The notes under the pieces are model-generated. The model had not been told where the DNA came from. It saw only the letters and a list, made by a program, of their open reading frames with translations, and searched no databases. DNA of 64,000 nt from positions 3,476 to 67,475 of IMG/VR virus record IMGVR_UViG_3300014204_000184, one strand, 5' to 3'. Below are positions 1 through 64,000 of this stretch, piece by piece. A program made the translations under genes and the position numbers. The DNA comes from a virus. Taxonomy: Duplodnaviria; Caudoviricetes. Within the stretch, counting starts at the first letter, position 1. Each line of letters starts with the position of its first letter.

Positions 1-3000
1 CTTTTCGATCGCATCCGGATCTTCGGCTCCCTCTTTCATCCGATCGATCGACTGGCTGATGATGGTGAAGGTGTTGACGTCACTGATGTCGTGGAAAGCC
101 CACTCAGCAACCTGCCGGCGCTTCACGGTCGTCATGCGAAAGCGGGGGAGCAGCCGCCCGTTCTTGGCGTATTTGGGGTTCGAGAGAATCCGCTGGACGA
201 CCTGAGCGGCATCGGCCTTATTCTTAAAGGGCCGGCGGTAGACGTCGATCTCTTTCTCCAGGGGTTCACCTTCGGGGCCCTCATCCTCCACCTTCTCCAG
301 TACCTTGACCTCGAATTCTCCCTCAGGGAACATCCGCGGGAAATAGAAAGGGTTTTTTGCCAATTCCTTCCGAGAGTCCACGATCCGCATCATGTGAGGT
401 CGTGTCCTCAGGTACGCGGTCACCAGCTCCTGGGTCGCTTGCTTCAGCTCTTTGCCCTCCAGCCCATAGCCCTGATTCAGGATATCCTGGACTCCAAGAA
501 TCCCCCCCTCCATTTTCTCGTAGGTCTTCTGATAGTTGGAGACGAGAGCATTGACCTGGCGGGTCGTCATGCCCAGCACGCCCTTTTCGAGGTTCTTCAG
601 CACTGTCTGCGTCTTGACGCGGAAGCTCCTCCGAGCAGTCTGGCCGACGATCTTCAGTTCGTTCCGGCCGAGGTGCAGGATATCGGCATCGTTGAGCTCC
701 CCGTACTTCATGCTCAGCAGGTTGTACCAGGGGCTGTTGACGTAGCGTTCCAGGGCCATGTCTTCGAGGTACTGGAAGTAGTTGTCGAACATGGCATCAA
801 GGGTCTGGCGGACCCCGATCAGGGCTTCAGCTTCGACCTGGTTCAACTTGATCGTCTCCGTCCCCACCCGGATTCCCTTCTGCAGCAGATCGGCGGGGAC
901 GTAATTGAGCCGATGGACCTCCGCTTGCCGCTCTTCGGTCAACCCGGTCAGTTCCCCTTTGACCTGGTCGAGGTGGATCAGGATTTTCTCGATCCGTTGG
1001 CGCGAGACAGGATCTTTGATATCCATGAAGGATTTGATCCCGGCCAGAAACTGATGGGTGACCTCGCCCTTATGCTGCGGCCGCTCCTCTCCAAAGATGT
1101 TCCACCACCGTTGCCAATGCTTCGCAGACGTCGTCAGCTCGCCGCCCTTGCGTTCCTGGGCATTCCAGAAGGGCCGGCTCAGCCATTGGCGCCACCAGGA
1201 GAAGGCGTCGGCATTGGCCTCCCGCATCACCTTCAGCACGGCCTGATACTCACCCTGCATGGTATCGGTGAGGTTGGGGTTCTGGAGGCGGTTATAGGCT
1301 TTGAGGATGCCGGCCTGATCCTTGATCGAGAACGAAGAAAGGATTGAGGCGAGGGGCTGGACGGTCCGGTAAGCCGATCGAACCGGTGCCGTATCGGTTT
1401 CGCCCTTCATCACCATCTGCCTGGCTGCGTCGACGGCATCGCGGATATCGGACTCATTCAGCTCCAATCCGATCCCATAACGCCGGCCGAAGGCCCTGGC
1501 GAGGTCGCAGACCATCCGGACGAAGCGCTGCCACAACGTCGGGGCTCGGTACTCGAGATCCCCGTTGGCGATCATCTCGGCGGCCGCATCCAGCCGGCCC
1601 TCCTTGGTCTTGAAGTCGAACCGATAGTTGAGCGGTTCGAGGGTTCGGGCAATCTCATCCTGCCCATAGAAGTCGAAGACCCCCTGAAGGAACTGGTCAA
1701 GCCGTTCTTGGGTTCCAAAGACCCTCCGGATACCAACGTGCCCCACGGCCTCATGGAGCAGAGCCCTCCCGATCGCATCCGGCGAAGGAATGGCGTCGGC
1801 GATGAAATAGATCTGGTTGTCGGGAGTCGTAAAAGCACCCACTTCGGTGGGGCTGTTCGTGCTCAACACCCAATTTTTCAGGTCGTCCGGGAGATCCTCG
1901 ATGCTCTGAACGGTTTCGACGGCGCCGGGGTCCATGCCGTCCATTTCCGTCAGCATGTCCTGAACCATCAGGCGAACCCCGGATTCACTCATTCCGGGAC
2001 CGGTCTGCCCGACCATCCGCGACCATGTGGGTTGGGGCTCCAGGAGACTCTCGCGCATCTCCGGCGTAAGTTTCCCCGACCAGACCGTATGCCGGTAGGT
2101 ATTGGGATTTGGCTGAACGATGACGTTGGAAGGAGGCGGAAAGATTCTGTGGTTCAGGACATCCCCAATCTCATCCTGGGTCTGGAGAACCGTAGCCTCA
2201 TCAGCGTTATCGGTGGAAATGAACTCGCGCGCTCCCGGTGCGGTGAATTTGATCTTCAAATAGGGACCGTCTGCCCCAGCCCGGAAAACATAACCGTTTC
2301 TGCCGCCACGGATCTCCGACTTCTCCACCCGGGCGCCAGGCCACTGGCGCAGAAACCGCTTGGCGAACCCGGTAACCTTTTCATCGTAGAATACCTCCAT
2401 CCCCTTGCCGCCGATCACAAGATCCAGGCCCTCATAGACCTGAGTCTGCTCGTTGCTTGCCAGAATCTTTTTCGCCATATCCTTTCCGACAACATCGGGA
2501 AGCTTTTCGGCAGGGAATAAGCCGATGCCGCGTTGCTGGTCATTATGATCGGTGATCATTATACTCCATGATTTTTTTACCTGTTCAGCGCGAAGGCTCT
2601 TGATCTGCTTACTCAGATCGTACCGATCGGCCTGCTGCTTTCCGGTTGTCCATGATACCTGGTCGAAGCCATTCTCGGCCGCGTAGCGGAAGGCCCGCCG
2701 AAGGAGAACCTCGTGATAATTGTCGGCGAACGGCGGGATGATGTTCAATTCGGCGATCTGATCGGAGAGATCCTGGATCTTATCTTGAATGCGGAAATAT
2801 CCAGGATTCCTGCTATCCAACGCAGCCGGATCCTCCCTCAATTCGTTTATCCGAGCCTGAAGACGGGATGCTTGTTTGTTTTGTTCCTCTCCACCCCGTT
2901 CTGCCCAATCCGACTGGATCTCATTGACCATCAGGACACGTTGGCCTTGCGCGTTAGAGAAGGATGCTGTCCGGAGCCACCCCACGATATTCTTCCGACC

Positions 3001-6000
3001 TCCGAAATGCTGCGAGGTGAAGGAAAGTCCCTCGGGGGGATTGTCCCAGCGAAAAAGGATTTCGGCTACGTCAGACCCTCCGAGCAGGTTGAGCCGTGTG
3101 CCACCGACCGCTTCGTAAACAACGGTTTTGGTCGGCGGAACCATAACCACGTCGATCTCGTTTTCCTGGACATACCGGGCAAAAGCCTCTCGATCGATCC
3201 GGCCATCTTTCTGGTTCCGTTCCAGCCAGCCATCGATGTCCATGAATTTCATTTCAGCCGGCTTTACCCCATGTGTCTGGAGCCACTTGGGGATCGACTG
3301 TGCGACCGCCGGCATGGTCTTGGTGTTCTCGGTGACCGCCTTTACTAGTTGGGAGTAGAAAGCCGGGCGGGGCGCCCGGGAGAACAGCAGGCCCTGTTTG
3401 GGAGGAGGAGGAGCTTCGGACATGCCGGGCCCCACCGCACCCTTCGGCGTAAGGGCAAAGTTCTTTTCCATCTCAACTCCCGGAATCTCTCCGGTCCCGA
3501 TCTCCCCCCGCGTAACAGCTCGATCGACGTCGACCTTCCCGATGCGCTCAAGAATATCCGCGTAGGCGGCCATCATCGAGAACCAGTTCTTCGTCTCCCG
3601 GCTCTGCACCAGAACCTCGTGGACGGGGTGGTAGGGGCGGCCGGCGAAGATCCGCTTCATCACCCGGGCCCGTTGGACGGCCTGATAATAGACGTCCTCT
3701 TTGGCCACTGGTTTATTCTGGTTGGCACGCAGGGAGGCTTCCGCCTGAGCCCTCTGGCCCGCGGCATCCTTTTTGGCGAATTCGGACGAGTACTGCTGGG
3801 TGCGCAGCTCGGCCATTAGCGCCGGCACATCGGACTTGGCGATGATCACCGGCACCTTCTTGCCATCCGGGTAATAGACAACACGTTTCTCCGGTTCCGT
3901 GGGATGTTCGTAGATAGCGATCCCCATCCCTACCAGGCGGGCGTTTGCGGACGAGGGGGTCAGATCATCGGGGGTTGCTGGGACTCCAGCGGGTACTTGG
4001 TCAGGACGGCTTCCAGACTCCCCAGCCGATTCACCTCGTCCAAGATCCCCGAATAGGTCTCCGCCAGGGCTTCGTTGCGCTCCCCGCGAAAAAGCTCGAG
4101 GTTGGTCGCCAGTCCGGAGATCAGTTCGTCCCACATCTCCTCCGTACTCTTTCCCCTCAAATTCTTTAAGGCCCTTTGTAGCGTTTCGAGTTGTGCTTTT
4201 TTCATACTCACCTCTCATGGACAGAAACTCTGTTTCGTAACGGAAGTAGACCTCCTTGAGGACGGCTTGGAAGTACTCCTTCTTCCCGTTGTCGGCGAAG
4301 AAGTTGTCCACCGTCCCCATCTCCGTGTTGAACCGTTCGTCGTGGGTCATGTCGCCGGTATGGGCGAGCTCATGGATCATGGCCGTGTACCACTGGTTGA
4401 CCCAGCCGAAAGGTGTTCGGTAATCCTGCCCGATGACGTAGAAGGGGTTGATCATCATGGCCTTGTAGGGTACGCGGAGATGAATTCCGGCGTAATCCTT
4501 ATCCAGGGAGATCCCGGCGAAGAAGAGATCGTTGAGCTTCTCGTATCCCCACCAATTGGTTGCGGCCATGACCTCCTTCATCTCGGTGAAAACGGATCCC
4601 ATTTCGGCGAAGAACTTCGTCGCGTTCACAGGGTTTTGTGTCGCGGCGGCCAGGTCAACGCTGAGATTGTTGTGATAGATGGGATTCTTTGGATCTTGAG
4701 CAATATCGACCATGAAGTCAGATGCACGCGGGGCCGCCTTATCGGTTTCGAACGTGCTCTTCTTCAGATTATCGGAAGAGATAAGCTGATTGCCCTTGGC
4801 ATCCACAATGCCGGCAAGTTTCGGTTTGACCTCGATCGCTTCCGGGATCACCATCTTCTCCGTTGGCTCCGCGGTCTGACGCCCGGCCATCAAATCATCG
4901 AGCGCCTTGGTCTGTTTCTCCCAGGCTTTCAGATACCGGGCTTCGATATCTCCAACGACATCCGCTCCCACCTCGTCAATCCGCGGAAGCGCCTTGATAT
5001 CCCTGAAATTATCTTTTAGATTCTGCGCCTCATTGCCCCTCGCCACCATAGCCAGATATCGGCCCAACGATTGCACGTCATCTTTGATCCGGTCCTTGAA
5101 TCCTTCCCGGTTATTGGTGAAGGGATAGTCGGGATGATCCGCGCGGACGTTCGGCTTGATGTCCACGATGATATTGTAGGGAATGTTTTCGAACTGCCCG
5201 ATCGTAAAGGCGGGCGAAAACTGATAGAGGCCGCTGGACAGGACACGATGGCCGGGAGATTTTGTCCGCTCGATGCCAAAGTAGATGTCTGCTTCTCCCC
5301 ACTCAAATTTGGCATGGGTGATGAATGGAACGGCTTCTTGAGACGTGTTGACGCCCAGCAGGAGCGTCTCTTTCTCATCATTGAACTGCGCGGTCACCTC
5401 AACCGGCCCGAGCAAGGGTTTGGCCAGGAATCCATTCTTCACCCCGTAGGCCATCGACCATGGGAAGTTTACTGCTCGTTTTTCCCCGGTCCTCTGATCG
5501 ATTCTGAATCCCGGCAGCCAGACGGTCACTTCGGTCCCATGCTCGGCGGCATCGGCCGGTTCCGGCTGGTACTTGAAGTTGCTCGCCTTGATGTCATCGG
5601 TGGTGGCGTCGACAACCGTCCGGACACCATCGCGTACCGTAGAAACGCGAATCCGTTCGGCGCCGGCAATAAACGCCAGCTTCGCCAGTCCCAGGCCTCC
5701 AGAAGAAAGGCTGGGGGGAACGTTCTTCTGTGATCCGCCGATCCGGAAGAAGGCCTTCTTCATCGTTTCCCGAGTCATCCCAACGCCGTCATCGGTTACC
5801 TTGATGGTTCTGGCCGAAGAATTCACATTGATGGCGATGTGGCCGACCTCGTATCCCTTTTGGTATACCTCTTCCTTGACGGCATCAAAGGCATTCTGCG
5901 TGAGCTCCTTGATGGTCACTTCGGAGAGATTGGCGGCGTACTGATCACCGAGTAACTGGACCAGTTTCATGGTGTCGACGTCCAGCCGACCATCTTCCTC

Positions 6001-9000
6001 TTCGAACTTATCAGCGGTCTGTTTTACCTTCTTCGAGAAGGCTATGGTTGCCTCCGGAATCTTCTGCAGCCGGGACACCCTCACCGTCACGAAGGATTTG
6101 GCCGGCATATCTTTCATCCGGATCTTTGCCGTGTTCCCCTCGATCCCCAGGACGATTCCTTCCCCGGTCAGACCAACCCGGACCCGGTCACCCTTCTCAA
6201 GCAGTTTGGCAGCCTCGGTCTCCGCGACCAAGCTGTCGGCGCTGTCGGTGATAGCGATGTTGATGGGCTCTGCCGCGGCTTCTTCGATATCGGCCTCTTC
6301 GGCCAGATCCTGGATCAGCTCGATATCATCGGCGTAACGATCGCTGGGCTCATTTTCCGGATGGAAGTTGTCGTTTTCATCCTCTCCCCCATAGGCAAAA
6401 GACCACTCATCCGGATTGTACCACCGCTTCATCTTGGCATCAGCCCGGGCCTGCTTCAGGGTATCGTAGGGCCCGGAACCGACTTCGTAGCCCGGCACGG
6501 ACAGGATGAACCAGCCGCGCTGGACGATATTCGGCTCGATCTCCGCGAAAAGCTGGTTCACCTCGCCGATTATTTCTTCGGGGGTAAAGTCGGCGTAGTC
6601 CGGATTGCCTTCAGTCGACTCAATAAGTGCTTGCTTAATCTCTTGGTCGCTAAAGCCTTCAGAATGGAGGATCTCGATGATTTTTTCGTCGGTGACTTCT
6701 TCGCTTTGGATGATCTCAATGATTTTTTTGAGGTTTGCATCGCGGTTCTCCTCTACCTGGGCCTGAACTTCGGCGTCATGCTCCAGGGCTTTCTTCTTGG
6801 TAAGTTGTTCGATGTAGTCGACCTCAGCTTCCCCGATCGCGCCTTCCTCGCCGGCACGATGCCGGCCCATCTCGCGCGGATCGAGCAGCGAGAGGACCAA
6901 TCCCTCTGCGTCACGGAACCCGTGAGCGGTCGCCGATTCTCCCACGTCCATTCCCGATGTCCGCAGCAACCCGGGATAGGCGTGGTTGAGGATCTTCGGC
7001 GCCGTCGCATCGATCCTTCGTACCTGATCGGTCTTCAGCCCCCCCTCTTTCTTCAGCTCCTGGACAACGGCGTTCATGGGGTTGACGGATTTGGATTCCT
7101 TCTTCTTCGGCTTTGCGACCGGCTTCGACTTCGGCTCGGCCTTTTTCGTCGGGATCGCCCGGCCTTCAGGGACAAACGGCTTCACGGACCCACGAACCTC
7201 TTCGGCAAGGTCAAAGAGGCGGTCTTCAACCTTTTCCGGCGCAATGGTTCTGCCGTTCGTGATGTTCCGCCATTTCCCGGTTTTCCCCTTGATCCACTCG
7301 CCTTTCTCTTTCCCGGCTGAAACCGTGAACGTGGTCCCCAGGGGATGATCGGACATCTCTTTGACGAAGGTGTCTTTGTTCTTCCGAACCTTCTCAATGG
7401 CTGCCCGAATGCTTCCGCCCTTTTCGGCCACAATTGCCGGTTTGGCCACGACCCCAGGCGCGAGCTGTTCTTTCCCAACGTTGGGAGCTGAAACGGGCTT
7501 GCTATGGTCTTCCTTCAGCCACTCTTTGAACCGGTCCATCGGCATTTCAGTGATGCCCATGATCCTGGAGGGGCCGGTGGCGTCATAGTTGTCCAAATAA
7601 CCCTGCCGGGCTTCTTCGATCGTGTTGAACCCGACCAGGGTCTTGTGCTCATCGAACTTCTTCGTCCGCGGGTCTTGCTGATCAACGACGAAGACGGTGG
7701 GGCTCTCCGGATTGCTACCCAGGAAGATATCGACGGGATCTCCGTCCTTGCCCTTCGTCCCGAGTACGTGCCCGTAGTGATTGCGGATGGGGGTCTCCCA
7801 GGACTTCCCGTTTTCATCGACGCCCTTCCGGACAGAACCGGCTGGGTTCTCGATGCTGATGGACAGCCCCTGGAGCAATTGGGGTTCGGGGTGGCCCTTC
7901 TGATATGTCCCGGCTTCCTTTTGCGCCTCAGAGGGCTCCGGGAGGTCATTGGAGGGCGACGTGGAAGCTTCGTTGGCAGCTTGATCGATGGCGGCTTGTT
8001 TGCCGGCGAAGTCTTCCTGCTTGCGTTTGATCGCATCCGGGAGGCTTTCCCCTTCCCCCAGCAAGAAGGTTGTGCCGCCGGGAATCGAAAACATAGGGAG
8101 GGGAGCTTTATTTCGGCGTTCCTGGAAGCCATTGAACTTGACCCCATTCTGTGTGGCCAACGCCTCGTAGTTTGGCTTGGCCGGCTGCATCCGCACCTCT
8201 TTGGGCAGCTTCCGAAACACCGATACCCCACCGTGTTCCCGGATCCAGGTGGCATCTTCGGCCGTCCATTGACCTACCGGCCTGCCGTAGATCTCGGCGG
8301 CTTTGGTTTGTTCCTCCGGAAGAAGGGCGGGAAGAGGGGCCGGCTCCAGTTCTCCTTGGATAGGAGGAGGAGCGGCAGCAGGACCCAAAGGCAACGGCGC
8401 GGCGGCTTCTCCGGCCGGGGCTTCGACGGGTGGATTGATCTCCGACTCGAGCTCGCGGATCTGCTGGGCAAGAGGATCTTTGTCGAGAGCCTCCTTGATC
8501 TTCGCAGCCGGGCTGATCTTCTCCATAAAGCGGCCGGCGATCTGCGCGCCAGAACTCTGTGCGAAACCCGCCAACATTCCCATTGCTCCCTGTTCGAGAA
8601 CGTTTTCCCCGACAGGCTTCCCCAAGGAAATGTTTTGGGCAATCTGCTCCTGCATAGATTGGGGGAGTTCTTCAAGGAGGCCTTCCTGCATGGCCCCGAC
8701 GAGAACCTTCTTGAAGATGTTCTTTTCCGGGATTCCAACTTCACCGGTCCGGGCGCCAGCCATCAGGGTATTGATGTCATCGACTCCCAGCTTTGCCGCC
8801 AGCTTCCCGCCCATAACACCGATCAAGCCGGTTACTGCGCCGGCACCAACATTCAGCGCGACCTGCTTCGGGTCAACCAGTCCGCTCTCGGTCTCCTGTC
8901 GGACCTGTTCGAGATTCTGACCGGCCGTAACCGCGCCTTCGGCAACACCGCCGATGGTCGCGGCACGCTTCAGCCGTCCCGCTCCCTCCAGGCCTTTCAT

Positions 9001-9447
9001 GCCGAGCCCGACCCCTTCCAGGATCGTTTTCGTCAACTTTGTCCCGGCGGCCATCGAGGGGATGGATTCAGCCACGACCTGGGCGATCGAAGACGGATTC
9101 TGGACCATCGCCGAGACCGTCGGCAGGAATCCCTTTGCCTCTGAAACCTTCGTCATCGCTTCCTGGGTTTCTGGCGTCAGCAGGTTCGTAAAGGCCGCGT
9201 TGGCTTTCTTGAACCCACCTATCCCCAATCCCTCTCCGATCGCCTCCACGGCCTTGCCAGCCCCACCAAAGGTGGGAATGTCGGCGAGGCCGGTAATCGT
9301 CTCTGGAATTCCAACGACGGCACCCTTGGCCAGCCCGACCAGGGGATCCACAATTCCACGTCTCAGCAGCGAGGAAGGTTCCGGAGGAGGGTCGTCGGGG
9401 AACGCCATCGTGGTCGATTGCTCATCATCAGGAAAGATCATTGCCAT
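1..9447 (-). CDS. Giant (>3149 aa, C-terminus beyond window) virion-injected polyvalent protein: Gly/Ala-rich hydrophobic N-terminus, InPase-like domain (~7540-7960), GHKL ATPase (~5500-5920), HExxH peptidase (~4300-4520), FYSxL...EIQSDW domain (~2300-3320), second HExxGH peptidase-like domain (~1550-1900)
   Basis: ATG at 9447 (MAMIFPDDEQ...). I translated sampled stretches by hand, and the ORF track lists no closed ORF from this start, consistent with an open frame to base 1. All long plus-strand ORFs here are in the exact antisense frame. Motifs read: EAQKEAGTYQKGH...ISIENPAGSVRKG...HYGHVLGTKGKDGDPVDIF...FDEHK; KELTQNAFDA / DDGVGM / GGLGLAK / HGTEV; MIHELAH; LLHEAVGHVG. Confidence 0.9.
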   Translation of the reverse strand, partial: MAMIFPDDEQSTTMAFPDDPPPEPSSLLRRGIVDPLVGLAKGAVVGIPETITGLADIPTFGGAGKAVEAIGEGLGIGGFKKANAAFTNLLTPETQEAMTKVSEAKGFLPTVSAMVQNPSSIAQVVAESIPSMAAGTKLTKTILEGVGLGMKGLEGAGRLKRAATIGGVAEGAVTAGQNLEQVRQETESGLVDPKQVALNVGAGAVTGLIGVMGGKLAAKLGVDDINTLMAGARTGEVGIPEKNIFKKVLVGAMQEGLLEELPQSMQEQIAQNISLGKPVGENVLEQGAMGMLAGFAQSSGAQIAGRFMEKISPAAKIKEALDKDPLAQQIRELESEINPPVEAPAGEAAAPLPLGPAAAPPPIQGELEPAPLPALLPEEQTKAAEIYGRPVGQWTAEDATWIREHGGVSVFRKLPKEVRMQPAKPNYEALATQNGVKFNGFQERRNKAPLPMFSIPGGTTFLLGEGESLPDAIKRKQEDFAGKQAAIDQAANEASTSPSNDLPEPSEAQKEAGTYQKGHPEPQLLQGLSISIENPAGSVRKGVDENGKSWETPIRNHYGHVLGTKGKDGDPVDIFLGSNPESPTVFVVDQQDPRTKKFDEHKTLVGFNTIEEARQGYLDNYDATGPSRIMGITEMPMDRFKEWLKEDHSKPVSAPNVGKEQLAPGVVAKPAIVAEKGGSIRAAIEKVRKNKDTFVKEMSDHPLGTTFTVSAGKEKGEWIKGKTGKWRNITNGRTIAPEKVEDRLFDLAEEVRGSVKPFVPEGRAIPTKKAEPKSKPVAKPKKKESKSVNPMNAVVQELKKEGGLKTDQVRRIDATAPKILNHAYPGLLRTSGMDVGESATAHGFRDAEGLVLSLLDPREMGRHRAGEEGAIGEAEVDYIEQLTKKKALEHDAEVQAQVEENRDANLKKIIEIIQSEEVTDEKIIEILHSEGFSDQEIKQALIESTEGNPDYADFTPEEIIGEVNQLFAEIEPNIVQRGWFILSVPGYEVGSGPYDTLKQARADAKMKRWYNPDEWSFAYGGEDENDNFHPENEPSDRYADDIELIQDLAEEADIEEAAAEPINIAITDSADSLVAETEAAKLLEKGDRVRVGLTGEGIVLGIEGNTAKIRMKDMPAKSFVTVRVSRLQKIPEATIAFSKKVKQTADKFEEEDGRLDVDTMKLVQLLGDQYAANLSEVTIKELTQNAFDAVKEEVYQKGYEVGHIAINVNSSARTIKVTDDGVGMTRETMKKAFFRIGGSQKNVPPSLSSGGLGLAKLAFIAGAERIRVSTVRDGVRTVVDATTDDIKASNFKYQPEPADAAEHGTEVTVWLPGFRIDQRTGEKRAVNFPWSMAYGVKNGFLAKPLLGPVEVTAQFNDEKETLLLGVNTSQEAVPFITHAKFEWGEADIYFGIERTKSPGHRVLSSGLYQFSPAFTIGQFENIPYNIIVDIKPNVRADHPDYPFTNNREGFKDRIKDDVQSLGRYLAMVARGNEAQNLKDNFRDIKALPRIDEVGADVVGDIEARYLKAWEKQTKALDDLMAGRQTAEPTEKMVIPEAIEVKPKLAGIVDAKGNQLISSDNLKKSTFETDKAAPRASDFMVDIAQDPKNPIYHNNLSVDLAAATQNPVNATKFFAEMGSVFTEMKEVMAATNWWGYEKLNDLFFAGISLDKDYAGIHLRVPYKAMMINPFYVIGQDYRTPFGWVNQWYTAMIHELAHTGDMTHDERFNTEMGTVDNFFADNGKKEYFQAVLKEVYFRYETEFLSMRGEYEKSTTRNATKGLKEFEGKEYGGDVGRTDLRTGDQPRAFSRGAQRSPGGDLFGDLGRGESAGESGSRPDQVPAGVPATPDDLTPSSANARLVGMGIAIYEHPTEPEKRVVYYPDGKKVPVIIAKSDVPALMAELRTQQYSSEFAKKDAAGQRAQAEASLRANQNKPVAKEDVYYQAVQRARVMKRIFAGRPYHPVHEVLVQSRETKNWFSMMAAYADILERIGKVDVDRAVTRGEIGTGEIPGVEMEKNFALTPKGAVGPGMSEAPPPPKQGLLFSRAPRPAFYSQLVKAVTENTKTMPAVAQSIPKWLQTHGVKPAEMKFMDIDGWLERNQKDGRIDREAFARYVQENEIDVVMVPPTKTVVYEAVGGTRLNLLGGSDVAEILFRWDNPPEGLSFTSQHFGGRKNIVGWLRTASFSNAQGQRVLMVNEIQSDWAERGGEEQNKQASRLQARINELREDPAALDSRNPGYFRIQDKIQDLSDQIAELNIIPPFADNYHEVLLRRAFRYAAENGFDQVSWTTGKQQADRYDLSKQIKSLRAEQVKKSWSIMITDHNDQQRGIGLFPAEKLPDVVGKDMAKKILASNEQTQVYEGLDLVIGGKGMEVFYDEKVTGFAKRFLRQWPGARVEKSEIRGGRNGYVFRAGADGPYLKIKFTAPGAREFISTDNADEATVLQTQDEIGDVLNHRIFPPPSNVIVQPNPNTYRHTVWSGKLTPEMRESLLEPQPTWSRMVGQTGPGMSESGVRLMVQDMLTEMDGMDPGAVETVQSIEDLPDDLKNWVLSTNSPTEVGAFTTPDNQIYFIADAIPSPDAIGRALLHEAVGHVGIRRVFGTQERLDQFLQGVFDFYGQDEIARTLEPLNYRFDFKTKEGRLDAAAEMIANGDLEYRAPTLWQRFVRMVCDLARAFGRRYGIGLELNESDIRDAVDAARQMVMKGETDTAPVRSAYRTVQPLASILSSFSIKDQAGILKAYNRLQNPNLTDTMQGEYQAVLKVMREANADAFSWWRQWLSRPFWNAQERKGGELTTSAKHWQRWWNIFGEERPQHKGEVTHQFLAGIKSFMDIKDPVSRQRIEKILIHLDQVKGELTGLTEERQAEVHRLNYVPADLLQKGIRVGTETIKLNQVEAEALIGVRQTLDAMFDNYFQYLEDMALERYVNSPWYNLLSMKYGELNDADILHLGRNELKIVGQTARRSFRVKTQTVLKNLEKGVLGMTTRQVNALVSNYQKTYEKMEGGILGVQDILNQGYGLEGKELKQATQELVTAYLRTRPHMMRIVDSRKELAKNPFYFPRMFPEGEFEVKVLEKVEDEGPEGEPLEKEIDVYRRPFKNKADAAQVVQRILSNPKYAKNGRLLPRFRMTTVKRRQVAEWAFHDISDVNTFTIISQSIDRMKEGAEDPDAIEK
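3960..4205 (-). CDS. Putative nested out-of-frame gene (81 aa, MKKAQLETLQRALKNL...) inside the giant protein gene
   Basis: SD-like GAGGTGA just upstream of the ATG. The peptide looks helical and protein-like, while the host frame becomes a G/R/D-rich low-complexity linker over the same span. Confidence 0.55.
   Translation of the reverse strand: MKKAQLETLQRALKNLRGKSTEEMWDELISGLATNLELFRGERNEALAETYSGILDEVNRLGSLEAVLTKYPLESQQPPMI
6570..6740 (-). CDS. Putative nested 56-aa highly basic peptide (MQTSKKSLRSSKAKKSPTKKSSRSSILKALATKRLSKHLLSRLKAIRTTPTLPPKK)
   Basis: Strong SD (AGAGGAG, 7 nt before ATG at 6740) and TAA at 6570-6572. Locally AT-rich. Same alternative frame as 3960-4205. Confidence 0.4.
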   Translation of the reverse strand: MQTSKKSLRSSKAKKSPTKKSSRSSILKALATKRLSKHLLSRLKAIRTTPTLPPKK

Positions 9448-9455
9448 CTCAGCAC

Positions 9456-10637
9456 CTATTTCTTTTCAGCCGGATACATGGAGAGGGTTTTACGGAACCG
9501 GGCCTTCACAAGCTGCTCCTCTTCAGGCGTAAACTTGGTCTTGGGCTTGCCGTTCTCGGTGACCGCCGACTTGTAGGCGTTGTAGCGTTCGGCCACCTGT
9601 TTCATCGGCGCCTCCAGGCCTGGCGCTTCGACCCCGGCATCCCACATATTGAAGTAGGTCTTGGCCATGTTCATGCCCTTTTCGCCGGGATTCTCGGGGT
9701 TGCTGTCGTACTCGGCATGGTTCTTGATCAGGGTATCGATGTGTTTCTGCGCGGCAATATCCGTTTGAGCTTCCCTGGCCAACTGGTGCTGGGTGGCCAT
9801 GAGATCGTTCTGGCGTTTGCGCTCTTCGAGGTTCGCCGAGCGCCAATCAAGATTTGCCTGTGCCGCGACGTCATGCCCGGCCCTCGTGGCTTCGGTTGTC
9901 ATGGCAGTCCCCGCGAGGTGTGTCTTGGCGGTTGCGATCTGTGCGAGCACGTTGGCGGCATGATCACTGAGCAGCCCTTCGGCCGTGCGCATGCCCCGGT
10001 TGTTCATAATCGTGTCTCGAAGATCATCAAGGTACGTGTTCATGGCTTCGACCTGGGTCGGCGCCGGCCGTCCTTTGGGGGTAAGGGTATAGCCGGGCCC
10101 CTCACTTTCACGATTCGTCTGGACGTCATAGGCGGCGGTATCGACGGGAGCGGCTGAATCGGCGACATGGCGATCGCGGCGGATAATAGCGTCGGCTGCC
10201 GGGCCGAGAGTGGGGATTGATCGGACACCTCCGACGAGATCCGGGGCGACCGGAGAAACCGGGGATCCAACGCCACCTTCAGCAACCAGCTTTTCAGCAT
10301 TATCCAGAGCGAGGCCCGGCGGTGGAGCCCCCGGTACCGGCGTCGGTCCACCCAACGGGTTGTTCTGATGCCGCGGATCAGCGACAAGCGGGGCGGCCTC
10401 CGGAGCCTTCGACATCCCCCATCCCGGGAATTGCGTCGGTCGCTGGCTCACCGTGGCGCCGTATGCGAGGGGTTCATCGATCAGGGTAGACTTTGCGGCC
10501 CGCCCGAGTCCCCCCGCGGCCTGAAGGAAGGGAGATTCTTCGGGCGGTGTCACCCTCATCGTCCCGCCCTTCCCCTGTGCCGCTGAAACGGCCTTGCCAA
10601 AGAAGCCACGAATTGAATCAAAAAGATCCTGTGCCAT
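9456..10637 (-). CDS. Probable internal virion/ejection protein (Pro/Ala-rich N-terminus, helical C-terminus)
   Basis: ORF track 395 aa. SD AGGAGG precedes ATG 10637. Lies immediately upstream of the giant injected protein. Confidence 0.6.
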   Translation of the reverse strand: MAQDLFDSIRGFFGKAVSAAQGKGGTMRVTPPEESPFLQAAGGLGRAAKSTLIDEPLAYGATVSQRPTQFPGWGMSKAPEAAPLVADPRHQNNPLGGPTPVPGAPPPGLALDNAEKLVAEGGVGSPVSPVAPDLVGGVRSIPTLGPAADAIIRRDRHVADSAAPVDTAAYDVQTNRESEGPGYTLTPKGRPAPTQVEAMNTYLDDLRDTIMNNRGMRTAEGLLSDHAANVLAQIATAKTHLAGTAMTTEATRAGHDVAAQANLDWRSANLEERKRQNDLMATQHQLAREAQTDIAAQKHIDTLIKNHAEYDSNPENPGEKGMNMAKTYFNMWDAGVEAPGLEAPMKQVAERYNAYKSAVTENGKPKTKFTPEEEQLVKARFRKTLSMYPAEKK

Positions 10638-10646
10638 ACCCACCTC

Positions 10647-12098
10647 CTATTGCAGCTTGATTGCGTTGAGGTTATTGCTCTCGCCGTAGCTGATGGAAGC
10701 CCCGGTCGTCGCCCCAGCCATCGCGCCCGCTGCCAGGTGCGCTGCCGTCTGAGCCACTCCCTTTGCCTGCTCGATCCGCAACGAAGCCATCGCCTGAAGG
10801 CTCCGGTTGGTCATTTCGATCGCGTTGATGGACAGCTCCGTCGCCTGGAGGCCCATCCGTACCGTAGCCTCGGCCTGCCGGCCCTGGAGATCCGCGCTAC
10901 TGATGTTTTGCTGCGACACCGACCGATAGAGGTCGACCTGTCCGCCGAACTCGGCGATCGCCACATCGGCCCTCTTCGCCCAGGCATCGAGACGGAGCTT
11001 GTTGGCCTCTATCTTCTGTCGCTCGGCGGCCAGTAACGCCGTCATGACGTCGGCTTCGGCCTTATAGGTGTCGACCTGGATCGTATGCGCCTTCAGTTGC
11101 TCCGCATAGATATCCACGGTCTGCCGGTTGACGTCCCCAATCAACTTCTGGCCTTCCAGTTGCGCCCGGAAGACTTCTATCTTGGCCAATGACGCCCGCA
11201 CCATCGTCTCATGCACCTGGGCCTTGATGCGAAACGCTTCGAGCAGTGCGGCGTAGGTCCGGATCTGAATATCGATGTACTCGTTGGCAAACTTCGCCGT
11301 ATCCTCCTGCGATCGCAGAATCAACTCTTCGTAACGGATGAGGAGGTCGACCAGGTGGGCAACGAGATTGACGGCGAGCTCGATCGACTTGAACAGGTTG
11401 GCCTGCTCCAGCTTGGCCTGCTCGATGCCGATCTCCCGGGAACGGTCCAGGAGTTTGTTCATGTGCTCTTTCTGGACCTCGGAAAGTGCATGTGCCAGCA
11501 TGCCATCGGGGAGACTCCAGCCCCTCTTCGCCCAAATGGCCGCCACCTTGTCGACGGTATCGGAGAGGATCTGGTCCTCCCGTTCCTTGTCTCGCTCGAA
11601 AATCAAGGATTCGACCGTGGGATCGAGCCCGGTGCCGCCGTAGGTGATGTTGTTTTTGAGCCTGGTCATCGCGGCTTGAACCATGGGATCGTCGGTGATC
11701 AGAATGTTGGCCACACTGAAGGACCAGTTGGCCGGCATGGTCACCTCGTAGCTCGGCGGCTGAAGATCCAGTTCGGGAAAAGTGATGGTGGGCGCATCCG
11801 GAATGACGATGGTCAGCAACTCCCCCAGGACGACGGGATCGTAAGTAGGTTTCGTCGGCGCCTCCACGGTGCCGGCATCAACGATCTCCGGCGCCTCCCC
11901 GAGCGCCGCCATGACCGGTTGCGTGGCCACATCCGGTGTACTGGCGACCGGAGGGGTGTACGGGATCGGACCGATGATCATGGAGGGAACGTCCACATCG
12001 GCCAACGCCTGCAGCGCACTTTGGGCGGCATCCCTGGCCTCACTGGCCCAGGAGTTTGCCGCTGTGATCTGACCTTCTACAACCGTCTGAATGCTCAT
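10647..12098 (-). CDS. Virion structural/ejection-type coiled-coil protein (483 aa)
   Basis: Long ORF with SD. Ala/Gln-rich helical C-terminal half. Position in the late module. Confidence 0.65.
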   Translation of the reverse strand: MSIQTVVEGQITAANSWASEARDAAQSALQALADVDVPSMIIGPIPYTPPVASTPDVATQPVMAALGEAPEIVDAGTVEAPTKPTYDPVVLGELLTIVIPDAPTITFPELDLQPPSYEVTMPANWSFSVANILITDDPMVQAAMTRLKNNITYGGTGLDPTVESLIFERDKEREDQILSDTVDKVAAIWAKRGWSLPDGMLAHALSEVQKEHMNKLLDRSREIGIEQAKLEQANLFKSIELAVNLVAHLVDLLIRYEELILRSQEDTAKFANEYIDIQIRTYAALLEAFRIKAQVHETMVRASLAKIEVFRAQLEGQKLIGDVNRQTVDIYAEQLKAHTIQVDTYKAEADVMTALLAAERQKIEANKLRLDAWAKRADVAIAEFGGQVDLYRSVSQQNISSADLQGRQAEATVRMGLQATELSINAIEMTNRSLQAMASLRIEQAKGVAQTAAHLAAGAMAGATTGASISYGESNNLNAIKLQ

Positions 12099-12856
12099 AC
12101 CGCCTCCTTATAGCCGACCGCCATCACTTTGTCCGGCAAGTCGAAATCGGCTCCGTAAACGAACTCCTTGCTGTCGGAGACCCCGTGGTAATTGATCGCC
12201 CCGACGACCCGGGCCGCTTTCTCCCAATACGCGTTGTAGTCTTCCACGTTGACCGGAGAGTCGATGGCCATGTAGAAACCATTCTTATAAACTTCCCGGT
12301 CGTAGCTCCAGGTGCATGCTTCCTTCCCGCAGTTCACCGATACCCCGTACAACCGGTCCCCGGTGATGATAAAGGTCGGGGCCTGTTCGGTGACCGTGCC
12401 AGCATCCTGCTTCATCGCCGATTCATTGCCGGCGATGTCGAACGATGCCCCCACATCAATCCGAACCGTTCCCAGGACGACAACGTACTTGGTCGAACCG
12501 ACGATCAAGCAGAGCTTGTATTCGATCGTGCGGGTTCCACTGCACGCGTACTTGTCGGTCGCCGGCGTAAGGTCAAGCTCCCAAAGAGGACGAGTGTCCA
12601 GGTAAATGTTCTTGATATTCGTCTCGTCGGGGTTGTCGAAGCTGAGGTCATAGGCTCGATTTTGAGCATGCGTGAGGGCGACCCTTTTGTAGATCAGGGC
12701 GACGACGTCAACGTATCGATCGACGCCGTTCTCGTTGATGAGTGCCCGGCTGCGGCTGTCGGAGTCCAAAACCTCGAAGACGACCATGTTTCTGGTCGCC
12801 ACGCTGTCTTTGTCTTTTACGATCGTCCTTTCGGCCGAACCCGTCCACGTACTCAT
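12095..12856 (-). CDS. Hypothetical virion-module protein (253 aa)
   Basis: ORF coupled to both neighbours by 4-nt overlaps. Confidence 0.7.
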   Translation of the reverse strand: MSTWTGSAERTIVKDKDSVATRNMVVFEVLDSDSRSRALINENGVDRYVDVVALIYKRVALTHAQNRAYDLSFDNPDETNIKNIYLDTRPLWELDLTPATDKYACSGTRTIEYKLCLIVGSTKYVVVLGTVRIDVGASFDIAGNESAMKQDAGTVTEQAPTFIITGDRLYGVSVNCGKEACTWSYDREVYKNGFYMAIDSPVNVEDYNAYWEKAARVVGAINYHGVSDSKEFVYGADFDLPDKVMAVGYKEAV

Positions 12857-13260
12857 TTCCGTGCGATCCTCAAATCAATCTGCCGGTCCCGGAGGTAGCT
12901 GAAAACAAGGTGTATCCAGTTAGCTCCACGGTGAACGGCCAGAAAAAAAGTAAAATATAAGAATCCTTGAATTGTTAAAAAGTACAAAATGGCCAGCAGG
13001 AGCCCTACCCACACACTCGTGCAGTACCGACAATCGAGCAGATGGGTTTGTTGGCTCCCGCTGTACAGGAAAGGCGTTGCACGGACCAGGAATCCCCGAA
13101 GCGGCTGGAGGGGCGCCGCGTGAAACCAGAGCTGGGTCAGTGCCTCGCAGGCGATCATTCCAAGTAGGATGTGTACCCACATGATGAGCATGTCTTTTTT
13201 CTCCGCTTTTCCGAACAGCAGGGCTTCATGATCTTCAATTTCCTCCCGCAGGAGGGACAC
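12853..13260 (-). CDS. Small membrane protein, DUF1360-like (CxxC between hydrophobic helices); true start probably 13191 or 13158
   Basis: LLDCRYCTSVWVG motif flanked by predicted TM segments. Confidence 0.6.
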   Translation of the reverse strand: MSLLREEIEDHEALLFGKAEKKDMLIMWVHILLGMIACEALTQLWFHAAPLQPLRGFLVRATPFLYSGSQQTHLLDCRYCTSVWVGLLLAILYFLTIQGFLYFTFFLAVHRGANWIHLVFSYLRDRQIDLRIARK

Positions 13261-13352
13261 AATTCATCCAGATAGGCCAAAACGGTGCCCGGGATATCAT
13301 CCGCCTTGCTCGATCGCTTCAGCCCCGCCAGATACGCCTTGAGATCCAACAT
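13155..13352 (-). CDS. Small Zn-ribbon protein (65 aa)
   Basis: CPSC...CC...CSSC. Confidence 0.55.
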   Translation of the reverse strand: MLDLKAYLAGLKRSSKADDIPGTVLAYLDELCPSCGRKLKIMKPCCSEKRRKKTCSSCGYTSYLE

Positions 13353-13713
13353 CGTTCTTTTTCCTCAGATTGTCCATCCACCACTGAAGACCGTGTTCGT
13401 CGTTGAGTACCGTATCACATTTCGTACAAACGAGCTGGGTCTTTATCCCTTCCGGGTTTTCCGGAACCACCCGGATGCGCATATCGGACCCGCAGTCCGG
13501 ACACTGAGGTCTTTCATACCGGTCCATGATGGTCGGTGGGTGATCGACCTGAGAGGAAAGGAAGACTCGGCGCTCCCGTTCCGCAAAAAGTCCTTGGTAG
13601 GCCTCAAAAGCTTTCGAGATGTTCTTCGTCAGTCCGGTTTCCACGAAAATCTTCCGTGCCCGGTGCAGGGCCATGGCGCGATCTTCGAATTCTTCCTGGG
13701 TCATCTCTCTCAT
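13297..13713 (-). CDS. Zn-ribbon protein (138 aa)
   Basis: CPDC...CTKC. SD present and coupled to the upstream gene. Confidence 0.7.
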   Translation of the reverse strand: MREMTQEEFEDRAMALHRARKIFVETGLTKNISKAFEAYQGLFAERERRVFLSSQVDHPPTIMDRYERPQCPDCGSDMRIRVVPENPEGIKTQLVCTKCDTVLNDEHGLQWWMDNLRKKNDVGSQGVSGGAEAIEQGG

Positions 13714-15758
13714 ATCAACTCTCCCGGACAGCAGCCAGCCTCCAGTAATTCTCCTGATCGAACATCCTGGATCGAAGGACTAGAGGCACATGTATCGTAG
13801 GGTTCCGTTCCCGGTGCACACGGGTAACCACCCGATGCCGTGTTCACATAGCCGTTATACTGGCCGCGGCAGTCATATGTCAAATAGGTACAGCAGTGAT
13901 AGGATCCTGCCGGGCAGGTGGCAGTCGGAGCGTCTTCGCAGCCCTGTTTGATCCAGTAGGCGGTGCTGTTGTCGGTTACCCCGTTGATGGCCAGAGCCAG
14001 GGTCAGGATGACAACGCCGTCACACTCGATCCCAATGATCGGATTACTGGCACAATTGGCGTTCGTGGCCGGAGCCGTATAGACGCCTTGCTGATTGATC
14101 TGTCCCCCTCCCGAGACAACTACCCATTCGCATTGCTCGCAGTTGATCACATCGCCGTTTTCGTCCAGACAGGTAAACTGCTGCTCCTCGAGCACATCCA
14201 TCTCGGTCGTCGTGTACCCAATGGCGGTAGGATTATCGCAGGCATGATATCGGGATGCGGTCCCATTATGGACGGTTTCTCTGGTGTCGGTGCCCGTATA
14301 GGATAACGTGATCGATCCGCGGTCGATCTCAACATCCCCGACTTTCAGCACCTGGCTGCCCGTGATCTCCACGGTGTATCCGTCGGAGTAGCTTTCGCTG
14401 GCGTCTGTCACATCGGTCATCCTGCCGCAAGGCCAGAAAAGGTCATCGACAAATTCCGGCATGTAATAGACGCCTGGGAAGTTGCTCGTCCGAACCAGCT
14501 CCCCATCAAGGCGGGACGCGTGTTCCACGACACCGGTCAACGTCGTGAGCACAAAGAGGTCTTTCAGCCCTCCCACTGTCCCCAGGGTGGCCGACTTCGT
14601 TATCGTGTACGTGATAGTCTGGTCGGTCCTCTCGTTCCAGTCGGATCGACCCGTGACCACGCTGTTAGCGGGATCAAGATTGGAAGTGGTGTCGGTGGTA
14701 TACGTGGCATCCGGATAGGAGAGGGAAAGAGAATCGGCGCGGAGGCTCTGCCGGCCACCCGGGTCGTACCGAAGCTCATGGACATAAGCAGGATCGAAGT
14801 TCTGCAGACTCGCCGTCGCCGGCGATCCCAATTGAGCCGGAGAAAGAAAATGAAGGTTGAAATTGGGAATCTCCCTCAGGTAGGGGATGAAGGGCCAGAA
14901 AAGCTGGAGGTTGAACTTCAGCAAATCAGGAACCGCCACTGTTGTGGAGGGACGGACCACTTCCCTGTAGGTCAGGAATGTTCCATCCTCCCCCAGCGTG
15001 AAGGGTTTCTTTCCGAAGGGAAACCCGATCATCCCGGTCAGTTCTTCGGCGATCTCCCCGTCACGGTTCAAAATCGGGATGTAGAGCCGGCGAACATGGT
15101 CGATGTAGCGATCGGTGTGGCTAAACCCCGCGAACGCCGTGTACGGCGAAAAGCTGAAGGCCACATGGACTTCAGATATCACCCGTTTTATGGTCTCGTA
15201 GTAGGAAAGCAAGTGCTGGCCAATCCCCATGTCGAGGATCTGCGTGTAGGAGTTGTTGTGCCAGTCATCCCGGGCGGATACTGGATGGAAGAAGGGGTCC
15301 TGTCCCACCACGACGATGAAGTCGTCCTTGTGATTGAGGGTGTAGATAAACGGACACACCTCCATCTGGCGATCGTAATCGGGATCGATGAAGGTCCCGT
15401 CGAAGAAGGTCGCGGAAAGGGTTATTTTGTCGGCGCGGTCCCCAACGATCACGGATTCCGGGCGCAGGGTAAAAGGGATCCCCCAGGTCTCACCTTCTGC
15501 CGAGGAGAGGATGATCTGGAGCTCGCCACCACCGAGGAGGTGGGTGGTCACAATCTCGTAGCCCCAATCCGGCCCCGCCATGGCGCCGATCCGCATGACA
15601 TGGACAGTGCCGTGGGGGTAGGTACGAAAGAGGGATTGAATGGATCCGGGACTGGTGCCGGCGGTGTTCCTGCACTGTGCGGACAGGGAATTGATCTCCC
15701 GCATGAACGCTTCACGGTGATCACCCTTGTAGACCCTCAGTGCACGCGGAGCATCCAC
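13710..15758 (-). CDS. Tail/virion protein (682 aa) with Ig-like segment and Cys-rich C-terminus
   Basis: Long ORF. WVVVSGGGQINQQGVYTAP is Ig-like. Many Cys in the last ~170 aa. Confidence 0.7.
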   Translation of the reverse strand: MDAPRALRVYKGDHREAFMREINSLSAQCRNTAGTSPGSIQSLFRTYPHGTVHVMRIGAMAGPDWGYEIVTTHLLGGGELQIILSSAEGETWGIPFTLRPESVIVGDRADKITLSATFFDGTFIDPDYDRQMEVCPFIYTLNHKDDFIVVVGQDPFFHPVSARDDWHNNSYTQILDMGIGQHLLSYYETIKRVISEVHVAFSFSPYTAFAGFSHTDRYIDHVRRLYIPILNRDGEIAEELTGMIGFPFGKKPFTLGEDGTFLTYREVVRPSTTVAVPDLLKFNLQLFWPFIPYLREIPNFNLHFLSPAQLGSPATASLQNFDPAYVHELRYDPGGRQSLRADSLSLSYPDATYTTDTTSNLDPANSVVTGRSDWNERTDQTITYTITKSATLGTVGGLKDLFVLTTLTGVVEHASRLDGELVRTSNFPGVYYMPEFVDDLFWPCGRMTDVTDASESYSDGYTVEITGSQVLKVGDVEIDRGSITLSYTGTDTRETVHNGTASRYHACDNPTAIGYTTTEMDVLEEQQFTCLDENGDVINCEQCEWVVVSGGGQINQQGVYTAPATNANCASNPIIGIECDGVVILTLALAINGVTDNSTAYWIKQGCEDAPTATCPAGSYHCCTYLTYDCRGQYNGYVNTASGGYPCAPGTEPYDTCASSPSIQDVRSGELLEAGCCPGELI

Positions 15759-15760
15759 GG

Positions 15761-16789
15761 TTACCTCTTCAGTTCAAACTGATCCAGAAGCAAACGAATG
15801 GCGTCGAGTTCCAGGGTACTTCCCCCTTCGCTGGCGAAATCGAGTGCGAGGTATTTGCTCCTGATGCCCTTGCCGAATTTAACCCGGACTCCCGTCTCCG
15901 TGGTCTCGAAAGCCTCTGCCGCGTAGACGTACTCGGTTCCATCCGGCTGAACCACTGTGACGACCAGTTGGCCGTCGGTCTTCATCCCGATCCAAGCCTG
16001 GCGCAGCTTTTTCTTCGTCTGCCGTTCCAGATCCAGGAACCCGGTCCGGAACGACCAGTCCACCTGGACCCCATCGTCATACTTGCCGCCATCAAGGTCA
16101 TAGATCCGGCCCCCATCGGTCGCCAGGTGTTGGGTGCCGAATCGGCACATTGAGTTGAACGGGTACTCCTCGAACTCTGTAAGGGCCTGGTTACGCAGGT
16201 TCATGACCATATTGACGTAGGTACCGGCGACCACCAGGTCTATGGCCAGAACGGGAAGGGTGAAGTCCAAGACACCTTGCTCGGAGATCATCCCGCTGAA
16301 ATCGAAGCGAAGCGCCGGCAGGGTGATGTCGAACTCCGCGACTGGCTCTTCGACGGCCGTCAGAAGAAACTGGATCTTCGGCAGGGCCAGATCCAGATCT
16401 CCGACCTCTGCCACAACGGTATCGAACTCCGCGACGATCTCAGGTAGCACGATGTCGAGTTCCCCGAGTTCGTCTACGACCCCCTCCAGAATCACCTCCA
16501 GGGGAGAGAACGCCGGGTCTAATTCACCCAGCTCCGAAAATACTCCCTCGAGATCCAGGGTCACCGTCGGAAGGCTGAAATCGAGGCCCTCTATCTCGTA
16601 GACGACTCCGACTGTGGCTGCCATGGCCGGAACGATTTGGACCGTCCCGGAAAGAATATGCCCGTTCCACATCGTCGCCGTGAACGACGGCAAAATGGAA
16701 ACCGCGGCATTGATCACCGCGGTAGTCTGAAGAGTACCGGTGATCGATGGAACGATGGAAAAGGTGGAAGCGATGTCCCCGTCTGCCAT
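15761..16789 (-). CDS. Tail/virion structural protein (342 aa) with acidic internal repeats (ELGELDxxLPxxxxE)
   Basis: ORF with SD. Degenerate ~19-aa beta repeats. C-terminal beta domain typical of podovirus tail stabilisation proteins (inferred). Confidence 0.65.
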   Translation of the reverse strand: MADGDIASTFSIVPSITGTLQTTAVINAAVSILPSFTATMWNGHILSGTVQIVPAMAATVGVVYEIEGLDFSLPTVTLDLEGVFSELGELDPAFSPLEVILEGVVDELGELDIVLPEIVAEFDTVVAEVGDLDLALPKIQFLLTAVEEPVAEFDITLPALRFDFSGMISEQGVLDFTLPVLAIDLVVAGTYVNMVMNLRNQALTEFEEYPFNSMCRFGTQHLATDGGRIYDLDGGKYDDGVQVDWSFRTGFLDLERQTKKKLRQAWIGMKTDGQLVVTVVQPDGTEYVYAAEAFETTETGVRVKFGKGIRSKYLALDFASEGGSTLELDAIRLLLDQFELKR

Positions 16790-16801
16790 ATGCCCGCCTC
16801 C

Positions 16802-17248
16802 TTACGGAAGGGAAAGTTGGTTCGTCAGCAGGGTCACCAAACCACCCGACTGGATGGCTGCGACATTGATCTGGAAGATACAGGTCGCCGCCGTTCCACA
16901 GTCTCCATCGATGCGGAAGGTTCCCGCGGATCCGTCGTACCTGGTGGCTACCGTTTCCATCCGCCCCCATCCTGCCGTGCCAGTGGCGACGGCTGTGCCC
17001 GCGTATCCGGCCGTTGTCGCCAGTCCTGCGGTTCCGGACGTCGTGGCGCCCGTGTTGACACCCCAGGCGATCCCGGAGATTGTACAAAGAAGGGTGCCGG
17101 CAGTGCCAGCATCCCCGGTTGCCGGCTGGGTTCCGTTATAGATGTTGAGACTGGCCGTGCCCGAAGTTCCGCAGGTACCGGCCATCGCCTCAGCAATCCC
17201 CTTGCTGATGATGTAATTCTTCAAATCCGTGCTGAGTCTCAGCGCCAT
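16802..17248 (-). CDS. Virion protein (148 aa), paralogue of 17259-17711, rich in GTAG/GTSG motifs
   Basis: MALRLSTDLKN... versus MAVRLSTGLRN.... Shared IxxGxQP, AGWxR and DGxxG segments. Confidence 0.75.
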   Translation of the reverse strand: MALRLSTDLKNYIISKGIAEAMAGTCGTSGTASLNIYNGTQPATGDAGTAGTLLCTISGIAWGVNTGATTSGTAGLATTAGYAGTAVATGTAGWGRMETVATRYDGSAGTFRIDGDCGTAATCIFQINVAAIQSGGLVTLLTNQLSLP

Positions 17249-17258
17249 GTCATCCTCC

Positions 17259-17711
17259 TTACTCGGCCGGCTCGGTGACCTTGCTGGTCGACTTGATCGT
17301 AAGCGCGGTATCCTTGGTCAAGGTGGTGTGGGTCAGTTTAAGATCGCCGCCCCCAACCCCCACCGAGCCGTCCAGGCGCTTCTCTGTTACGGAAGATCCG
17401 GCGGTTCCCGCGGTGCCGTAAAGGCGGAACCATCCGGCCACACCGTCGGCCAGAACAAGCCCCTGCCATGCCGGTGTCCCGATCGGAAGTACTCCGGCCA
17501 CCACTCCCGCCGTTCCGAACTTCAGCCCGTCTCCGGCTGCCGTTCCGGACGTCGAGGAGATCCGGACCAACTTGGTCCCCGTTTCCACCGCGTCCGCACT
17601 GACTGGCTGAGACCCGGTGAAGATGTCAAGGAAACCACCCTCCATCAGGTTCTTAAAGGAACCCCCGTCCAGCCGTGCGTTACGCAGCCCCGTAGAGAGT
17701 CTTACTGCCAT
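17259..17711 (-). CDS. Virion protein (150 aa), paralogue of 16802-17248
   Basis: Same shared motifs. Contains GTAGTAG. Confidence 0.75.
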   Translation of the reverse strand: MAVRLSTGLRNARLDGGSFKNLMEGGFLDIFTGSQPVSADAVETGTKLVRISSTSGTAAGDGLKFGTAGVVAGVLPIGTPAWQGLVLADGVAGWFRLYGTAGTAGSSVTEKRLDGSVGVGGGDLKLTHTTLTKDTALTIKSTSKVTEPAE

Positions 17712-17720
17712 GGTGTCCTC

Positions 17721-18635
17721 CTAATACAGTGAATTTAGGTAGTGTCTTACGTTTCCTTTGTCCCGGACAAACCCGGTCCCTTCCGCGTATTCCTGGCTCA
17801 GGGCGTATCTGGATTCGGTCATGTTGACGACGAGCCCGGAATTATCTCCGAGGCAGATCCCGTTCTTCCCCGTCCAGATGGCCACATTGCCGCCGTGTTT
17901 CCCTTCTCCAAAATTTTGCCCGTTCGTCCGGAGATCCGTGTGGATGATGGCGGGATGTCCGTAGGCCTCGATCCGGGCGAGTTCGTCGTTGCCTTCTCCT
18001 TTTACCCACCAGATAACTGAATCACCAACGTACAACCCTGTATCAACGGCCCGGAGCAACGTGATGGGATCGGCAAACTGTTTATAACCGGTCCGCACAT
18101 CGTAGAAGTCGCTGAGCGGGTCGCTGATGTACAGGGTTTTTCCGCGTGCCACATATTTGCAGCCGCGGAAGTACTCGATCAATTGCCCCGGAGGAAGGGG
18201 CTGCTTAAACTGTGTGCCTGGATCCGCCAGCGCCGAAGAGGTATTGCCATCAACGTATCCGATCTCCACCCCGTTGGTCCAGTAGACAACATTGTTGCAG
18301 GAGGCATAAGACATGCGCTCCCCGGCCGCCACCGATCCCAGCGGTAGGGACTGGAACGGCGAGACGCTTAGCAACCTTCTGAACGTGGTCAGATCCACGA
18401 AAAAACAATTCCGACCGTCCGACCACAGGGAGTGGATGTCGGTGCCAACATAGAGTTCGTCACGGCCAGGGCGCGAGGAGATCCGGAAGGCGTCATCGAT
18501 GTAGACGTTGACCGCTTGCTGCAGGGGCCAAACCGGACAACCATTGGGTAGTCGTTCGGAGATCAGGCGGGTGTTCGGCGTTACATTGTCGATACCCGAA
18601 AACCTTTCCATCGTCATCGTCTTGGTGGCTTCCAT
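17721..18635 (-). CDS. Tail tubular/nozzle-like beta-rich virion protein (~304 aa)
   Basis: SD GGTGA before ATG 18635. FSGIDN...AVNVYID...RPG...IHSLW pattern, beta-propeller-like composition. Confidence 0.65.
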   Translation of the reverse strand: MEATKTMTMERFSGIDNVTPNTRLISERLPNGCPVWPLQQAVNVYIDDAFRISSRPGRDELYVGTDIHSLWSDGRNCFFVDLTTFRRLLSVSPFQSLPLGSVAAGERMSYASCNNVVYWTNGVEIGYVDGNTSSALADPGTQFKQPLPPGQLIEYFRGCKYVARGKTLYISDPLSDFYDVRTGYKQFADPITLLRAVDTGLYVGDSVIWWVKGEGNDELARIEAYGHPAIIHTDLRTNGQNFGEGKHGGNVAIWTGKNGICLGDNSGLVVNMTESRYALSQEYAEGTGFVRDKGNVRHYLNSLY

Positions 18636-18639
18636 AAAA

Positions 18640-18756
18640 TCACCTACACCCGTGACATCCGGCACATTGCCGACACTTTCGAAGTGCACTGATGACCCGG
18701 AACACAAATCCCAGGCCCCGGACCCGCTTGAACGTTGGCTTCACGTAGGTCTTCAT
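18640..18756 (-). CDS. 38-aa RiPP-precursor-like peptide MKTYVKPTFKRVRGLGFVFRVISALRKCRQCAGCHGCR
   Basis: SD GGGGAG before the ATG. Exactly fills the gap between flanking genes. Leader-like YxKP and C-terminal CxxCxxCxGC. Confidence 0.6.
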   Translation of the reverse strand: MKTYVKPTFKRVRGLGFVFRVISALRKCRQCAGCHGCR

Positions 18757-18757
18757 G

Positions 18758-18937
18758 CTAACTCCCCTTCTTCTTCCCCGCGCCATATCCGTGGGTGGGT
18801 TTCCATCCATGGTCGATGGCCAGGAGAAGCCGCTTCTGAGCCTCGGCGTTCTCCTTGGTCGAATTCTTCGCGTGCATCCCATGGGGGCCCCAAACCTCGT
18901 ATTTTCCGTTCGGCTTCTTCACCATTTTCTCGGGCAT
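18758..18937 (-). CDS. Small basic protein (59 aa, MPEKMVKKPNGKYEV...)
   Basis: Strong SD GGAGGAGG before ATG 18937. Confidence 0.7.
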   Translation of the reverse strand: MPEKMVKKPNGKYEVWGPHGMHAKNSTKENAEAQKRLLLAIDHGWKPTHGYGAGKKKGS

Positions 18938-18962
18938 GACCAACCTCCTCCGGGGCCTGATT

Positions 18963-19541
18963 CTACTTGTGCCACATGTAAACGGTTTCCAGCCCGTCCG
19001 CCTGAAGATCGAAGGCCAGATTTTCCACATGGAATCCGTTGATGCCGTCCCCGTTTTCGGAGATCATTGTGGTTAGACGAGCGCCGGGGTTCTGTTGCTT
19101 CATCCTCAACAGCGATTTGAACAGGATTGCATTCGGGTTCAGGATCGTCATCCCCGGGACCAAAGGAACCGCGTCCGGACGGACGTAACCGTTCGCATCC
19201 AGGAGAAGCGGGTTGTACCGGATCGGCATATCGTCGTCATCAAAGAATCTGAGGACTGCCGAGTTCAGCATCGCGCCTCCTGTAACGATGTAATAGAGGG
19301 GCTGGGCGTGGATGACCGTATCCGCGGAAATGGAAACCGCCGACGCCCGGGGTTGCCCGTACCGATCGGTAAGGGCGTTGTACAACAGGACATCGTTGGG
19401 CGCCGCGATCTGGAAGTTATCCACGAACAGCAGATCGAGCGTCAGAGGCGGGACCACAATGTTCGTGTCGTAATAGGTCCCGTCGTTCTTCTGCAACGAG
19501 ACCGGAACAACCGCGCCGTTTCCTGCCAGAAAATCCGTCAT
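18963..19541 (-). CDS. Hypothetical protein (192 aa)
   Basis: ORF with SD in the late operon. Confidence 0.65.
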   Translation of the reverse strand: MTDFLAGNGAVVPVSLQKNDGTYYDTNIVVPPLTLDLLFVDNFQIAAPNDVLLYNALTDRYGQPRASAVSISADTVIHAQPLYYIVTGGAMLNSAVLRFFDDDDMPIRYNPLLLDANGYVRPDAVPLVPGMTILNPNAILFKSLLRMKQQNPGARLTTMISENGDGINGFHVENLAFDLQADGLETVYMWHK

Positions 19542-19558
19542 CTCTTTTTCTCCTTTCG

Positions 19559-20008
19559 TTATGGAGCCATGAGCTCCGGGGGTTCGCTACTCGGGCGGCA
19601 GGATCCTTGACCATACGTCAAAACCGCCCACCTCCAGTAATCCGCTCGCCACTCCCACATGCCGTCTTCCGAACACACGTCATGCAGGACGTTGTCGCCG
19701 TACTCCTTGTAACCGGCATCGATCAAACCCAGCCTGATCAACTGGTATATGATGTCATGGATCAGACTGCCGACCATGGAGTTTTTGGTGTCCCAGGTTG
19801 GCCCCGAGGCACCGTTCCACGCGTAACTGACAAGGACAGTGGTGACCCCGTCCATGTCCATTTTGAGAAAGGGCAAGTCGATCGGTGCCTTCGGGACGAT
19901 GGCCAGTTTGAAGTGATAGACCCGGTTGGTCCGATACTTCCACCCCTCCGTGTAGTAGAGGACGGGGTCACGATCTACATGCGCCACACGAAGAGCAACC
20001 GCTTCCAT
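19559..20008 (-). CDS. DUF1353-like protein
   Basis: YAWNGASGP...SLIHDIIYQL...ADYWRWAV pattern. Confidence 0.6.
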   Translation of the reverse strand: MEAVALRVAHVDRDPVLYYTEGWKYRTNRVYHFKLAIVPKAPIDLPFLKMDMDGVTTVLVSYAWNGASGPTWDTKNSMVGSLIHDIIYQLIRLGLIDAGYKEYGDNVLHDVCSEDGMWEWRADYWRWAVLTYGQGSCRPSSEPPELMAP

Positions 20009-20011
20009 TTC

Positions 20012-20392
20012 CTACCCCACCGATCCGGCCAGCAAGATCAGGCGATCGATCTTTGCGATAATGCCAGCCTTGTATGAATCCAGAAGGGGAAGGTAGGTCT
20101 CGAAGACCGGCTTATCCGTATCCAGATACCCTTGCAAGATGACCCCGACATACGCGTACTGGCCGCCAAACTGCTTGCTGATCTGCGCGATCAGATCATC
20201 ATAGGTAACTTTCCCGCTCACGAATGTCTTTGTGGCTTCGAGAGCGGCGATGACCGGCGCCTTGTAAGTCGGATTGTTCTGCAATACCAGGACAAACGCC
20301 ACATCCGTGGCCACGTTCACCGGAACGCTCGCATTCGTTCCCGCGCACCCCATCAACATCATCAGCAAAAGACTCAAGACGACTTTCTTCAT
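20012..20392 (-). CDS. Lipoprotein (spanin/lysis accessory candidate)
   Basis: MKKVVLSLLLMMLMGC signal peptide with lipobox. Lies in the lysis-like cluster. Confidence 0.7.
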   Translation of the reverse strand: MKKVVLSLLLMMLMGCAGTNASVPVNVATDVAFVLVLQNNPTYKAPVIAALEATKTFVSGKVTYDDLIAQISKQFGGQYAYVGVILQGYLDTDKPVFETYLPLLDSYKAGIIAKIDRLILLAGSVG

Positions 20393-20394
20393 GG

Positions 20395-20802
20395 TTACTG
20401 CCTCCTTTTCAAACCTGCCCAATCCTCGATGATCAGATTGAACTGCTGATCACCACCCATGCCCTTCATGAATTGTTCAAAGGCAACCCCGGACGAAAGC
20501 ACCGCCCGTTTCCCCTTCAGATATCCCACCGACTCCCCCAGGCCGATGCAGCCCTTACTTTCATCCTCCAGGTTCATGACATGGAAGAGGAGCGCGGTGT
20601 GCCCCTGCACGACGATCTCGAAGGTGTCGGGGAACTTCTCACTATGGTAGCGCCGGCAGAGATAATTCCCCACCGGGATGCTGAAGTGCACATCGGTAGG
20701 ATCCGGCTGCATGGTGAAACAGTCGATGATACCGTCGATCATCAGGACTCCGATGAGTCCGGACGCCGTTGTTTCCATCCGCAGAATATTTACTTTTTTC
20801 AT
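20395..20802 (-). CDS. DUF5675-family protein (candidate cell-wall peptidase/endolysin)
   Basis: G.L.IDG..DCFTMQP...IPVGNY...LLFHVMN..DESKGCIGLG pattern. Confidence 0.65.
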   Translation of the reverse strand: MKKVNILRMETTASGLIGVLMIDGIIDCFTMQPDPTDVHFSIPVGNYLCRRYHSEKFPDTFEIVVQGHTALLFHVMNLEDESKGCIGLGESVGYLKGKRAVLSSGVAFEQFMKGMGGDQQFNLIIEDWAGLKRRQ

Positions 20803-20806
20803 CTCC

Positions 20807-21304
20807 TCACCCCAATCCGAAGAATTTCATAACGCTGGCCGGACCTTCTTTGTAGATGGTCCAACGGGATACCCCCCAAACAAACGTATAGGCGGTCCCG
20901 ATGATGACGGCCGTCACGACAATGAACGAGGCCTTGTGCTTGAACTCGTTCCACCCCGGCCGGAGGAAACCCCACAGACCACTGCGATCTTCCTCTTCCC
21001 GTTCTCCCTTTCGTTGATCCACGATGCCGAGAATGTTCTTGATCTGGCCCCCCATCTCTTGCATCTCCAGCCGCATTCCATTCTCGATCTTCCGATTGAT
21101 CTCAGTTACGCATTTATCGATCCGAGCCACGGCCCGGTCGCGCTGTTCGGCCCGAACTGTGTTCTGATCAATCGAGGTGTGTATTCCATCCAGTTTGTCG
21201 AAGATCCCCGAGAGCTGCCGGGCGTGCTCCTTATCGATGGTCTCGGCGCGAGCGGTTGCAGCTATCAATTTTTCCCGGCATACCTGATCTGGACATTCTC
21301 CCAT
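20807..21304 (-). CDS. Coiled-coil protein with C-terminal TM helix (holin-like)
   Basis: SD GAGGAGG before ATG 21304. TM segment FIVVTAVIIGTAYTFVWG. Confidence 0.6.
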   Translation of the reverse strand: MGECPDQVCREKLIAATARAETIDKEHARQLSGIFDKLDGIHTSIDQNTVRAEQRDRAVARIDKCVTEINRKIENGMRLEMQEMGGQIKNILGIVDQRKGEREEEDRSGLWGFLRPGWNEFKHKASFIVVTAVIIGTAYTFVWGVSRWTIYKEGPASVMKFFGLG

Positions 21305-21315
21305 TTTATTCCTCC

Positions 21316-21609
21316 TCAGACCGCCTTCCATGATCCCCCCACCATCACTTTCATGGCCGCGATCGTCTTCCATGCACCGCTCACCATGACCTGCCCCGCC
21401 GCTACCTGGATGAAACTCCCCGCCACCTTAACTCGGGCATTGAAGCCGGCGGCCACTCCCTCATCTGCCAGGCTTACAAAAGGTCCACCCTGGAACCCCC
21501 AATCCATCCCCAAAAACGAAAGGCCCGTCTGTGCCCCGATCTCACAATATGGCGCACCCCCACATCCAACATCGAGCGCCATCAGCTTATCTCTGGTTTC
21601 GAGACCCAT
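21316..21609 (-). CDS. Small tail-fibre-associated protein (97 aa)
   Basis: KVAGS/VMVSGAWK/VMVGGSWK repeats typical of fibre tips. Confidence 0.65.
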   Translation of the reverse strand: MGLETRDKLMALDVGCGGAPYCEIGAQTGLSFLGMDWGFQGGPFVSLADEGVAAGFNARVKVAGSFIQVAAGQVMVSGAWKTIAAMKVMVGGSWKAV

Positions 21610-21612
21610 CCC

Positions 21613-24600
21613 CTAAACCTCAACCTGCTTCCATAACTCTATTTCTACTATGGTCATAATTCCGTACGGATAAGTGGCGTCTTCCGCGATCGTCCATCGG
21701 TAGTATCGATACGAAACTGTGTTGGCGATATCTCTAGTGACAGAGTTTGAGGTATTTCCGGACACGCTGTCCAATTGTGTCCAACTGGCGTCGTCATCCG
21801 ACCCTTCCAAAATCCATTCTCTTGGGTACTGAGTAGGGCTGCCCCGCACTACGTACCTTGTCAGCGGCCCTTGAGATGAGCCCAAATCGATTTTAATCCA
21901 TTCATCTTGGGTGGTTATATATGCCGGATACCATTGTGTGGTAGCTCCATCGAAAGCTATCCACGGTTGCCCCGAATCGAAAGCCCACGGTTGCCCCGGC
22001 AGGAAATGTGTGCTGCTGGACGTCACTGCGGCAGGACTCGGGGTCGTGGGCCCGGTCATAACCGGCGTGAAATTGGACCACGTCAAGCCCGACGTATCTG
22101 TCCCAAGGTCATCGATGTAAGCGGTCTGAGCGGCCGCCGTCAGGGAGTACAGTTCAACCTCGATCTGCACCACCCCGCTCTGCGTTGGGGTGAAACTGAA
22201 CGACACCTGTTGCCAGGTATCAATGGCCGCGGTGCAGGTAGCCCGAATGTCATAGGGGATCCCGGTGAGCTGAGCGGCCTTGCAAAAGAGGGATATGATG
22301 GCGTTGGTGTCGGGGCGCCTGAGATACGCAGACACAACAACTTCCAGGTTTGCTTGACATGCGATATTCGCAACGGGGAAGCGAAGTGGATCGGTGCTCA
22401 ACGCACTGGCGGTCGAATCCAATTGCCACGCGATCCCACTGGCGGTGTTTCGTACCGTCGCCTGGGACATGAGCGTTCCCAGCTTTGTGTATGTCCGGTG
22501 ATCGTTCACATCGTTTCCGAAATTTGTCATCACGACCTTCGGCCTATAAGAGGTCCCGGGGATTGACACCTTGAGACTTTCGGCGATCGAGAAGTTGTGG
22601 AGGTGGAGGACTCCGGATACGTTGGCATCCAGACGGATGGCGGCGGTCGCATTGACGGTAACGTCGCCGCTGCTGCCCGACATGATCCAATTATCATCGG
22701 CGCCAGCACCGCCCCAATAAACCGCGTAACTATTCCCATTCAGCGAAGGCGCGGCCAGAATCCTGCTGGCAACGGCCGTAAGGAAATAAATGCCATCCGA
22801 GGTGTTGTAGGATGAATCAGAAATCTCTGAAACAATTGCCGTTCCCCAAGAAATAAGAAGGCCTTCTGCATTGTGGTTGGTTTGTCCAATAACAGCTATT
22901 TCAAAAGTGCTTCTTGCGGAAAATGTAATATACACTCCGCTGGAGTTGTTTCCACTTGCCTTTCTAATCAACGTCGCAGATCCTTGTCCATCGAAGTAGA
23001 CTCCATGGCTTCCGTTCCCGCACGCGTTCCCAATATGGCTCACGTTAATTGAGGTTCCTGTTAAGTTGACACCCGGCGACCCACTCCCATTGGCGTTTCT
23101 GATCGACAGAAGCAGCCCCGCTACTCCGGTAACTAGAAAGCCAGTATTTGAGCAATTTGCAATATCTGACATATCTACAATGATTTCCGAACAGCTAGTG
23201 GACAGGAAACCATTGTAGTAGTTAACCGCGTTAACTCCTGAAATAGTCCAATAGTTTTTTGAAGCCCAATGAAGTCCGTAACCGAAGCCATTCAATCCAT
23301 CAAAAAACGTTTCTCCGTCGACGCTCCCGCTGGAGATGTTATAGCCGCCGGCAAGAGTGATGACGTGCCCGGATGTTCCAGAATCCTGTGCCGCCTGGAC
23401 GGCCGCGGTGCTCCCGGCCGCCATCGCGGTTTTGATGGTTTCCCTCTTGTACAGGTTGACGCTTTCTGCCACTCCCATATAGGGGCGGTGATAGTAATCG
23501 ACAAACGGGGTCGATTCGCTGCTCAGCGAAGCCAACGAGATGATTCGACCATCGATGCTCATGATCGGGTACCATCCCTCGCTTGCATAATCGGCACCGG
23601 TGTCGTCGTTGGCACTCTTGGCGAGCGTGTTCTTGGAGATCAACGATTGGAGTGTGAGGGAATCCGCGGCTGTCGAATCATTGCAGGCGATGATGTTGTC
23701 GATGTAGAAGGTCTTGGAGGCCATCGCAATATTCGCGTAGAGGGCCACGCCCTGGACGGTTGCCGATAGCGCCGACCCCTTGTCGACGGTCACATTGGCC
23801 CACCGCCCTGTGCTGGTGAAGGCCGGAAGATCAAAACTCTCGACCTCTGCGGTGCAGTCGGTGTCCGAGTAGAGCTTCAGCTTCATGTCTCCGGCGGCCA
23901 GGGCGGTTGTTTGGTTGCGGAAGCAGAACGATACCTGCCGTCGCCCCGAAAGATTCAGGGAGGCCGGCAATCCGAACTTGGCGATGATACCGGCGCCGGC
24001 ATGCCCGGCTGCGGTGACCACCTTGATCGATCGCAGGTACTCGCGCCACACGGTAGCGTCCGTGGCCGCCGATGTCACGTTGGTCCCTGCGGTCCAGTTG
24101 GATTCGCAGTTGCAGATCGTGGTGGTAACCGCGGTCGTCAGAACAACGCACCGATCGGAAACGTTCTGGAAGGATCCACTCGCCCCCCCGACTCCATTTC
24201 CCACCGAGCCCTCGAGCTCGAAGGTGTTCGCGGACGCGTTCGCCACCACCCACATGCCATTGGCGGCCGTATTCGTGGTATGGCCGATGATCTTGACAAC
24301 CTGGCCGTTGGATAGTCCATGACCGTTCTTGCTGATCACGATGGGGGTCGCGTTAGTGGACGCGGAGATGCTGACGGCGGCCGGAAGGGCGGATCCTCTC
24401 GACGTCGCGCCGACCGTCGACCACTTAGCGTTCTGGCTAAGCGAGGTGGGGTCTGGAGACTTGGCCACCCGGATTGTATCACCGGGAGCAATGCGGGCCG
24501 CGGTCGCGCCAGCGGTCAACGTCTTCCAGGCATCCGCCCAGCTCATTCCTCCGAAGGGGACGGCATCCCCGGTGACATCGGCGCCGGTGAACGACGCCCA

Positions 24601-24843
24601 CAGAGCATCAACGAGGTCGAAGGTGTCGTCGTCGTTGCGGGTGATCTTCCAGGCCGAATTCGCGTAGGCCTGGGTGCATCCGGAAACGGTGATGACGGCA
24701 CCCGTTACGAGGCCATGGCCGACCAATGTCCCCATGACCCTGGTGCCGGCGGGGTTTGAAAAGACGATCCCCGAGATGGTCGCCCGGACCGCGTCAGAGC
24801 CGTTGACATAGTCCATGTAGAAAGTTGCGTTCGTGTACGCCAT
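21613..24843 (-). CDS. Tail fibre/spike (1076 aa): two E1-FCCH-like beta domains, lectin-like domains, beta-helix region, C-terminal discoidin (F5/8 type C)-like domain
   Basis: Two GHGLxxG.V.I.G...ANG.W repeats. GN/N-rich beta-helix periodicity. WIKIDLG...WILEGSDD..SWTQLD...YRYYRW. Confidence 0.8.
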   Translation of the reverse strand: MAYTNATFYMDYVNGSDAVRATISGIVFSNPAGTRVMGTLVGHGLVTGAVITVSGCTQAYANSAWKITRNDDDTFDLVDALWASFTGADVTGDAVPFGGMSWADAWKTLTAGATAARIAPGDTIRVAKSPDPTSLSQNAKWSTVGATSRGSALPAAVSISASTNATPIVISKNGHGLSNGQVVKIIGHTTNTAANGMWVVANASANTFELEGSVGNGVGGASGSFQNVSDRCVVLTTAVTTTICNCESNWTAGTNVTSAATDATVWREYLRSIKVVTAAGHAGAGIIAKFGLPASLNLSGRRQVSFCFRNQTTALAAGDMKLKLYSDTDCTAEVESFDLPAFTSTGRWANVTVDKGSALSATVQGVALYANIAMASKTFYIDNIIACNDSTAADSLTLQSLISKNTLAKSANDDTGADYASEGWYPIMSIDGRIISLASLSSESTPFVDYYHRPYMGVAESVNLYKRETIKTAMAAGSTAAVQAAQDSGTSGHVITLAGGYNISSGSVDGETFFDGLNGFGYGLHWASKNYWTISGVNAVNYYNGFLSTSCSEIIVDMSDIANCSNTGFLVTGVAGLLLSIRNANGSGSPGVNLTGTSINVSHIGNACGNGSHGVYFDGQGSATLIRKASGNNSSGVYITFSARSTFEIAVIGQTNHNAEGLLISWGTAIVSEISDSSYNTSDGIYFLTAVASRILAAPSLNGNSYAVYWGGAGADDNWIMSGSSGDVTVNATAAIRLDANVSGVLHLHNFSIAESLKVSIPGTSYRPKVVMTNFGNDVNDHRTYTKLGTLMSQATVRNTASGIAWQLDSTASALSTDPLRFPVANIACQANLEVVVSAYLRRPDTNAIISLFCKAAQLTGIPYDIRATCTAAIDTWQQVSFSFTPTQSGVVQIEVELYSLTAAAQTAYIDDLGTDTSGLTWSNFTPVMTGPTTPSPAAVTSSSTHFLPGQPWAFDSGQPWIAFDGATTQWYPAYITTQDEWIKIDLGSSQGPLTRYVVRGSPTQYPREWILEGSDDDASWTQLDSVSGNTSNSVTRDIANTVSYRYYRWTIAEDATYPYGIMTIVEIELWKQVEV

Positions 24844-24851
24844 CGTTCAAC

Positions 24852-25784
24852 CTATGCCGTGTACTGGAAGTAAATGGATCCGTCTGCGACACCCGCCGTC
24901 CCCATGGTTGCGGCCGTCCCGTAATAGATGTTGACGGCCCGCCCGTCCGTGCCCGTATAGTCACCGGTCACCGTGAGCGACGCGAAGGTCCCGTCGGTAC
25001 CCTGCCCACCCCCCGAGGTACCAGAGGTGCCCGATGTGCCCGTGGACGATGTCCCGGAGGTACCGTCGGTACCGGAAGTGCCCGCAGGCGAACTGGTCCC
25101 GCTGGTCCCCGAAGTTCCAGAAGTGCCAGGCGTCCCGGTTCCCGAGGTCCCCGAAGTCCCCGAGCTGCCATCAGTCCCCGCCGTCCCCACTCCACTGGTC
25201 CCCGAAGTACCCGAACTGGATGTCCCCGAGGTACCGTCGGTGCCCGATGTGCCCGAAGTTCCCTCTCCCGAAGTACCGGAGGTAACCCCGGTCCCCGAAG
25301 TCCCACTGGTACCGCTGGTTCCCGTGGCAGTGCTTGAGGTCCCGGAGGTGCCGGCGGTTGACGAGGTGCCCGAGGTACCGTCGGTGCCCGATGTGCCCGA
25401 TCCCGATGTCCCGCTGGTGCCATCGGTACCAGACGTTCCACTGGTGGAAATGGAGCTGGTGCCCGAAGTTCCAGAAGTGCCAGGCGTCCCGGTTCCCGAT
25501 GTCCCCGAGGTTCCCGCAGTGGAACTCGTTCCGGACGTGCCGGCGGTAGAAGTGGTCCCGGAAGTTCCCGACGTCGAACTGGTGCCAGAGGTTCCAGCGG
25601 TGGAACTCGTCCCGGAGGTCCCGGCCGTCGAACTGGTGCCAGAGGTACCATCGCTCCCGCTGGTCCCGGAAGTGCCGGAGGCGCCGGCCCCGCTCGGCCA
25701 GATCTCGACATCGAACCGGTCTTCCTCTTCGATCTCGACGTTGAGAGCAGAATCACCGATCTGGACGATGAATTCATAATTCAT
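24852..25784 (-). CDS. Gly-Thr-Ser repeat fibre-like protein (310 aa; ~240 aa of GTS/GTA/GTD triplets)
   Basis: Direct translation. The ATG at 25784 is coupled to the upstream stop codon. Confidence 0.85.
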   Translation of the reverse strand: MNYEFIVQIGDSALNVEIEEEDRFDVEIWPSGAGASGTSGTSGSDGTSGTSSTAGTSGTSSTAGTSGTSSTSGTSGTTSTAGTSGTSSTAGTSGTSGTGTPGTSGTSGTSSISTSGTSGTDGTSGTSGSGTSGTDGTSGTSSTAGTSGTSSTATGTSGTSGTSGTGVTSGTSGEGTSGTSGTDGTSGTSSSGTSGTSGVGTAGTDGSSGTSGTSGTGTPGTSGTSGTSGTSSPAGTSGTDGTSGTSSTGTSGTSGTSGGGQGTDGTFASLTVTGDYTGTDGRAVNIYYGTAATMGTAGVADGSIYFQYTA

Positions 25785-25785
25785 C

Positions 25786-26157
25786 TCACGCCCCCGTTCC
25801 GGCCGTTCCGTAGACCCTCGTCGCATCCCACTCGATGCTCATGGTTCCCTTGGCGATCGTGTAGACATTGTTGAGGTTGGTCAGTGCCTGGATGTCGTAG
25901 AAGTAGTCGCCGGGTTCAATGTTGAAGGTATCGGTGGGAACGATGCCGATGGTCGTTTTCCCATTGGTGGGATCAATGTGCGAGGTCACGACCTTCTGAA
26001 GGACTGCCGCGGAATCGAGATCGGTGATGTTGGACTTGATCGTCAGATAAAAGGTCCAGCCGGTGATGTCACGGACGGAACCATCCGATTTGTTCGTCAA
26101 CGTCAGGCCGAAGGTATGGCTATCTCCGCGGGTCAGGGTAAGATTGATGTTGCCCAT
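25786..26157 (-). CDS. BppU-like baseplate/fibre-anchoring Ig-fold protein (123 aa) ending in ...VYGTAGTGA
   Basis: RGDS.TF.LTL...DITGWT..LTIK...G...I...DT..IEPG.Y.YDIQ pattern. Confidence 0.7.
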   Translation of the reverse strand: MGNINLTLTRGDSHTFGLTLTNKSDGSVRDITGWTFYLTIKSNITDLDSAAVLQKVVTSHIDPTNGKTTIGIVPTDTFNIEPGDYFYDIQALTNLNNVYTIAKGTMSIEWDATRVYGTAGTGA

Positions 26158-26213
26158 GATCGACTCCTATGTCGACAGGGCCATCCCGACAGTGCCGGGA
26201 CAGCCCCACCGTT

Positions 26214-26453
26214 CTACGTGCCGGACGTGCCCGACGTTCCACTGGTCCCTTCTCCTGTCGTCCCCGAGCTGCCACTGGTGCCGGCGGTGCCGGAGGTGGC
26301 CGTGGTCCCGGAGGTGCCCGAGGTACTGCCGGTGCCTGATGTCGCGGTCGTTCCCGACGTGCCGGCGGTGCCGGAGTCTCCCGATGTCGAAGCCGCCTCA
26401 GCCGCCGCGGCTTCAGCCTCTTCTTCAAACTTTCTCATTCGTTTGATCGCCAT
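26214..26453 (-). CDS. Small GTS-repeat protein (79 aa, MAIKRMRKFEEEA...)
   Basis: SD GGGAGG before ATG 26453. C-terminal part of track ORF 26214..26852. Confidence 0.75.
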   Translation of the reverse strand: MAIKRMRKFEEEAEAAAAEAASTSGDSGTAGTSGTTATSGTGSTSGTSGTTATSGTAGTSGSSGTTGEGTSGTSGTSGT

Positions 26454-26467
26454 GGGTTCATCCTCCC

Positions 26468-26716
26468 TTACGCCGGGGTAGTCCCGGAGGTTCCGCTGGT
26501 GCCGGAGGTGCCGCCGGAAGTACCGCTGGTGCCGTCGGCCCCGCTGGTCCCCGAAGTGGTGGCGCCGGTCGTCCCACTCGTGCCTGCGGTTGCGCTGGTC
26601 CCGGAGGTGGTCGCACCGGTCGTCCCACTGGTCCCATTGCTGCCGGATGTTCCCGAGGACCAATGCAGACCTGCGATCACGTCTTCTTCGAACTGCTGAA
26701 GTCTCTTGATTGCCAT
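26468..26716 (-). CDS. Small GTS-repeat protein (82 aa, MAIKRLQQFEEDV...), paralogue of 26214-26453
   Basis: Shared MAIKR..xFEE N-terminus plus GTSG/ATTSG repeats. Confidence 0.75.
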   Translation of the reverse strand: MAIKRLQQFEEDVIAGLHWSSGTSGSNGTSGTTGATTSGTSATAGTSGTTGATTSGTSGADGTSGTSGGTSGTSGTSGTTPA

Positions 26717-26727
26717 CGCCTTCTCCT

Positions 26728-27438
26728 TTAAGACGCGAACGGACGGAAGCGGAAGGAAGCTCCCCGGGCGATCTGACGTCTGGTCTGCTGATCTCTCCAG
26801 GACACCGGAGGGCCGAAATAGGTCTCAAATTGGCCCTCATGGTATTTGGCAAGTTCGAGGTTCAGCGTATCCGAATCCGGGTTCTCGTAGGCGATCTTCT
26901 GAGCCCAATGTAGCATGTGCTCGGAATAGAACTCGGGTTCCGTCAGTAAGGTAAAATCGGCCAGGGGAAGCCGCTTGACCACCAGCCGCGCCGTCGTTGC
27001 GAAAGTTGGTTTGTAAACGATCAGAAGCTCGTTTGCGATTTCCGTGAGAAATGCCCACGGTGTCCCCTCCATGTTCTCCCAATCCGCAATCGTCTTGTCT
27101 AACTCATCGCGGGTTTTCTGCTGGAGGGGAACGGAAAAGCCGGCGGTGCCCGCGGCGATCGCGGCGGCATCCGACGGCAACTTGACTCTCATGACCTGGA
27201 GAACCAAAGGGCTGAGCGTGTATGCGCCGACGCCCGTGGTCAATCCGACCGAACAGATACCCCGGGTTGACGCGTCGACGGTCGTAGTCGAATCGGAAAT
27301 GGCCAGGGTTCTCCGGACCGCTTCCCGCTCCGCTTCATTGGCCGCCGCCAGAAGAAAAGAGGGTGACCAAAGATAGGGTTCAGCCTTGTCCCCCAGCTTC
27401 TCCCGCAGGGACCGTACTATTTCCTTTCCCGTTGGCAT
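26728..27438 (-). CDS. Head-tail adaptor/connector-like protein (236 aa)
   Basis: ...YLWS..FL...ANEAERE pattern and position after the MCP cluster. Confidence 0.65.
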   Translation of the reverse strand: MPTGKEIVRSLREKLGDKAEPYLWSPSFLLAAANEAEREAVRRTLAISDSTTTVDASTRGICSVGLTTGVGAYTLSPLVLQVMRVKLPSDAAAIAAGTAGFSVPLQQKTRDELDKTIADWENMEGTPWAFLTEIANELLIVYKPTFATTARLVVKRLPLADFTLLTEPEFYSEHMLHWAQKIAYENPDSDTLNLELAKYHEGQFETYFGPPVSWRDQQTRRQIARGASFRFRPFAS

Positions 27439-27910
27439 CGACAGTCTCCTTCTTCCTCTGGTGCGCTCTCATGTGGCTGAGGTAGGCCAGCTTGCTGTCA
27501 AAAGGCCTCTCACAGATCTCGCACTGGAAAGCCCCGATCACGTCGGCCGGGACCTGATTGACGTTTTCCTTCACGACGGTGAAGTTGAAGCGCGGAAGAT
27601 GTCTGACCGTCTCAACGCCGGTTTCGGTGTCTTTCTCTACGATCGTAACGATCCGCGTCCGGAGCATCTTGATCACCGGACGGGGAACGTCCACCTCCTT
27701 GTTGTACTGGACGAGGAACGGGAATCCGTTCAGGCCGATGAACTGGCCTTCCTTGTACGACTCCCTGGTCTCGTGGAGGATGATCCGATCGCGGATATGG
27801 CCGCGGGGGTGAGTGAAGAATCCCTCGGCATCCGTTCCGTCTTCCTTCTTCGGCGTCGCCGAGGTGAGCGCGTCGGTATTCTGCCGTCTTTCTTTATCGT
27901 ACTTCGCCAT
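27380..27910 (-). CDS. Capsid-cluster conserved protein with appended C2H2 zinc finger
   Basis: FIGLNG..FLV...EVDVP motif. CEICERPFDSKLAYLSHMRAH fits C-x2-C-x12-H-x3-H. Confidence 0.7.
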   Translation of the reverse strand: MAKYDKERRQNTDALTSATPKKEDGTDAEGFFTHPRGHIRDRIILHETRESYKEGQFIGLNGFPFLVQYNKEVDVPRPVIKMLRTRIVTIVEKDTETGVETVRHLPRFNFTVVKENVNQVPADVIGAFQCEICERPFDSKLAYLSHMRAHQRKKETVDANGKGNSTVPAGEAGGQG

Positions 27911-28008
27911 CGTTACCCTCCTGCTCCTTTTCAAAGTGGACGCGGTTGGGGAAAGCCATCGCCGGAGCAGTTAAGCTGTTCTCTCCCCGCCCGCGCCACA
28001 AGGTCAAA

Positions 28009-28656
28009 TTACTGGTCGGCCGGCATCGCAAGCAGGTCGACGTATGTGGCGAACGTCCCCATGGTGCCGGTACCGGCCACCCAGGCGGTCGTCGGGGCCT
28101 GGTGGAAGACGTAGCCGACCGCGCAGCAGTTGTCGGGCAGATCCGGAAGCTTCGCAGCCGCAGCCGTCAGAGCCTCATTACCCTTGGCGACCAGTCCCGA
28201 GGTCGTGGCGAGCGCTGCCGTACCGCAGTAGACCAGATACTTGCAGTACGTTGCGGTACCCTGAGTGCCCAACGACGCCGGCCACAGGATCTCATCCAGG
28301 GCTGCCTGCCCGTAGACGAGTCCATTGATGGTGTAGGCGAACGGGTTGGCGATCTTGAATTTGGTCACCGAAGATCCCACCGCAAGCCCCGCCAGGGTGC
28401 CGGGAAGTGTCCGGGTCGTCCCTGCCGTGCCTCCCGGGAGGATATAGGACATCAACGCCTTCAGGGCCGCCCGCTGGCTCGCATGGTTGAAAGCCCCGTA
28501 AATCTTGTTTTTGCTGGTGTCCACGGATTTGGGCTGGTCGGAGAACAGCGGCACCGCCATCCCCATCACGTAGAGGGAATCGGTCTCGTAGCCGAAAGCC
28601 TTCAGCACGAACCCGATCAGACAAACCACGAACACGACGAACATCGACTTCTTCAT
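28009..28656 (-). CDS. Capsid decoration/cement-like protein (215 aa) with hydrophobic signal-like N-terminus
   Basis: Directly downstream of the MCP. G/T/A-rich beta composition. The real start could be internal. Confidence 0.55.
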   Translation of the reverse strand: MKKSMFVVFVVCLIGFVLKAFGYETDSLYVMGMAVPLFSDQPKSVDTSKNKIYGAFNHASQRAALKALMSYILPGGTAGTTRTLPGTLAGLAVGSSVTKFKIANPFAYTINGLVYGQAALDEILWPASLGTQGTATYCKYLVYCGTAALATTSGLVAKGNEALTAAAAKLPDLPDNCCAVGYVFHQAPTTAWVAGTGTMGTFATYVDLLAMPADQ

Positions 28657-28769
28657 GGAACTTCTCCTTCTGGCGCATTTTTCCAGCCTACGCCGAGGCG
28701 GTTAGTGATCCCAACGTTGGGATTGGTCAAGCATCAAGGTCAGTTTGCCAAATTGCGCAAGTTGCCTAT

Positions 28770-29759
28770 TTAGGCCGTGCACGCGACTTCCAGGACGGCC
28801 ATCCAGGCGTCGTTCAGGATCACGGCCGTCTGCATGGTCTTCCAGGACACGAACCCCCTCTGGCCCAGCGGATCGGACTTGCTGGGGGTATTGGGGTTGA
28901 TGACCATCGGGGTGATGGCGAACTTCCCCTTCAGGGCGACAATCCCGTAAGCATCGCGGCCCAGGTAGATGACCGGATAGACATCCGCGGCAGTGCCGGC
29001 GGTCGAAATCTTCCCTGTCGGGCTCCCACCGCCATCCTCGTAGGCGGTGAAGATGGTGGACTTGATGTACCGGACATCCTCACAGGCCCCGATTTCGGTG
29101 TCGAAGGGGGTCAGGGAGCCGTAATCCTCAACGCCGACGAAACCGGTCATGCTCCGCACGTCCGTGGTCAGGTCGACGTGGACGACGGCCATGAAGGCCG
29201 GCAGGATGTTCTCGGTGTTGAAGTTCGGGGTCGACCGGATGATCTTGGTGATCTTCGAGGCCTCCTGGCGCTCCAGGGCACGAACGACCTTGCGCTGGTC
29301 GACACGACTCAGGACCGCGATGACGGCGGTCCGGCCGGCCACGCTGTTGGCGTAGAAGACGTTGGCACAGGCCTTCAGGATGTTGTAGCGGATGACCTCG
29401 ACCGTTTTAGCGGCCTGCTCGCCGACGATGCTCTGAGCCTCCTGGAAGACGGGGTCTTCGTGAGTGTCGGCGATGATGTCGGTGATCTCCACGATGTCGC
29501 CGTACTGGCTCAGGGTGCAGGTGACATCGGTGCTGGAGAGCTTCTTCGATGCCGGGGTCACGCCTTCCGTGAGCGGCGTGATAGCGACCGGTAAACTGTT
29601 GTATCGGCGCCACGTCATGGACATCGACTTGTTGCCGGGGAGGGGTTTGGACTGGCCGAATTTCTCCAGACAGAGGTAGGGAACCCCTCTTTTGAGCATT
29701 TCGACCACTGCGTATGCGGCTGTTCTCGGGGAAATATCCCCATAGAGCGTGGGAGGCAT
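28770..29759 (-). CDS. Major capsid protein, N4-gp56 family (329 aa)
   Basis: YGDISPRTA...EKFGQ.KPLP...RRY...LTEGVTP...QYGD...DPLGQRG.V.WK signature. Confidence 0.93.
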   Translation of the reverse strand: MPPTLYGDISPRTAAYAVVEMLKRGVPYLCLEKFGQSKPLPGNKSMSMTWRRYNSLPVAITPLTEGVTPASKKLSSTDVTCTLSQYGDIVEITDIIADTHEDPVFQEAQSIVGEQAAKTVEVIRYNILKACANVFYANSVAGRTAVIAVLSRVDQRKVVRALERQEASKITKIIRSTPNFNTENILPAFMAVVHVDLTTDVRSMTGFVGVEDYGSLTPFDTEIGACEDVRYIKSTIFTAYEDGGGSPTGKISTAGTAADVYPVIYLGRDAYGIVALKGKFAITPMVINPNTPSKSDPLGQRGFVSWKTMQTAVILNDAWMAVLEVACTA

Positions 29760-29773
29760 TGTCTAGTCCTTTC

Positions 29774-30805
29774 TTACAGGCCCCGGGTCGCCTCTTCAAA
29801 GGCCCCATCGAAGTCGTTCTTCCCGGCTCGCGTCACAGGAATCACTGGTTTCTTTTTCACCAGGACGACGCTCGGCGTCTTTGGCTTCGGAGGAGGGTCG
29901 GGGACTGCGGTTGCGCGTCCGGTGGACGCTTTGAATTCGTCCATCAAGGTGATGACGTCTTCGGTCTTCCCCTTGTCGAACCATTCCTGATATTTTTCTC
30001 TCAGGCCTGCCGGTCGTCCGGCGATCCATTTCTCGACCGAACCGTCGTCGCGGAGCTTCTCGAAATCTCCATGCTTCGCGCGAATGGCGGCTTCGTGCTT
30101 CTCACGCCCGTATTCCATAGCCACTGTCAGAATCGGCAACAATGAGGCCGACAAGGCTTGAAGCCTTGCCGCATGCCGTTCATCCAGTGCCTTCAGAGCC
30201 AGCTTGAGTTTCATCCCCTCGTACTTGGAAACCTCCTCGTACTCGGTATCGTAGGTGGCCATGGCTTGCTTTTCATCCTCTGTGAGGGAAGCCAGCACCT
30301 TCTCGATATCATCGAGAACATCGGAGTCGGGGGTTACTGCCTCTTTGTGGGGCGTTTGCGCAGTCCCGGCGGTACCCGCCGTCCCAGCCGCTGCCTCCAG
30401 TGTCCGGATACGTTCCTGGTATTCCCGTTCCTTCAGCTCCCATTCTTCCGGGACGACCTCGGCGGCGGTCCCTGCCGTTCCTTCCGTCCCGGCGGTTCCG
30501 GCGTCATCGACTTCTGCCGCCGTGCCTGCCGTGCCGTCTTCCAGGGGGAGTTCTTCGAAATCGGTCTCACCAGCAATCCCGGAGGTTCCTGAAGGGGAAG
30601 CCTGGGTGTCCTGCGCCGATATTACAGACAGATCGCGGTCCGCGTCTGCCTTGTCCTGCGGATTGGTCTCAGTGGTTGCCTCGGCGAATGCGGCGGAATA
30701 CTCATCGTCCGCGTCCGTACCTGTTTCTATCCCAGCCGTTCCCAAATCACCCGTTGTCCCGGATGTTCCGCTGGGGAGGTCATCTGCTCCTGATGTTCCC
30801 GCCAT
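29774..30805 (-). CDS. Capsid scaffolding protein (343 aa) with GTAG/GTSG-rich acidic N-terminus
   Basis: Lies between portal and MCP. Acidic coiled-coil, ends ...DFDGAFEEA. Confidence 0.8.
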   Translation of the reverse strand: MAGTSGADDLPSGTSGTTGDLGTAGIETGTDADDEYSAAFAEATTETNPQDKADADRDLSVISAQDTQASPSGTSGIAGETDFEELPLEDGTAGTAAEVDDAGTAGTEGTAGTAAEVVPEEWELKEREYQERIRTLEAAAGTAGTAGTAQTPHKEAVTPDSDVLDDIEKVLASLTEDEKQAMATYDTEYEEVSKYEGMKLKLALKALDERHAARLQALSASLLPILTVAMEYGREKHEAAIRAKHGDFEKLRDDGSVEKWIAGRPAGLREKYQEWFDKGKTEDVITLMDEFKASTGRATAVPDPPPKPKTPSVVLVKKKPVIPVTRAGKNDFDGAFEEATRGL

Positions 30806-30823
30806 CCTCGTTCTCCTTTCGGC

Positions 30824-30872
30824 AATAAAAAAGGCTCCTCTGGATCGATTCGATACCGATCAGAGAAGCCTT
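30824..30872 (-). terminator. Intrinsic terminator-like hairpin directly upstream of the scaffold RBS
   Basis: Minus strand reads AGGCTTCTCTG-ATCG...CGATC-CAGAGGAGCCT followed by a T-tract (TTTTTATT). Confidence 0.7.
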
Positions 30873-30904
30873 CGCGTTTCTGAGTTCCTACCCGAGTGGC
30901 CCCT

Positions 30905-31027
30905 TTACCTTGGGGAGGGTCGGGGAGGCCTATTTTTTTCTTCTATCAGTAGCTGCTCGATCAACTGAGCCGCAAACCTTAACACTCGAACAAAGACCTT
31001 GAGGAGACTGGGGGTGTCTATGGCCAT
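30905..31027 (-). CDS. Possible 40-aa leader peptide (MAIDTPSLLKVFVRVLRFAAQLIEQLLIEEKNRPPRPSPR)
   Basis: SD AAAGGAG before the ATG. Not in the ORF track because it is under 60 aa. Confidence 0.4.
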   Translation of the reverse strand: MAIDTPSLLKVFVRVLRFAAQLIEQLLIEEKNRPPRPSPR

Positions 31028-31029
31028 CG

Positions 31030-31057
31030 ATCATACTCCTTTCATGGGCCTTGTCAA
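31030..31057 (-). promoter_or_regulatory. Sigma70-like promoter TTGACA-N16-TATGAT facing scaffold/MCP
   Basis: Near-consensus boxes read on the minus strand. Confidence 0.5.
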
Positions 31058-31326
31058 ACATTTCTCGTTTCGAGGTAACCCTTCAGGCGCTTCAGCTCTT
31101 TAAGTCCGCCCTGATTGGCCAGAACTTCCTCGTGGGTTGCGGTGTCGTTGTCCTTGCGCAGCCTATCGATGAGCACGTTGCACAGATCCGTGACGGCCTT
31201 CAACTCCGAACTTCTTTTGGGAAGTGCATCGATCGCCCGGTTCAAGGGCTCGTTGGGATCAGCGACCGGAACTTGGTTTTTTTCCATCAGGCTTCTTCTC
31301 CTTTCCGACCTGTTTTGCTTGGGCAT
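31054..31326 (-). CDS. Small head-assembly protein downstream of the portal
   Basis: Conserved position. Helical ...QGGLKELKRL. Confidence 0.65.
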   Translation of the reverse strand: MPKQNRSERRRSLMEKNQVPVADPNEPLNRAIDALPKRSSELKAVTDLCNVLIDRLRKDNDTATHEEVLANQGGLKELKRLKGYLETRNV

Positions 31327-33358
31327 ATTCTTTGGTTGCCTTCGCCCGTTTCAGCATAGCGTCTGCGGCGAGGTTCTCTTGTTCCAACGGGCTGGGGGGT
31401 TCCTTATCCAGTCCCTGTTCGGATTTTACCGCATCCACGTTGACCTTCTTTCCCTTGGCCAGGGCGCCGGCCGCCTGCGCTTTCCGGTAGGCGATATCGG
31501 CCCTTTTCTCCTCTTTGACCAGGTAGTCGATCTCGGGATCTGTGATGCTCTTGACATACTCGCGGGCTTCCTCTTCCGTCCGCAGTCGGATGGGGAGGTC
31601 ATGGGTACGGACAAACTCCTCCAGGAAATCACGCCGAGGGATATAGATCCAGTCCTCGTCGGTGAGGGTGGTCTTGAACTGGCTCATCGCCTGCATCCGG
31701 ACCTCTTTGCCGACCAACGAGCTCACCCCTTTGGGCACTACTTTATAGTCTCCCTTGATGTTGGGATCTTCATTGTTGTCCATGTTCCAATGATAGACGC
31801 CCCCGATAACGTTTTCGGTAAAGCTGTCGAAGTTGCGAACGATGTCTTTGACCGACATCGTCAGCATCCCGAACCGCATCGATGCCCCGCCGGCCGTCTC
31901 GTTGGTCTTGACGGGGCTCGAAATCATCCAGGTCGGCAGGCATGTTTCCTCGTCGGCGATCTCCCGGAAGAGGCTGATAATGGTGAGGAGCTCGGGGATG
32001 TGGGAGTCGAACTGCACGGCACGCACGGCCGGCCACTGGCCCTCTACCCCACGCCCCTCCCGGTACCAGATCTTCATGGGGTGGTTCTCGGTGATGTCTT
32101 GCCCAGGTGTCAGCAGGGAGGTGTTGATCTCTGTATTCGGGCCCGCGACGACGGCGCCGTTGTCCAGGACCATCCTGCAGCCGCCCCCAATCGCCATCTG
32201 GCTGTGGCGCATGACGCGCGGGAGACCTTCGCCGTAGATGCTGGTGTCGTCTTTCTCGTAATAGAAGACCTTGTAAATGCTAGATGCTCCTGGGGCAACG
32301 TCGGCCATGATGATTTTATTGCCCAGGAACCACGCCTGGATCTCGTAGGTGGCGCTGGGATCGTCCACGGTGATTCCGACCTGGTTCAGATCGACGGCAT
32401 CCAGCAGACCCCAATATTCGAAGACCTCGTACCGTTTGTCTCGATCGATGGTCCCCCCGGAAACCCCACTACTGGCTGCGGGGACGAGGCCATTCGACGC
32501 TTCCTGTGCGCCGGCTTCGGCCTCGATCGACTGGAGGTCTTGTTCCCACCCCTTCCAGGTGCAATCGCCGTTAACGTGATCCGCGATATACTCTTTGATG
32601 TATGCGGTGTCGAAATCTTCCCGCATTGCTAGGTTGATGAGATCGTGGCGGTTCATGACGTGGCGCTCGTAGCTGCCAGTCGACTCCCGCAGCTCCGTCA
32701 CGCTCATGTCCGGATACCAGTCCCAAATGCGAACATGGCCCAGGTACGGCACCCTCACATCCTTCACGTCCTCTTCGAAATCTCCACCGTCCGTCTGTTT
32801 CCATCGGCGCTTACTGGACTTGTTTGTCAGGGGCCCTTTGAGGACCCCGGTCCCAAAATCGACACCCGACCGCAATACCTTCTTGGCCTCAAGGGTGTAA
32901 TGGATCTCGGCCAACTGGTCATCGATCACCCGGCGCATCCGATCGTTGGTCTCCTTGCACCACTTTTGGATGGCGACAAAAAGCTCGTCATCGGAGAACG
33001 GCCCACCCCCCTTGCTCATAGCCAGAGCCGTGGCGATCTCCTTGACCACCGTTTTTGCCAGTTTGGGATCCGGGGTCGGCTCCATGTCGAAGTTGCGATC
33101 GGTATCCGGAAAGAGCATCTCATGCAGCCGAGACAACACCATGTTGCAATACTTACGGGTCATCTTTGGGTAAACCTTGGATCGATTCTTATCCAGGATG
33201 ACCCCGGGATCGTAGAGGCCGCGGATCTGCCTGATATCCTCGATCCATTCCAGCTCTTTTGACCGACGCTTACCCTCGTTTATGGTGAAGTTGTTGTGCA
33301 GCCGGATACCAAAATTGCTCCGGAAGTCTTTATCCTTGAGGATCGCTTCGATGTTCAT
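31259..33358 (-). CDS. Portal protein (699 aa)
   Basis: RSKVYPKMTR...RLHEMLFP, GTGVLKGP, DWYPD, IYGEG pattern. Lies between terminase and scaffold. Confidence 0.9.
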   Translation of the reverse strand: MNIEAILKDKDFRSNFGIRLHNNFTINEGKRRSKELEWIEDIRQIRGLYDPGVILDKNRSKVYPKMTRKYCNMVLSRLHEMLFPDTDRNFDMEPTPDPKLAKTVVKEIATALAMSKGGGPFSDDELFVAIQKWCKETNDRMRRVIDDQLAEIHYTLEAKKVLRSGVDFGTGVLKGPLTNKSSKRRWKQTDGGDFEEDVKDVRVPYLGHVRIWDWYPDMSVTELRESTGSYERHVMNRHDLINLAMREDFDTAYIKEYIADHVNGDCTWKGWEQDLQSIEAEAGAQEASNGLVPAASSGVSGGTIDRDKRYEVFEYWGLLDAVDLNQVGITVDDPSATYEIQAWFLGNKIIMADVAPGASSIYKVFYYEKDDTSIYGEGLPRVMRHSQMAIGGGCRMVLDNGAVVAGPNTEINTSLLTPGQDITENHPMKIWYREGRGVEGQWPAVRAVQFDSHIPELLTIISLFREIADEETCLPTWMISSPVKTNETAGGASMRFGMLTMSVKDIVRNFDSFTENVIGGVYHWNMDNNEDPNIKGDYKVVPKGVSSLVGKEVRMQAMSQFKTTLTDEDWIYIPRRDFLEEFVRTHDLPIRLRTEEEAREYVKSITDPEIDYLVKEEKRADIAYRKAQAAGALAKGKKVNVDAVKSEQGLDKEPPSPLEQENLAADAMLKRAKATKEYAQAKQVGKEKKPDGKKPSSGR

Positions 33359-33382
33359 ATGTCCCCTCCTTCTACCGCTCCT

Positions 33383-36300
33383 TTACAACAGCGCCCTTAT
33401 GGCATCCTTCACCATGTCCGGAGTGATTTCTTTGGTGCATTCGTACTGCACCACCGGCCGGCCTTCCCACTCTTTGCGCGCGCACCAGTCCCATCCTCGA
33501 TCGAAGGGGACGTTGGTGTCGTTGAAACACCCATGACAGACATTTGTGTTGATGACCCGGCTGTACGTCTGGAACTCCTCCCACGGTTCGGAGAAGCCGG
33601 AGATCAACACCACCGGAATTCCGAGGGACCAGGCCAGCCAGCTCGGCCCATGGCCCAACCCGATGTAGAAGGCGGCCCCGGACAGAACCGCGCAGGTATC
33701 CTCGATCTTGCGCTTGTTGAACTTCTTGACGTTCTTCAACGTCGTCGGCTCCTTGCTGATGGAAACGACCTCGTAGCCGAGGCTGATGCAGTAGTCCACG
33801 ATCTCCTGCCACGCCCCCGGGCGGTTCCAGAGCTTGGGCTGCATGGTGGAGAACTCGGACAGACACACGTACTTGCCGGCCGGCCGGGGGCCGTCAAACT
33901 TCTTCAGCCGTGCGCGCCGCGGGACATAATCGAGGCCCAGGATATCGGCGGCAACCTTCTGCAGCGGAGTCACACGCCAGTTCTCGACATTCCGGTCCGG
34001 ATCGTTGTCGAAGCAGCCGACCTCATAAGATGCGTAGAGATGATCGAGGCCGGTCCCGGGAGCCACGATTTCCAGCTCCGGATAATCGAGGATCTCCCTC
34101 CACCAGCACGAACAGATGACATGACACTCATGCTTCTTCTGGAACTCCAGGACGTAGGGGATCCAGGCCAGTGTATCGCCGAGGGCCTTCGACGCGATGC
34201 TGATCATCACCCGCTTGCCCTTCAGGTCCAGATGATGGCGGAAAATCTCCTTACCGTCCAGCTCGGCCCGGACGGTCCAGTCGCGGAAATACTTCTTTTT
34301 CGCTCGCGCCCACATCCCAGGCTTCTGTATCAGCTCGTACTCATCGGGATCGTCGGGAGTCCCAAAGACCACGCGGTATTGCCGGGGCGAGAGACCATTG
34401 ATCTTCAGGTATGGTCCGTCGACAAAGTGGATATCGAAGGTGTCGGCGGGCCATGTCTTCGGATCCCCCGACTGGAATCGATGATCGCCGACGATGTCCA
34501 TGTGGCAAATCTTGTCTTCGTGATCTTTCCAGTTTGGGTTATCGAGCTCGTAGATGTCCGCGAGCGCCATGATCCCGCCGGACATGAGATCGGGGCAACG
34601 GGTGCTGATGCAGACGGGCTTTTCCGCCATCGCCACCTTGCACAGAAACTCCTCGAGATCCACTTCGACATCGTAGGCGAGGAAGTGGACACGGTCCCAC
34701 GCGCCTTCGCAGAACCTGATGACGTCGCGCATGATGCTGGGCGAGTCCTTGGCGTATAGGTAGTGGTCGGCCTTATCGAAGATGGTCGGGGGGATCGCAT
34801 ACGGGGAGGCGATGAGGGCCTTGTAGGCCATGGCGTGGACCTGGGTGATGGTTTCCTGGAGGGTCACCAGCCTCTCGGCACTGTCCGGATTCCCCGTGAT
34901 CACGAAGATGCTCTTCTCTTTCTTGCGCAGTTTCGGATCCCCGCGGCCGGTGCGGTCGATCTCGTAGCCGGCGTGGAAGGCCGCGGCAACCAGTTCGGTA
35001 TCCTTGTCTCCGGGAGGTGTCACGTTGGCGGCCGGCGCCGCCTCTTTGGTCACCATGGCTTGCTTGGTAGGCAGGACGACCAGTTGTACTCGTTTCTCGG
35101 CGAAGTAGTCGTCTATGGCCTTCCTGGCCCCCTGGGTGGTCGGGAACCCGTAGTCATCGAAGACCATGATGCCGCCGACAGCCATCCGCGGCCAGATGTG
35201 CCGGCAGCAGTCCAAGGTGCTCTGGTAGAGATCGACGTCGATGTGGGCAAAGGCGATGAGTCCATCCGGTGCTTCATGGAACACGGCGGGGAACCAACCC
35301 TTGTGGTAATAGACGATGTCATCGTGGCCGATGAGTTTCCGTGCCTCCTCGACGGTGGCGGCGAACTCCCCCTTCCGGTGGTGATCAAGGGGACCAGGTT
35401 CCGGCAGGCCTTCGAAGGAGTCGAAGAGATCGAGAACGCGCCCGGAATCCGCACATACATTGGCCAGCATGGCGGCCGTATGGCCCCGATAGACCCCGCA
35501 CTCCCATACCTCACCAGGAACCTTCAATGCCTGGAGTAGGGAGGTGTAAAGGACTTTGCAGCGGTCCCGGTCTACCAGACCACCCATGGCCGCCGGCGCG
35601 AAGTGTTTCTCGAAGAGGTCCGGGTTCCCATCGTTGGGAAGATCGATTTTACAGGACCAATCCGGATTCACGATGCGAACGTCCTCAGCTACTCCGTGCT
35701 CCGGAAGGATGACATCCCCGGGCTGGGGGACGTAAAGATTCGGATCCTCCAAAGGTCGGAGCAGCTCCAAGGCTCTTTCTGCGGCCATGTCCCAGGAGAA
35801 GTTGGTGATGATGGGGACGGCGGCCGCCAATGCCGCTTGCCGGTAGTAGGGATAGTTGGCGGTGAGCTCGCGCAGCCACCAGCGATAGCTGGACCAGTTC
35901 GGCTCCCCCCACTCTCCCGGGCAGTCCGGTACCCCGTAGACGTTGAAGGGCTTGATCAATTTGTCCAGGGGGACGTGGCAGGCATCCCGGCAGAACTCTG
36001 TATTCCCGGACCAGTCGTGGCAGACCACAGGAATCCCACAGGCCATGCCCTCGATGATGGGCAACCCCCATCCCTCTCCCCGGGACACATTGAGCAGTAC
36101 GTGACCCTCTTGCAGGTAACGGACGTACTCCTCGAGGGGCGGATGGTGGACCACGGTGATGCGGGGGTCATCGAACCCGTAGGCCTTCAGGCGCTCTTCG
36201 GTCGTCGTGTACTGGTCGACGGGGAAGGCGTTGTCGGCAGAAATGAGCAGCTCGTGATCCGAGTAGGAAGGCGGGAAGGCCTCCATCCAGTTCTTGATCA

Positions 36301-36832
36301 TCTCCCGGGTGCACTTTCGATCCTCCCAGCGGCCGAAAATCAAGAATCGAAACCGCCTGGGATCGGCGTGACCCAGCACCGGGAAGGATCCTGGATGGAA
36401 GATGCCCGGATCGACGCCTTCCGGGACTACGCGCACGAAATCGGCATAGTCGATCGGAATGGACACGTCTGCTTCCTTCAACTGCTCGATCGTGCAATTT
36501 CGCTGCCACTGCGAAGGAACCCATAGCTGATCCAGGTGGCAGAGGTTGTCGATGAAGGACTGAGGGTACCTGGTAGACTCCCAGGCCACAAATCCTATCT
36601 TCTTCCCCCTGATGCCCCGGGATTGCTCCATGACGGCGGCGAATTCCTGGACTCCGACGAAAAAGAGATGGGTGCCTTCCGTCGGTACTCGAGCATCGCG
36701 GCCGAAGGTGTGCCGGATGACCTCAACCCCCTTGCGCTCCAGTGCGGCGGTAAAATTGGTCGCAAACTGCGCCCCCCCTCCCTGATACCCAAACGATCCG
36801 TGTGCGGTTATCTGCATATCTGCTCCTTTCAA
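33383..36832 (-). CDS. Multi-domain glycosylation enzyme (1149 aa): GT4 glycosyltransferase + TylF/MycF-type O-methyltransferase + Aah/TibC-like protein O-heptosyltransferase
   Basis: GT4: SRGEGWGLPIIEGMACGIPVV. TylF: WECGVYRG...FDSFEGLP...KGWF...HIDVDLYQS...GGIMVFDDY. TibC-like: DLKGKRV.ISIASKALGDTLAWIPY...LQKVAADILGL...GPSWLAW..G.PVVLISGF...CHGCFN...WC...EC. Confidence 0.85.
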   Translation of the reverse strand: MKGADMQITAHGSFGYQGGGAQFATNFTAALERKGVEVIRHTFGRDARVPTEGTHLFFVGVQEFAAVMEQSRGIRGKKIGFVAWESTRYPQSFIDNLCHLDQLWVPSQWQRNCTIEQLKEADVSIPIDYADFVRVVPEGVDPGIFHPGSFPVLGHADPRRFRFLIFGRWEDRKCTREMIKNWMEAFPPSYSDHELLISADNAFPVDQYTTTEERLKAYGFDDPRITVVHHPPLEEYVRYLQEGHVLLNVSRGEGWGLPIIEGMACGIPVVCHDWSGNTEFCRDACHVPLDKLIKPFNVYGVPDCPGEWGEPNWSSYRWWLRELTANYPYYRQAALAAAVPIITNFSWDMAAERALELLRPLEDPNLYVPQPGDVILPEHGVAEDVRIVNPDWSCKIDLPNDGNPDLFEKHFAPAAMGGLVDRDRCKVLYTSLLQALKVPGEVWECGVYRGHTAAMLANVCADSGRVLDLFDSFEGLPEPGPLDHHRKGEFAATVEEARKLIGHDDIVYYHKGWFPAVFHEAPDGLIAFAHIDVDLYQSTLDCCRHIWPRMAVGGIMVFDDYGFPTTQGARKAIDDYFAEKRVQLVVLPTKQAMVTKEAAPAANVTPPGDKDTELVAAAFHAGYEIDRTGRGDPKLRKKEKSIFVITGNPDSAERLVTLQETITQVHAMAYKALIASPYAIPPTIFDKADHYLYAKDSPSIMRDVIRFCEGAWDRVHFLAYDVEVDLEEFLCKVAMAEKPVCISTRCPDLMSGGIMALADIYELDNPNWKDHEDKICHMDIVGDHRFQSGDPKTWPADTFDIHFVDGPYLKINGLSPRQYRVVFGTPDDPDEYELIQKPGMWARAKKKYFRDWTVRAELDGKEIFRHHLDLKGKRVMISIASKALGDTLAWIPYVLEFQKKHECHVICSCWWREILDYPELEIVAPGTGLDHLYASYEVGCFDNDPDRNVENWRVTPLQKVAADILGLDYVPRRARLKKFDGPRPAGKYVCLSEFSTMQPKLWNRPGAWQEIVDYCISLGYEVVSISKEPTTLKNVKKFNKRKIEDTCAVLSGAAFYIGLGHGPSWLAWSLGIPVVLISGFSEPWEEFQTYSRVINTNVCHGCFNDTNVPFDRGWDWCARKEWEGRPVVQYECTKEITPDMVKDAIRALL

Positions 36833-38247
36833 TAACCTGCGATACTGGAAATGTGCTTATACTGCGGGATCATCGATAGCGTCTTGCGCATCTGCTGCTC
36901 TCGCTCTTCCCGCCCCTTGTTATCTCCCAGGAACATACAGAAGTATTCAAACGCGTTAGCGATGTGGGAATAGTAGTTTTTGTCCGGTGTCTCAGAGGCT
37001 TCGCCGTTGGGGAAGACCTTGAATCGGTACCCGGAGCTCAGCGCCTTCCGAAGGATGTCTTGCTCGGGATCGATGACCACGGCCTGTTCTCCGAACACAG
37101 ACCGGGAGAGCTGAGATTCCACGGCACGCTGCCGGGCAACAAGATTGTTAGAAGGGGCTTGCTCGATCAGTTCCAAACCGTTCTCCTTGAAGATGTCATA
37201 GCAGGTCTTTTCGTCCGTCTGGACGCGCTGGGTTCCAGCGGGATCGCCAAACCCGATGATCCTGTAACCGAAGAACTCCTGCTTCAGCATGGGAAGGATC
37301 TGGTTGATCAGGAACTTCTCCAGGCCCATTCCGTCCGAACTTATGGCCCGGTAGATCATGACGCGCGATGTCGGCAGCATCTGACCGATGACGACAGAGG
37401 GGTTCAGACCGAAGTCCCAGCCCGTGATCAGGGGGAGACCTTTGATCGGATGCAAGGTGTTCGGACTGACGTGGGTGTTGTCGTTGTAGCTGGTCCCGTA
37501 GACCGGTTTCCCCTCGACCACGTACCCGTAGAGGCCGTGCGCGTAGACGTTAATGAATTGATCGTCCTTGCCCTTGATCAGATTTTGGTAATAGCCGCGG
37601 GGAAGATTGGGGATGTTCTCGGCGTGCGGGGAGAGACCGGACGGCTGCTTCCAGAGCTGGGCGTTGGAGGGTCTGGTCTTCTCGAAGTACTTGTAAAAGG
37701 GGTTGTTCTCGTCCGGGGGGTTCGTATCCATGATGATCCCCATCCAGGTCGCTTCAACCTCGCGCTTGGGTGGGTAGCGGCCGACACGGGTGTCCAGGAC
37801 GTCGAAGATAATCTTTGGGATCTCCCGATACTCGTTCAGCCAGGCGCCGGTGATTTCCAGGGATAGGAGGTTGGCCAACTGATCAGGTCTATCGAGGGCC
37901 CGGAACATCAACTGGATCTCTACGCCCGGGAAGGCGGTGATCGTATAGTTGTGGTCGGTCTTATTCCAGTCGCCGTAGAGGTCGGGGGGAAGCCAGTCAT
38001 GGACGGTTTTGATCGTGGTGTCTTCGAGTTGCCGGTATGTATTCCGGACAATAGCCCACCGCGTTCTCCTGATCCCATCCAACATCGGGGCCTGTTCATG
38101 GGCTCGGCGTGCCAGTTCGACCACACAACCCGATGACTTCCCGGATCCAACCGGGCCCATCAGGCCGCGAATACGTTTGTTGCTGAGGGCGAATTTTCGG
38201 ACGGTGGGGACGTCGTCGTAGTTAAACTCGATCTGGCGAGTTGTCAA
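36829..38247 (-). CDS. terL: Terminase large subunit (472 aa)
   Basis: Walker A GPVGSGKS, LEITGAWLNE, DTNPP, GWDFG nuclease Asp, HIANA. Confidence 0.92.
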   Translation of the reverse strand: MTTRQIEFNYDDVPTVRKFALSNKRIRGLMGPVGSGKSSGCVVELARRAHEQAPMLDGIRRTRWAIVRNTYRQLEDTTIKTVHDWLPPDLYGDWNKTDHNYTITAFPGVEIQLMFRALDRPDQLANLLSLEITGAWLNEYREIPKIIFDVLDTRVGRYPPKREVEATWMGIIMDTNPPDENNPFYKYFEKTRPSNAQLWKQPSGLSPHAENIPNLPRGYYQNLIKGKDDQFINVYAHGLYGYVVEGKPVYGTSYNDNTHVSPNTLHPIKGLPLITGWDFGLNPSVVIGQMLPTSRVMIYRAISSDGMGLEKFLINQILPMLKQEFFGYRIIGFGDPAGTQRVQTDEKTCYDIFKENGLELIEQAPSNNLVARQRAVESQLSRSVFGEQAVVIDPEQDILRKALSSGYRFKVFPNGEASETPDKNYYSHIANAFEYFCMFLGDNKGREEREQQMRKTLSMIPQYKHISSIAGY

Positions 38248-38587
38248 TCTCTTCCTCCATTTCGTCCTGTTCGAGGTTTTCCAACGGGGACAGGGCGGCC
38301 CGGAATTTGAGAACCTCTGCCGGCGCGTTATTCTTCACCTCGATATCGACCTCTTTGCCATCTTTGTAGAGGCCCTTGATAATGAAGGCTGTGTTGGGCT
38401 TTTCGTTTACCCTATTGGCCAGCTCAATTTCTTTCTCGCGGAGCTGGAGTCGCATGATGTCGGTGAGGAGGGATTTGAAGAACTTGGTATCGGCTTTAGC
38501 AAGCTCTTCTAGCTTGCTCCGCCCACCCATCGTGGCATAGACGGACATGAGATCATCGGCCAGGGATGCTTGTTTTTTCTTCGTCAT
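38222..38587 (-). CDS. Putative terminase small subunit (likely start MTKKKQ at 38587)
   Basis: Small helical protein directly upstream of terL. Confidence 0.55.
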   Translation of the reverse strand: MTKKKQASLADDLMSVYATMGGRSKLEELAKADTKFFKSLLTDIMRLQLREKEIELANRVNEKPNTAFIIKGLYKDGKEVDIEVKNNAPAEVLKFRAALSPLENLEQDEMEEEIDNSPDRV

Positions 38588-38643
38588 CGATGCATCACAA
38601 AACCTCAATAATTTGTACGGCATGGTAGCAGGAAAAAAAATCC

Positions 38644-38680
38644 TTGACAACGCCAAATAATTACTGTCTAAGATTAGACA
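38644..38680 (+). promoter_or_regulatory. Rightward promoter (-35 TTGACA) overlapping the palindromic operator TGTCTAA-GA-TTAGACA
   Basis: Perfect 7-bp inverted repeat at 38665-38680 in the divergent late/early intergenic region. Spacing to TAAGAT is 19 nt, which is long. Confidence 0.55.
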
Positions 38681-38702
38681 CACTTCAATCAAGGAGCAGC
38701 CT

Positions 38703-38987
38703 GTGAAGATGGTCTACAACTCACGCCTGATCGGCCTCATCAGATGTGCAAGGCTCAACCAGAGGTCGTTTTCGGTCGCCGCTGGGCTGGAATACACGGC
38801 CCTCTCCCACATCATCACCGGACGGAGAACCCCCACCAAGGAGCAACGGTTCGTGATCGCCAGGTACTTTAAAACCGACGACCGAGATATTGACAAAACC
38901 GCAGTCTACATTTTCGGAAAGGAGAAGGTAAATGGCCCCTCTAATGGCAAAGGACGGCGGGGGAGGCGGATTCGAACAGGTATCTGA
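38703..38987 (+). CDS. XRE/Cro-like HTH regulator
   Basis: LNQRSFSVAAGLEYTALSHIITGRRTP...IARYF. Confidence 0.8.
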   Translation: MKMVYNSRLIGLIRCARLNQRSFSVAAGLEYTALSHIITGRRTPTKEQRFVIARYFKTDDRDIDKTAVYIFGKEKVNGPSNGKGRRGRRIRTGI

Positions 38988-39552
38988 GGGCGTTCATAGA
39001 GGCGTTTGCTATTCGATCTATGATCTCGGTACCCACCGCGACGACAAGTACCAGAAAGACGTCCACAAGGTTCTGCTCATATGGGAGCTTCCCGACGAGC
39101 GGATCGAGGTGGAAAGGAACGGGGAGAAGAAGGATCTCCCCCGGGTCATCAGCAAGAAGTACACCCTCAGCCTGGGAGAAAAGGCGACCCTCCGCAAGGA
39201 TCTGCAAACCTGGAGAGGGCGCGCGTTTACTCCCGAGGAACTCAAAGGCTTCGATCTCAAGAACGTCCTGTCCAAAAACTGCCAGCTTCAGGTCATCCAC
39301 ACCACCAAGGAGAAGGGGAAGACTTACGCCAATGTGGCGGCAATCATCCCAATGCCGAAAAACTCGGCAAAGTTCTCCCCTGAAAATCCTGTGCGGTTCT
39401 TCAGTTTCGCCGACGGATCCCTTGAGATTCCCGACGGAACGCCGGACTGGATCAAGGACGAGATCAAGGCATCGGAGGAGTGGCAGACTCTGTCCGGATT
39501 TGATCCTGGACAGCAACCAGAATCGAACCCCGACGACGACATTCCCTTCTAA
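38932..39552 (+). CDS. Phage replication/ssDNA-binding protein (NGO0469-like) with acidic DDIPF tail
   Basis: DLGTH, WELP, YTLSLGEKATLRKDL..WRGR.FT..EL.GFDL, C-terminal DDDIPF. Confidence 0.75.
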   Translation: MAPLMAKDGGGGGFEQVSEGVHRGVCYSIYDLGTHRDDKYQKDVHKVLLIWELPDERIEVERNGEKKDLPRVISKKYTLSLGEKATLRKDLQTWRGRAFTPEELKGFDLKNVLSKNCQLQVIHTTKEKGKTYANVAAIIPMPKNSAKFSPENPVRFFSFADGSLEIPDGTPDWIKDEIKASEEWQTLSGFDPGQQPESNPDDDIPF

Positions 39553-39570
39553 ACCAAAAAGGAGCAGACT

Positions 39571-40464
39571 ATGCAGATCACTCGCAATCCCGAGCGGGAA
39601 CAATATCTCTTTGGTCAAATTCGCAAATCATTCGCTATCCTGGACATCGAACGAAACAAGCACATCCACCTCACCGATCTCATGACGCCCCGGCAAGCAT
39701 ACTGGAAACGCGTCATGCCGCTACCTCTCGAAGAGAGGGAGATCCAATACTTCATCATCGGCCGCGGGCATGAAGACGTCTTCCACCGGGTCACCGGGCT
39801 CAGCAAGCTCGAAGGGAAGGTGTGGGAGGGAATCTGCTATTCGATGGACTTCTTCGCCCCTCCCCTGGAACCCAACATCTTCCCGGTAGGGTCGCGGCCG
39901 ACCGAGATGAAGACCCGCCGCGGCTATCTGGCCAAGGAAGGCGAGGAGCTCGAACGCTACTCCAATTACCTCATCCAACTGAAGGGCTATTCGGCGGTCG
40001 AATGGATTCTCGTCGGAGAGCTGTGGATCTTCTCCCTCGTAGAGAAGACGGACGCATACCGGACGGAGCCACAACTTGCCTGTTACGAGGTCCAGTTCTC
40101 TGAAGAGGAGCTGCACATCGAGCGTGACAGGCTTCGGACAACCCACAAGGCCCTCCTCTATGCGCTCACCGGTGTCGCGGAGACACCATGGATGCCCCTG
40201 CCGTCCTGTGAGGAGTGGATGTGCCGGCGTACCATAACCAACATGATCGAGAAGCCCAGGTGTATCGATTGCGACCGGGAGTTTGAAACCGACTACGGCG
40301 CCGGCCTCCACCAGAAGGGCAAGAAGACCCTGGGGCATAAGATCAAACCGGCCGTGTACGAAAAGACCTATGAGCCCCGATGTAAATGGTACCGCTGGTG
40401 CATGGGCGGCGAACCGCTTCCCATCGTTGGGAAAGAAGGGAACGAGTCGGCGTTCGAGGCTTAG
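39571..40464 (+). CDS. PD-(D/E)xK (Cas4/RecB-like) exonuclease with C-terminal Zn motifs
   Basis: SMD...TEMKT...QLKGY catalytic motifs. CEEWMC, CIDC...H...H, CKWYRWC. Confidence 0.7.
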   Translation: MQITRNPEREQYLFGQIRKSFAILDIERNKHIHLTDLMTPRQAYWKRVMPLPLEEREIQYFIIGRGHEDVFHRVTGLSKLEGKVWEGICYSMDFFAPPLEPNIFPVGSRPTEMKTRRGYLAKEGEELERYSNYLIQLKGYSAVEWILVGELWIFSLVEKTDAYRTEPQLACYEVQFSEEELHIERDRLRTTHKALLYALTGVAETPWMPLPSCEEWMCRRTITNMIEKPRCIDCDREFETDYGAGLHQKGKKTLGHKIKPAVYEKTYEPRCKWYRWCMGGEPLPIVGKEGNESAFEA

Positions 40465-40467
40465 ACC

Positions 40468-41286
40468 GTGGCCAACCCACAACTCGAAAACGGATTCATT
40501 CCGATTGCGACCGAACTTTTCTCGGCAATCTGCCATTTCCGGTTTCCCGGGGAAGAGCGCCAGGTCTTCGACGCCATCATCCGGCAGACCTACGGCTGGA
40601 ACAAAAGGGAAGATCGGATCTCTCTTTCTCAATTTGTCGAGGCGACCGGGCTGGCTAAACCACACATCGTCCATGCCTTATCGGGGTTATTGCTGAAAAA
40701 GGCAATAATCGTTGCCGAAAAAGGCAACGACAAAGGTAAGTGGTATTCAATAAACAAGAATTACGAGGAGTGGATGCCGTTGCCGAAAAAGGCAACGTTG
40801 CCGAAAAAGGCAATGATTATTGCCGAAAAAGGCAACGATCTGTTGCCGAAAAAGGGTACCACAATAAACACTGTTATAGACACTACAACAGACAAAGACA
40901 TCTTTACGTCTGAACCCGAGGTTCCGACCCCTGATCAACCCCGGCCCGAACAGGCAAGGATGGAGTGTCCCCACCAGCAGATCGTCGCCGCCTACAACCG
41001 GATCCTACCTGAGCTGATCGCCGTGCAGATGTGGACGCCAGCCAGACAGTCCATCTTGAGGGCGAGGTGGAACGAGGCTACGGAGAGGCAAACGCTGGAA
41101 TGGTGGGAGGATTTCTTTGGCTATGTGAAGACATGCCCCTTTCTGATGGGAAAGATTTCGAATTTCAGGGCCGACCTCGAATGGCTTATCCGGCCCAAGA
41201 ACTTCCCCAAGGTATTGGAAGGGAAGTACGATGACCGTAAAAACCAGAAACACCGGGGGATCAAGGCATGGTTGGAGGAACAATGA
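40468..41286 (+). CDS. Lambda-O-like replication initiator
   Basis: MANPQLENGF..IA.EL...IIRQTYGWNK..DRIS.SQF (Phage_rep_O N-terminus). C-terminal ADLEWLIRP.NF.KVLEGKY. Confidence 0.88.
   Translation: MANPQLENGFIPIATELFSAICHFRFPGEERQVFDAIIRQTYGWNKREDRISLSQFVEATGLAKPHIVHALSGLLLKKAIIVAEKGNDKGKWYSINKNYEEWMPLPKKATLPKKAMIIAEKGNDLLPKKGTTINTVIDTTTDKDIFTSEPEVPTPDQPRPEQARMECPHQQIVAAYNRILPELIAVQMWTPARQSILRARWNEATERQTLEWWEDFFGYVKTCPFLMGKISNFRADLEWLIRPKNFPKVLEGKYDDRKNQKHRGIKAWLEEQ
40690..40858 (+). repeat. Six copies of the 16-bp palindromic iteron TTGCCGAAAAAGGCAA (probable replication origin)
   Basis: Copies start at 40690 (one mismatch), 40712, 40780, 40798, 40820 and 40843 (degenerate end). They lie inside the O-like gene, as in lambda ori. 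Confidence 0.8.
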
Positions 41287-41813
41287 CGCGCGAAGACAAA
41301 TTTAGATTTGCTAAAGTAATAGGGGTCTTAGAAGAGTTCTATGACAAAGAGTTATCGAAGGACGTTTCTGCCCTCTATTTCGAAGGACTCGGAGAGTATT
41401 CGATCGAGCAGATCGAGGCCGCCGCCAAGGAGATTATCCGGACAAAGGCGTGGTTTCCGAAGCTGGTAGACTTCACCGAGATTTTAGGGGGAAAGAAGGA
41501 CCAGGGTCTGGCCGCCTGGATAAAATTCATGGAGGCCTTGAAGACTCAGAGCCCTTACGATTCAATTCAGTTCGCCGATCCTGCAATCAACGACGTGATC
41601 GAATTCATGGGAGGGTGGCCGGCTGCCTGCCTGTGGACCAACGAGGAATTGAAGTGGAAGGAGAAGGATTTTGTGGGGTTGTACGCGGCTATGAGGGGGG
41701 CGGGGAAGGTCAAGTATCTTCCTGGGGCTCATGAACAGGGAGGTGGAAGGTTTTCCCCGCCAATTCTTATCGGAGCCCCGGAGGGGCAAAAGCTGTTAAC
41801 GAAAGGAGAATGA
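41283..41813 (+). CDS. DUF6475-like protein (helicase-loader position)
   Basis: AW...YDSIQFADP.I..VI..MGGW...C...KW pattern. Follows the O-like gene. Confidence 0.7.
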   Translation: MTREDKFRFAKVIGVLEEFYDKELSKDVSALYFEGLGEYSIEQIEAAAKEIIRTKAWFPKLVDFTEILGGKKDQGLAAWIKFMEALKTQSPYDSIQFADPAINDVIEFMGGWPAACLWTNEELKWKEKDFVGLYAAMRGAGKVKYLPGAHEQGGGRFSPPILIGAPEGQKLLTKGE

Positions 41814-41814
41814 A

Positions 41815-42174
41815 ATGATGGAGCAGCAGTTAAAGGACAGGGACAGGGTGATCGCGTTCAAGGCGGTTGAGGTGGGTGGGGAGACTTCCTTCACCCCGGC
41901 CGAGGAAGCCCGGGGAATCCTCATCAGCGTCAAGGATGACAAGGCCTACATCCTCCCCGACGGCATGAAGACGATCAAGGTGTGGCCGCTGGCGGCGGTC
42001 CAGAAGGAGCCCGAAGAGAAGGTGGCGTCGGCGTCGGCGTTGATCCTGGGCATGCTGACGTTTCTCCGTGGGTATTACTCGGCTCGAAAGCCGGAGGAAG
42101 GCTTCAGGCCGGGCCAGAACACGAAGATCGAATGCATCGATTACCTGATCAAGCAGGAGAGGGAGGGCGAGTAG
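41815..42174 (+). CDS. Hypothetical protein (119 aa)
   Basis: ORF with SD, coupled to neighbours. Confidence 0.65.
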   Translation: MMEQQLKDRDRVIAFKAVEVGGETSFTPAEEARGILISVKDDKAYILPDGMKTIKVWPLAAVQKEPEEKVASASALILGMLTFLRGYYSARKPEEGFRPGQNTKIECIDYLIKQEREGE

Positions 42175-42175
42175 A

Positions 42176-42907
42176 ATGAAATCACCCACCGGAATTTTGG
42201 CAGGACAGTCGCCGGACACCCTGTCGGCGGTCCTGGAATGGAAACCGACCCCGGCACAGCGCAAGAACGCCATCATTACCAATTACCTGCGCGGGGCCGA
42301 GGCATACCTGATCGTCGGGAAGCTCCTCTATGAGGCCCAAAAGGGAGAAGACTGGAAGAAGGACGGCTCTGAGGCGCAGAATTTCTTCGAGTGGGTCGAG
42401 AAGGAGCTGACGATCAAGCGGTCGAACGGCGATCGGATGATCCAGATCTGGAAGGGGGTCGGGCCCCTGCTACCCAAGCACCAGGATCTGATCCGGAAGA
42501 TCGACTTCTCGAAACTGGCCATGATCATGCCGATCATCCGGTCCATGCAGGACGAGCAGAAGATCCTGGACTGGTTGCACATGGCCGAAACCAACACGGT
42601 AAAGGACCTGGAGAACAACATCCGGGAGAAGGGCGGGACCAGGCGTGCGCTGAAGCCCACGGATACCTGTCCCCATCCCCTCGACCAGATCGGGAAGAGA
42701 TTGTTCGTCAAGTGCCGCTTGTGCGGCGGATTATTCCCGGAAGGCGAGGAACGGGTGACCAGGGTCCGAGAGGTCCTAGAACAGGCAAAGAAGGCCATCA
42801 AGGCCCTTCATGGTGACCTGTCCTGGGAGGAGTATAACAGGTCCAGCCCCGAGATGAAGGCGGTCAATGGCCTCCTCCGGGAGTATGGGTCGAAACAACT
42901 TTCTTAA
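42176..42907 (+). CDS. Hypothetical DNA-binding protein (DUF3102-like N-terminal region, Zn motif)
   Basis: VGKLLYE...FFEWVEKEL...RMIQIW. CPH...CRLC. Confidence 0.6.
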   Translation: MKSPTGILAGQSPDTLSAVLEWKPTPAQRKNAIITNYLRGAEAYLIVGKLLYEAQKGEDWKKDGSEAQNFFEWVEKELTIKRSNGDRMIQIWKGVGPLLPKHQDLIRKIDFSKLAMIMPIIRSMQDEQKILDWLHMAETNTVKDLENNIREKGGTRRALKPTDTCPHPLDQIGKRLFVKCRLCGGLFPEGEERVTRVREVLEQAKKAIKALHGDLSWEEYNRSSPEMKAVNGLLREYGSKQLS

Positions 42908-42933
42908 TCCCGAAAGGGGAAAGGAGCAGTACC

Positions 42934-43296
42934 ATGGCAGAAGGCAAACCCGGAGAAACATTGGTAGCGTTCGACAGCGGTCATTACAAAAAGGTCACGG
43001 GAAAGTGGGCGGGGGATTCCGTCTGGATGCATTTCAAGAAGCCCGACGGAGGCATGGTCCACGTCAACAAGGACAAGGTCGAGTACACCGAATCGTTCGG
43101 CGAAAACCCTGAAAACCAGAGCGTTATCCCTGATGACGAGCTTGCGGCCCTTCGGAAGTTTAGGGAGCAACTGAGAGCCGAAATCGACCGCACAAAAATG
43201 GTGACAGAGCAGATGAAGAGCTCGATCCGCGCATCGAACCCGATCCGCGTACCGAAACCGGTCCTCAAGAAACGCTCCCACCACGCGAAGAGGTAG
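42934..43296 (+). CDS. Hypothetical protein (120 aa)
   Basis: SD AAGGAG before the ATG. Confidence 0.65.
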   Translation: MAEGKPGETLVAFDSGHYKKVTGKWAGDSVWMHFKKPDGGMVHVNKDKVEYTESFGENPENQSVIPDDELAALRKFREQLRAEIDRTKMVTEQMKSSIRASNPIRVPKPVLKKRSHHAKR

Positions 43297-43442
43297 GCGA
43301 TGTCTTTAGAGGATCGCATATGCTCAACGTGTAAAGCGTATGGATTCCAGACGGGGAACCCGAAGGGCTACCGATGGGCCTGCTGCCAGAAGAAGCGCTT
43401 CTGGTTCCCCGATTCTGAAGATTTACCGGGAGATAGAAGGGG

Positions 43443-43760
43443 GTGCGAGGAATGGGAAGGAAGATAGAGGTTTTTCTGCCAAGGTTCATCCGGAGGGTGG
43501 TAGCGACCATCCGGGCATACCTGGCCTGGACGCGACAAGTGGCTATCGCCACCAGTGCGATTCAGCCGATCATGTCCATGGAGCTCGAGTATGCGACGTT
43601 CACCGAGATATTGCATCTCGTGAGTCAACAGCCCGCCATCCCACCGGAGTGGTGGGGTCCGATCGCTCTTAACCTCCAGGTTCGCGTCGGGAGAGGCAAG
43701 ACCGAATTGGAAGAGACGGTCCGTGATATCGGCCGGAGGTTTTCCCATGGAGCTTCTTGA
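43443..43760 (+). CDS. Hypothetical protein
   Basis: ORF in a tightly packed operon. Confidence 0.5.
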   Translation: MRGMGRKIEVFLPRFIRRVVATIRAYLAWTRQVAIATSAIQPIMSMELEYATFTEILHLVSQQPAIPPEWWGPIALNLQVRVGRGKTELEETVRDIGRRFSHGAS

Positions 43761-43956
43761 CGACGAGCAATGCCAGCTACTGGACCGTCTAAGTGAGCAG
43801 GTGGCTATGGGAATCATTGACGGTCTGACATCGTGGGAGCAGGACTTCCTGGAAGACAACATGGACCGCTACGACACGTATGGGGATCGCACCCGGCTAT
43901 CCGATTCCCAATGGGAACACCTACACCGTATAGCCGAGAAGCTGGGGGTGGAATGA
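43747..43956 (+). CDS. Small acidic hypothetical protein (LTSWEQDFLED...LSDSQWEHL)
   Basis: SD GGAGG. The WE..F motif is common in small phage proteins. Confidence 0.65.
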   Translation: MELLDDEQCQLLDRLSEQVAMGIIDGLTSWEQDFLEDNMDRYDTYGDRTRLSDSQWEHLHRIAEKLGVE

Positions 43957-44387
43957 GCAGAATTTCTTTCTTTGTCCCTGGGATCCCCGTGGGAAAGGGC
44001 AGTGGGAAGGCATTCAAAAATCCGAACATGAAGTTCGCCGTCGTCGTCCAGGACAACGCGGAGAGGCAAAAGCCGTGGGCATCGAGGATCTTCAGTGTTG
44101 CCGAAGACTCCGGTTGCGTCCCGGTCTCCGGCCCGATCTCGTTGGAGCTGCGGTTCATCATGCCGCGGCCCAAAAGCCATTATCGGGCCAATGGCCAGTT
44201 GAAGCCTGGGGCCCCCACCTTTCATACCGGAACCCCGGATCTGGACAAACTGATCCGGTGCGTCAAGGACGCCCTCACGTCGGTCGCCTGGAAGGATGAC
44301 AAACAGGTCTGCTTGATGCCGGCGACCATGAAGCTCTACGGGGAACAACCCGGCGTCTACATCACCATCCAAGGAGCCGAAGAATGA
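43953..44387 (+). CDS. rusA: RusA-family Holliday junction resolvase
   Basis: FFVPG.P, RPKSH, PDLDKL.R.V.DALT...W.DD.QV. Confidence 0.88.
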   Translation: MSRISFFVPGIPVGKGSGKAFKNPNMKFAVVVQDNAERQKPWASRIFSVAEDSGCVPVSGPISLELRFIMPRPKSHYRANGQLKPGAPTFHTGTPDLDKLIRCVKDALTSVAWKDDKQVCLMPATMKLYGEQPGVYITIQGAEE

Positions 44388-44761
44388 ACCTCAAGAAGCA
44401 GTGCTACAAGTTGTTCCAGGTCATTGTGGTGGAACGTGACCCCTACTGCCGGCGCCCCGGATGCACGAAGCCGGCGACATCCGGCCACCACGTCTTCGGC
44501 CGAAACAAAATGGGGACCGCCTTCGAGACCGATAGCGGGATGGGGCTCTGCCTGGATGATCACGATGGGTGGGCAAGAGAATGCCCGGGGGAGGTCCGGG
44601 AGGTTTTACGAGCCATGGTGGGGGACAAACGGTTCGAGGAGCTGGTACGGCTGTCGAATGAGACTTGTCGCTGGCGAGACGCCGACTTTCACGACTATGC
44701 AACCCGGATGAGTCTTGAACTGGTAGAACTCCGGGAGAAGAAACGGGAGGCAGGAGAATGA
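44384..44761 (+). CDS. NinG-like/HNH Zn-binding nuclease-fold protein
   Basis: RDPYC...GC...GHH.FGR...GLC..H. Confidence 0.65.
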   Translation: MNLKKQCYKLFQVIVVERDPYCRRPGCTKPATSGHHVFGRNKMGTAFETDSGMGLCLDDHDGWARECPGEVREVLRAMVGDKRFEELVRLSNETCRWRDADFHDYATRMSLELVELREKKREAGE

Positions 44762-45108
44762 GTGATCGAATGGAGAAGGCCATCATCCTGATGAAGGCCG
44801 AGGTAGAGAAGTGGAAGGGGCTGCTGCTGAAGTCCGCCGAGGGGCAGGACGCCGCCTATGCCCGACAGGTCCAGGACGCCATCCTGGCCGTCGACGGAGT
44901 CTTCGCGCTCATGGACCAGGTGGACGAGAAAAACGCCTGGATCAAGTCCGCCCTTACCTTCACGATCACCGGGATCTGCGGTGGGGACGTCTTCACCAAG
45001 AGAGCCAGCGCCGTCCTCACAGGGCTCTCCAAGGGCCTCCAGGTGGTCGTATTCGAGTCCGCGGAAGAAATGGCCATGCTGATGGGCCGGGCGGAAGGGA
45101 GGAGCTGA
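44758..45108 (+). CDS. Hypothetical protein (116 aa)
   Basis: Coupled ORF. Confidence 0.6.
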   Translation: MSDRMEKAIILMKAEVEKWKGLLLKSAEGQDAAYARQVQDAILAVDGVFALMDQVDEKNAWIKSALTFTITGICGGDVFTKRASAVLTGLSKGLQVVVFESAEEMAMLMGRAEGRS

Positions 45109-45359
45109 TGGAAGACGTCAAACCACCCGAGCGGATATCACTGACCGTCATAAGCATGACACCGATGTCCCGCGGCCGGTACCGGGTGAAGCTGAAGGAG
45201 ACGTTCCCCATCGAAAATTTCATCCATGACGGATTCCATTGGGGGATCGAGAAGCGGCTGGGCCGCGGCCGCTACATCATGCGGAAGCTGCCCGGCCAGG
45301 GCGGTGAGCCGGACGAGGAGCTGGTCCGGATGGAAAGGAAGGTCAAAGATGGAAAGTAG
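45108..45359 (+). CDS. Hypothetical protein (MEDVKPPE...)
   Basis: SD GGGAGGAG. C-terminal part of track ORF 44811..45359. Confidence 0.55.
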   Translation: MEDVKPPERISLTVISMTPMSRGRYRVKLKETFPIENFIHDGFHWGIEKRLGRGRYIMRKLPGQGGEPDEELVRMERKVKDGK

Positions 45360-45807
45360 ACTACCCCCGAGGGAAGAATGCATTCGAGCATTCCAGGAAT
45401 ACGATCATGCCGTCTCTGTCATGCAGGCCCCAAGCCCTCGTGATCGGGCCTTCGCCGCGCAGAAACTTGCCGGGTTCTTCTCCGACCACTACCGGAAGGA
45501 GATCGACAGCCTCATCGCCGAGCGGGATCTGCGCGTCTCCGACAGCACCCGGATCTTGGCCGAGCTCTTGCTGATCCGGTCCTTGCTGGAGAAGACATCA
45601 GAACCGTCATTGCATTGGAAAGAGTCGGGACCATTTCGGGAAATAGAGTGTCCATGGTGCGATCTTCTTTTCCGTGTCTATTGTGTCGGAAACTCACCGG
45701 AAATTATCCGTGAAGCAGACCACCAAGTAGGATTACACCTTAACGCCCATATTAGGGAAACTCATGGCACGGAGAAGCGGGAAGGAGGCGACCCATGCCC
45801 CTCTTAG
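45349..45807 (+). CDS. Hypothetical protein with C-terminal C2H2-like Zn motif
   Basis: CPWC...HLNAH. Confidence 0.55.
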   Translation: MESRLPPREECIRAFQEYDHAVSVMQAPSPRDRAFAAQKLAGFFSDHYRKEIDSLIAERDLRVSDSTRILAELLLIRSLLEKTSEPSLHWKESGPFREIECPWCDLLFRVYCVGNSPEIIREADHQVGLHLNAHIRETHGTEKREGGDPCPS

Positions 45808-46152
45808 GATTCAAGAAGCAGTTCGCCCCCCTGGTCGAAGAGGGCCAAAAACGGCAGACCATCAGGGCCAAACGCCGTGACGGCCGCAACCCCCATGCCG
45901 GCGAAACCCTCTTCCTGTACACGGGCCTCCGGACAAAGAGCTGCCGGAAGCTGGGGATCTCCGGGTGTAAGAGCGTCCCGGGAGATCACGATCGAGTCCC
46001 ACGGCATCAATGTCGAGGGGGTGTGGCTTCGTCATGCCGACATGGAAAAGCTGGCCTATGACGACGGGTTCGATTCCTTTGAACAGCTGCTGGCCTTCTT
46101 CGAGAAGGAGCATCACAGGCTTCCCTTCCGGGGCCTGCTAATCATGTGGTGA
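45795..46152 (+). pseudogene. ASCH/PUA-like protein split by a +1 frameshift near 45977
   Basis: Frame A gives MPLLGFKKQFAPLVEEGQKRQTIR...CKSV. Frame B continues REITI...LAYDDGF..F...F...PF.G.LI.W. Junction sequence GTCCCGGGAG. Confidence 0.65.
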
Positions 46153-46156
46153 GGCT

Positions 46157-46741
46157 GTGGCCAAGTATCGCTGGGAACGTAAGAAACGAGCAAAGAGGGT
46201 GCGGGCGGATGCGGGCTGGGTGGATCCGGAGCAGTTGCCCAAGGGTCCGAACGGCCGTGCCCTCTGTCGGTACTGCGGTACCGAGGTGCCCCGGGGCCGC
46301 CGGTCATTCTGTGGCGACAAGTGCGTCGAGTACTTCCGCATCGAGTCCGACCCCGGCTTTTGCGCCCGGAAGCTGGAGGAACGCGATCACGGGGTATGCT
46401 CGCTTTGCGGCATCGACACCATCATTGAGCGCCAGAAGGCACGCAAGGACCCCCTCTGGTACATCCGGGAGGCCCCGAACCCGCAGTTCGCCAAGCGCCC
46501 GCCATGGCCCAAGGACACCGGTCGGCGCTGGTGGGAAGACCACCACGTCGTCGCCGTCCATGACGGCGGGGCCGGCTGCCCCCTCGATCTCCATGCAACC
46601 GTCTGTGTCCCCTGCCACAAGAAGGTGAACAAGCAGCAGCGCCATGACTGGAAGCACGGCAAGGAGAGTGAGCCAGACCTGTTTTTACCACAAAGTGGAG
46701 GGACGGCCAGTACGGACCCCGAAGAAACCGGCACTTTTTAG
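46157..46741 (+). CDS. HNH endonuclease with Zn finger
   Basis: CRYC...FC..KC; RDHGVCSLC; WEDHHVV.V..GG...TVCVPCHKK. Confidence 0.8.
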   Translation: MAKYRWERKKRAKRVRADAGWVDPEQLPKGPNGRALCRYCGTEVPRGRRSFCGDKCVEYFRIESDPGFCARKLEERDHGVCSLCGIDTIIERQKARKDPLWYIREAPNPQFAKRPPWPKDTGRRWWEDHHVVAVHDGGAGCPLDLHATVCVPCHKKVNKQQRHDWKHGKESEPDLFLPQSGGTASTDPEETGTF

Positions 46742-46788
46742 TTTAAAGTGGAGGGATACCCCCTATTTTAAGTGGCAAAGTGGAGGGA
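46692..46788 (+). repeat. Three direct copies of AAAGTGGAGGGA
   Basis: At 46692, 46745 and 46777. Confidence 0.7.
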
Positions 46789-46798
46789 GAGTTAATTT

Positions 46799-47284
46799 AT
46801 GGACGTATTCGAGCATGTCAAATCTTCGTTGAGAACGATTCGGCTTCAAGCCGAGTGGATAAGATTGGCCAAGCTATACATCGCGGTTCTATCGACAGGA
46901 GGTGGCGGTATGGTTCGCAGCAGAGATATCTTAGACGCAGGTATCCGTGTCCTAGCACAAAGAGCCCGGGACCGAAAGGAGAAAGGAATGGAAGTCACAA
47001 TTAATACCAAAGTGTTAGAGACGGGGGTGATCGAACAGGATTTAGTCCGGAACGCCTTTGTTTCCCGCGAAGCAGAAACCCCGGAGCAGGTCATCTACCG
47101 ATCGATCCTCGACACCCGGGAGCAGCAGGTTCAGCAGGCGCTGATTGGGCTCGGCTGGAAGCCGCCGACCGTCCCGGTCCAGTGCCCCTGGTGCGGACAG
47201 GGGGACTTCGACCTTATCGGCCTCAAGCACCACCTCGTCCGCGGTTGGTGCGAGGTCTACGAGCGAACGGAGGTGCCGCGGTGA
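46799..47284 (+). CDS. Hypothetical protein with C-terminal Zn finger (possible internal start at MEVTIN)
   Basis: CPWC...HHL..GWC. Confidence 0.55.
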   Translation: MDVFEHVKSSLRTIRLQAEWIRLAKLYIAVLSTGGGGMVRSRDILDAGIRVLAQRARDRKEKGMEVTINTKVLETGVIEQDLVRNAFVSREAETPEQVIYRSILDTREQQVQQALIGLGWKPPTVPVQCPWCGQGDFDLIGLKHHLVRGWCEVYERTEVPR

Positions 47285-47538
47285 TGGAGCTGGTCATTCT
47301 TGCCGGCGGGCTCGCCCATGGCCGCCGGATGCCGGTACCGGTGGGCCGCGATTCTCTTCGGGTCGGGATCATGACGCCGCTGGAGGTTTTTCCCGCCGAG
47401 ACAGCCGTTCCGGACGTTCCATACGCGACACCCTTCTATCAACGACTCGCCCGGACGAAATGGAGGGGACTGCCGGTCTTCGTGTGGGAGGGAATCCGGG
47501 GAGAAGCGGCCATGGACGCCGTCAGGAGGTTGCCATGA
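47284..47538 (+). CDS. Hypothetical protein
   Basis: Coupled GTGATG start. Confidence 0.45.
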   Translation: MELVILAGGLAHGRRMPVPVGRDSLRVGIMTPLEVFPAETAVPDVPYATPFYQRLARTKWRGLPVFVWEGIRGEAAMDAVRRLP

Positions 47539-47939
47539 TGAACCATGTCGCCGTCTGCTGTAACGATCTGTGTCGGAAGGCCGTGGGCCGAGCCCTGTTC
47601 GAGTACCTGTCCGGATGCAAGTACCACCCCGGGTTCCTTCTGGAGTGGCACCGGGAGCACTTAATCTATCTGCTCCTTCCCCCTAACATCCCCGAGCGTC
47701 TTTGGGGCCTCCCCCTCTCTTCCTACTGGATCTGTAGGGATGCGCATCTCTCTCCCGCTCAGCTCAACTTCCTCGCTGAAAAAGTCCTCGCCCGTCCGAA
47801 CCCCTCGAACCCCTTTGTATTCCGCAGTTCTGCGTCCGGACAGGGTGGCTGGGCGCGGCGAGAACAGGAGTTCGAAGACGTCCTCGGAGCTTACGTCTGG
47901 CCGAAGGCGCCCCGGGTGCGAAAGGAGCGACGATCATGA
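47535..47939 (+). CDS. Hypothetical protein (~134 aa)
   Basis: SD AGGAGG. C-terminal part of track ORF 47145..47939. Confidence 0.55.
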   Translation: MMNHVAVCCNDLCRKAVGRALFEYLSGCKYHPGFLLEWHREHLIYLLLPPNIPERLWGLPLSSYWICRDAHLSPAQLNFLAEKVLARPNPSNPFVFRSSASGQGGWARREQEFEDVLGAYVWPKAPRVRKERRS

Positions 47940-48145
47940 ATAAATTCCGTAAGCATCGGCAAAATAAGCGCCTCGTCCGCGCGATCTGCCGGGAGATGAA
48001 GCTAGAACCAGTCTGCACGGTTGCCGGTCACCCCGATCCCAAAGCACTCATCAGCCACCTGGCCGCCAAGGGCCTCGCGGCTGGGTTCCAAGCCTCCGAC
48101 CCTCTCCACCTCTACGTCGTTGTCCGGAGGGTACTGGCCCCGTGA
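47936..48145 (+). CDS. Small basic hypothetical protein
   Basis: Coupled ORF, last gene before the long non-coding region. Confidence 0.5.
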   Translation: MNKFRKHRQNKRLVRAICREMKLEPVCTVAGHPDPKALISHLAAKGLAAGFQASDPLHLYVVVRRVLAP

Positions 48146-48843
48146 GCAAGGGTCATTTTCTCCCCTGATTCCAACCCATTCCAAAAATCACTTTCTGAAA
48201 TTTTCGGGGCCGGTCAGTTCCCTAGACGACCCCCGTCGCCTGTCCTCCCCGTCCCCCCCTAGCCTCAAGCATCCTTTCCCAACGTTGGGACCGGGTTTCC
48301 AGGTGGCCCCCCACACACGAGGTACGCCCCCCCGATCAGCCCTGCCGGTCAAAGTTCCGGTTTGACCCCTGGCCCCCCCTCGGGGTTAAGCATTCTTAAC
48401 GATAGGGAAAATATAGGGACATGACTAGGCCCAGGACCGGGCAGACCCAGGGGATGACGGGGATGGTCTAAGGGCTGGAGGCAGGCAGACAGGGGGAGGG
48501 CGGGGGCAGGGCCTGTCCTTGCTGGGGGTGGGGTTGACGATGGGGGTAGGCGGGGAGGGCTTGGGGTTGCCTGGGCTTGGCAGGTTGATCGATGTACAAG
48601 GACGGGGAGGACAGGGCCGGGCCAGGAGACAGGGTGGGTCAAGGATAGGGGAGGATGCGGCAGGGATCGAAAGAGCGAGGAGCGGCCGGAGAGGGCGGGC
48701 TGCGCGATGGCGGTTGATGTATAACATAGGGGCATAGATGCGCGAAATACCGGGACAACGTTTAGTTTGACACGCGCAAAGGTTAGTGTATCCTGGACTC
48801 GACAAGATAACAGGATCATCCAACAAAGACGGGAGGTGATAGC
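48146..48843. other. ~700-bp non-coding region, C-rich then G-rich (G-quadruplex-prone); candidate packaging site/genome end
   Basis: C-runs at 48230-48380, palindrome GTTAAG-CATT-CTTAAC at 48385-48400, G-runs at 48490-48700. Confidence 0.5.
48767..48794 (+). promoter_or_regulatory. Sigma70-like early promoter TTGACA-N16-TATCCT
   Basis: Consensus -35, followed by a strong SD (GGGAGGTGA) and the early gene cluster. Confidence 0.55.
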
Positions 48844-49023
48844 ATGAAGGGAGCGAGGAAGCCCGAGCGGCCTTACCAGTTTACGAGAGCCGAGCGGACG
48901 CAGACAGCTGCAGAGCTGGCCGCGCTGTTGCCGCCGGCAATCATCCACCAGATGAAGGAGCGCGCCAGGCAGATCCAGCGCATAGAGGCGCGGGCACAGA
49001 AGGAATGGAGGCGGGAACAATGA
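48844..49023 (+). CDS. First early gene, 59 aa (MKGARKPERPYQF...)
   Basis: Strong SD. The stop overlaps the next ATG. Confidence 0.6.
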   Translation: MKGARKPERPYQFTRAERTQTAAELAALLPPAIIHQMKERARQIQRIEARAQKEWRREQ

Positions 49024-49553
49024 CAATCGATTCCGTCAAGGTGCAATATGGTCGGCGCTTGGTCCATGTCGCGGTGAGCTGGGACGAGGACGGCATCAAC
49101 TCGGTTGAAGTCTTAGGACAGGAGGGGCGGGCTACCGGCAAAGCCGCCCCTCAAATCATGTCGAAAAACAGGAAATCACTCGAAGAGCCGTTGAACGAAG
49201 TCGGCCCGGAGCCGGGCGAAATCCTTATAGACGCTTATGATCCACGCCGAGCCTATAGCGGAGCCTATACACCGCCGGCCCCCGTTCCCAACGATGGGAA
49301 ACTGAAAACCCTATTCTTTGATACAGGAGTACGGCCGGAGTACGTGACCAACCCACCTTTTGTGCTCAGGGCGGGCCAGGTGATCAAAAACAAGACAATG
49401 CAAATCCCCTTTGATTGTGACGCACCCGACAACGCGGAAATACTGTTCTTTTGTGACAACCCGTCGTTGGCTGAAAGTAAATGGTGTTTGGTGCGGGAGA
49501 TATTCAACACAGTTATGCTGTCTAAATACGTCTATTTGAGGGTGAAAAAATGA
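49020..49553 (+). CDS. Hypothetical early protein
   Basis: ORF with SD, coupled. Confidence 0.55.
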   Translation: MTIDSVKVQYGRRLVHVAVSWDEDGINSVEVLGQEGRATGKAAPQIMSKNRKSLEEPLNEVGPEPGEILIDAYDPRRAYSGAYTPPAPVPNDGKLKTLFFDTGVRPEYVTNPPFVLRAGQVIKNKTMQIPFDCDAPDNAEILFFCDNPSLAESKWCLVREIFNTVMLSKYVYLRVKK

Positions 49554-51526
49554 ACGATGACAAAGACCTTGAAGGCACCGCCACCTATGACCCCGAGGAC
49601 AACAAAATCCGCTTCTATCCTTTCGCTCGCCTGGATGCTGATCTTTATCAGCGAGTAAGGGCGGCCGGGTTTATATGGGCACCACAGCAAAAGCTGTTCG
49701 TCGCCCCGATGTGGACGCCGGAACGCGAAGACCTGATGATCGAGCTATGCGGCGAGGTCGGGGACGAAGACACAAGCCTTGTGGATCGAGCCGAGGAACG
49801 GGCTGAACGATTTGACGAGTACAGCGAACGACGCGCCGAGGAGGCCGACCGCGCGCACGCTGCCGTGGATGGGATTGCCCAACGGTTTGAGGGCGGCCAA
49901 CCCATCCTTGTCGGGCACCACAGCGAGAAGCGAGCCAGGAAGGACGCCGAGCGCATTCAAAACGGGATGCGCCACGCAATCAAAATGTGGGAGACGTCGA
50001 AATATTGGGAAGCCAGGGCGAAGGGTGCGCTTAGGGCTGCTAAGTACAAGGAACTCCCAGCCGTGAGAGCGCGCAGGATCAAAACTCTTGAAGCTGATCA
50101 AAGACGGATTATCGCCAGCTATACGCCCCGTGATAAAGCCGTCATCCTTCAGCAGAAATGGGACGCCGACAAAGACGCGCCCTCTATCCCGCACGTCTAT
50201 TGTGGGCAAGGCTCCCGGGGCGGGTCATGGGTGCCGGTTGAAGACCTGGAGACGATCAAAGCCAGATCCGCGCGATGGTTGCAGCACATAGCGAACCGAA
50301 TCACCTATGAAAGGGCCATGCTCCAGGAGCAAGGCGGAATCATCACAGATCGGGCAGAGGTAGAATTGGGTGGCCGGGTTCTGGTTCGGGGCGAATGGAT
50401 TCTAATTGTCAAGATCAACCGGAAAGATGGCAAGATTTGCAGCCTGGGCACCAATCGCCGCTATGTTTCAACCGTGAGCATTGAGGATGTCAAGGACTAC
50501 CGGCCCCCCGAACCCGGGGACGCGGAGAAGGTCAAGAAAGCAATGGCCCTGCCCCCTATGTGCAACTATCCGGGCGAAAACACCGTCAACATGACAAAGG
50601 CCGATTATGCAGCCGTTTATCACGACAGCAAAGGAGGCACGGTATTAAAGGCCACGGAAACGGCAGGACGCCACAGGGTCCGCACCGTTCAAGCCTTTGT
50701 CGCTCGAAAATTCGGATATCCCGCCGACCGTGACCGTTTTGGCATCATATCCGTATTCTTGACAGACGAGAAACGCAAAGACCCGCCACCACCTGAACAG
50801 GAAGCGCCGCCCAAGCTGGCCCCGCCCGAACGGGACCAGAACGCCCCCCCGCGCCATGTTTATGTAGAACCGGAGCCGACCAAATTCGACGTGCTCAAAG
50901 ATGCCTTGAAGGAAGGGGTCAAAATAGTCGTTGCACCGAATCTTTTTGTCACGCCGGATGATATTGCTGACCAAATGGTGGCCCGTGCTGATATCGAGCC
51001 GGACATGGACGTGCTAGAGCCCCAGGCCGGGACCGGCGCCCTTGTGCGGGCGATCCTGAGAGCAGAACCCACAAGCAAAGTGATGGCCGTCGAAATCAAC
51101 GGGGATCTTTGCCAAATGTTAGTTGACCTTCCTTGTCGGGTGATCTGTAAAGACTTTTTTACCTTTGACATGACCGGAAAATTCGACCGGATCATCATGA
51201 ATCCGCCCTTTGATCATGGGATCGATATCAAGCACATCGAACACGCCTTGACCATGCTGAAGCCTGGCGGCCGTCTGGTTACATTATGCGCGGCCGGCCC
51301 GAAGCAACGCGCAGCCTTTATTGACCGCGCTGAAGAATGGGAGGATCTTCCACCCAATAGCTTTAAGGAGGCCGGAACCGGGGTCAATGTGGCTATGGTG
51401 ACCATCGACGCACCCGAGCCCTTGACACCCAAGCAAGAGGACGACCACGCCGCCATAGTCGAACAGAACGAGAAAAGCGGGAACTTCTCTTTGACCGCGC
51501 CACCGACGCAACCAAGTCTTTTCTAA
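49550..51526 (+). CDS. DUF3560-domain protein fused to a class I SAM-dependent (amino-type, NPPF) DNA methyltransferase
   Basis: TATY.PEDNK.R.Y...GF.WAP.Q..F.APMWTP.RED; GQPILVGHHSEKRARKDA; LEPQAGTGAL; FDRIIMNPPF. Confidence 0.85.
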   Translation: MNDDKDLEGTATYDPEDNKIRFYPFARLDADLYQRVRAAGFIWAPQQKLFVAPMWTPEREDLMIELCGEVGDEDTSLVDRAEERAERFDEYSERRAEEADRAHAAVDGIAQRFEGGQPILVGHHSEKRARKDAERIQNGMRHAIKMWETSKYWEARAKGALRAAKYKELPAVRARRIKTLEADQRRIIASYTPRDKAVILQQKWDADKDAPSIPHVYCGQGSRGGSWVPVEDLETIKARSARWLQHIANRITYERAMLQEQGGIITDRAEVELGGRVLVRGEWILIVKINRKDGKICSLGTNRRYVSTVSIEDVKDYRPPEPGDAEKVKKAMALPPMCNYPGENTVNMTKADYAAVYHDSKGGTVLKATETAGRHRVRTVQAFVARKFGYPADRDRFGIISVFLTDEKRKDPPPPEQEAPPKLAPPERDQNAPPRHVYVEPEPTKFDVLKDALKEGVKIVVAPNLFVTPDDIADQMVARADIEPDMDVLEPQAGTGALVRAILRAEPTSKVMAVEINGDLCQMLVDLPCRVICKDFFTFDMTGKFDRIIMNPPFDHGIDIKHIEHALTMLKPGGRLVTLCAAGPKQRAAFIDRAEEWEDLPPNSFKEAGTGVNVAMVTIDAPEPLTPKQEDDHAAIVEQNEKSGNFSLTAPPTQPSLF

Positions 51527-51586
51527 AACAGGGGCGCATGGCGGCCGGGTGCGGTATTGGCCCGGCCCAGCCCAAAAGGAGCACAC

Positions 51587-51925
51587 ATGCAGAAAAAGAC
51601 CATCTTAGACCGGCTAGGGGACCACCTCTTGAAGCACTACGACCCCAAGGATGCCGACATCATAGCCGAGGATATATGTCTTGCAATCAGGGAAGCCACA
51701 ACGCCCCGGAAGATCGATGACGCAATGGTCCGGATCAACACCCTGATGCACGGTGATGGGTTCGGCCACTACCTCCAGCACAACAGTCTGAACTATTGGG
51801 GTAATGTCGGGCTCCTCTACGTCTCCCATAATGGCCCCACGATCATCTATGACGTACAGAAAGAACGCTGGTTCTGTGCACCCTGGAAAGAGCTGGTAGA
51901 GACCCAGCCAAGGAGGTTTAGATGA
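51587..51925 (+). CDS. Hypothetical early protein
   Basis: SD AAGGAG. Confidence 0.6.
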   Translation: MQKKTILDRLGDHLLKHYDPKDADIIAEDICLAIREATTPRKIDDAMVRINTLMHGDGFGHYLQHNSLNYWGNVGLLYVSHNGPTIIYDVQKERWFCAPWKELVETQPRRFR

Positions 51926-52230
51926 ATATTTACAAGGTAACATATCGGGTAAAGGAGAAGAAAAGGCCAGGATGCGGAAACAACTCCAGGTGGGACCAGA
52001 CTGAAGGCGAAACCCAAATTTATATTGGACGTAAGGGATTGAAGCCGGCCCGGTTGCAATATCGGGAATACCTCGAACGCTTGCAACACACCTTTTCCTA
52101 TTCGGTGCGCGGCACTGACAGGCTGGGCACTGTTGAGCTGTTTATCCCTCATGTTCATAACAACGGCCTGTTAGCATACTGGCCCAAAGATGATGGTAAG
52201 TACATCGAGAAAAAGGAGTTTTCAGACTGA
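51922..52230 (+). CDS. Hypothetical early protein
   Basis: SD AGGAGG, coupled. Confidence 0.6.
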   Translation: MNIYKVTYRVKEKKRPGCGNNSRWDQTEGETQIYIGRKGLKPARLQYREYLERLQHTFSYSVRGTDRLGTVELFIPHVHNNGLLAYWPKDDGKYIEKKEFSD

Positions 52231-52400
52231 TGAAGCTAAAACAGCCGTGTTGGCGGCATCGCCAGAAGGGCTACAAAAAGGGATGCCCCGACTGTTTCAA
52301 ACTGAACAGGCGCAAAACTCCGGAAGAGATCGAGCGCGATCAGGCCGAAGCCGACGGGTCGTATATGGGCAGCTATGACGGATGGAACGACTGAGGGGAG

Positions 52401-52613
52401 ATGATCATGAAAATCGGGAGCTGGGTAAAGATCAAGGTTGCCTGTCGCTATGGATGGGTGAAGGGATGGCGCAAAGTGCGCAAAATTCACCCCACCGGAG
52501 ATATTGAAGTCTGCGCGGCCGGATATGACGATTTTATCGTCCACCCCAAGGAAATCATCGAAAAACGAAAGGAGCAGGATCATGGCAGAAGCAGCGGTAA
52601 AACTCGCACCTAG
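52401..52613 (+). CDS. Small hypothetical protein
   Basis: SD GGGGAG. Confidence 0.5.
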   Translation: MIMKIGSWVKIKVACRYGWVKGWRKVRKIHPTGDIEVCAAGYDDFIVHPKEIIEKRKEQDHGRSSGKTRT

Positions 52614-53199
52614 CGGGGGTCTGCAAGCCTTGTTGAGGAAGGCAGCGAAACCCGAAGAGAAAAGCAAATCAGCAACACCCTTGTTGACGGTAGACAACGC
52701 CACCAAAGAGCTGGCCACGGAAGTACGGAAGGCCAAGAACGCGTTTGACAGTGCGAAGGCAGCCTTTGACGAGAAATCGGCAAGGCTCCTTGTCACCATC
52801 GCGGCGGCCAGGGAAGAGCTTTGCCGGCACGCGTATCAAAGTGCGCTCAAGATCCCAACCGTCGATAACCTATCGGTGACTGTAGTCTGGACGAGCCAGT
52901 ACAACAAAATCCCCGGCAGCAAGGCGGCCGTGATCATGGGCACGGTCGGGGATAAGCAGTATGCCGACTATTTCAAGTCTTGTTTCACCCTGAAGGTCAA
53001 GGATGATCTGAACGAAGACGATCTGAATGAACTCATCCAGTTGCTGGGCGAGGAGAAATTCATGAAATGGTTCGAGTCGGAAGAGGTCATCAAACCGACC
53101 GAGCGTTTTGTTCATGACCATGTGACCATGGATAAGAAGACCAAGGAAGCCGTGGCCCTCGCCGGCGTCAATCAGAACAAGCCGGCGATCAAACTATAA
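52582..53199 (+). CDS. Hypothetical early protein (205 aa, coiled-coil N-terminus)
   Basis: SD AAGGAG before ATG 52582. Confidence 0.7.
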   Translation: MAEAAVKLAPSGGLQALLRKAAKPEEKSKSATPLLTVDNATKELATEVRKAKNAFDSAKAAFDEKSARLLVTIAAAREELCRHAYQSALKIPTVDNLSVTVVWTSQYNKIPGSKAAVIMGTVGDKQYADYFKSCFTLKVKDDLNEDDLNELIQLLGEEKFMKWFESEEVIKPTERFVHDHVTMDKKTKEAVALAGVNQNKPAIKL

Positions 53200-53243
53200 G
53201 CCAGCCGCGACCGGGGGCGCGATATCCCCCGGAAGGAGACACC

Positions 53244-53777
53244 ATGGGACTTCCGAAAACGATTAAAAGTGTCCGCACCATCATTACTTCCACCATCCCC
53301 GCATCGTTACTCAAGGATGGGCAATGGATCTACCGTTACCGTCTCGACTATATTTATGCCGCATGGCACGCCGAACTACACGGTGGGAAGCTGGTGAGCG
53401 GTAAATACGTCAAAGACACGCTTGCGCTTGCCCAAGACTTTCTGGCCCCCCTCGCTGATCGTGAATCATGCAGACGTAAGAAGATAAAATGGGCCAACCC
53501 CTACTTCTGCCCGGAATCTCCCTATGGGGACTATATTTGGACGTTTCATATCGAGATGGTGGAAGAGATAATCGCGCTGCGAAGGGAATTTCTTGTTGGA
53601 TTTGCTGATGGAGTATCTAAGAACAAAGACAAAACCCGGGAGCCTCCGCCCCAATATCGAGATGGTGGCAGCCGAGCCGCGTCATGGGACTTTGGCTACA
53701 TCCTGGGTCTGGCATGGATATACCATCGCAAAGAAATTAAGACGTGGGAAAGGAGGAGAAGATGCCCGAAAGAGTAA
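53244..53777 (+). CDS. Hypothetical early protein (177 aa)
   Basis: SD AAGGAG. Confidence 0.65.
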   Translation: MGLPKTIKSVRTIITSTIPASLLKDGQWIYRYRLDYIYAAWHAELHGGKLVSGKYVKDTLALAQDFLAPLADRESCRRKKIKWANPYFCPESPYGDYIWTFHIEMVEEIIALRREFLVGFADGVSKNKDKTREPPPQYRDGGSRAASWDFGYILGLAWIYHRKEIKTWERRRRCPKE

Positions 53778-53949
53778 CGCAGAGCCGAAGAGAGTACAGG
53801 ATTCAGCACTTTGCCAAAGCCTGTGAAACCTGTGTGAACCGCGACGCGATCAAGGAACCCATCACGCACGGCGACAAAGGGAAAGAACGGATTGACATCT
53901 GCCGGCTCGATCACCAGCAGATTTCACCCGGTCAAGGCGTCTGTGCCGC

Positions 53950-54525
53950 ATGGAGGACGAGGACTTGATCCCCTACTATTACCCCAACAAACCGAATCGT
54001 ATTGATCCAGAGCTTGTATCGAACTACGAGAAACCTAACTGGATCGCCGAGCGGAAGAAAAACGGCTGGCGGTGCCTTGCAATCAGGGAACCGGAAAAGC
54101 TCGATCTATGGACGAGCAGCCACCGGCTGTTTCCCAATCCCTTGCCGATCACCCGGGAAGCGTTAGCGGGATTACCCCCGATGACCGTCATTGATGGGGA
54201 GATGCAGAACAACCGGACCAAAGACATCAAAGACCTGTTTTACGCCTTCGATATTCTGATGTGGGAGGGGAAGTGGTTGTTCGGCCAGCCATGGCGGTCA
54301 CGGCGGGCATTGTTGGAGCTGGCCACCCGCGACATTGAAGGGATTCTGGTATCGGTGCCCATTCACACAGGCAAGAAGATGCTCTACCAGATGGCCATTG
54401 AAGAAGGGGACGAGGGCATCGTCATGAAGGAGTTAGACAGTACCTATCTGATCGCCACCAAGGGGACTATCGATAACCCCCTGTGGATCAAGGCAAAGCA
54501 GCCGGAAAACTGTATGAGGACATGA
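53950..54525 (+). CDS. Minimal ATP-dependent ligase-type nucleotidyltransferase (adenylation domain only, 191 aa)
   Basis: Motif I ERKKNGWRC, III IDGEM, IIIa FYAFDIL, IV DEGIVMK, V WIKAK. No OB domain. Confidence 0.8.
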   Translation: MEDEDLIPYYYPNKPNRIDPELVSNYEKPNWIAERKKNGWRCLAIREPEKLDLWTSSHRLFPNPLPITREALAGLPPMTVIDGEMQNNRTKDIKDLFYAFDILMWEGKWLFGQPWRSRRALLELATRDIEGILVSVPIHTGKKMLYQMAIEEGDEGIVMKELDSTYLIATKGTIDNPLWIKAKQPENCMRT

Positions 54526-54892
54526 TGGAAAAAGATAAGATCGAGAAAGCGTTAAACGCTGGGCGCAGATTGCGCTATACGGTCGTCACGGGGCCAATCA
54601 GCATGACCGGGATCATCGGCAAGGGGGAAAATTCGCTGAACCGTCGATTGATGCAGATCGAGGCAGAACGGATTGACCAGTGCGCGGAACGTATGGATTT
54701 AGACTTCGGGGAGGAGGATGACGAGGATGGGTTATGATCAAACCATGCTGGACGAGCTTGTGCGAGACGTTTTTGATTCAAAAGCCGCCGACCTGAATAA
54801 CGCCGGCCAAACTGCTCAAATCGCGTTTCTTCTGGCTGAAGGGGTCGAACAGAGCCACATCGACGCCGCGGCCCAACGCAGAAAGGACACCC

Positions 54893-55399
54893 ATGAAAGC
54901 ATTTAGTGAACTGAACGCGGAGCAAGTGAAAAAATGGGACGCAATCCCGCACTACCCCTTGGGAGAGGTTCCCGAAGAGCTGATCGATAAAAATCCAAAG
55001 CTCTATCGGACAATTATTGCTAAACGGGCGATCCTTGCGGGGTATGAGGACTTTGACCACGGGACTGTCGCGGACATCCTCTTCGACCTCCGGCACCTCT
55101 GCGACGCCCTTGACGTCGACTTTGCCGATCTGGATCGGGTTGCCTACCGCAACTACATTGAAGAGTCGGCCAGGATTGCCCTGGAGGAGAGGGCGGTAAA
55201 GCCGAAACTCTATGTGATTCTCTCGGGGGGCCTGATCAATTCCGTCTACGCCACCAAGGGCATTGGAGATGCTTCCATCGTCATCCTTGATCGTGACGAG
55301 GAAGACGAGGACAACGACGGCGAGGAATCAAGCTACGCGGAGGACTCGGCGGAATTTGACCGGGCGCTGAAGGCACTGGAACTCATCAATCTGGTATGA
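54893..55399 (+). CDS. Hypothetical acidic protein (168 aa)
   Basis: ORF with SD. DIL.DL.HLCD motif. Confidence 0.6.
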   Translation: MKAFSELNAEQVKKWDAIPHYPLGEVPEELIDKNPKLYRTIIAKRAILAGYEDFDHGTVADILFDLRHLCDALDVDFADLDRVAYRNYIEESARIALEERAVKPKLYVILSGGLINSVYATKGIGDASIVILDRDEEDEDNDGEESSYAEDSAEFDRALKALELINLV

Positions 55400-55415
55400 A
55401 AGGGGGAGCGGCCCT

Positions 55416-55706
55416 GTGGCAAAAAAGGACGATGACCGACTCCGGTACCTTGGTGAGTGCGCAAAGTGCGGGATCGCCATGTATCAGGAGCACGGGCGGA
55501 TACTGACGGCGGGGAAGTCATCCTGTGAGCACGTCCTGAAAGTGGCGGCCGCTGATAAGATGATCCAGCGGGTCTTCTACTTACGGATCGAAGACGACCT
55601 CTTCATCACCAGGCGTGCCAAAAAGAACAAATGTTCCCGGGGCGAGTACCTCCGGGCCTTAATCGAGGCAGATCGTAACATCGTGGAAAAGGAGGAGAAG
55701 ACATGA
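55416..55706 (+). CDS. Zn finger plus ribbon-helix-helix-like DNA-binding protein
   Basis: CAKC...CEH; FYLRIEDD.FI.RRAKK...SRGEYLRALI. Confidence 0.6.
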   Translation: MAKKDDDRLRYLGECAKCGIAMYQEHGRILTAGKSSCEHVLKVAAADKMIQRVFYLRIEDDLFITRRAKKNKCSRGEYLRALIEADRNIVEKEEKT

Positions 55707-56065
55707 CGGATCAGATCAAGCAGACTTGTGAGGCGTTATTGAAGGAGATCAAGGCACCATTCCCGTCGAAGGAAGCTGCAATCGCAGCGGGATGCTGTGT
55801 CTTCTGCGGGGAACCGGTCGCCGACCGTATCTACTCGGAGGCCGGCCAAGGCGAATACCAGCTCAGCGGAAGCTGCGAAATCTGCTTCGACAAACTGTTT
55901 GAGGGCACAGAGGAGGGCGAAACCTGCGGGAGGAAGGGCTGCGCGGGAATCATCGACACCATCAAGGAAGGCTCCTGCTCCTGCCACATCAACCCGCCGT
56001 GCCACGTTTGCACGAGCGCGCGCCCGTACTGCCCGATATGTGGGTGGGAAGGAGAGAGGCCATGA
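55703..56065 (+). CDS. Cys-rich multi-Zn-finger protein (120 aa)
   Basis: CVFC, CEIC, CGRKGC, CSCHINPPCHVC, CPIC. Confidence 0.7.
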   Translation: MTDQIKQTCEALLKEIKAPFPSKEAAIAAGCCVFCGEPVADRIYSEAGQGEYQLSGSCEICFDKLFEGTEEGETCGRKGCAGIIDTIKEGSCSCHINPPCHVCTSARPYCPICGWEGERP

Positions 56066-56493
56066 ATTTCTATGTGACGTTTGGCCAGCAGTACCGGCGG
56101 GTGCCGCATCCATCAGGGATAGCCGTTGACCCGGACGCCGTCATCCGGATCGAGGCCGAGAGCAAAGTAGAGGCCCATGCCAAGGCCATGGTCACCTTCA
56201 AGAAAGCCTTCCATCGCGTTCTCGATGAAGCGGAGTGGCAGGAATCACAGCGATACTATCCCCACGGGGTCATCACACTCGTTCTTGTCGACGGCCACGA
56301 TGCCAGCAAGGTTCCCCAGCCCGAATATCTCGGCGATAGTGTCTATCTGGAACGGGACTCGCGGGGGATTGGCGTTGTTCTGACGACCCGGAACGGTCTG
56401 CCCACCGATCCTTCGAACACCATCTTCCTCGAATGGGGCGTGTATCGGAGGCTGAAGGATGAGGTCACCAGAATGACCCAGGGGAAGCTGTAG
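56062..56493 (+). CDS. Hypothetical protein (FYVTFGQ...H...)
   Basis: Coupled ORF with SD. Confidence 0.6.
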   Translation: MNFYVTFGQQYRRVPHPSGIAVDPDAVIRIEAESKVEAHAKAMVTFKKAFHRVLDEAEWQESQRYYPHGVITLVLVDGHDASKVPQPEYLGDSVYLERDSRGIGVVLTTRNGLPTDPSNTIFLEWGVYRRLKDEVTRMTQGKL

Positions 56494-56514
56494 ACGAGAG
56501 GAGGAGATATATCC

Positions 56515-56961
56515 GTGGACGATTTTAGGGTTGAGGTAGGAGAAATCAGTTGGGAACATCTGAGACATCTTGTCGACGGCGGGACCGCCAGGCTGGACGC
56601 AGAATGGAAGCAGGTCAGGGATCGCGCAGAACACGCGGGGAACTGCGAGGGTGCCATTAAAATGGGCGACGCGCTCATGGCAGCAATCCATTCCTGCCGC
56701 CCCCAACAGATGTCGGTTATTTCGTTGCTCCAGGGGTTGATGAATGTTTTTATGACCATGCCCCAGGAACTTGATAGAAGGTGCGCGGGGGCGCTGATGG
56801 GGATGCTTCCGGAGGTCTGCGGGATTATGAACCGAATAGCCGTCAAAGAAGTCCCCGATATGCCGGCCAATGGCATGGGAGAGGCACTGGTGGACGAATT
56901 GATGAAGCCATTAAACAGCGGGAACATAAATCAGATGCCAAACCCGCACCGCTCGCCATAA
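56515..56961 (+). CDS. Hypothetical protein (148 aa)
   Basis: SD GGAGGAG before GTG. Confidence 0.6.
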   Translation: MDDFRVEVGEISWEHLRHLVDGGTARLDAEWKQVRDRAEHAGNCEGAIKMGDALMAAIHSCRPQQMSVISLLQGLMNVFMTMPQELDRRCAGALMGMLPEVCGIMNRIAVKEVPDMPANGMGEALVDELMKPLNSGNINQMPNPHRSP

Positions 56962-56968
56962 ACGCACA

Positions 56969-57087
56969 GGGGGAGAAAGCGCCAGCCTTAAACAGCCGGC
57001 CCGGAACTGCCAGGGATAAACGAGCCGGCAGAAAGCCTCCGATTTCCGGTGGGAGGCCGGATCAGGTTTGCCCTGGTGGCGTCCCCC
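56969..57087 (+). ncRNA. Candidate structured RNA upstream of the C5-MTase
   Basis: Nested complementary arms GGGGGA/TCCCCC, CAGGGATAAAC/GTTTGCCCTG and GCCTCC/GGAGGC. Confidence 0.35.
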
Positions 57088-57174
57088 ATATAAAATTGTC
57101 AAAAATGACGAAATGCTTGAGCGGCACACGAAATCCGCCCCTCGACGGGCGGCGGAGATTACGGGGAGGGTGGG

Positions 57175-58056
57175 GTGACCGCCTACTACAACGAGATAGA
57201 GCCTTACGCGGCCCAATGGCTACGGAATCTCATCAAGGCCGGACTGATCGCGCCAGGAATAGTTGACGACAGGAGCATTGAAGATGTTCGACCAGATGAC
57301 CTTATGGGATTCACCCAATGCCATTTCTTCGTCGGTATCGGCGTGTGGTCTTATGCCCTGCGCGCTGCGGGATGGCCCGACGATAGACCGGTCTGGACAG
57401 GATCATGCCCCTGTCAACCTTTCTCCGCGGCAGGCAAAGGAAAAGGGTTTACTGACGAGCGGCACTTATGGCCGGCGTGGTTCCATCTCATTGAGCAGCG
57501 CCGACCTTCAACGATTTTTGGCGAGCAGGTTGGAAGTGGTGACGGCCTGTCTTGGCTCGACCTTGTTCAAGCTGACCTGGAAGGATTGGGTTACGCCTGC
57601 GGGGCGACCGTTACGCCTGCTTCGGGCTACGGGGCGCCGCACCAAAGACACCGGATTTACTTCGTGGCCGACCACCCGAGCATCGGACGGGGCGAATCCT
57701 CCCATGGGGAAGGACCGGACGGATTCACTACCCAGCGAAGTCAAGCTGTTACCCTGGGCGACACCTGCGGCGAGGGATTACCGCTGTGCAAACCTGAAAA
57801 CATACCAGGAACGGGGAGGGGGAACAAAAGGGGAGCAGCTTTGCAACCAGGTCCAACAAATGGATTTTGGCATGACGCCCTCTGGCTCCCCTGCCGAGAC
57901 GGAAAAGCGCGGCCAACTAAACCCGGCATTTTCCCGCTGGCTCATGGGGCTCCCGGAAGAGTGGGACGCCTTCGCGCCTACGGAAACTGCATCGTCGCTC
58001 CGCAAGCGATCGAGTTTATCCGCGCCGCAACAGCATGGAGGATTTTGACGGAATGA
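57175..58056 (+). CDS. dcm: DNA (cytosine-5) methyltransferase, large (alpha) polypeptide
   Basis: FFVGIG (I), SCPCQPFS (IV), GEQV (VI), HQRHRIYFV (VIII), RLRAYGNCIV (X). Confidence 0.88.
   Translation: MTAYYNEIEPYAAQWLRNLIKAGLIAPGIVDDRSIEDVRPDDLMGFTQCHFFVGIGVWSYALRAAGWPDDRPVWTGSCPCQPFSAAGKGKGFTDERHLWPAWFHLIEQRRPSTIFGEQVGSGDGLSWLDLVQADLEGLGYACGATVTPASGYGAPHQRHRIYFVADHPSIGRGESSHGEGPDGFTTQRSQAVTLGDTCGEGLPLCKPENIPGTGRGNKRGAALQPGPTNGFWHDALWLPCRDGKARPTKPGIFPLAHGAPGRVGRLRAYGNCIVAPQAIEFIRAATAWRILTE
57263..58048 (+). CDS. Alternative-frame beta polypeptide of the C5-MTase (M.EcoHK31I-type arrangement)
   Basis: A 261-codon open frame lies entirely inside the dcm gene. It carries WPT/WATP repeats and the motif-IX-like LNPAFSRWLMGLPEEW, which the main frame lacks. 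Confidence 0.65.
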   Translation: MTTGALKMFDQMTLWDSPNAISSSVSACGLMPCALRDGPTIDRSGQDHAPVNLSPRQAKEKGLLTSGTYGRRGSISLSSADLQRFLASRLEVVTACLGSTLFKLTWKDWVTPAGRPLRLLRATGRRTKDTGFTSWPTTRASDGANPPMGKDRTDSLPSEVKLLPWATPAARDYRCANLKTYQERGGGTKGEQLCNQVQQMDFGMTPSGSPAETEKRGQLNPAFSRWLMGLPEEWDAFAPTETASSLRKRSSLSAPQQHGGF

Positions 58057-58195
58057 CCGAACCATACAGCGAAGAGTGGAGGGTGTCTTGAAGTCGCGGC
58101 GGCATCACAACAATGAGGGGAGGCGGCGTATCCAGCGGGGACGGACCCGCGACGATGCGGAACGATGGAACCGGAAATATGCGGAAGGGGGGAAT

Positions 58196-58405
58196 ATGAA
58201 AATCCGAGTGACATCCAAAGTGCGTGCTCTCCTTGTGGAACTGGATCAGGCATTTGAGAGGTTTCATGGTTATGCCGCCACGTTGGCAGATCGTTGCATC
58301 AGCAATAGCGAGGCGATGGAGGCCGGGGCGAATAAATCAGCACAGGAGCGAATCATCTTGGGCATCGCCTACCGGATCAACAATGCGACAAAGGAAAAAA
58401 CTTAG
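58196..58405 (+). CDS. Small hypothetical protein
   Basis: SD-like GGGGGG before the ATG. Confidence 0.5.
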   Translation: MKIRVTSKVRALLVELDQAFERFHGYAATLADRCISNSEAMEAGANKSAQERIILGIAYRINNATKEKT

Positions 58406-58439
58406 GCATTCCCAACGATGGGAAGAAAGGAGCAAACAC

Positions 58440-58997
58440 ATGGACGGATGGTACTATCTGCACACCAATGGGGAGTTGATTTTCAAGCGGTGGTTTGAAC
58501 CGGAGGCCGACAGCGACTTCGTCAAAAAGGTGTGGCCTATCGACGTCACGAATCGGGCAAACGCCTGGACGATCCTCATCGAGGGACTGGCGATGGGGGC
58601 ACGGGTCGAGAGAGTGGCGGAACTGGCCGAAACGTGGGGCTGCACTACCCACGACCTTCCCATGTATCTGGCCCACGTCACAACCCCGACCCAGCAGCAG
58701 AAAGACGGGCTGGAATTGTTTTTGAATAAGATCGCCCATGTCGATTATGACACCTGGCTGGACTGGCTGGCGACAACCCCCCGGGGACAGGAGCCCATAT
58801 GGGCCACGATGCCGAGGGCCGATCTCTGTAAGAGCTGCACGAAAGTGTTTCCGGCCTGTGATTGCCCCACCGGGAATGATCCAGGGATCGTCTTCGATCC
58901 CAATAGCAAGGGCAAGGATTCGATTGCCGAATGTTCGGCGTATGTGAAGAAAGGAGCGGGGGATGGAGACGGAAAAAGCACGGCAGCGGAGGCTTAG
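58440..58997 (+). CDS. Hypothetical protein (GWYYLHTNG.LI.K...) with C-terminal Cys cluster
   Basis: SD AAGGAG. Recurrent phage motif. Confidence 0.65.
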   Translation: MDGWYYLHTNGELIFKRWFEPEADSDFVKKVWPIDVTNRANAWTILIEGLAMGARVERVAELAETWGCTTHDLPMYLAHVTTPTQQQKDGLELFLNKIAHVDYDTWLDWLATTPRGQEPIWATMPRADLCKSCTKVFPACDCPTGNDPGIVFDPNSKGKDSIAECSAYVKKGAGDGDGKSTAAEA

Positions 58998-59673
58998 GGA
59001 GGGGTTCTTCCGGGACTTCATCCAGCCGGATAAGAAGGGCATTGATGTAGGCGCAGGCGGTGACCCCATCACCGAAAACTGCATCCAATGGGAAAGAACG
59101 CTGGGCGACATGGATGCCATGAGATTGCAGGGGATTCTCACGGGAGAGATGGACTGGATTTATTCGAGCCATTGCCTTGAGGATCTGGACAACCCCTGGG
59201 CGGCCGTCAGGGAGTGGTGGCGGGTTCTGAAGCCGGGTGGGTTCATGTGCATCATGGTGCCGCACCGGGATCTCTTCGAGTGCCGCAAGACCCTGCCCAG
59301 CGCCGGCAACGCCAATCACCGGACGTTCTGGCTCCCGGATCGCAACGAGCCTCCCGTCACGCTGGGGCTGGTTCCCTTGGTGTCCGGGGTCTGCCAGGAC
59401 TCCGAACTTATGTACTGCAAGACCTGTGACGAGGGATACCGGGTAGAGTTCAGGCCCATGCCCAGCGCCCCCCATATCATCCAGGTGATTGCGAACGGGG
59501 AGTTCAGCATCGAGGCAATCTGGCGGAAACGTATCCCAATGATGTACGTGGAAGATATGATCCTGCCCGAACAGTTGGGGATGACAAACGACGAGGCCCA
59601 AAGGCGCGAGGATTTTGGACCAAATGGGGATGCGACCACCCCCGGATTCCTAAAAGGAAAGGAGAAACAATGA
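58963..59673 (+). CDS. Class I SAM methyltransferase (Methyltransf_11-like)
   Basis: GIDVGAGGD, IYSSHCLEDL, WWRVLKPGG. Confidence 0.8.
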   Translation: METEKARQRRLREGFFRDFIQPDKKGIDVGAGGDPITENCIQWERTLGDMDAMRLQGILTGEMDWIYSSHCLEDLDNPWAAVREWWRVLKPGGFMCIMVPHRDLFECRKTLPSAGNANHRTFWLPDRNEPPVTLGLVPLVSGVCQDSELMYCKTCDEGYRVEFRPMPSAPHIIQVIANGEFSIEAIWRKRIPMMYVEDMILPEQLGMTNDEAQRREDFGPNGDATTPGFLKGKEKQ

Positions 59674-60311
59674 GCGAAGAAGAGATCAGAACCGCGATCC
59701 AGAAGCGGGAGTATCGGATCAGGTTCACGGAACCCATGCTGGGGACCGTGGCCATGGACCCGGAAATCTACAAGACCTACATCGAGGCCAAGAAGGAGAA
59801 ACGCAAGGATTCCGCATACGCGCCTGGCGCTGATGACGAAGCTGCGACCGTTGAAAAGCGGGAGGAAAAGGGCTGGACCGGATTCCATCGCCTCAACCCC
59901 GACGATCAGGACAGTCCAATGTTCGTCTACGACTATTTCGTCAAGGGATTCCTGAAGGGGTCCGGGAACGTCCTCAAGGACATCGTGAAGGTGAAGCAGT
60001 TGAAGTCGAAGCTGGACGACTTCGTCTTCGTCTTTCCCCGGCGCATCCTGCTGGGAACCGGAAAGCCGGATGGCGTCCTGGAGAGGCCACTGCGGGCCAT
60101 GACTATGCAGGGGCCGAGGGTCACGCTGGCCCGGTCGGATTATGTCAAAGAGGGGACCGAGATCACCTTCCAGATCCACCTTTTCCCGCACCCGGCGCTC
60201 TCCTGGAAGCTCATCGACGCCCTCATGGCCCATGGCCAGTACATGGGGATGGGGCAGTTTCGGAACGGATCTTACGGCAGATTCGAGGTGGTCGACGTGA
60301 AGGAGTGCTGA
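59670..60311 (+). CDS. Solitary RAMP/Cas7-like protein (213 aa)
   Basis: N-terminal beta1 RIRFTEPMLG, central VKGFLK, R-rich ERPLRA, C-terminal G-rich loop GMGQFRNGSYGRFEV. These are the hallmarks of the RAMP (Cas7/Csm3-like) fold. Confidence 0.7.
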   Translation: MSEEEIRTAIQKREYRIRFTEPMLGTVAMDPEIYKTYIEAKKEKRKDSAYAPGADDEAATVEKREEKGWTGFHRLNPDDQDSPMFVYDYFVKGFLKGSGNVLKDIVKVKQLKSKLDDFVFVFPRRILLGTGKPDGVLERPLRAMTMQGPRVTLARSDYVKEGTEITFQIHLFPHPALSWKLIDALMAHGQYMGMGQFRNGSYGRFEVVDVKEC

Positions 60312-60655
60312 GGAGAAGATCAGCGAGGGCTTGGTATTGATTTGAAACGGAGATGAATGGCGAAGAGCCGCTTTGGAAGAGTCGCGCATAGAACCGCCCC
60401 GAAGAGCATGGGCGACGAAATGAAAAGCACGACATCGTGTTGGAAGTGAAGGGCAGTGCGTTGGCAAGGGATTTGGATGGAGTAGCCCAGGAAACCGAGG
60501 AGAACTGCGTTGGCGCTGGGATGAATGGCTTCGAGCCGCGCCGAAACGGCAGAGATGTGCTTCGAATAGGATTTGAACCAGCAGCGCGCCGTTTTGGAAC
60601 CGCTTTCAGCCGCAAGGGATTGGAACCCAATACATCTGTATCGATTTGGAAAGGA
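60312..60655 (+). ncRNA. Degenerate pentamer-periodic array (G[A/C]NNN) with GCAAGGG/GAAACGG punctuation; candidate guide-RNA array for the RAMP protein
   Basis: Parses as GCTTG GTATT GATTT GAAAC ... GCGAA GAGCC GCTTT ... GCATA GAACC GCCCC GAAGA GCATG ... GATTT GGATG GAGTA GCCCA ... GCTTC GAGCC GCGCC GAAAC. No supported CDS until the SD plus TTG at 60663. Confidence 0.65.
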
Positions 60656-60662
60656 GAACGCA

Positions 60663-61121
60663 TTGAAAAGCAAAGACGAACAGGAGGCCCTCCGGCTACA
60701 AGCCGAGAAACAATTGGAACCAGGGCAGCGGGCCGTCGATTATCTCCAGGAGGGCGTGTTCACGATCCTCCGGTCGCTGGGGGTGGACACGAACCCGCCG
60801 GCAGACGTGAAGCAGCAGCAGCTAAACCTGGGCATCCACGTCTTCGATACCGACGAGATCCAGAAGATGCTGGAGGCCAAATCCATGGCCGGGGATACGA
60901 GCTGGGACTGGCTTAAGGGGTTCTTCCTTCGCCATGACGGGTTCTTCATCCAGCGGGACACGGGAACCGTCGACACGCGGACCGGCATGGAGATCCTCCA
61001 GCCGATCGCGTTTGTCGGCGACGTCGGAATCAAGGACGGCCATGTGGTCGCCCATATCCATGACTTCCGGACCAACAAGGTATTCATGGTCAAGGGGATT
61101 CGGATGCCGGAGGGGAAATGA
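60663..61121 (+). CDS. Hypothetical protein (152 aa)
   Basis: SD AAGGAG before TTG 60663. In frame with track ORF 60573..61121. Confidence 0.65.
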   Translation: MKSKDEQEALRLQAEKQLEPGQRAVDYLQEGVFTILRSLGVDTNPPADVKQQQLNLGIHVFDTDEIQKMLEAKSMAGDTSWDWLKGFFLRHDGFFIQRDTGTVDTRTGMEILQPIAFVGDVGIKDGHVVAHIHDFRTNKVFMVKGIRMPEGK

Positions 61122-61444
61122 TCGAATGGCGTAGAGAGAACCGACGGAGGAAGGGGGAGGACTGGGGATCGAGGGCCACCGTCGCCCTCCTGAAGCTGAG
61201 CATCGTGGCCGTACTGGTGTGGACCGGCTACCTGTATGGCCAGACGGCCGGATGGGTAGAGGCCCGAGACTATTTCACGAACATTTTCGCGGACCGGGTT
61301 GAGAAGGTCGAGAAAGACCTGGTAAACTTCAAGATGTGGCACTACGGCCTGAAAAACTTCTTCTTCTACGACAAGGGGAAGCTCTGCTTTGTGACCAAGG
61401 CCAAGGATCTGGAGAACCCAAAGAAATGGAGGCGAACACGATGA
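61118..61444 (+). CDS. Single-pass membrane protein
   Basis: TM segment TVALLKLSIVAVLVWTGYLYG. Confidence 0.6.
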   Translation: MIEWRRENRRRKGEDWGSRATVALLKLSIVAVLVWTGYLYGQTAGWVEARDYFTNIFADRVEKVEKDLVNFKMWHYGLKNFFFYDKGKLCFVTKAKDLENPKKWRRTR

Positions 61445-61461
61445 GGACCAAAGGAGCACGT

Positions 61462-62424
61462 ATGTACTCAGGGAACCGCCACAAAGAACGCCTGAAGAAG
61501 GCCCGGGTGAAACGAAGGGTCACGCTGTACGAGTCCCCCAACATCATCGAATGCCGAGACGCCAACGACGTCCTGGGGTATGCGCCGGGGTGCCGCCGTC
61601 GATACTGGTTCCGGAAACAGGGGGAGCCGGTCCTGGCGCCGATCAATGCCGACTATGCATTGGAGTTCCAGCAGGACTGGATCGCCCATCTGTATCAGCA
61701 GAAATACAAGACCCTGCTCCACCGGCCCACCACGATCACCTTCAGCCGGCGGCTGCCCTACATGGCCATCCTGCCCGACCGGATACTGGCATCACAGGGG
61801 CGGACGGAGAAGGAGGTCTTGTGGACTCCGGTGATCATCGAGGTCATGACGGAGCCGCAGTTCCGGGTCTTCGAACACAACGGAATCAGCGACCGGCAAA
61901 GTCATATTCTCCAGTTCTGCCTGGCGGTCAAGAAAGGAGTAGAGAAGGCCGTCATGATTGGTGGCTGCATGGACCCCCTGGAGATAAAGGCGGTCGTAGT
62001 AGCCCGGCAGCCGGACGTGGTCGCGGAAATCGAAGCGGCCGTAGAACGAATGTTCGACAGCATCCGACAGCGCCGGGAGCCTGGCGGGACAACCGGGGAG
62101 TGTGAGTGGTGCCCATACTTCCGGAGGTGCTGTAGCTTCAAGCCGATAGGAGTGGAACGGCCCGACCTCGAACTTCTGACGGAAGAATGGATGCGGGCAC
62201 GGCTGCGGGAGGGGGAGGCGGCCGAGGGGATGAGGGCCATCGAGGATCAGATCCGGCACAAGATGCGGGAGATCGAGGAGGCCCACTGTGATGCCGGCAA
62301 CCTCACCTATTCAACCGTGCTGAAATGGCGCGTAGACACCGAACGCTTACTGGCCGAGAAGCCGGACATAGTCCGACTCTATCGGAAAAACATGCCCGAG
62401 AGGGTGCTGCGGATCAGCAGATAG
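61462..62424 (+). CDS. YqaJ/lambda-exonuclease-like protein with apparently degenerate active site
   Basis: ILPDRIL...IIEVMT (ExK changed to ExM)...HILQFC; CEWCPY. SD before 61462. Confidence 0.5.
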   Translation: MYSGNRHKERLKKARVKRRVTLYESPNIIECRDANDVLGYAPGCRRRYWFRKQGEPVLAPINADYALEFQQDWIAHLYQQKYKTLLHRPTTITFSRRLPYMAILPDRILASQGRTEKEVLWTPVIIEVMTEPQFRVFEHNGISDRQSHILQFCLAVKKGVEKAVMIGGCMDPLEIKAVVVARQPDVVAEIEAAVERMFDSIRQRREPGGTTGECEWCPYFRRCCSFKPIGVERPDLELLTEEWMRARLREGEAAEGMRAIEDQIRHKMREIEEAHCDAGNLTYSTVLKWRVDTERLLAEKPDIVRLYRKNMPERVLRISR

Positions 62425-62432
62425 GAGGATTC

Positions 62433-63143
62433 ATGTACGAGCGACAGAGGTATCTTTTGGATGGGAAGATCGAAGCAATCGGTCTGACCAAGCATCGGCA
62501 CCTGTTCTACCTCGCAGGTGGGGCGGTCACGTCGGTCTTTTCGGGCCGGAAGATCAACGATCTGGACTTGTTTTTCCGCACTGAGGAAGATTTAAAGGCC
62601 CTTCAGAAAATCATCGAGGGGGAGGGTAAAGAACGCATCTATGCGGAGTTTGTCACCAAGAACGCCGTCAGCTACCGGATCAAAAAGGAACTGGTCCAAC
62701 TGGTCCGCTGCACCTTCGCCCAGCCGAGGGACATGCTCGGCACGTTCGACTTCACCATCTGCATGGCCTCCTATAATCCGAGGCATCATGCGGAAAACGA
62801 CTTCATCTTCGATCCCCTCTTCATGCCCGATCTGGCCGCCCGGGTGCTTCGGTACAATCCCGGTCCCTACCCAATCGCCAGTCTGTGGCGGATGAAGAAG
62901 TTCCTCCTGCGCGGGTTCAACCTGCCGGCCGTCGAATCGATCAAGCTGGCCCTGGCCATCAACAATCTCAATCTGGACACCTATGAGGCACTGAAAAATC
63001 AGTTGGAAGGGATCGACACATCGTTTTTGAAGGACGTGACGGACCAGTTGATGAACAAGGGCGCCGAGACATATGATTTCCATCGCGCCATCGACTTCAT
63101 GAACGAGATCCTGTCCCGGATCGAGGAAGGAGGCCCGGAATGA
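62433..63143 (+). CDS. Pol-beta-superfamily nucleotidyltransferase (CCA/poly(A) polymerase head-like)
   Basis: LAGGAVTS...NDLDLFF...QL...FDFTIC. Confidence 0.75.
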   Translation: MYERQRYLLDGKIEAIGLTKHRHLFYLAGGAVTSVFSGRKINDLDLFFRTEEDLKALQKIIEGEGKERIYAEFVTKNAVSYRIKKELVQLVRCTFAQPRDMLGTFDFTICMASYNPRHHAENDFIFDPLFMPDLAARVLRYNPGPYPIASLWRMKKFLLRGFNLPAVESIKLALAINNLNLDTYEALKNQLEGIDTSFLKDVTDQLMNKGAETYDFHRAIDFMNEILSRIEEGGPE

Positions 63144-63922
63144 TATTATTCAAATGTCCCGAAGAAGGATGCCTCTGGACCCACGAAGTCAACGATGCCC
63201 ACGTCGAACACTTTGGCGCCCCGCGATGTCCCCAGCACGGAACCGTAATGACCCGGTCCGATTGGGAGATGCCGTCCCCGTTGCGGCTGGATCTGGCCTG
63301 CGGGGAACGGAAGGAGCCCGGGTTTGTTGGCGTCGACCAGATGCTTTACCCTGGCGTCGATTTGGTCTGGAACCTGGACCACTACCCCTACCCCCTCCCC
63401 GACAAGTCAGTCGATGAGGTCCGGTGCTTCCACTTCATCGAGCACGTCGAGAACCTCGTGGCCTTCATGGAAGAGCTTTATCGGATCATGAAGCCCGGGG
63501 CCACCGGCGTCCTGGCTGCACCGTTCTGGAGTCACGTAAACACCTGGCGCGACCCCACCCATCGCCGCGGTATCGCCGAACAGACGCTGATGTTCTTCAA
63601 CCGGGACTACCGGGAGCGGAACAAGAAGGGCTGTTATGGGATCAAGGCGGACTTCGAGGTCGGATACTCCATCAACCTGGACCCCAGCATCAACTTTCAT
63701 CCGCCGGCTCAACTGGAGTTCATGAAGCGGTTCTGCGTCAACGTCTTCTTCGATATCACCTTTACGATCCGGAAGGTGATCAAGGAATCCGATTTCCCGA
63801 AGACGTGGGAGTGTAAGGTCTGTGGGTCCACCTACACGGACCGGGAGAAGGGATCGGGAACGAAGTGCTGGCAGGGACATGACCTCACCAAAATCGAAGG
63901 AGGGACCGATGGACAAGTTTAA
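63140..63922 (+). CDS. Methyltransf_11-like SAM methyltransferase flanked by two Zn ribbons
   Basis: LDLACG, FHFIEHV, YRIMKPG, W.DPTH.R; CPEEGC...CPQH; CKVC...CWQGH. Confidence 0.8.
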   Translation: MILFKCPEEGCLWTHEVNDAHVEHFGAPRCPQHGTVMTRSDWEMPSPLRLDLACGERKEPGFVGVDQMLYPGVDLVWNLDHYPYPLPDKSVDEVRCFHFIEHVENLVAFMEELYRIMKPGATGVLAAPFWSHVNTWRDPTHRRGIAEQTLMFFNRDYRERNKKGCYGIKADFEVGYSINLDPSINFHPPAQLEFMKRFCVNVFFDITFTIRKVIKESDFPKTWECKVCGSTYTDREKGSGTKCWQGHDLTKIEGGTDGQV

Positions 63923-64000
63923 CCGCGCCTGGATCATCGAGAACGGCTGCCAGATCGTCCAGCAGTATCAGGGCAACATCACGCTGCGGGGGCTGCATTA
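63909..64000 (+). CDS. 5' fragment of a protein starting MDKFNRAW...ITLRGLH (resembles N-termini of Toprim/topo VI-like phage proteins)
   Basis: TLRxLHY motif only. Truncated by the window edge. Confidence 0.4.
   Translation, partial: MDKFNRAWIIENGCQIVQQYQGNITLRGLH

Follow-up and report, generated by a model that had tools for sequence, protein, structure and literature searches.

In several cellular, secretion-coupled and non-viral systems, repetitive proteins rich in hydroxyl groups are decorated with sugars. In the GtfA/GtfB and GlyE-type systems, a GT4 enzyme starts the dense O-glycosylation of the Ser/Thr-rich repeats of serine-rich-repeat adhesins and a GT-A (GT8) enzyme extends it, and in BclA of Bacillus the hydroxyl-rich collagen-like repeats bear methylated sugars. 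The systems closest to the locus described here are the bacterial autotransporter heptosyltransferases (BAHTs) TibC and Aah of Escherichia coli with their partners, TibC–TibA and Aah–AIDA-I. TibC modifies serine in the contexts ..NSGG.. and ..TSAA.., and not threonine; its Arg286 contacts N1 of the adenine (the R286A mutant is inactive), a Thr/Lys pair binds the beta-phosphate, Trp305 contacts the sugar, and a beta-hairpin thumb (Phe265/Val266), called highly conserved in the family, builds the TibC dodecamer (eLife 2014, PMC4358343). Among viruses, glycosyltransferases of the mycobacteriophages Che8, Corndog and Myrna decorate the phages' own capsid and tail proteins, according to the work of Freeman et al. 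(2023, Cell Host Microbe 31:1216) as cited in PMC12363180. A search of the literature found no paper describing the enzyme branch reported below as paired with Gly-Thr-Ser (GTS) repeat genes.

The window, that is, the whole stretch of 64,000 nucleotides analysed here, comes from an uncultured 67-kb podovirus-type phage. It contains one uninterrupted ORF (33383-36832; this and all other features below lie on the minus strand) that would encode 1149 aa from a TTG at 36832, and this was the start adopted by a preceding sequence-only reading. The single intact ORF stands, but its start is most likely the ATG at 36817-36815, five codons downstream of the TTG and 5 nt after a Shine-Dalgarno box, AAGGAG (36823..36828), which gives a coding sequence of 33383..36817 (stop codon 33383-33385) and a product of 1144 aa; a database protein (P0004) is this 1144-aa product, identical from Met6. 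As claimed earlier, the gene sits between terL and portal: the terminase large subunit gene lies immediately upstream (36829..38247, stop codon TGA at 36829-36831; phrog_2, E = 1e-23), and the portal gene, with its own Shine-Dalgarno box, lies downstream (31259..33358; phrog_332, E = 1e-31). The enzyme gene is packed tightly into this head-assembly operon, with gaps of 11 nt after terL and 24 nt before portal, and no promoter or terminator signals above chance were found around it. The location itself is not diagnostic, however, for in close relatives the gene is found in the tail module instead of beside the head genes, although always inside the structural module. A 2620-nt groundwater contig from a separate study matches 34052-36671 with no differences and covers all three domain junctions; an assembly artefact can therefore be dismissed as the origin of the fusion. 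Neither a membrane segment nor a signal peptide was recognized in the enzyme sequence.

The C-terminal domain (33386..34462; residues ~791-1149) has a beta-barrel, a GT-B core and a putative four-Cys iron-finger, and it matches Aah/TibC as had been proposed. It scores 236.4 bits against TIGR04414, above the NCBI equivalog cut-off of 200 (residues 841-1147, profile positions 51-373 of 374), and matches the TibC structure 4RAP at E = 4e-46, while the predicted model, with pLDDT >90 in this region, is matched by Foldseek to 4RAP/4RB4 with E = 1e-30 and TM of 0.83-0.86 over 382-386 columns at 30-31% identity. The catalytic Asp of TibC, D110, corresponds to D886, the counterparts of T226, K230 and W305 are also identical, and the cysteines of CHGC...WC...EC, already recognized as a four-Cys site from the sequence, all align with iron-finger cysteines of TibC (Cys339, 342, 358 and 370). 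Among 78 relatives, these four residues and the four Cys positions are at least 90% conserved. The position of TibC Arg286, in contrast, is Thr in the window and T, A, I or R across ten members of the branch; the donor may therefore differ from that of TibC, and the earlier naming of heptose as the sugar loses ground with this adenine-reading residue. In the alignment with TibC, the beta-hairpin thumb is replaced by a gap of about 10 residues in the window and its closest relatives, so that the threading of a beta-helix through the TibC ring cannot apply here as such.

A maximum-likelihood tree of 57 domains of this family (BAHT domains) separates the canonical Aah/AIDA-I-type enzymes, which form a 100/100 clade with those of Negativicutes, from the window domain, which belongs to a separate clade of 39 rows set off by a branch with 96/79 support. 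This branch is linked to GTS repeat genes: 31 of its 39 rows adjoin them, and the GTS label changes eight times on the tree versus 18.2 times in shuffles, none of 500 of which was as low. The description "Aah/TibC-like" is thus right as to profile, fold and catalytic residues, but the domain is no orthologue, as it lacks both the thumb and an autotransporter partner and lies in a separate clade.

The N-terminal part of the protein is a retaining GT4 (GT-B) glycosyltransferase domain (35738..36817; residues ~6-365 of P0001). It exceeds the cut-offs of PF13692 (Glyco_trans_1_4; 40.3 bits versus 27), PF20706 (31.9 versus 26), PF00534 (30.3 versus 26.4) and PF13524 (28.6 versus 25), matches phrog_2170 (E = 9e-21) and has an intact EX7E motif (E-GWGLPII-E); in the AF2 model it has pLDDT >90, and its fold matches are GlgM, MshA and PimA (E = 1e-10 to 1e-14). 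It is followed by a SAM-dependent O-methyltransferase domain of the TylF/MycF/NovP type (35033..35695; residues ~380-600), which scores 77.9 bits against PF05711, whose cut-off is 23 (residues 435-583, profile positions 88-249 of 264). Its segments ECGVYRG, HIDVDLYQST and FDDYG have aligned counterparts in 5I10, 4CDZ and NovP; we take them to be the glycine motif for SAM binding and the acidic motifs for metal binding. The low pLDDT of this domain in the AF2 model is due to an alignment without methyltransferase-bearing relatives, and a TylF-type methyltransferase was found at none of the other 87 viral BAHT loci checked. The sequence-only reading had spoken of a three-enzyme protein; all three profile searches that it proposed came out above cut-off and its GT4, TylF and TibC-like calls were correct, but it missed a fourth domain (34463..35017; residues ~606-790) with a probable GT-A-like (nucleotide-diphospho-sugar-transferase) fold. 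No Pfam family matches this middle domain. It keeps the strand-helix IFVI..P......TL.ETI.Q and a D-x-E-x-D motif that is invariant in ten relatives; VIA-align gave Z = 10-11.6 against sugar nucleotidyltransferases and GT-A glycosyltransferases alike, and the sole match in Foldseek was glycogenin (E = 1e-3). The domain is about 60 aa shorter than the copies in relatives and, being shortened, may be inactive. Judged by its domains, the enzyme would comprise up to three sugar-transferase modules and one methyltransferase.

Neither GmhA-type nor HldE-type genes were found in the phage genome; any donor sugar must therefore come from the host, in keeping with the host nucleotide sugars suggested earlier. 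Genes for small rfaE-domain-II-like nucleotidyltransferases occur no more than 6 kb from the enzyme gene in five of 37 other viral contigs, in three of them directly beside it, and all score below the family cut-off.

The candidate substrates are marked by the motif GT[SA]G, which, apart from one occurrence in 6,480 aa of early proteins, is confined to late proteins. There are 75 copies in ten late structural proteins, namely 67 in nine of them and eight in the protein encoded at 26214-26453; without the latter, shuffles of the late set (9,303 aa) lead us to expect 2.9 copies versus the 67 observed. A giant protein (>3149 aa) has none in 3,149 aa. The motif is encoded by 58 distinct 12-mers with serine codons of both the TCN and AGY types, and this variety indicates that selection acts at the protein level; the repeats do not keep to one continuous Gly-X-Y register. 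Most copies (38) are in a Gly-Thr-Ser-rich protein of 310 aa (24852..25784), the candidate main acceptor, whose gene is directly upstream of the tail fibre gene (21613-24843; 1076 aa). Two paralogous proteins of about 80 aa, encoded in tandem at 26214-26453 and 26468-26716 and with eight and nine copies, each combine a MAIKR..FEE head with a GT[SA]G tail, and the orthologues in related phages are laid out alike. The protein in the scaffold position, between portal and the major capsid protein (29774..30805), has nine copies versus 0.06 expected, all in its acidic N-terminal half, and its orthologues in L012 and L013 have the motif too. Because a true scaffold leaves the capsid, a clear role for glycosylation of this protein is hard to see. 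Two paralogous virion structural proteins of phrog_3758 (16802..17711) have four and three copies, with a loop, YGTAGTAGSS, that is kept in enzyme-bearing relatives and missing in the enzyme-less phage Rollin, and a phrog_1084 protein (25786..26157) has the C-terminal end ...YGTAGTGA; this end reads ...PGTAGT.. in its L214, L018 and L020 orthologues.

Enzyme and motif covary across phages. Enzyme-bearing phages of the same group have GT[SA]G in the orthologous proteins, with 2-74 copies per locus. Rollin, which has the gene order and GC content (58.6%) seen here but no enzyme, with terL directly beside portal, has one copy in 9,357 aa; vB_Pun_Y3, also without the enzyme and with adjacent terL and portal, has none in 6,186 aa. 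A complete relative (the L015 contig, with terminal repeats) speaks against such a link: the enzyme is present, but GT[SA]G is only scattered and no (GTS)2 run was found. More widely, the BAHT domain is encoded in at least 588 viral stretches. Among 80 sampled viral loci, 48 have an ORF with at least eight motifs within 10 kb of the enzyme gene, in line with the co-occurrence with GTS-repeat genes that the sequence-only reading had proposed to check in related phages; the other 32, in which no repeat ORF was found within that distance, count against it. All of the listed (GTS)3 matches lie no farther than 13 kb from the enzyme gene in four of five viral records (138-318 kb; three complete), and the enzyme is paired with a Gly-Thr-Ser repeat in 25 of 78 bacterial loci. 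Elsewhere in the family, other types of methyltransferase, or PAPS synthesis genes together with a sulfotransferase, adjoin a GTS fibre, and such variable tailoring genes would fit the decoration of a glycan. In short, comparison across genomes singles out GT[SA]G and Gly-Thr-Ser proteins encoded by the phage itself as the likely acceptors, in agreement with the earlier idea of virion proteins as targets.

From these observations we infer glycosylation itself, together with its acceptor residues, sugars and order of steps. The best explanation, with a probability of roughly 60%, is that a late-expressed cytoplasmic four-domain enzyme O-glycosylates the virion proteins of the phage during assembly. 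The TibC-like domain would put a nucleotide-activated sugar, by homology perhaps from host ADP-heptose, on the hydroxyls of Ser (possibly Thr) in GT[SA]G motifs; further sugars would be added by the GT4 domain and perhaps also by the GT-A-like one, and the TylF-type domain would O-methylate a sugar hydroxyl, the order of attachment, extension and methyl-capping being a guess. The acceptors would include the 310-aa fibre-associated protein, the two tailed ~80-aa proteins and the scaffold-position protein, along with loops or tails in five or more further structural proteins. Whether GT[SA]G is a short sequon in about ten structural proteins (fibre-associated, small tailed, adaptor, scaffold-position and phrog_3758 proteins), read by one enzyme in a general O-glycosylation of the whole virion, is a more tentative matter, and we hold this extension to be possible and somewhat doubtful.

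Its direct competitor is a narrower set of acceptors, restricted to the fibre-type proteins rich in Gly-Thr-Ser (the one encoded at 24852-25784 and the two of 80 aa), with the single motifs of the capsid-proximal, adaptor and phrog_3758 proteins left unused. The linkage across the family is indeed to long repeat genes, large phages have the enzyme beside collagen-like fibres, and the single-motif proteins are weakly above their own shuffles (3-50 of 200 reach the observed count). However, orthologues from enzyme-bearing phages, though only ~35-70% identical, have the motifs in matching loops or tails and the Rollin orthologue lacks them, and the excess in the scaffold-position protein is hard to reconcile with disuse, so that we regard this restriction as unlikely, albeit the best of the alternatives. 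It is likewise unlikely that the enzyme makes or alters a non-protein glycan in the infected cell, such as a methylated oligo- or polysaccharide, or the host LPS or capsule for superinfection exclusion or receptor blocking, with the Gly-Thr-Ser motifs serving as structural linkers that have nothing to do with it. The usual targets of GT4 and TylF-type enzymes are sugars on lipids, polysaccharides or natural products, the GT4 part resembles, among many other GT4 enzymes, a methylmannose-polysaccharide mannosyltransferase, and the TibC-like fold has its origin in the LPS heptosyltransferases of GT9 (relatives give Pfam Glyco_transf_9 matches); moreover, to judge from Rollin and vB_Pun_Y3, the gene looks inserted between terL and portal, and insertions of that sort are typical of accessory genes. 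Yet an enzyme for such a task would have to do without a membrane segment or signal peptide while retaining the iron-finger and beta-barrel that define a protein-modifying family, its gene never leaves the structural module in relatives, and both the motif-enzyme covariation and the linkage to repeat genes would go unexplained.

Host proteins (adhesins or envelope proteins) might instead be glycosylated for takeover or exclusion, in the late cytoplasm or after packaging and injection, inasmuch as canonical BAHTs modify bacterial surface adhesins and a packaged protein could equally well be encoded next to portal and head genes. We consider this very improbable: there is no autotransporter-like partner in the window or in relatives and no sign of packaging, the domain lies outside the autotransporter-coupled clade, and the enzyme is strongly associated with repeat proteins that phages themselves encode. 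Modification of the phage DNA by base glycosylation and methylation around packaging, suggested by the adjoining terL and by the GT-B fold of phage DNA glucosyltransferases, has a negligible probability, because a thymidylate-synthase-like hydroxymethylase is missing from the genome, the nearest structures and families modify proteins and sugars and not DNA, and relatives have the gene in the tail module.

If the more tentative reading of GT[SA]G as a sequon for the whole virion is correct, a branch of the TibC family has exchanged beta-helix adhesins for Gly-Thr-Ser tracts of a flexible or collagen-like kind, and works without a dodecamer ring and possibly with a donor other than ADP-heptose. 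Compared with TibC–TibA and Aah–AIDA-I, the C-terminal 359 aa of the window protein have the whole TibC fold in common at ~31-38% identity, and the chemistry, attachment of sugar to the hydroxyl of a Ser that neighbours Gly in a repetitive protein, is likely to be common to both. However, the canonical enzymes are encoded by stand-alone genes (392-410 aa) followed by an autotransporter or AIDA-I, whereas here the domain is part of an 1144-aa fusion and no autotransporter genes were found in the window; the acceptors of TibC are the strand-loop-strand motifs of a beta-helix, and the presumed acceptors here are GT[SA]G tracts, flexible or collagen-like. The GtfA/GtfB, GlyE and BclA systems show no specific sequence relationship to the window protein past family fold. 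In the mycobacteriophages Che8, Corndog and Myrna, the hosts are Actinobacteria, the glycosylation genes are separate and at the genome end, and there is no TibC-like domain, although residues 380-574 of the window protein (methyltransferase-like) share ~30% identity with Che8 gp108, a protein with the annotation glycosyltransferase; to our knowledge, no GT[SA]G motif has been reported in mycobacteriophage virion glycosylation. WWT39291 of Microcystis phage Mel-JY01 and similar modules belong to the same branch, have the same GT4 and TibC-like core and are likewise paired with Gly-Thr-Ser repeat genes. Most of those come from large phages (100-550 kb) in which the enzyme adjoins a single giant fibre of true Gly-X-Y type, whereas the present phage, of 67 kb, has the enzyme between terL and portal, an added TylF domain and the motif spread over ten proteins.

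The enzyme gene occupies an uninterrupted minus-strand frame that runs from 36832 to 33383 in the window, which itself makes up most of an uncultured virus record of 67,475 bp, estimated to be 98% complete. The sequence-only reading recognized this frame correctly and started it at a TTG that directly adjoins the terL stop codon. The ATG at 36817, which gives a protein of 1144 aa, is favored as the start, since an AAGGAG box lies 5 nt before it and P0004, an identical database protein, begins at its methionine (residue numbers here count from the TTG, 1149 aa). The placement between terL (phrog_2, E = 1e-23), upstream, and portal (phrog_332, E = 1e-31), downstream, was as had been proposed; the portal ATG follows the enzyme stop by 24 nt with its own ribosome-binding site, and the scaffold-position protein and the major capsid protein (phrog_1357, E = 1e-54) are likewise encoded downstream. 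No promoter-like or terminator-like signal above chance was found in the terL-enzyme-portal stretch. Contigs from an independent groundwater study reproduce positions 34052-36671 and 33190-34002 with zero differences and span every domain junction, so the fusion is real. A megablast search of the region gave no match to cultured phages.

Four domains are predicted in this protein. The first (residues ~6-365) is a GT4 glycosyltransferase, for which four Pfam GT4-type profiles scored above their cut-offs, phrog_2170 matched at E = 9e-21, EX7E is present, and the domain model (pLDDT > 90) shows a GlgM/MshA/PimA-like fold. The second (~380-600) is a TylF/MycF/NovP-type O-methyltransferase that matched PF05711 at 77.9 bits (cut-off 23) and PDB 5I10, 4CDZ and NovP at E = 1e-15 to 1e-18; its two acidic motifs (DxDLYxST and DDY) and its glycine-rich motif for SAM are all aligned. 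In the full-length AF2 model, pLDDT falls below 50 over residues 364-603 because this insertion is absent from all aligned relatives; disorder is not supported by these low values, and the methyltransferase domain rests on the sequence matches. The GT4, TylF and TibC-like assignments made from the sequence were upheld, and the count of three was not, as a fourth folded domain, alpha/beta and well predicted, occupies residues ~606-790. Its predicted fold matches the nucleotide-diphospho-sugar-transferase superfamily (Z = 10-11.6), with GT-A glycosyltransferases and sugar nucleotidyltransferases matched alike and a weak glycogenin match in Foldseek. An IFVI..P...TL.ETI.Q strand-helix and an invariant D-x-E-x-D are common to ten relatives, and two segments, ~60 aa in total, are missing from the window's copy, which may be inactive.

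The C-terminal domain (residues ~791-1149) scored 236.4 bits against TIGR04414, for which the NCBI equivalog cut-off is 200, and aligned with TibC at E = 4e-46; its predicted structure superposes on the whole TibC chain with a TM of 0.83-0.86 over ~385 columns at 31% identity. Residue roles were taken from the TibC structure paper (PMC4358343), in which Asp110 is the catalytic base, Thr226 and Lys230 lie at the beta-phosphate, Trp305 lies at the sugar, Arg286 contacts adenine N1 and is required for activity, and a beta-hairpin thumb links dimers into a dodecamer. The equivalents of Asp110, Thr226, Lys230 and Trp305 and the four iron-finger cysteines are kept in the window domain, and across 78 relatives these catalytic, donor and cysteine positions are either invariant or conserved to at least 90%. 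The Arg286 position is Thr in the window and variable across the branch, and the thumb is deleted in the alignment. A maximum-likelihood tree of 57 domains places the canonical enzymes together with those of Negativicutes (100/100 support) and puts the window domain in a separate 39-row clade; for 31 of these rows, the locus also contains a Gly-Thr-Ser-rich ORF. On plasmids, the canonical enzymes are encoded by stand-alone genes (~400 aa) with an autotransporter gene, for example that of AIDA-I, immediately downstream, whereas no autotransporter follows the enzyme gene here. The match to Aah/TibC first seen in the sequence thus stands for the family profile and the cysteines and fails for orthology: because Arg286, the thumb and the autotransporter are missing and the clade is separate, the domain is, judged by sequence, a member of the BAHT (bacterial autotransporter heptosyltransferase) superfamily and not an Aah/TibC orthologue. 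ADP-heptose is a plausible, unproven donor.

The phage genome contains no SIS_2 (GmhA-type) and no CTP_transf_like (HldE-C-type) match, so all donors must come from the host, in agreement with the host supply of nucleotide sugars suggested earlier. Cytidylyltransferase-like genes beside the enzyme in other phages either belong to a PAPS/sulfotransferase set (viral locus L008) or score below the family cut-off. Five viral contigs (L051, L052, L053, L071 and L075) encode small rfaE domain II-like proteins (131-143 aa; E = 1e-25 to 1e-30, again short of the family cut-off) at distances between 22 bp and 5.6 kb from the TibC-like gene; from this resemblance, they could serve in donor sugar activation.

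The candidate acceptors, all encoded in the late operon, carry the motif Gly-Thr-Ser/Ala-Gly (GT[SA]G). A 310-aa protein consisting almost wholly of Gly-Thr-Ser-type repeats is encoded at 24852-25784, directly upstream of a 1076-aa tail fibre, which has one motif itself, and two tandem proteins of ~80 aa (26214-26453 and 26468-26716) each combine a MAIKR..FEE head with a repeat tail. The scaffold-position protein has nine motifs, and single or few motifs occur in the phrog_1084 protein, an adaptor-like phrog_399 protein, two phrog_3758 virion proteins and a 215-aa protein encoded directly after the major capsid gene (28009-28656, minus strand; one motif). Altogether, 29 late proteins (9,303 aa) contain 67 motifs in nine proteins, against 2.9 expected from shuffles, and the 79-aa protein at 26214-26453 adds eight, giving 75 motifs in ten late proteins. 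The early-strand proteins (6,480 aa) contain one (0.3 expected), and a protein of >3149 aa contains none in the 3,149 aa scored (0.2 expected). The 75 motifs are encoded by 58 different 12-mers using both serine codon families, so their conservation lies at the protein-sequence level, and a DNA-level repeat is ruled out as their source. The repeats are out of continuous Gly-X-Y register and, from their sequence, look closer to mucin-type tracts than to a collagen helix. The 215-aa protein begins with a hydrophobic, signal-like stretch (MKKSMFVVFVVCLIGFVLKAFG), which its orthologues in L013 (viral) and L214 (MAG-derived) lack in the printed frames. A 184-aa protein of the structural module (27380-27934, minus strand) carries a C2H2-type zinc-finger-like sequence (FQCEICERPFDSKLAYLSHMRAHQRK). 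The >3149-aa frame (1-9447, minus strand) runs off the window start; vB_Pun_Y3, a Pseudoalteromonas phage, has a 3421-aa protein at a similar position, annotated with a DdrB-like ParB superfamily domain.

Nine viral loci carry domains 50-55% identical to the window's, as do two mis-binned MAG contigs, and none of these relatives has a TylF domain. The enzyme gene again lies between terL and portal in two loci (L012 and L013), and in seven it precedes a phrog_3758 gene in the tail module. The same motif recurs in orthologues of the scaffold-position protein, in small MAI..L.EDL-headed proteins, in the ...PGTAGT.. C-terminal tail of the phrog_1084 protein and the repeat protein after it, and in the phrog_3758 loop (YGT[AG]GT.G[ST]S), with 2-74 motifs per related locus. 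The nearest cultured relatives share this gene order, except that terL is joined directly to portal and such an enzyme is absent. In Pseudomonas phage Rollin (37% identical to the window in terL, 34% in portal and 40% in capsid; GC 58.6%), the late proteins (9,357 aa) contain a single motif and the phrog_3758 loop has a different sequence, and vB_Pun_Y3 has no motif in 6,186 aa. The co-occurrence with GTS-repeat genes in related phages that had been put forward as a check is therefore borne out. L214 (JAHEYD010000005.1, 68,332 bp, binned as Nitrosotalea), L213 and L212 come from archaeal, deltaproteobacterial and Dehalococcoidia MAGs. In these contigs, the enzyme is 50-55% identical and the phage structural genes are the same; most likely, they are phage contigs placed in the wrong bins, and they are not informative on the host.

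A full HMMER pass with E ≤ 1e-30 recovered 928 cluster representatives. Nearly all of the best 150 of these are multi-domain proteins of 500-2000 aa that combine the TibC-like domain most often with GT4, which was confirmed in all seven representatives checked. At least 588 contig stretches in IMG/VR encode the domain, and an ORF with eight or more motifs lies within 10 kb in 48 of the 80 viral loci kept; such ORFs are often Gly-Thr-Ser collagen-like, 1000-2700 aa long, and start 1-2 kb from the enzyme gene. Five viral records of 138-318 kb, three of them complete, were used as whole-genome controls, and in four of these no listed (GTS)3 match is more than 13 kb away from the enzyme gene. At least 120 stretches in IMG/VR match (GTS)3. 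In the reverse direction, six of 80 loci selected by pattern have a TibC-like domain, a figure that is suggestive without a denominator. The same pairing occurs in 25 of 78 bacterial loci, mostly of methanotrophs, Arenicellales and Burkholderiales. Tailoring varies, with other methyltransferase types in some members. At L008 (6600-17100), a GT4 plus TibC-like gene is flanked by genes for an APS kinase, an ATP-sulfurylase-like/cytidylyltransferase-like protein and a sulfotransferase, followed by a 1592-aa fibre with a Gly-Thr-Ser collagen-like part and a repetitive Gly/Asn/Ser-rich part looking like a beta-helix, which suggests a glycan sulfated rather than methylated. In P0008, a close metagenomic relative (1375 aa; TibC-like part 48% identical), the GT4 domain is split by an intein that has a LAGLIDADG-like domain. 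The cultured Microcystis phage Mel-JY01 has a fusion of this kind two genes downstream of a stop-free, Gly-Thr/Ser-Ser collagen-like frame of ~1000 aa with 80 motifs (PP395634.1, 2-3049, plus strand); opposite-strand CDSs are annotated there (1-651 and 739-2298), translating to VPEVPE-type repeats, and the record probably has the wrong strand annotated.

The most economical reading, to which we give a probability of about 0.6, is that a cytoplasmic, late-expressed enzyme O-glycosylates the phage's own structural proteins at their GT[SA]G tracts. Initiation would likely fall to the TibC-like domain, as the sole module with homologues acting directly on protein serines; the remaining transferase module(s) would extend the glycan, and the TylF module would methylate a sugar. 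GtfA, a GT4 enzyme, initiates on serine-rich adhesins, and by this analogy initiation by the GT4 module is equally possible. The sites mapped for TibC are serines adjoining Gly or Ala, and not threonines (PMC4358343). Restriction of the acceptors to the long repeats would fit the enzyme folds and is rather doubtful, since it leaves the covariation and linkage of enzyme and motif unexplained. A non-protein glycan as the target accords with the same folds and is unlikely on the same grounds, and host proteins, equally compatible with the folds and equally silent on covariation and linkage, are a distinctly improbable target. DNA modification, though the folds would allow it, is scarcely credible, as the genome has no hydroxymethylase-type gene and covariation and linkage would again go unexplained.

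If glycosylation of the phage's structural proteins is confirmed, it would define a class of substrates new to the TibC family, provide a sequon for predicting glycosylated phage proteins by sequence, help account for the stabilization or shielding of proline-free Gly-Thr-Ser fibres, and offer a portable one-gene tool for O-glycosylation of tagged proteins in bacteria. The system makes a compact test case, with a single gene, a simple motif and short candidate acceptors (80 to 310 aa). Searches of the open-access literature brought up no description of phage TibC-like enzymes or of their pairing with Gly-Thr-Ser repeats, and nothing relevant on glycosylation of collagen-like phage fibres or on Mel-JY01. 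To our knowledge, experimental proof of virion glycosylation is confined to a few mycobacteriophages with unrelated enzymes. In mycobacteriophages, where other enzymes are used, it is established (as cited in PMC12363180). Here, a relative of a well-understood adhesin-glycosylating enzyme is found in hundreds of environmental phages beside hydroxyl-rich repeat proteins. The pairing is not unique to the window, whose value lies in giving experiments a good starting point and not in revealing a new kind of system. Three features set it apart: a small podovirus-type genome in which the gene is inserted between terL and portal, an additional TylF module, and a short motif dispersed over ten virion proteins, for which enzyme-less relatives serve as natural controls.

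What the first reader, a model, noticed from the sequence alone, without database searches (positions are those of the whole stretch)
59670..60655. Solitary RAMP/Cas7-like protein followed by a 5-nt-periodic non-coding array: candidate phage RNA-guided system
Seen: a 213-aa protein with RAMP hallmarks (RIRFTEPMLG beta1; G-loop GMGQFRNGSYGRF). Its stop codon is followed by ~340 nt in which G recurs every fifth base over long runs, about 60 units of consensus G[A/C]NNN. Longer conserved anchors punctuate the array: GCGAGGG 60323, GAAACGG 60344 and 60543, GCAAGGG 60464 and 60612, GAAACCG 60491, GAAAGG 60649. Codon periodicity (3) cannot produce a 5-nt period. There are no CRISPR repeats or other cas genes nearby. 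Known: Cas7 RAMPs polymerise along guide RNA with a fixed nucleotide register. From memory, phage RAMP systems with pentameric-repeat RNAs (VIPR, GGY/NN units) have been reported recently, but the unit consensus here differs. Inference: the protein coats RNAs cut from this array, and the variable positions encode a gapped target, for example in competing phages or host defence genes.
Basis: partly seen in the sequence, partly recalled or inferred. Interest (0 to 1): 0.92.

Follow-up and report, generated by a model that had tools for sequence, protein, structure and literature searches.

The report
Phage VIPR system, single-G guide array
A 67-kb tailed phage from landfill and groundwater metagenomes carries a small Cas7-like (Vipr) gene followed by a 350-base array of five-base guide-RNA units; this is a real example of the VIPR RNA-guided silencing systems described in 2026 preprints, not a new kind of system.

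Summary
The 213-aa protein folds as a Cas7-type RAMP: Foldseek E 4e-7, VIA Z 12.4 to Csm3, Z 10.9 to 6ifn_E. Its family profile aligns over its full length with the family of the experimentally characterised SUSP1 Vipr (hhalign 96.5%, E 8e-10).

The 351 nt after its stop codon (60312-60662) has a G lag-5 autocorrelation of 0.34-0.36, against a shuffle sd of 0.05-0.06 and a maximum of 0.20 in 5000 shuffles. That is the highest value in the 64-kb window, and there is no codon periodicity.

All 32 homologue loci fetched from IMG/VR carry a same-strand pentamer array next to the gene. No other neighbouring gene is conserved. The arrays are built of 5n+1 blocks: usually four to six pentamers in phase (four to seven in this window), each block opening with GG. 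This matches the published 'staggered' VIPR arrays with YNNNG/NNNNG units.

Two local peculiarities are that the unit is G[A/C]NNN where relatives have GYNNN, and that there is no accessory (vap) gene.

Expression, processing and targets could not be tested. No RNA runs hold this DNA, and the target searches were blank.

This scan has already noted VIPR systems on other DNA: 335 notes, 67 of them the staggered type.

Verdict: new member of a known kind, of modest interest.

The parts
59660..59664 (+). Ribosome-binding site (AGGAG) of the vipr gene, 5 nt before the ATG
   Evidence: Read directly from the sequence.
59670..60311 (+). vipr gene: a 213-aa stand-alone RAMP (Cas7-like) protein. Beta-1 spans residues 11-19, the thumb hairpin 135-159, and the G-loop (GMGQFRNGSYGRF) 191-203.
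   Evidence: ORF. AF2 model with pLDDT 80.6. Foldseek top hits are Cmr4, Csm3 and type VII Cas7, E 4e-7. VIA Z is 12.4 to 6xn3_F and 10.9 to 6ifn_E. hhalign against the SUSP1 Vipr family gives 96.5% probability, E 8e-10, over 179 columns. The family has 842 word-indexed homologues and 1427 representatives at 50% identity with E <= 0.001, with no Pfam, PHROG, NCBIfam or PADLOC match.
60312..60662 (+). Putative vrRNA array: about 66 units of G[A/C]NNN on the gene's strand. It starts directly after the stop codon and ends at the next gene's start codon.
   Evidence: Lag-5 G autocorrelation 0.34-0.36 with no lag-3 signal. HMM segmentation. No Rfam match at E <= 1. The RNA folds less well than its shuffles, z +1.6. 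The array is identical in four independent assemblies. The antisense ORFs across it have no family match.
60349..60374 (+). Guide block of 26 nt: a leading G plus 5 pentamers, opening with GGAGAT
   Evidence: Unit table. The 5n+1 block form is shared with the relatives.
60375..60410 (+). Guide block of 36 nt: a leading G plus 7 pentamers, opening with GGAAGA. This is the longest clean block.
60411..60441 (+). Guide block of 31 nt: a leading G plus 6 pentamers, opening with GGCGAC
60442..60462 (+). Guide block of 21 nt: a leading G plus 4 pentamers, opening with GGAAGT
   Evidence: re-parsed by eye from the HMM's 4-mer/5-mer split.
60463..60517 (+). Degenerate middle stretch: very short or irregular blocks with a weaker G phase
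   Evidence: One search shows units of 4, 5 and 9 nt here. One search shows mixed phases.
60518..60568 (+). Six in-phase pentamers (60518-60547), then a 21-nt block opening with GGCAGA (60548-60568)
   Evidence: The 20-nt stretch at 60520-60539 repeats 60352-60371 at 85% identity.
60596..60647 (+). Two blocks: 60596-60616 (21 nt, opening GGAACC) and 60617-60647 (31 nt, opening GGATTG)
   Evidence: The second block is re-parsed by eye from the HMM's units.
60663..61121 (+). Downstream boundary gene (152 aa, TTG start, GGAG RBS at 60652-60655). It is not shown to belong to the system.
   Evidence: Gene callers on two identical contigs start it here. It has no family match and only one relative in 5.8 billion proteins. 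It is absent from all 32 homologue loci. The AF2 single-sequence model has pLDDT 62.7 and was not usable.

Best explanation
This is a VIPR (Viral Interference Programmable Repeat) system of the stand-alone, 'staggered array' kind, carried by a nearly complete 67-kb tailed phage.

Shown here:
- The gene 59670-60311 encodes a Vipr-family RAMP.
- The 351 nt that follow on the same strand are a non-coding array of about 66 five-base units, each with one fixed G.
- The units are grouped in blocks of 5n+1 nt, and each block opens with GG.
- Gene plus array is the only module conserved across the relatives.

Inferred by homology with the SUSP1 and P. fulva systems:
- The array is transcribed with the gene and cut into short vrRNAs, here of about 4-7 units each.
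- Vipr protomers polymerise along each RNA, one per unit. They bury the fixed G and the base after it, and present the variable bases.
- The filament binds double-stranded DNA of a competing mobile element or host gene through non-contiguous pairing and silences its transcription.

The single fixed G fits the protein. Of the two SUSP1 residues that hydrogen-bond the first G of GGY, His17 lies in a 5-residue segment absent from this family, and Asp177 is Gln196. The pocket for the second G is kept: the thumb Arg, the G-loop aromatic residue Phe197 and Arg198.
For: Fold. The AF2 model (pLDDT 80.6) matches Cas7-type RAMPs only. Foldseek gives probability 1.00 and E 4e-7 to 1e-5. VIA gives Z 12.4, 158 residues aligned, to Csm3, and Z 10.9 to 6ifn_E. 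6ifn_E is the Cas7 query that the VIPR authors used with a cut-off of Z 6.

Homology. Family profile against family profile of SUSP1 Vipr gives hhalign 96.5%, E 8e-10, 179 columns end to end. A profile search of PDB sequences lists type VII Cas7 (E 8e-4), Csm4 and 'SUSP1 Vipr protein' 36pp_D (E 0.098). All of these match at the G-loop.

Array statistics.

Comparative evidence.
- In 32 of 32 IMG/VR loci (28 non-redundant), the HMM finds a same-strand array beside the gene. It lies downstream in 29 and upstream in 3. Only about ten stray segments were found in roughly 240 kb of flanks.
- Their unit is G-Y-N-N-N, with G 91% and Y 82%.
- A 'GGYNNN' hexamer recurs after mostly 4-5 pentamers. The window has the same grammar.
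- No other gene is conserved around them.

Non-coding and unstructured. There is no lag-3 signal, no Rfam family, and the RNA folds less well than its shuffles.

Phage context. Terminase, portal/adaptor and tail genes are present. The genome is an IMG/VR virus record, 98% complete.

Published description. The locus fits the preprints: minimal loci, mostly viral, alternative NNNGG/YNNNG/NNNNG repeats and staggered arrays, and non-canonical units including TGH/NN.
Against: - There is no evidence of transcription, processing or protein binding for this locus.
- No target was found.
- The unit lacks the canonical GGY. Its second position is A as often as C, whereas the characterised Y pocket excludes purines.
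- The pairing rule for single-G units has not been published in the text available here.
- Identity to the characterised Vipr is only about 17%, so the residue-level mapping (His17, Asp177) rests on a remote alignment.
- About 55 nt in the middle of the array (60463-60517) are irregular, so part of the array may be decayed.
- No accessory vap gene is present.
- The VIPR type (I-VII) could not be assigned, because the paper's tables are not held.
Confidence: 0.88

Rival explanations
1. It is the same family but uses a different code. In this single-G, vap-less class the guides would read three bases per unit, or use another skip length, or target RNA. Very short guides of 4-7 units would then act differently from the SUSP1 filament of 11-12 protomers.
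For: Three unit positions are variable here and in the relatives, not two. Blocks are short. The G1-binding residues of SUSP1 Vipr are absent or changed. Two earlier notes of this scan suggested that all three free bases are read.
Against: Stop codons are only weakly depleted among the NNN triplets of 1735 units: 82 observed against 103.5 expected in sense, and 68 against 68.7 in antisense. The NNN concatenate of the longest block has no exact match in IMG/VR or in 185,579 species genomes. None of ten rules gave more matches than shuffled guides in the local test set. In SUSP1 a footprint of six units is already functional, so short guides need no new mechanism.
Confidence: 0.2
2. It is a decaying or inactive relic. 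The gene would be intact but the array partly degenerate and no longer producing working guides.
For: The stretch 60463-60517 is irregular. The second unit position is unusually relaxed compared with the relatives. No target was found.
Against: The protein keeps every invariant residue of its family. Ten blocks keep the GG-plus-pentamers grammar. The locus is identical in landfill and groundwater assemblies from different studies. A relative of 54% identity (P0143) has the same A/C/T-tolerant unit: A 30%, C 50%, T 20%.
Confidence: 0.08
3. It is a DNA-level element, such as protein-binding sites, a curvature signal or a replication or packaging signal, and not an RNA. Alternatively it is a coding region.
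For: Long ORFs cross the region on the minus strand: 146 aa and 117 aa. Periodic DNA elements do exist in phages.
Against: The periodicity is strand-specific (G on the gene's strand) and is tied to the RAMP gene in 32 of 32 loci. A 5-nt period with +1 slips is incompatible with codons, and the lag-3 value is -0.07. The antisense ORFs have no family match. High-GC DNA gives long chance ORFs.
Confidence: 0.02

Closest known systems
VIPR systems with 'staggered' vrRNA arrays and alternative YNNNG / NNNNG repeats (bioRxiv 10.64898/2026.04.26.720920, methods and fig. S17-S18 legends)
   Same: A lone Vipr RAMP gene sits next to a long non-coding array of pentamers with one fixed G. The array is made of abutting short units offset by one base. 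The locus is phage-borne, with no CRISPR array and no cas genes.
   Different: The base after the G is A or C here (35% and 37%), not a pyrimidine. No vap gene is present. The type could not be assigned because the paper's tables are not held. Only figure legends, not the figures, could be read, so equating my 5n+1 blocks with their staggering is an inference.
Type II VIPR of Escherichia phage SUSP1 (Vipr ALH47069.1, vap1, four vrRNAs; PDB 36pp)
   Same: The proteins are homologous over their full length at the profile level. They share the G-loop motif G-x-G-[D/Q]-[W/F]-R...G-R-F and a thumb hairpin. Each locus is a gene followed by a same-strand array.
   Different: SUSP1 has GGY/NN units in phase for 9-16 repeats, each vrRNA ending in a conserved structured tail of about 40 nt, and a vap1 gene between vipr and the array. 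Here the units have a single G, the blocks are 4-7 units long without tails, and there is no vap. Identity is about 17%. The residues that contact G1 are missing or changed.
Non-canonical VIPR-like arrays found by entropy periodicity (GAC/NN, CAC/NN, WGT/NN, TGH/NN; bioRxiv 10.64898/2026.10.21.760802)
   Same: These are period-5 arrays whose fixed part departs from GGY, found next to a Vipr-like fold. TGH/NN (G followed by A, C or T) resembles the unit here. WGT/NN resembles the unit of this protein's relatives.
   Different: Those clusters are described as about 10 repeats per array. Whether this family is among them could not be checked.
Class 1 CRISPR backbone subunits (Csm3/Cmr4 of type III, Cas7 of type VII)
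   Same: These are the best structural matches, Z 11-12.4 over about 150-160 residues. They share the RRM core, G-loop and thumb, and they polymerise along a guide RNA in a fixed register.
   Different: They use a 6-nt register on a contiguous spacer flanked by CRISPR repeats, and they work with Cas5, Cas10/Cas8, Cas11, Cas6 and the adaptation genes. None of these is present here.

Membership tests
VIPR system | Vipr protein: a single-RRM RAMP with a glycine-rich loop and a thumb | tested here: met
   The AF2 model has beta-1 at 11-19, helix-1 at 89-101, a thumb hairpin at 135-159 and a G-loop at 191-203. Foldseek and VIA hits are exclusively Cas7-type RAMPs, with Z up to 12.4 and 6ifn_E at Z 10.9.
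VIPR system | Sequence homology to an experimentally characterised Vipr | tested here: met
   hhalign of A2 (91 sequences) against A3 (38 sequences of the SUSP1 Vipr family) gives 96.5% probability, E 8e-10, over 179 columns covering both proteins. Against the single SUSP1 sequence it gives 82%, E 1e-5.
VIPR system | Adjacent non-coding tandem pentanucleotide array with fixed and variable positions | tested here: met
   for the window. for 32 of 32 homologue loci.
VIPR system | Canonical GGY/NN unit (as in type II) | tested here: not met
   The unit is G[C 37% / A 35%]NNN. GG occurs only at block starts. The paper allows NNNGG, YNNNG and NNNNG alternatives, so this excludes the canonical form, not the class.
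VIPR system | Minimal locus without a CRISPR array or cas genes | tested here: met
   No tandem repeat of CRISPR type in the window. No cas family among the six neighbouring proteins scanned against PADLOC, apart from an insignificant Cas4-like score (E 0.027) for a RecE-like nuclease. NCBIfam gave nothing for the four proteins scanned.
VIPR system | Accessory vap gene next to vipr | tested here: not met
   No neighbouring gene is shared between the window and the 32 loci, or among the loci. The downstream 152-aa gene is an ORFan. One relative (L020) has an HNH gene between vipr and the array. The paper notes stand-alone genes as well.
VIPR system | Carried by a virus or provirus (typical, not obligatory) | tested here: met
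   Terminase, portal/adaptor and tail genes. The genome is an IMG/VR virus record of 67,475 bp, 98% complete.
VIPR system | vrRNAs are expressed, processed and bound by Vipr | not testable with these tools
   This needs sRNA-seq and a pull-down. The held sequencing runs cannot address it (see Tried and rejected).
VIPR system | Variable bases specify a gapped DNA target (1-nt skip) in a competing element | tested here: inconclusive
   The local test of ten reading rules showed no excess over shuffled guides in about 0.6 Mb. Exact searches for a contiguous reading were blank. The databases and rules tried are too narrow to decide.
VIPR type II (SUSP1-like) | Each vrRNA ends in a conserved structured 3' tail | tested here: inconclusive
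   No long invariant spacer lies between blocks, and the blocks abut directly. No Rfam hit, hammerhead included. The whole array folds less well than its shuffles. The only internal repeats are 10-20 nt long at 75-100% identity.
Class 1 CRISPR-Cas effector (Cas7) | CRISPR repeat-spacer array, partner Cas subunits and a 6-nt register | tested here: not met
   No CRISPR array. No cas families. The register is 5 nt.

The most novel reading that the evidence does not exclude
The single-G, vap-less, staggered class to which this locus belongs may use a guide code that differs from the published one (two bases read, one skipped). For example, it may read three bases per unit, or act through guides of only 4-7 units. 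This phage's Vipr may also have a relaxed pocket that accepts A at the position where characterised Viprs exclude purines. Either would widen the known programmable grammar of VIPR.
Probability: 0.2. Interest if true: 0.55.

Novelty: new member of a known kind. Interest (0 to 1): 0.3.

Why it matters
VIPR systems are a newly described relative of CRISPR in which a Cas7-like protein and a pentamer-coded RNA read DNA non-contiguously.

This locus adds a clean, high-GC environmental example of the least characterised form: a single fixed G, staggered short guides and no accessory gene.

With its 1427 family representatives, it shows that this form is very common in uncultured phages. It also gives a concrete protein/RNA pair, 213 aa plus 351 nt, for testing how the code works when the first G and the pyrimidine rule are lost.

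It does not change what is known about the class as a whole.

Tried and rejected
RNA evidence. No RNA holder is listed for this DNA. The four DNA runs laid on it are contigs and show no variant in the array. The four assemblies carrying the identical protein have 100% identical arrays. Natural variation therefore could not be used to tell fixed from variable positions.

Target search, contiguous reading. The 21-base concatenate of the three variable bases of block 60375-60410 has no exact match in IMG/VR or in the species genome collection.

Target search, local test. All in-phase guide windows of 29 arrays were tried under ten reading rules against the 28 loci plus the window. None gave more matches than shuffled guides. 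The only excess, at period 5, is arrays matching arrays. I did not scan collections with the published 2-read, 1-skip rule, because 10-14 specified bases would give hundreds of chance hits.

'NNN = codon' idea. Stop triplets are only 20% under-represented in sense and not at all in antisense.

Leu-to-Met in the G-loop (G-M-G, residue 194) as the cause of A tolerance. This is not supported. Of three other G-M-G proteins whose arrays could be parsed, one has A 30% and two are C-rich with A 4-10%. A fourth, in L043, has a GG-rich array that the HMM could not parse.

vap candidate. The 152-aa downstream protein has no family, one relative, no Atlas hit and an unusable single-sequence model.

Fourier power at period 5. 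It is not significant over the whole region because of the phase slips. Autocorrelation and the phase-tracking HMM are the right tests.

Other negatives. Tandem Repeats Finder does not see the array. The promoter and terminator scans found nothing informative. The paper's supplementary tables are not held, so the VIPR type was not assigned.
Full report
**What is there**

The ORF 59670-60311 (+) encodes 213 aa and has a good ribosome-binding site. The next gene on the strand starts at TTG 60663, as called on two identical contigs. That leaves 351 nt, 60312-60662, between them.

In this stretch G recurs at a spacing of five. Autocorrelation is 0.34 at lag 5, 0.17 at lag 10, 0.10 at lag 15 and -0.07 at lag 3. 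Shuffles give 0.00 +/- 0.05 with a maximum of 0.20 in 5000. Of all 350-nt windows across the 64 kb, the five highest values overlap this region.

Plain Fourier power at period 5 is unremarkable, because the phase advances by one base every few units. A phase-tracking HMM run on 59001-62000 marks a single region, 60329-60653. It holds 64 units: 51 pentamers and 8 hexamers. Composition is G 90% at position 1, C 37% / A 35% at position 2, and mixed bases at positions 3-5. The three other segments flagged in the whole window are weak (z 1.6-2.7, against 6.6 for the array) and lie inside genes.

The anchors are the block junctions.

**The protein**

No Pfam, PHROG, NCBIfam or PADLOC family matches, but the family is large.
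- 842 word-indexed homologues.
- 1427 representatives at 50% identity with E <= 0.001.
- Nearly all are unnamed metagenome proteins of 185-215 aa with a strongly conserved C-terminal G-L-G-Q-[FW]-R-N-G-x-Y-G-R-F.

An AF2 model built on 30 sequences (pLDDT 80.6) shows an RRM-like core, a long beta-hairpin at 135-159 (the thumb) and an unstructured glycine-rich loop before the last strand. Foldseek returns only Cas7-type RAMPs at probability 1.00: Cmr4, Csm3, type VII Cas7 and Cas7-11. VIA-align gives Z 12.4 (rmsd 4.1 A, 158 aligned) to L. lactis Csm3 and Z 10.9 to 6ifn_E. The latter is the very chain the VIPR authors used as query, with a threshold of Z 6.

**Link to VIPR**

Two preprints describe Viral Interference Programmable Repeat systems: 10.64898/2026.04.26.720920 and .720927. 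A Vipr RAMP oligomerises, one protomer per pentamer, along vrRNAs made of GGY/NN repeats. It buries GGY and presents NN. The filament then reads double-stranded DNA while skipping every third base. The loci are minimal, mostly phage-borne and aimed at competing mobile elements.

I located the characterised SUSP1 Vipr (KT454805, 28474-29061, minus strand). Its vap1 gene and GGY/NN arrays are visible in the record. I then built a profile of its family.

Profile against profile, the window's family aligns with it end to end: hhalign 96.5%, E 8e-10, 179 columns. A profile search of PDB sequences also lists 'SUSP1 Vipr protein' 36pp_D among Cas7 and Csm4 hits at the G-loop. The protein is therefore a remote but genuine Vipr homologue.

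**Comparative test**

A degenerate-pattern scan of IMG/VR fetched 32 loci (28 non-redundant) encoding relatives of 33-57% identity.

- In every one the HMM finds a pentamer-G array on the gene's strand beside the gene. It is downstream in 29 and upstream in 3, and some loci have arrays on both sides.
- Stray segments elsewhere number about ten in roughly 240 kb, so this association is not chance.
- Nothing else is conserved. None of the window's neighbours occurs in any locus, and all-against-all clustering of 1235 ORFs yields only the vipr gene and its antisense shadows.
- Gene plus array is the module, and this clade has no conserved vap. One relative, L020, has an HNH endonuclease gene wedged between gene and array.

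**Array grammar**

Across the relatives the unit is G (91%), Y (82%: T 49%, C 33%), N, N, N. About 15% of units are hexamers, typically G-G-Y-A-N-N. They recur after mostly 4-5 pentamers. In-phase runs are most often 5-6 units long. The arrays are therefore concatenated 5n+1 blocks, each opening with GG.

The window follows this rule: 60312 (G+3 units), 60328 (G+4), 60349 (G+5), 60375 (G+7), 60411 (G+6), 60442 (G+4), then an irregular 55 nt, then 60518-60647 with four more clean blocks.

[quoted passage not shown] It also matches the paper's alternative YNNNG/NNNNG repeats.

A later preprint lists non-canonical units such as WGT/NN and TGH/NN next to Vipr-like folds. The relatives here look like the former and the window like the latter.

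The array RNA is predicted to be less structured than its shuffles (z +1.6) and matches no Rfam family, hammerhead included. That suits a protein-coated guide.

**Why one G?**

In SUSP1 the first G of GGY is held by His17 and Asp177. The second G lies between the thumb Arg138 and Trp178. The pyrimidine sits in a pocket made by helix-1 (E71, M72) and the G-loop (R179, C173, residue 175).

In both alignments His17 falls in a 5-residue segment that this family lacks, and Asp177 corresponds to the nearly invariant Gln196. Trp178 and Arg179 correspond to Phe197 (W in many relatives) and Arg198. So the G that survives in these arrays is most simply the second G, followed by the Y position. This is inference from a remote alignment.

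The window's peculiarity is A at the Y position in a third of units. It is shared by one relative of 54% identity (L040: A 30%, C 50%, T 20%). I could not tie it to a residue. The Leu-to-Met change at residue 194 does not track it.

**What could not be shown**

No RNA run holds this DNA. The phage is identical in landfill and groundwater assemblies, so there is neither expression evidence nor natural variation.

Target prediction failed.
- A contiguous reading of the longest block has no exact match in IMG/VR or in 185,579 species genomes.
- Ten reading rules gave no excess over shuffled guides in the small local set.
- Stop triplets are only weakly avoided among the variable triplets, which speaks against the simple idea that each unit spells a codon.

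The mechanism is thus carried over from SUSP1 and P. fulva by homology. The exact code for single-G units remains open.

**Context and verdict**

The genome is an IMG/VR virus record of 67,475 bp, 98% complete. It has terminase, portal/adaptor and tail genes. The VIPR module sits among DNA methyltransferases, a RecE-like nuclease and a Gad2-family protein.

This scan has already met it many times on other DNA: 335 notes, 67 of them of the staggered YNNNG type.

I rate it a new member of a known kind, interest 0.3. The relaxed unit and the unknown code of this sub-class are the only open points.

Noticed in passing
window 62433-63143 (+): A 236-aa protein carries Pfam PF26128 (Gad2) on the identical contigs. 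It matches PHROGs of unknown function and, weakly, nucleotidyltransferase and AbiEii models. It may be an anti-Gabija counter-defence gene, about 1.8 kb downstream of the end of the VIPR array.
   Followed up: partly
window 57175-58053, 58963-59670, 63140-63919, 49550-51523, 33383-36829: The phage has an unusually high load of methyltransferase genes: a C5 DNA methylase, two class-I SAM methyltransferases flanking the VIPR module, a 658-aa DNA methyltransferase, and a 1148-aa glycosyltransferase-methyltransferase fusion between terminase and portal.
   Followed up: partly
window 61441-62421 (+): A 327-aa RecE-like PD-(D/E)XK exonuclease (phrog_434, E 6e-12) gives a weak, insignificant Cas4-like score in PADLOC (E 0.027). 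It is not a cas gene.
   Followed up: partly
window 40778-40855: A tandem repeat of about 18-22 nt (unit TTGCCGAAAAAGGCAACGATT, 3.1-3.6 copies, 85-86% matches). Each unit is a small hairpin, which looks like iterons or operators.
   Followed up: no
loci L001-L032, Vipr residue aligned to window F90 (SUSP1 M72): In the relatives, the helix-1 residue at the pyrimidine pocket tracks the array's preferred base after G. It is V, Q or A (S in L042) where C dominates: L011, L021, L023, L025, L029, L031. It is M or L where T dominates. F gives mixed results. There are few independent lineages, so this is only a lead for a specificity determinant.
   Followed up: partly
L020 4552-5136: A 194-aa HNH endonuclease gene (PF01844, E 7e-8) overlaps the vipr stop codon and separates it from its array. 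It could be a vap-like nuclease or a homing endonuclease. In this locus the vipr frame opens only at residue ~64 of the family, so the gene may be damaged.
   Followed up: partly
L014 7643-8135; L007 3434-3867; L009 3835-3958; L023 3878-3951: Some relatives carry a second pentamer array, either upstream of vipr or about 3 kb downstream (98 units in L014). In L011, L021, L023 and L029 the array is periodic on both strands, because the unit is G-C-N-N-N.
   Followed up: no
window 60096-60130, runs X1-X3: In the same landfill and groundwater runs, other short contigs match only the conserved ERPLRAMT-coding segment and then diverge. Several different Vipr-bearing phages therefore coexist in these samples.
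   Followed up: no
L043 3209-3453: A relative with a G-M-G G-loop (P0174) is followed by a very G-rich 245-nt spacer with GG-type pentamers such as GGCAN. My single-G HMM did not parse it.
   Followed up: no
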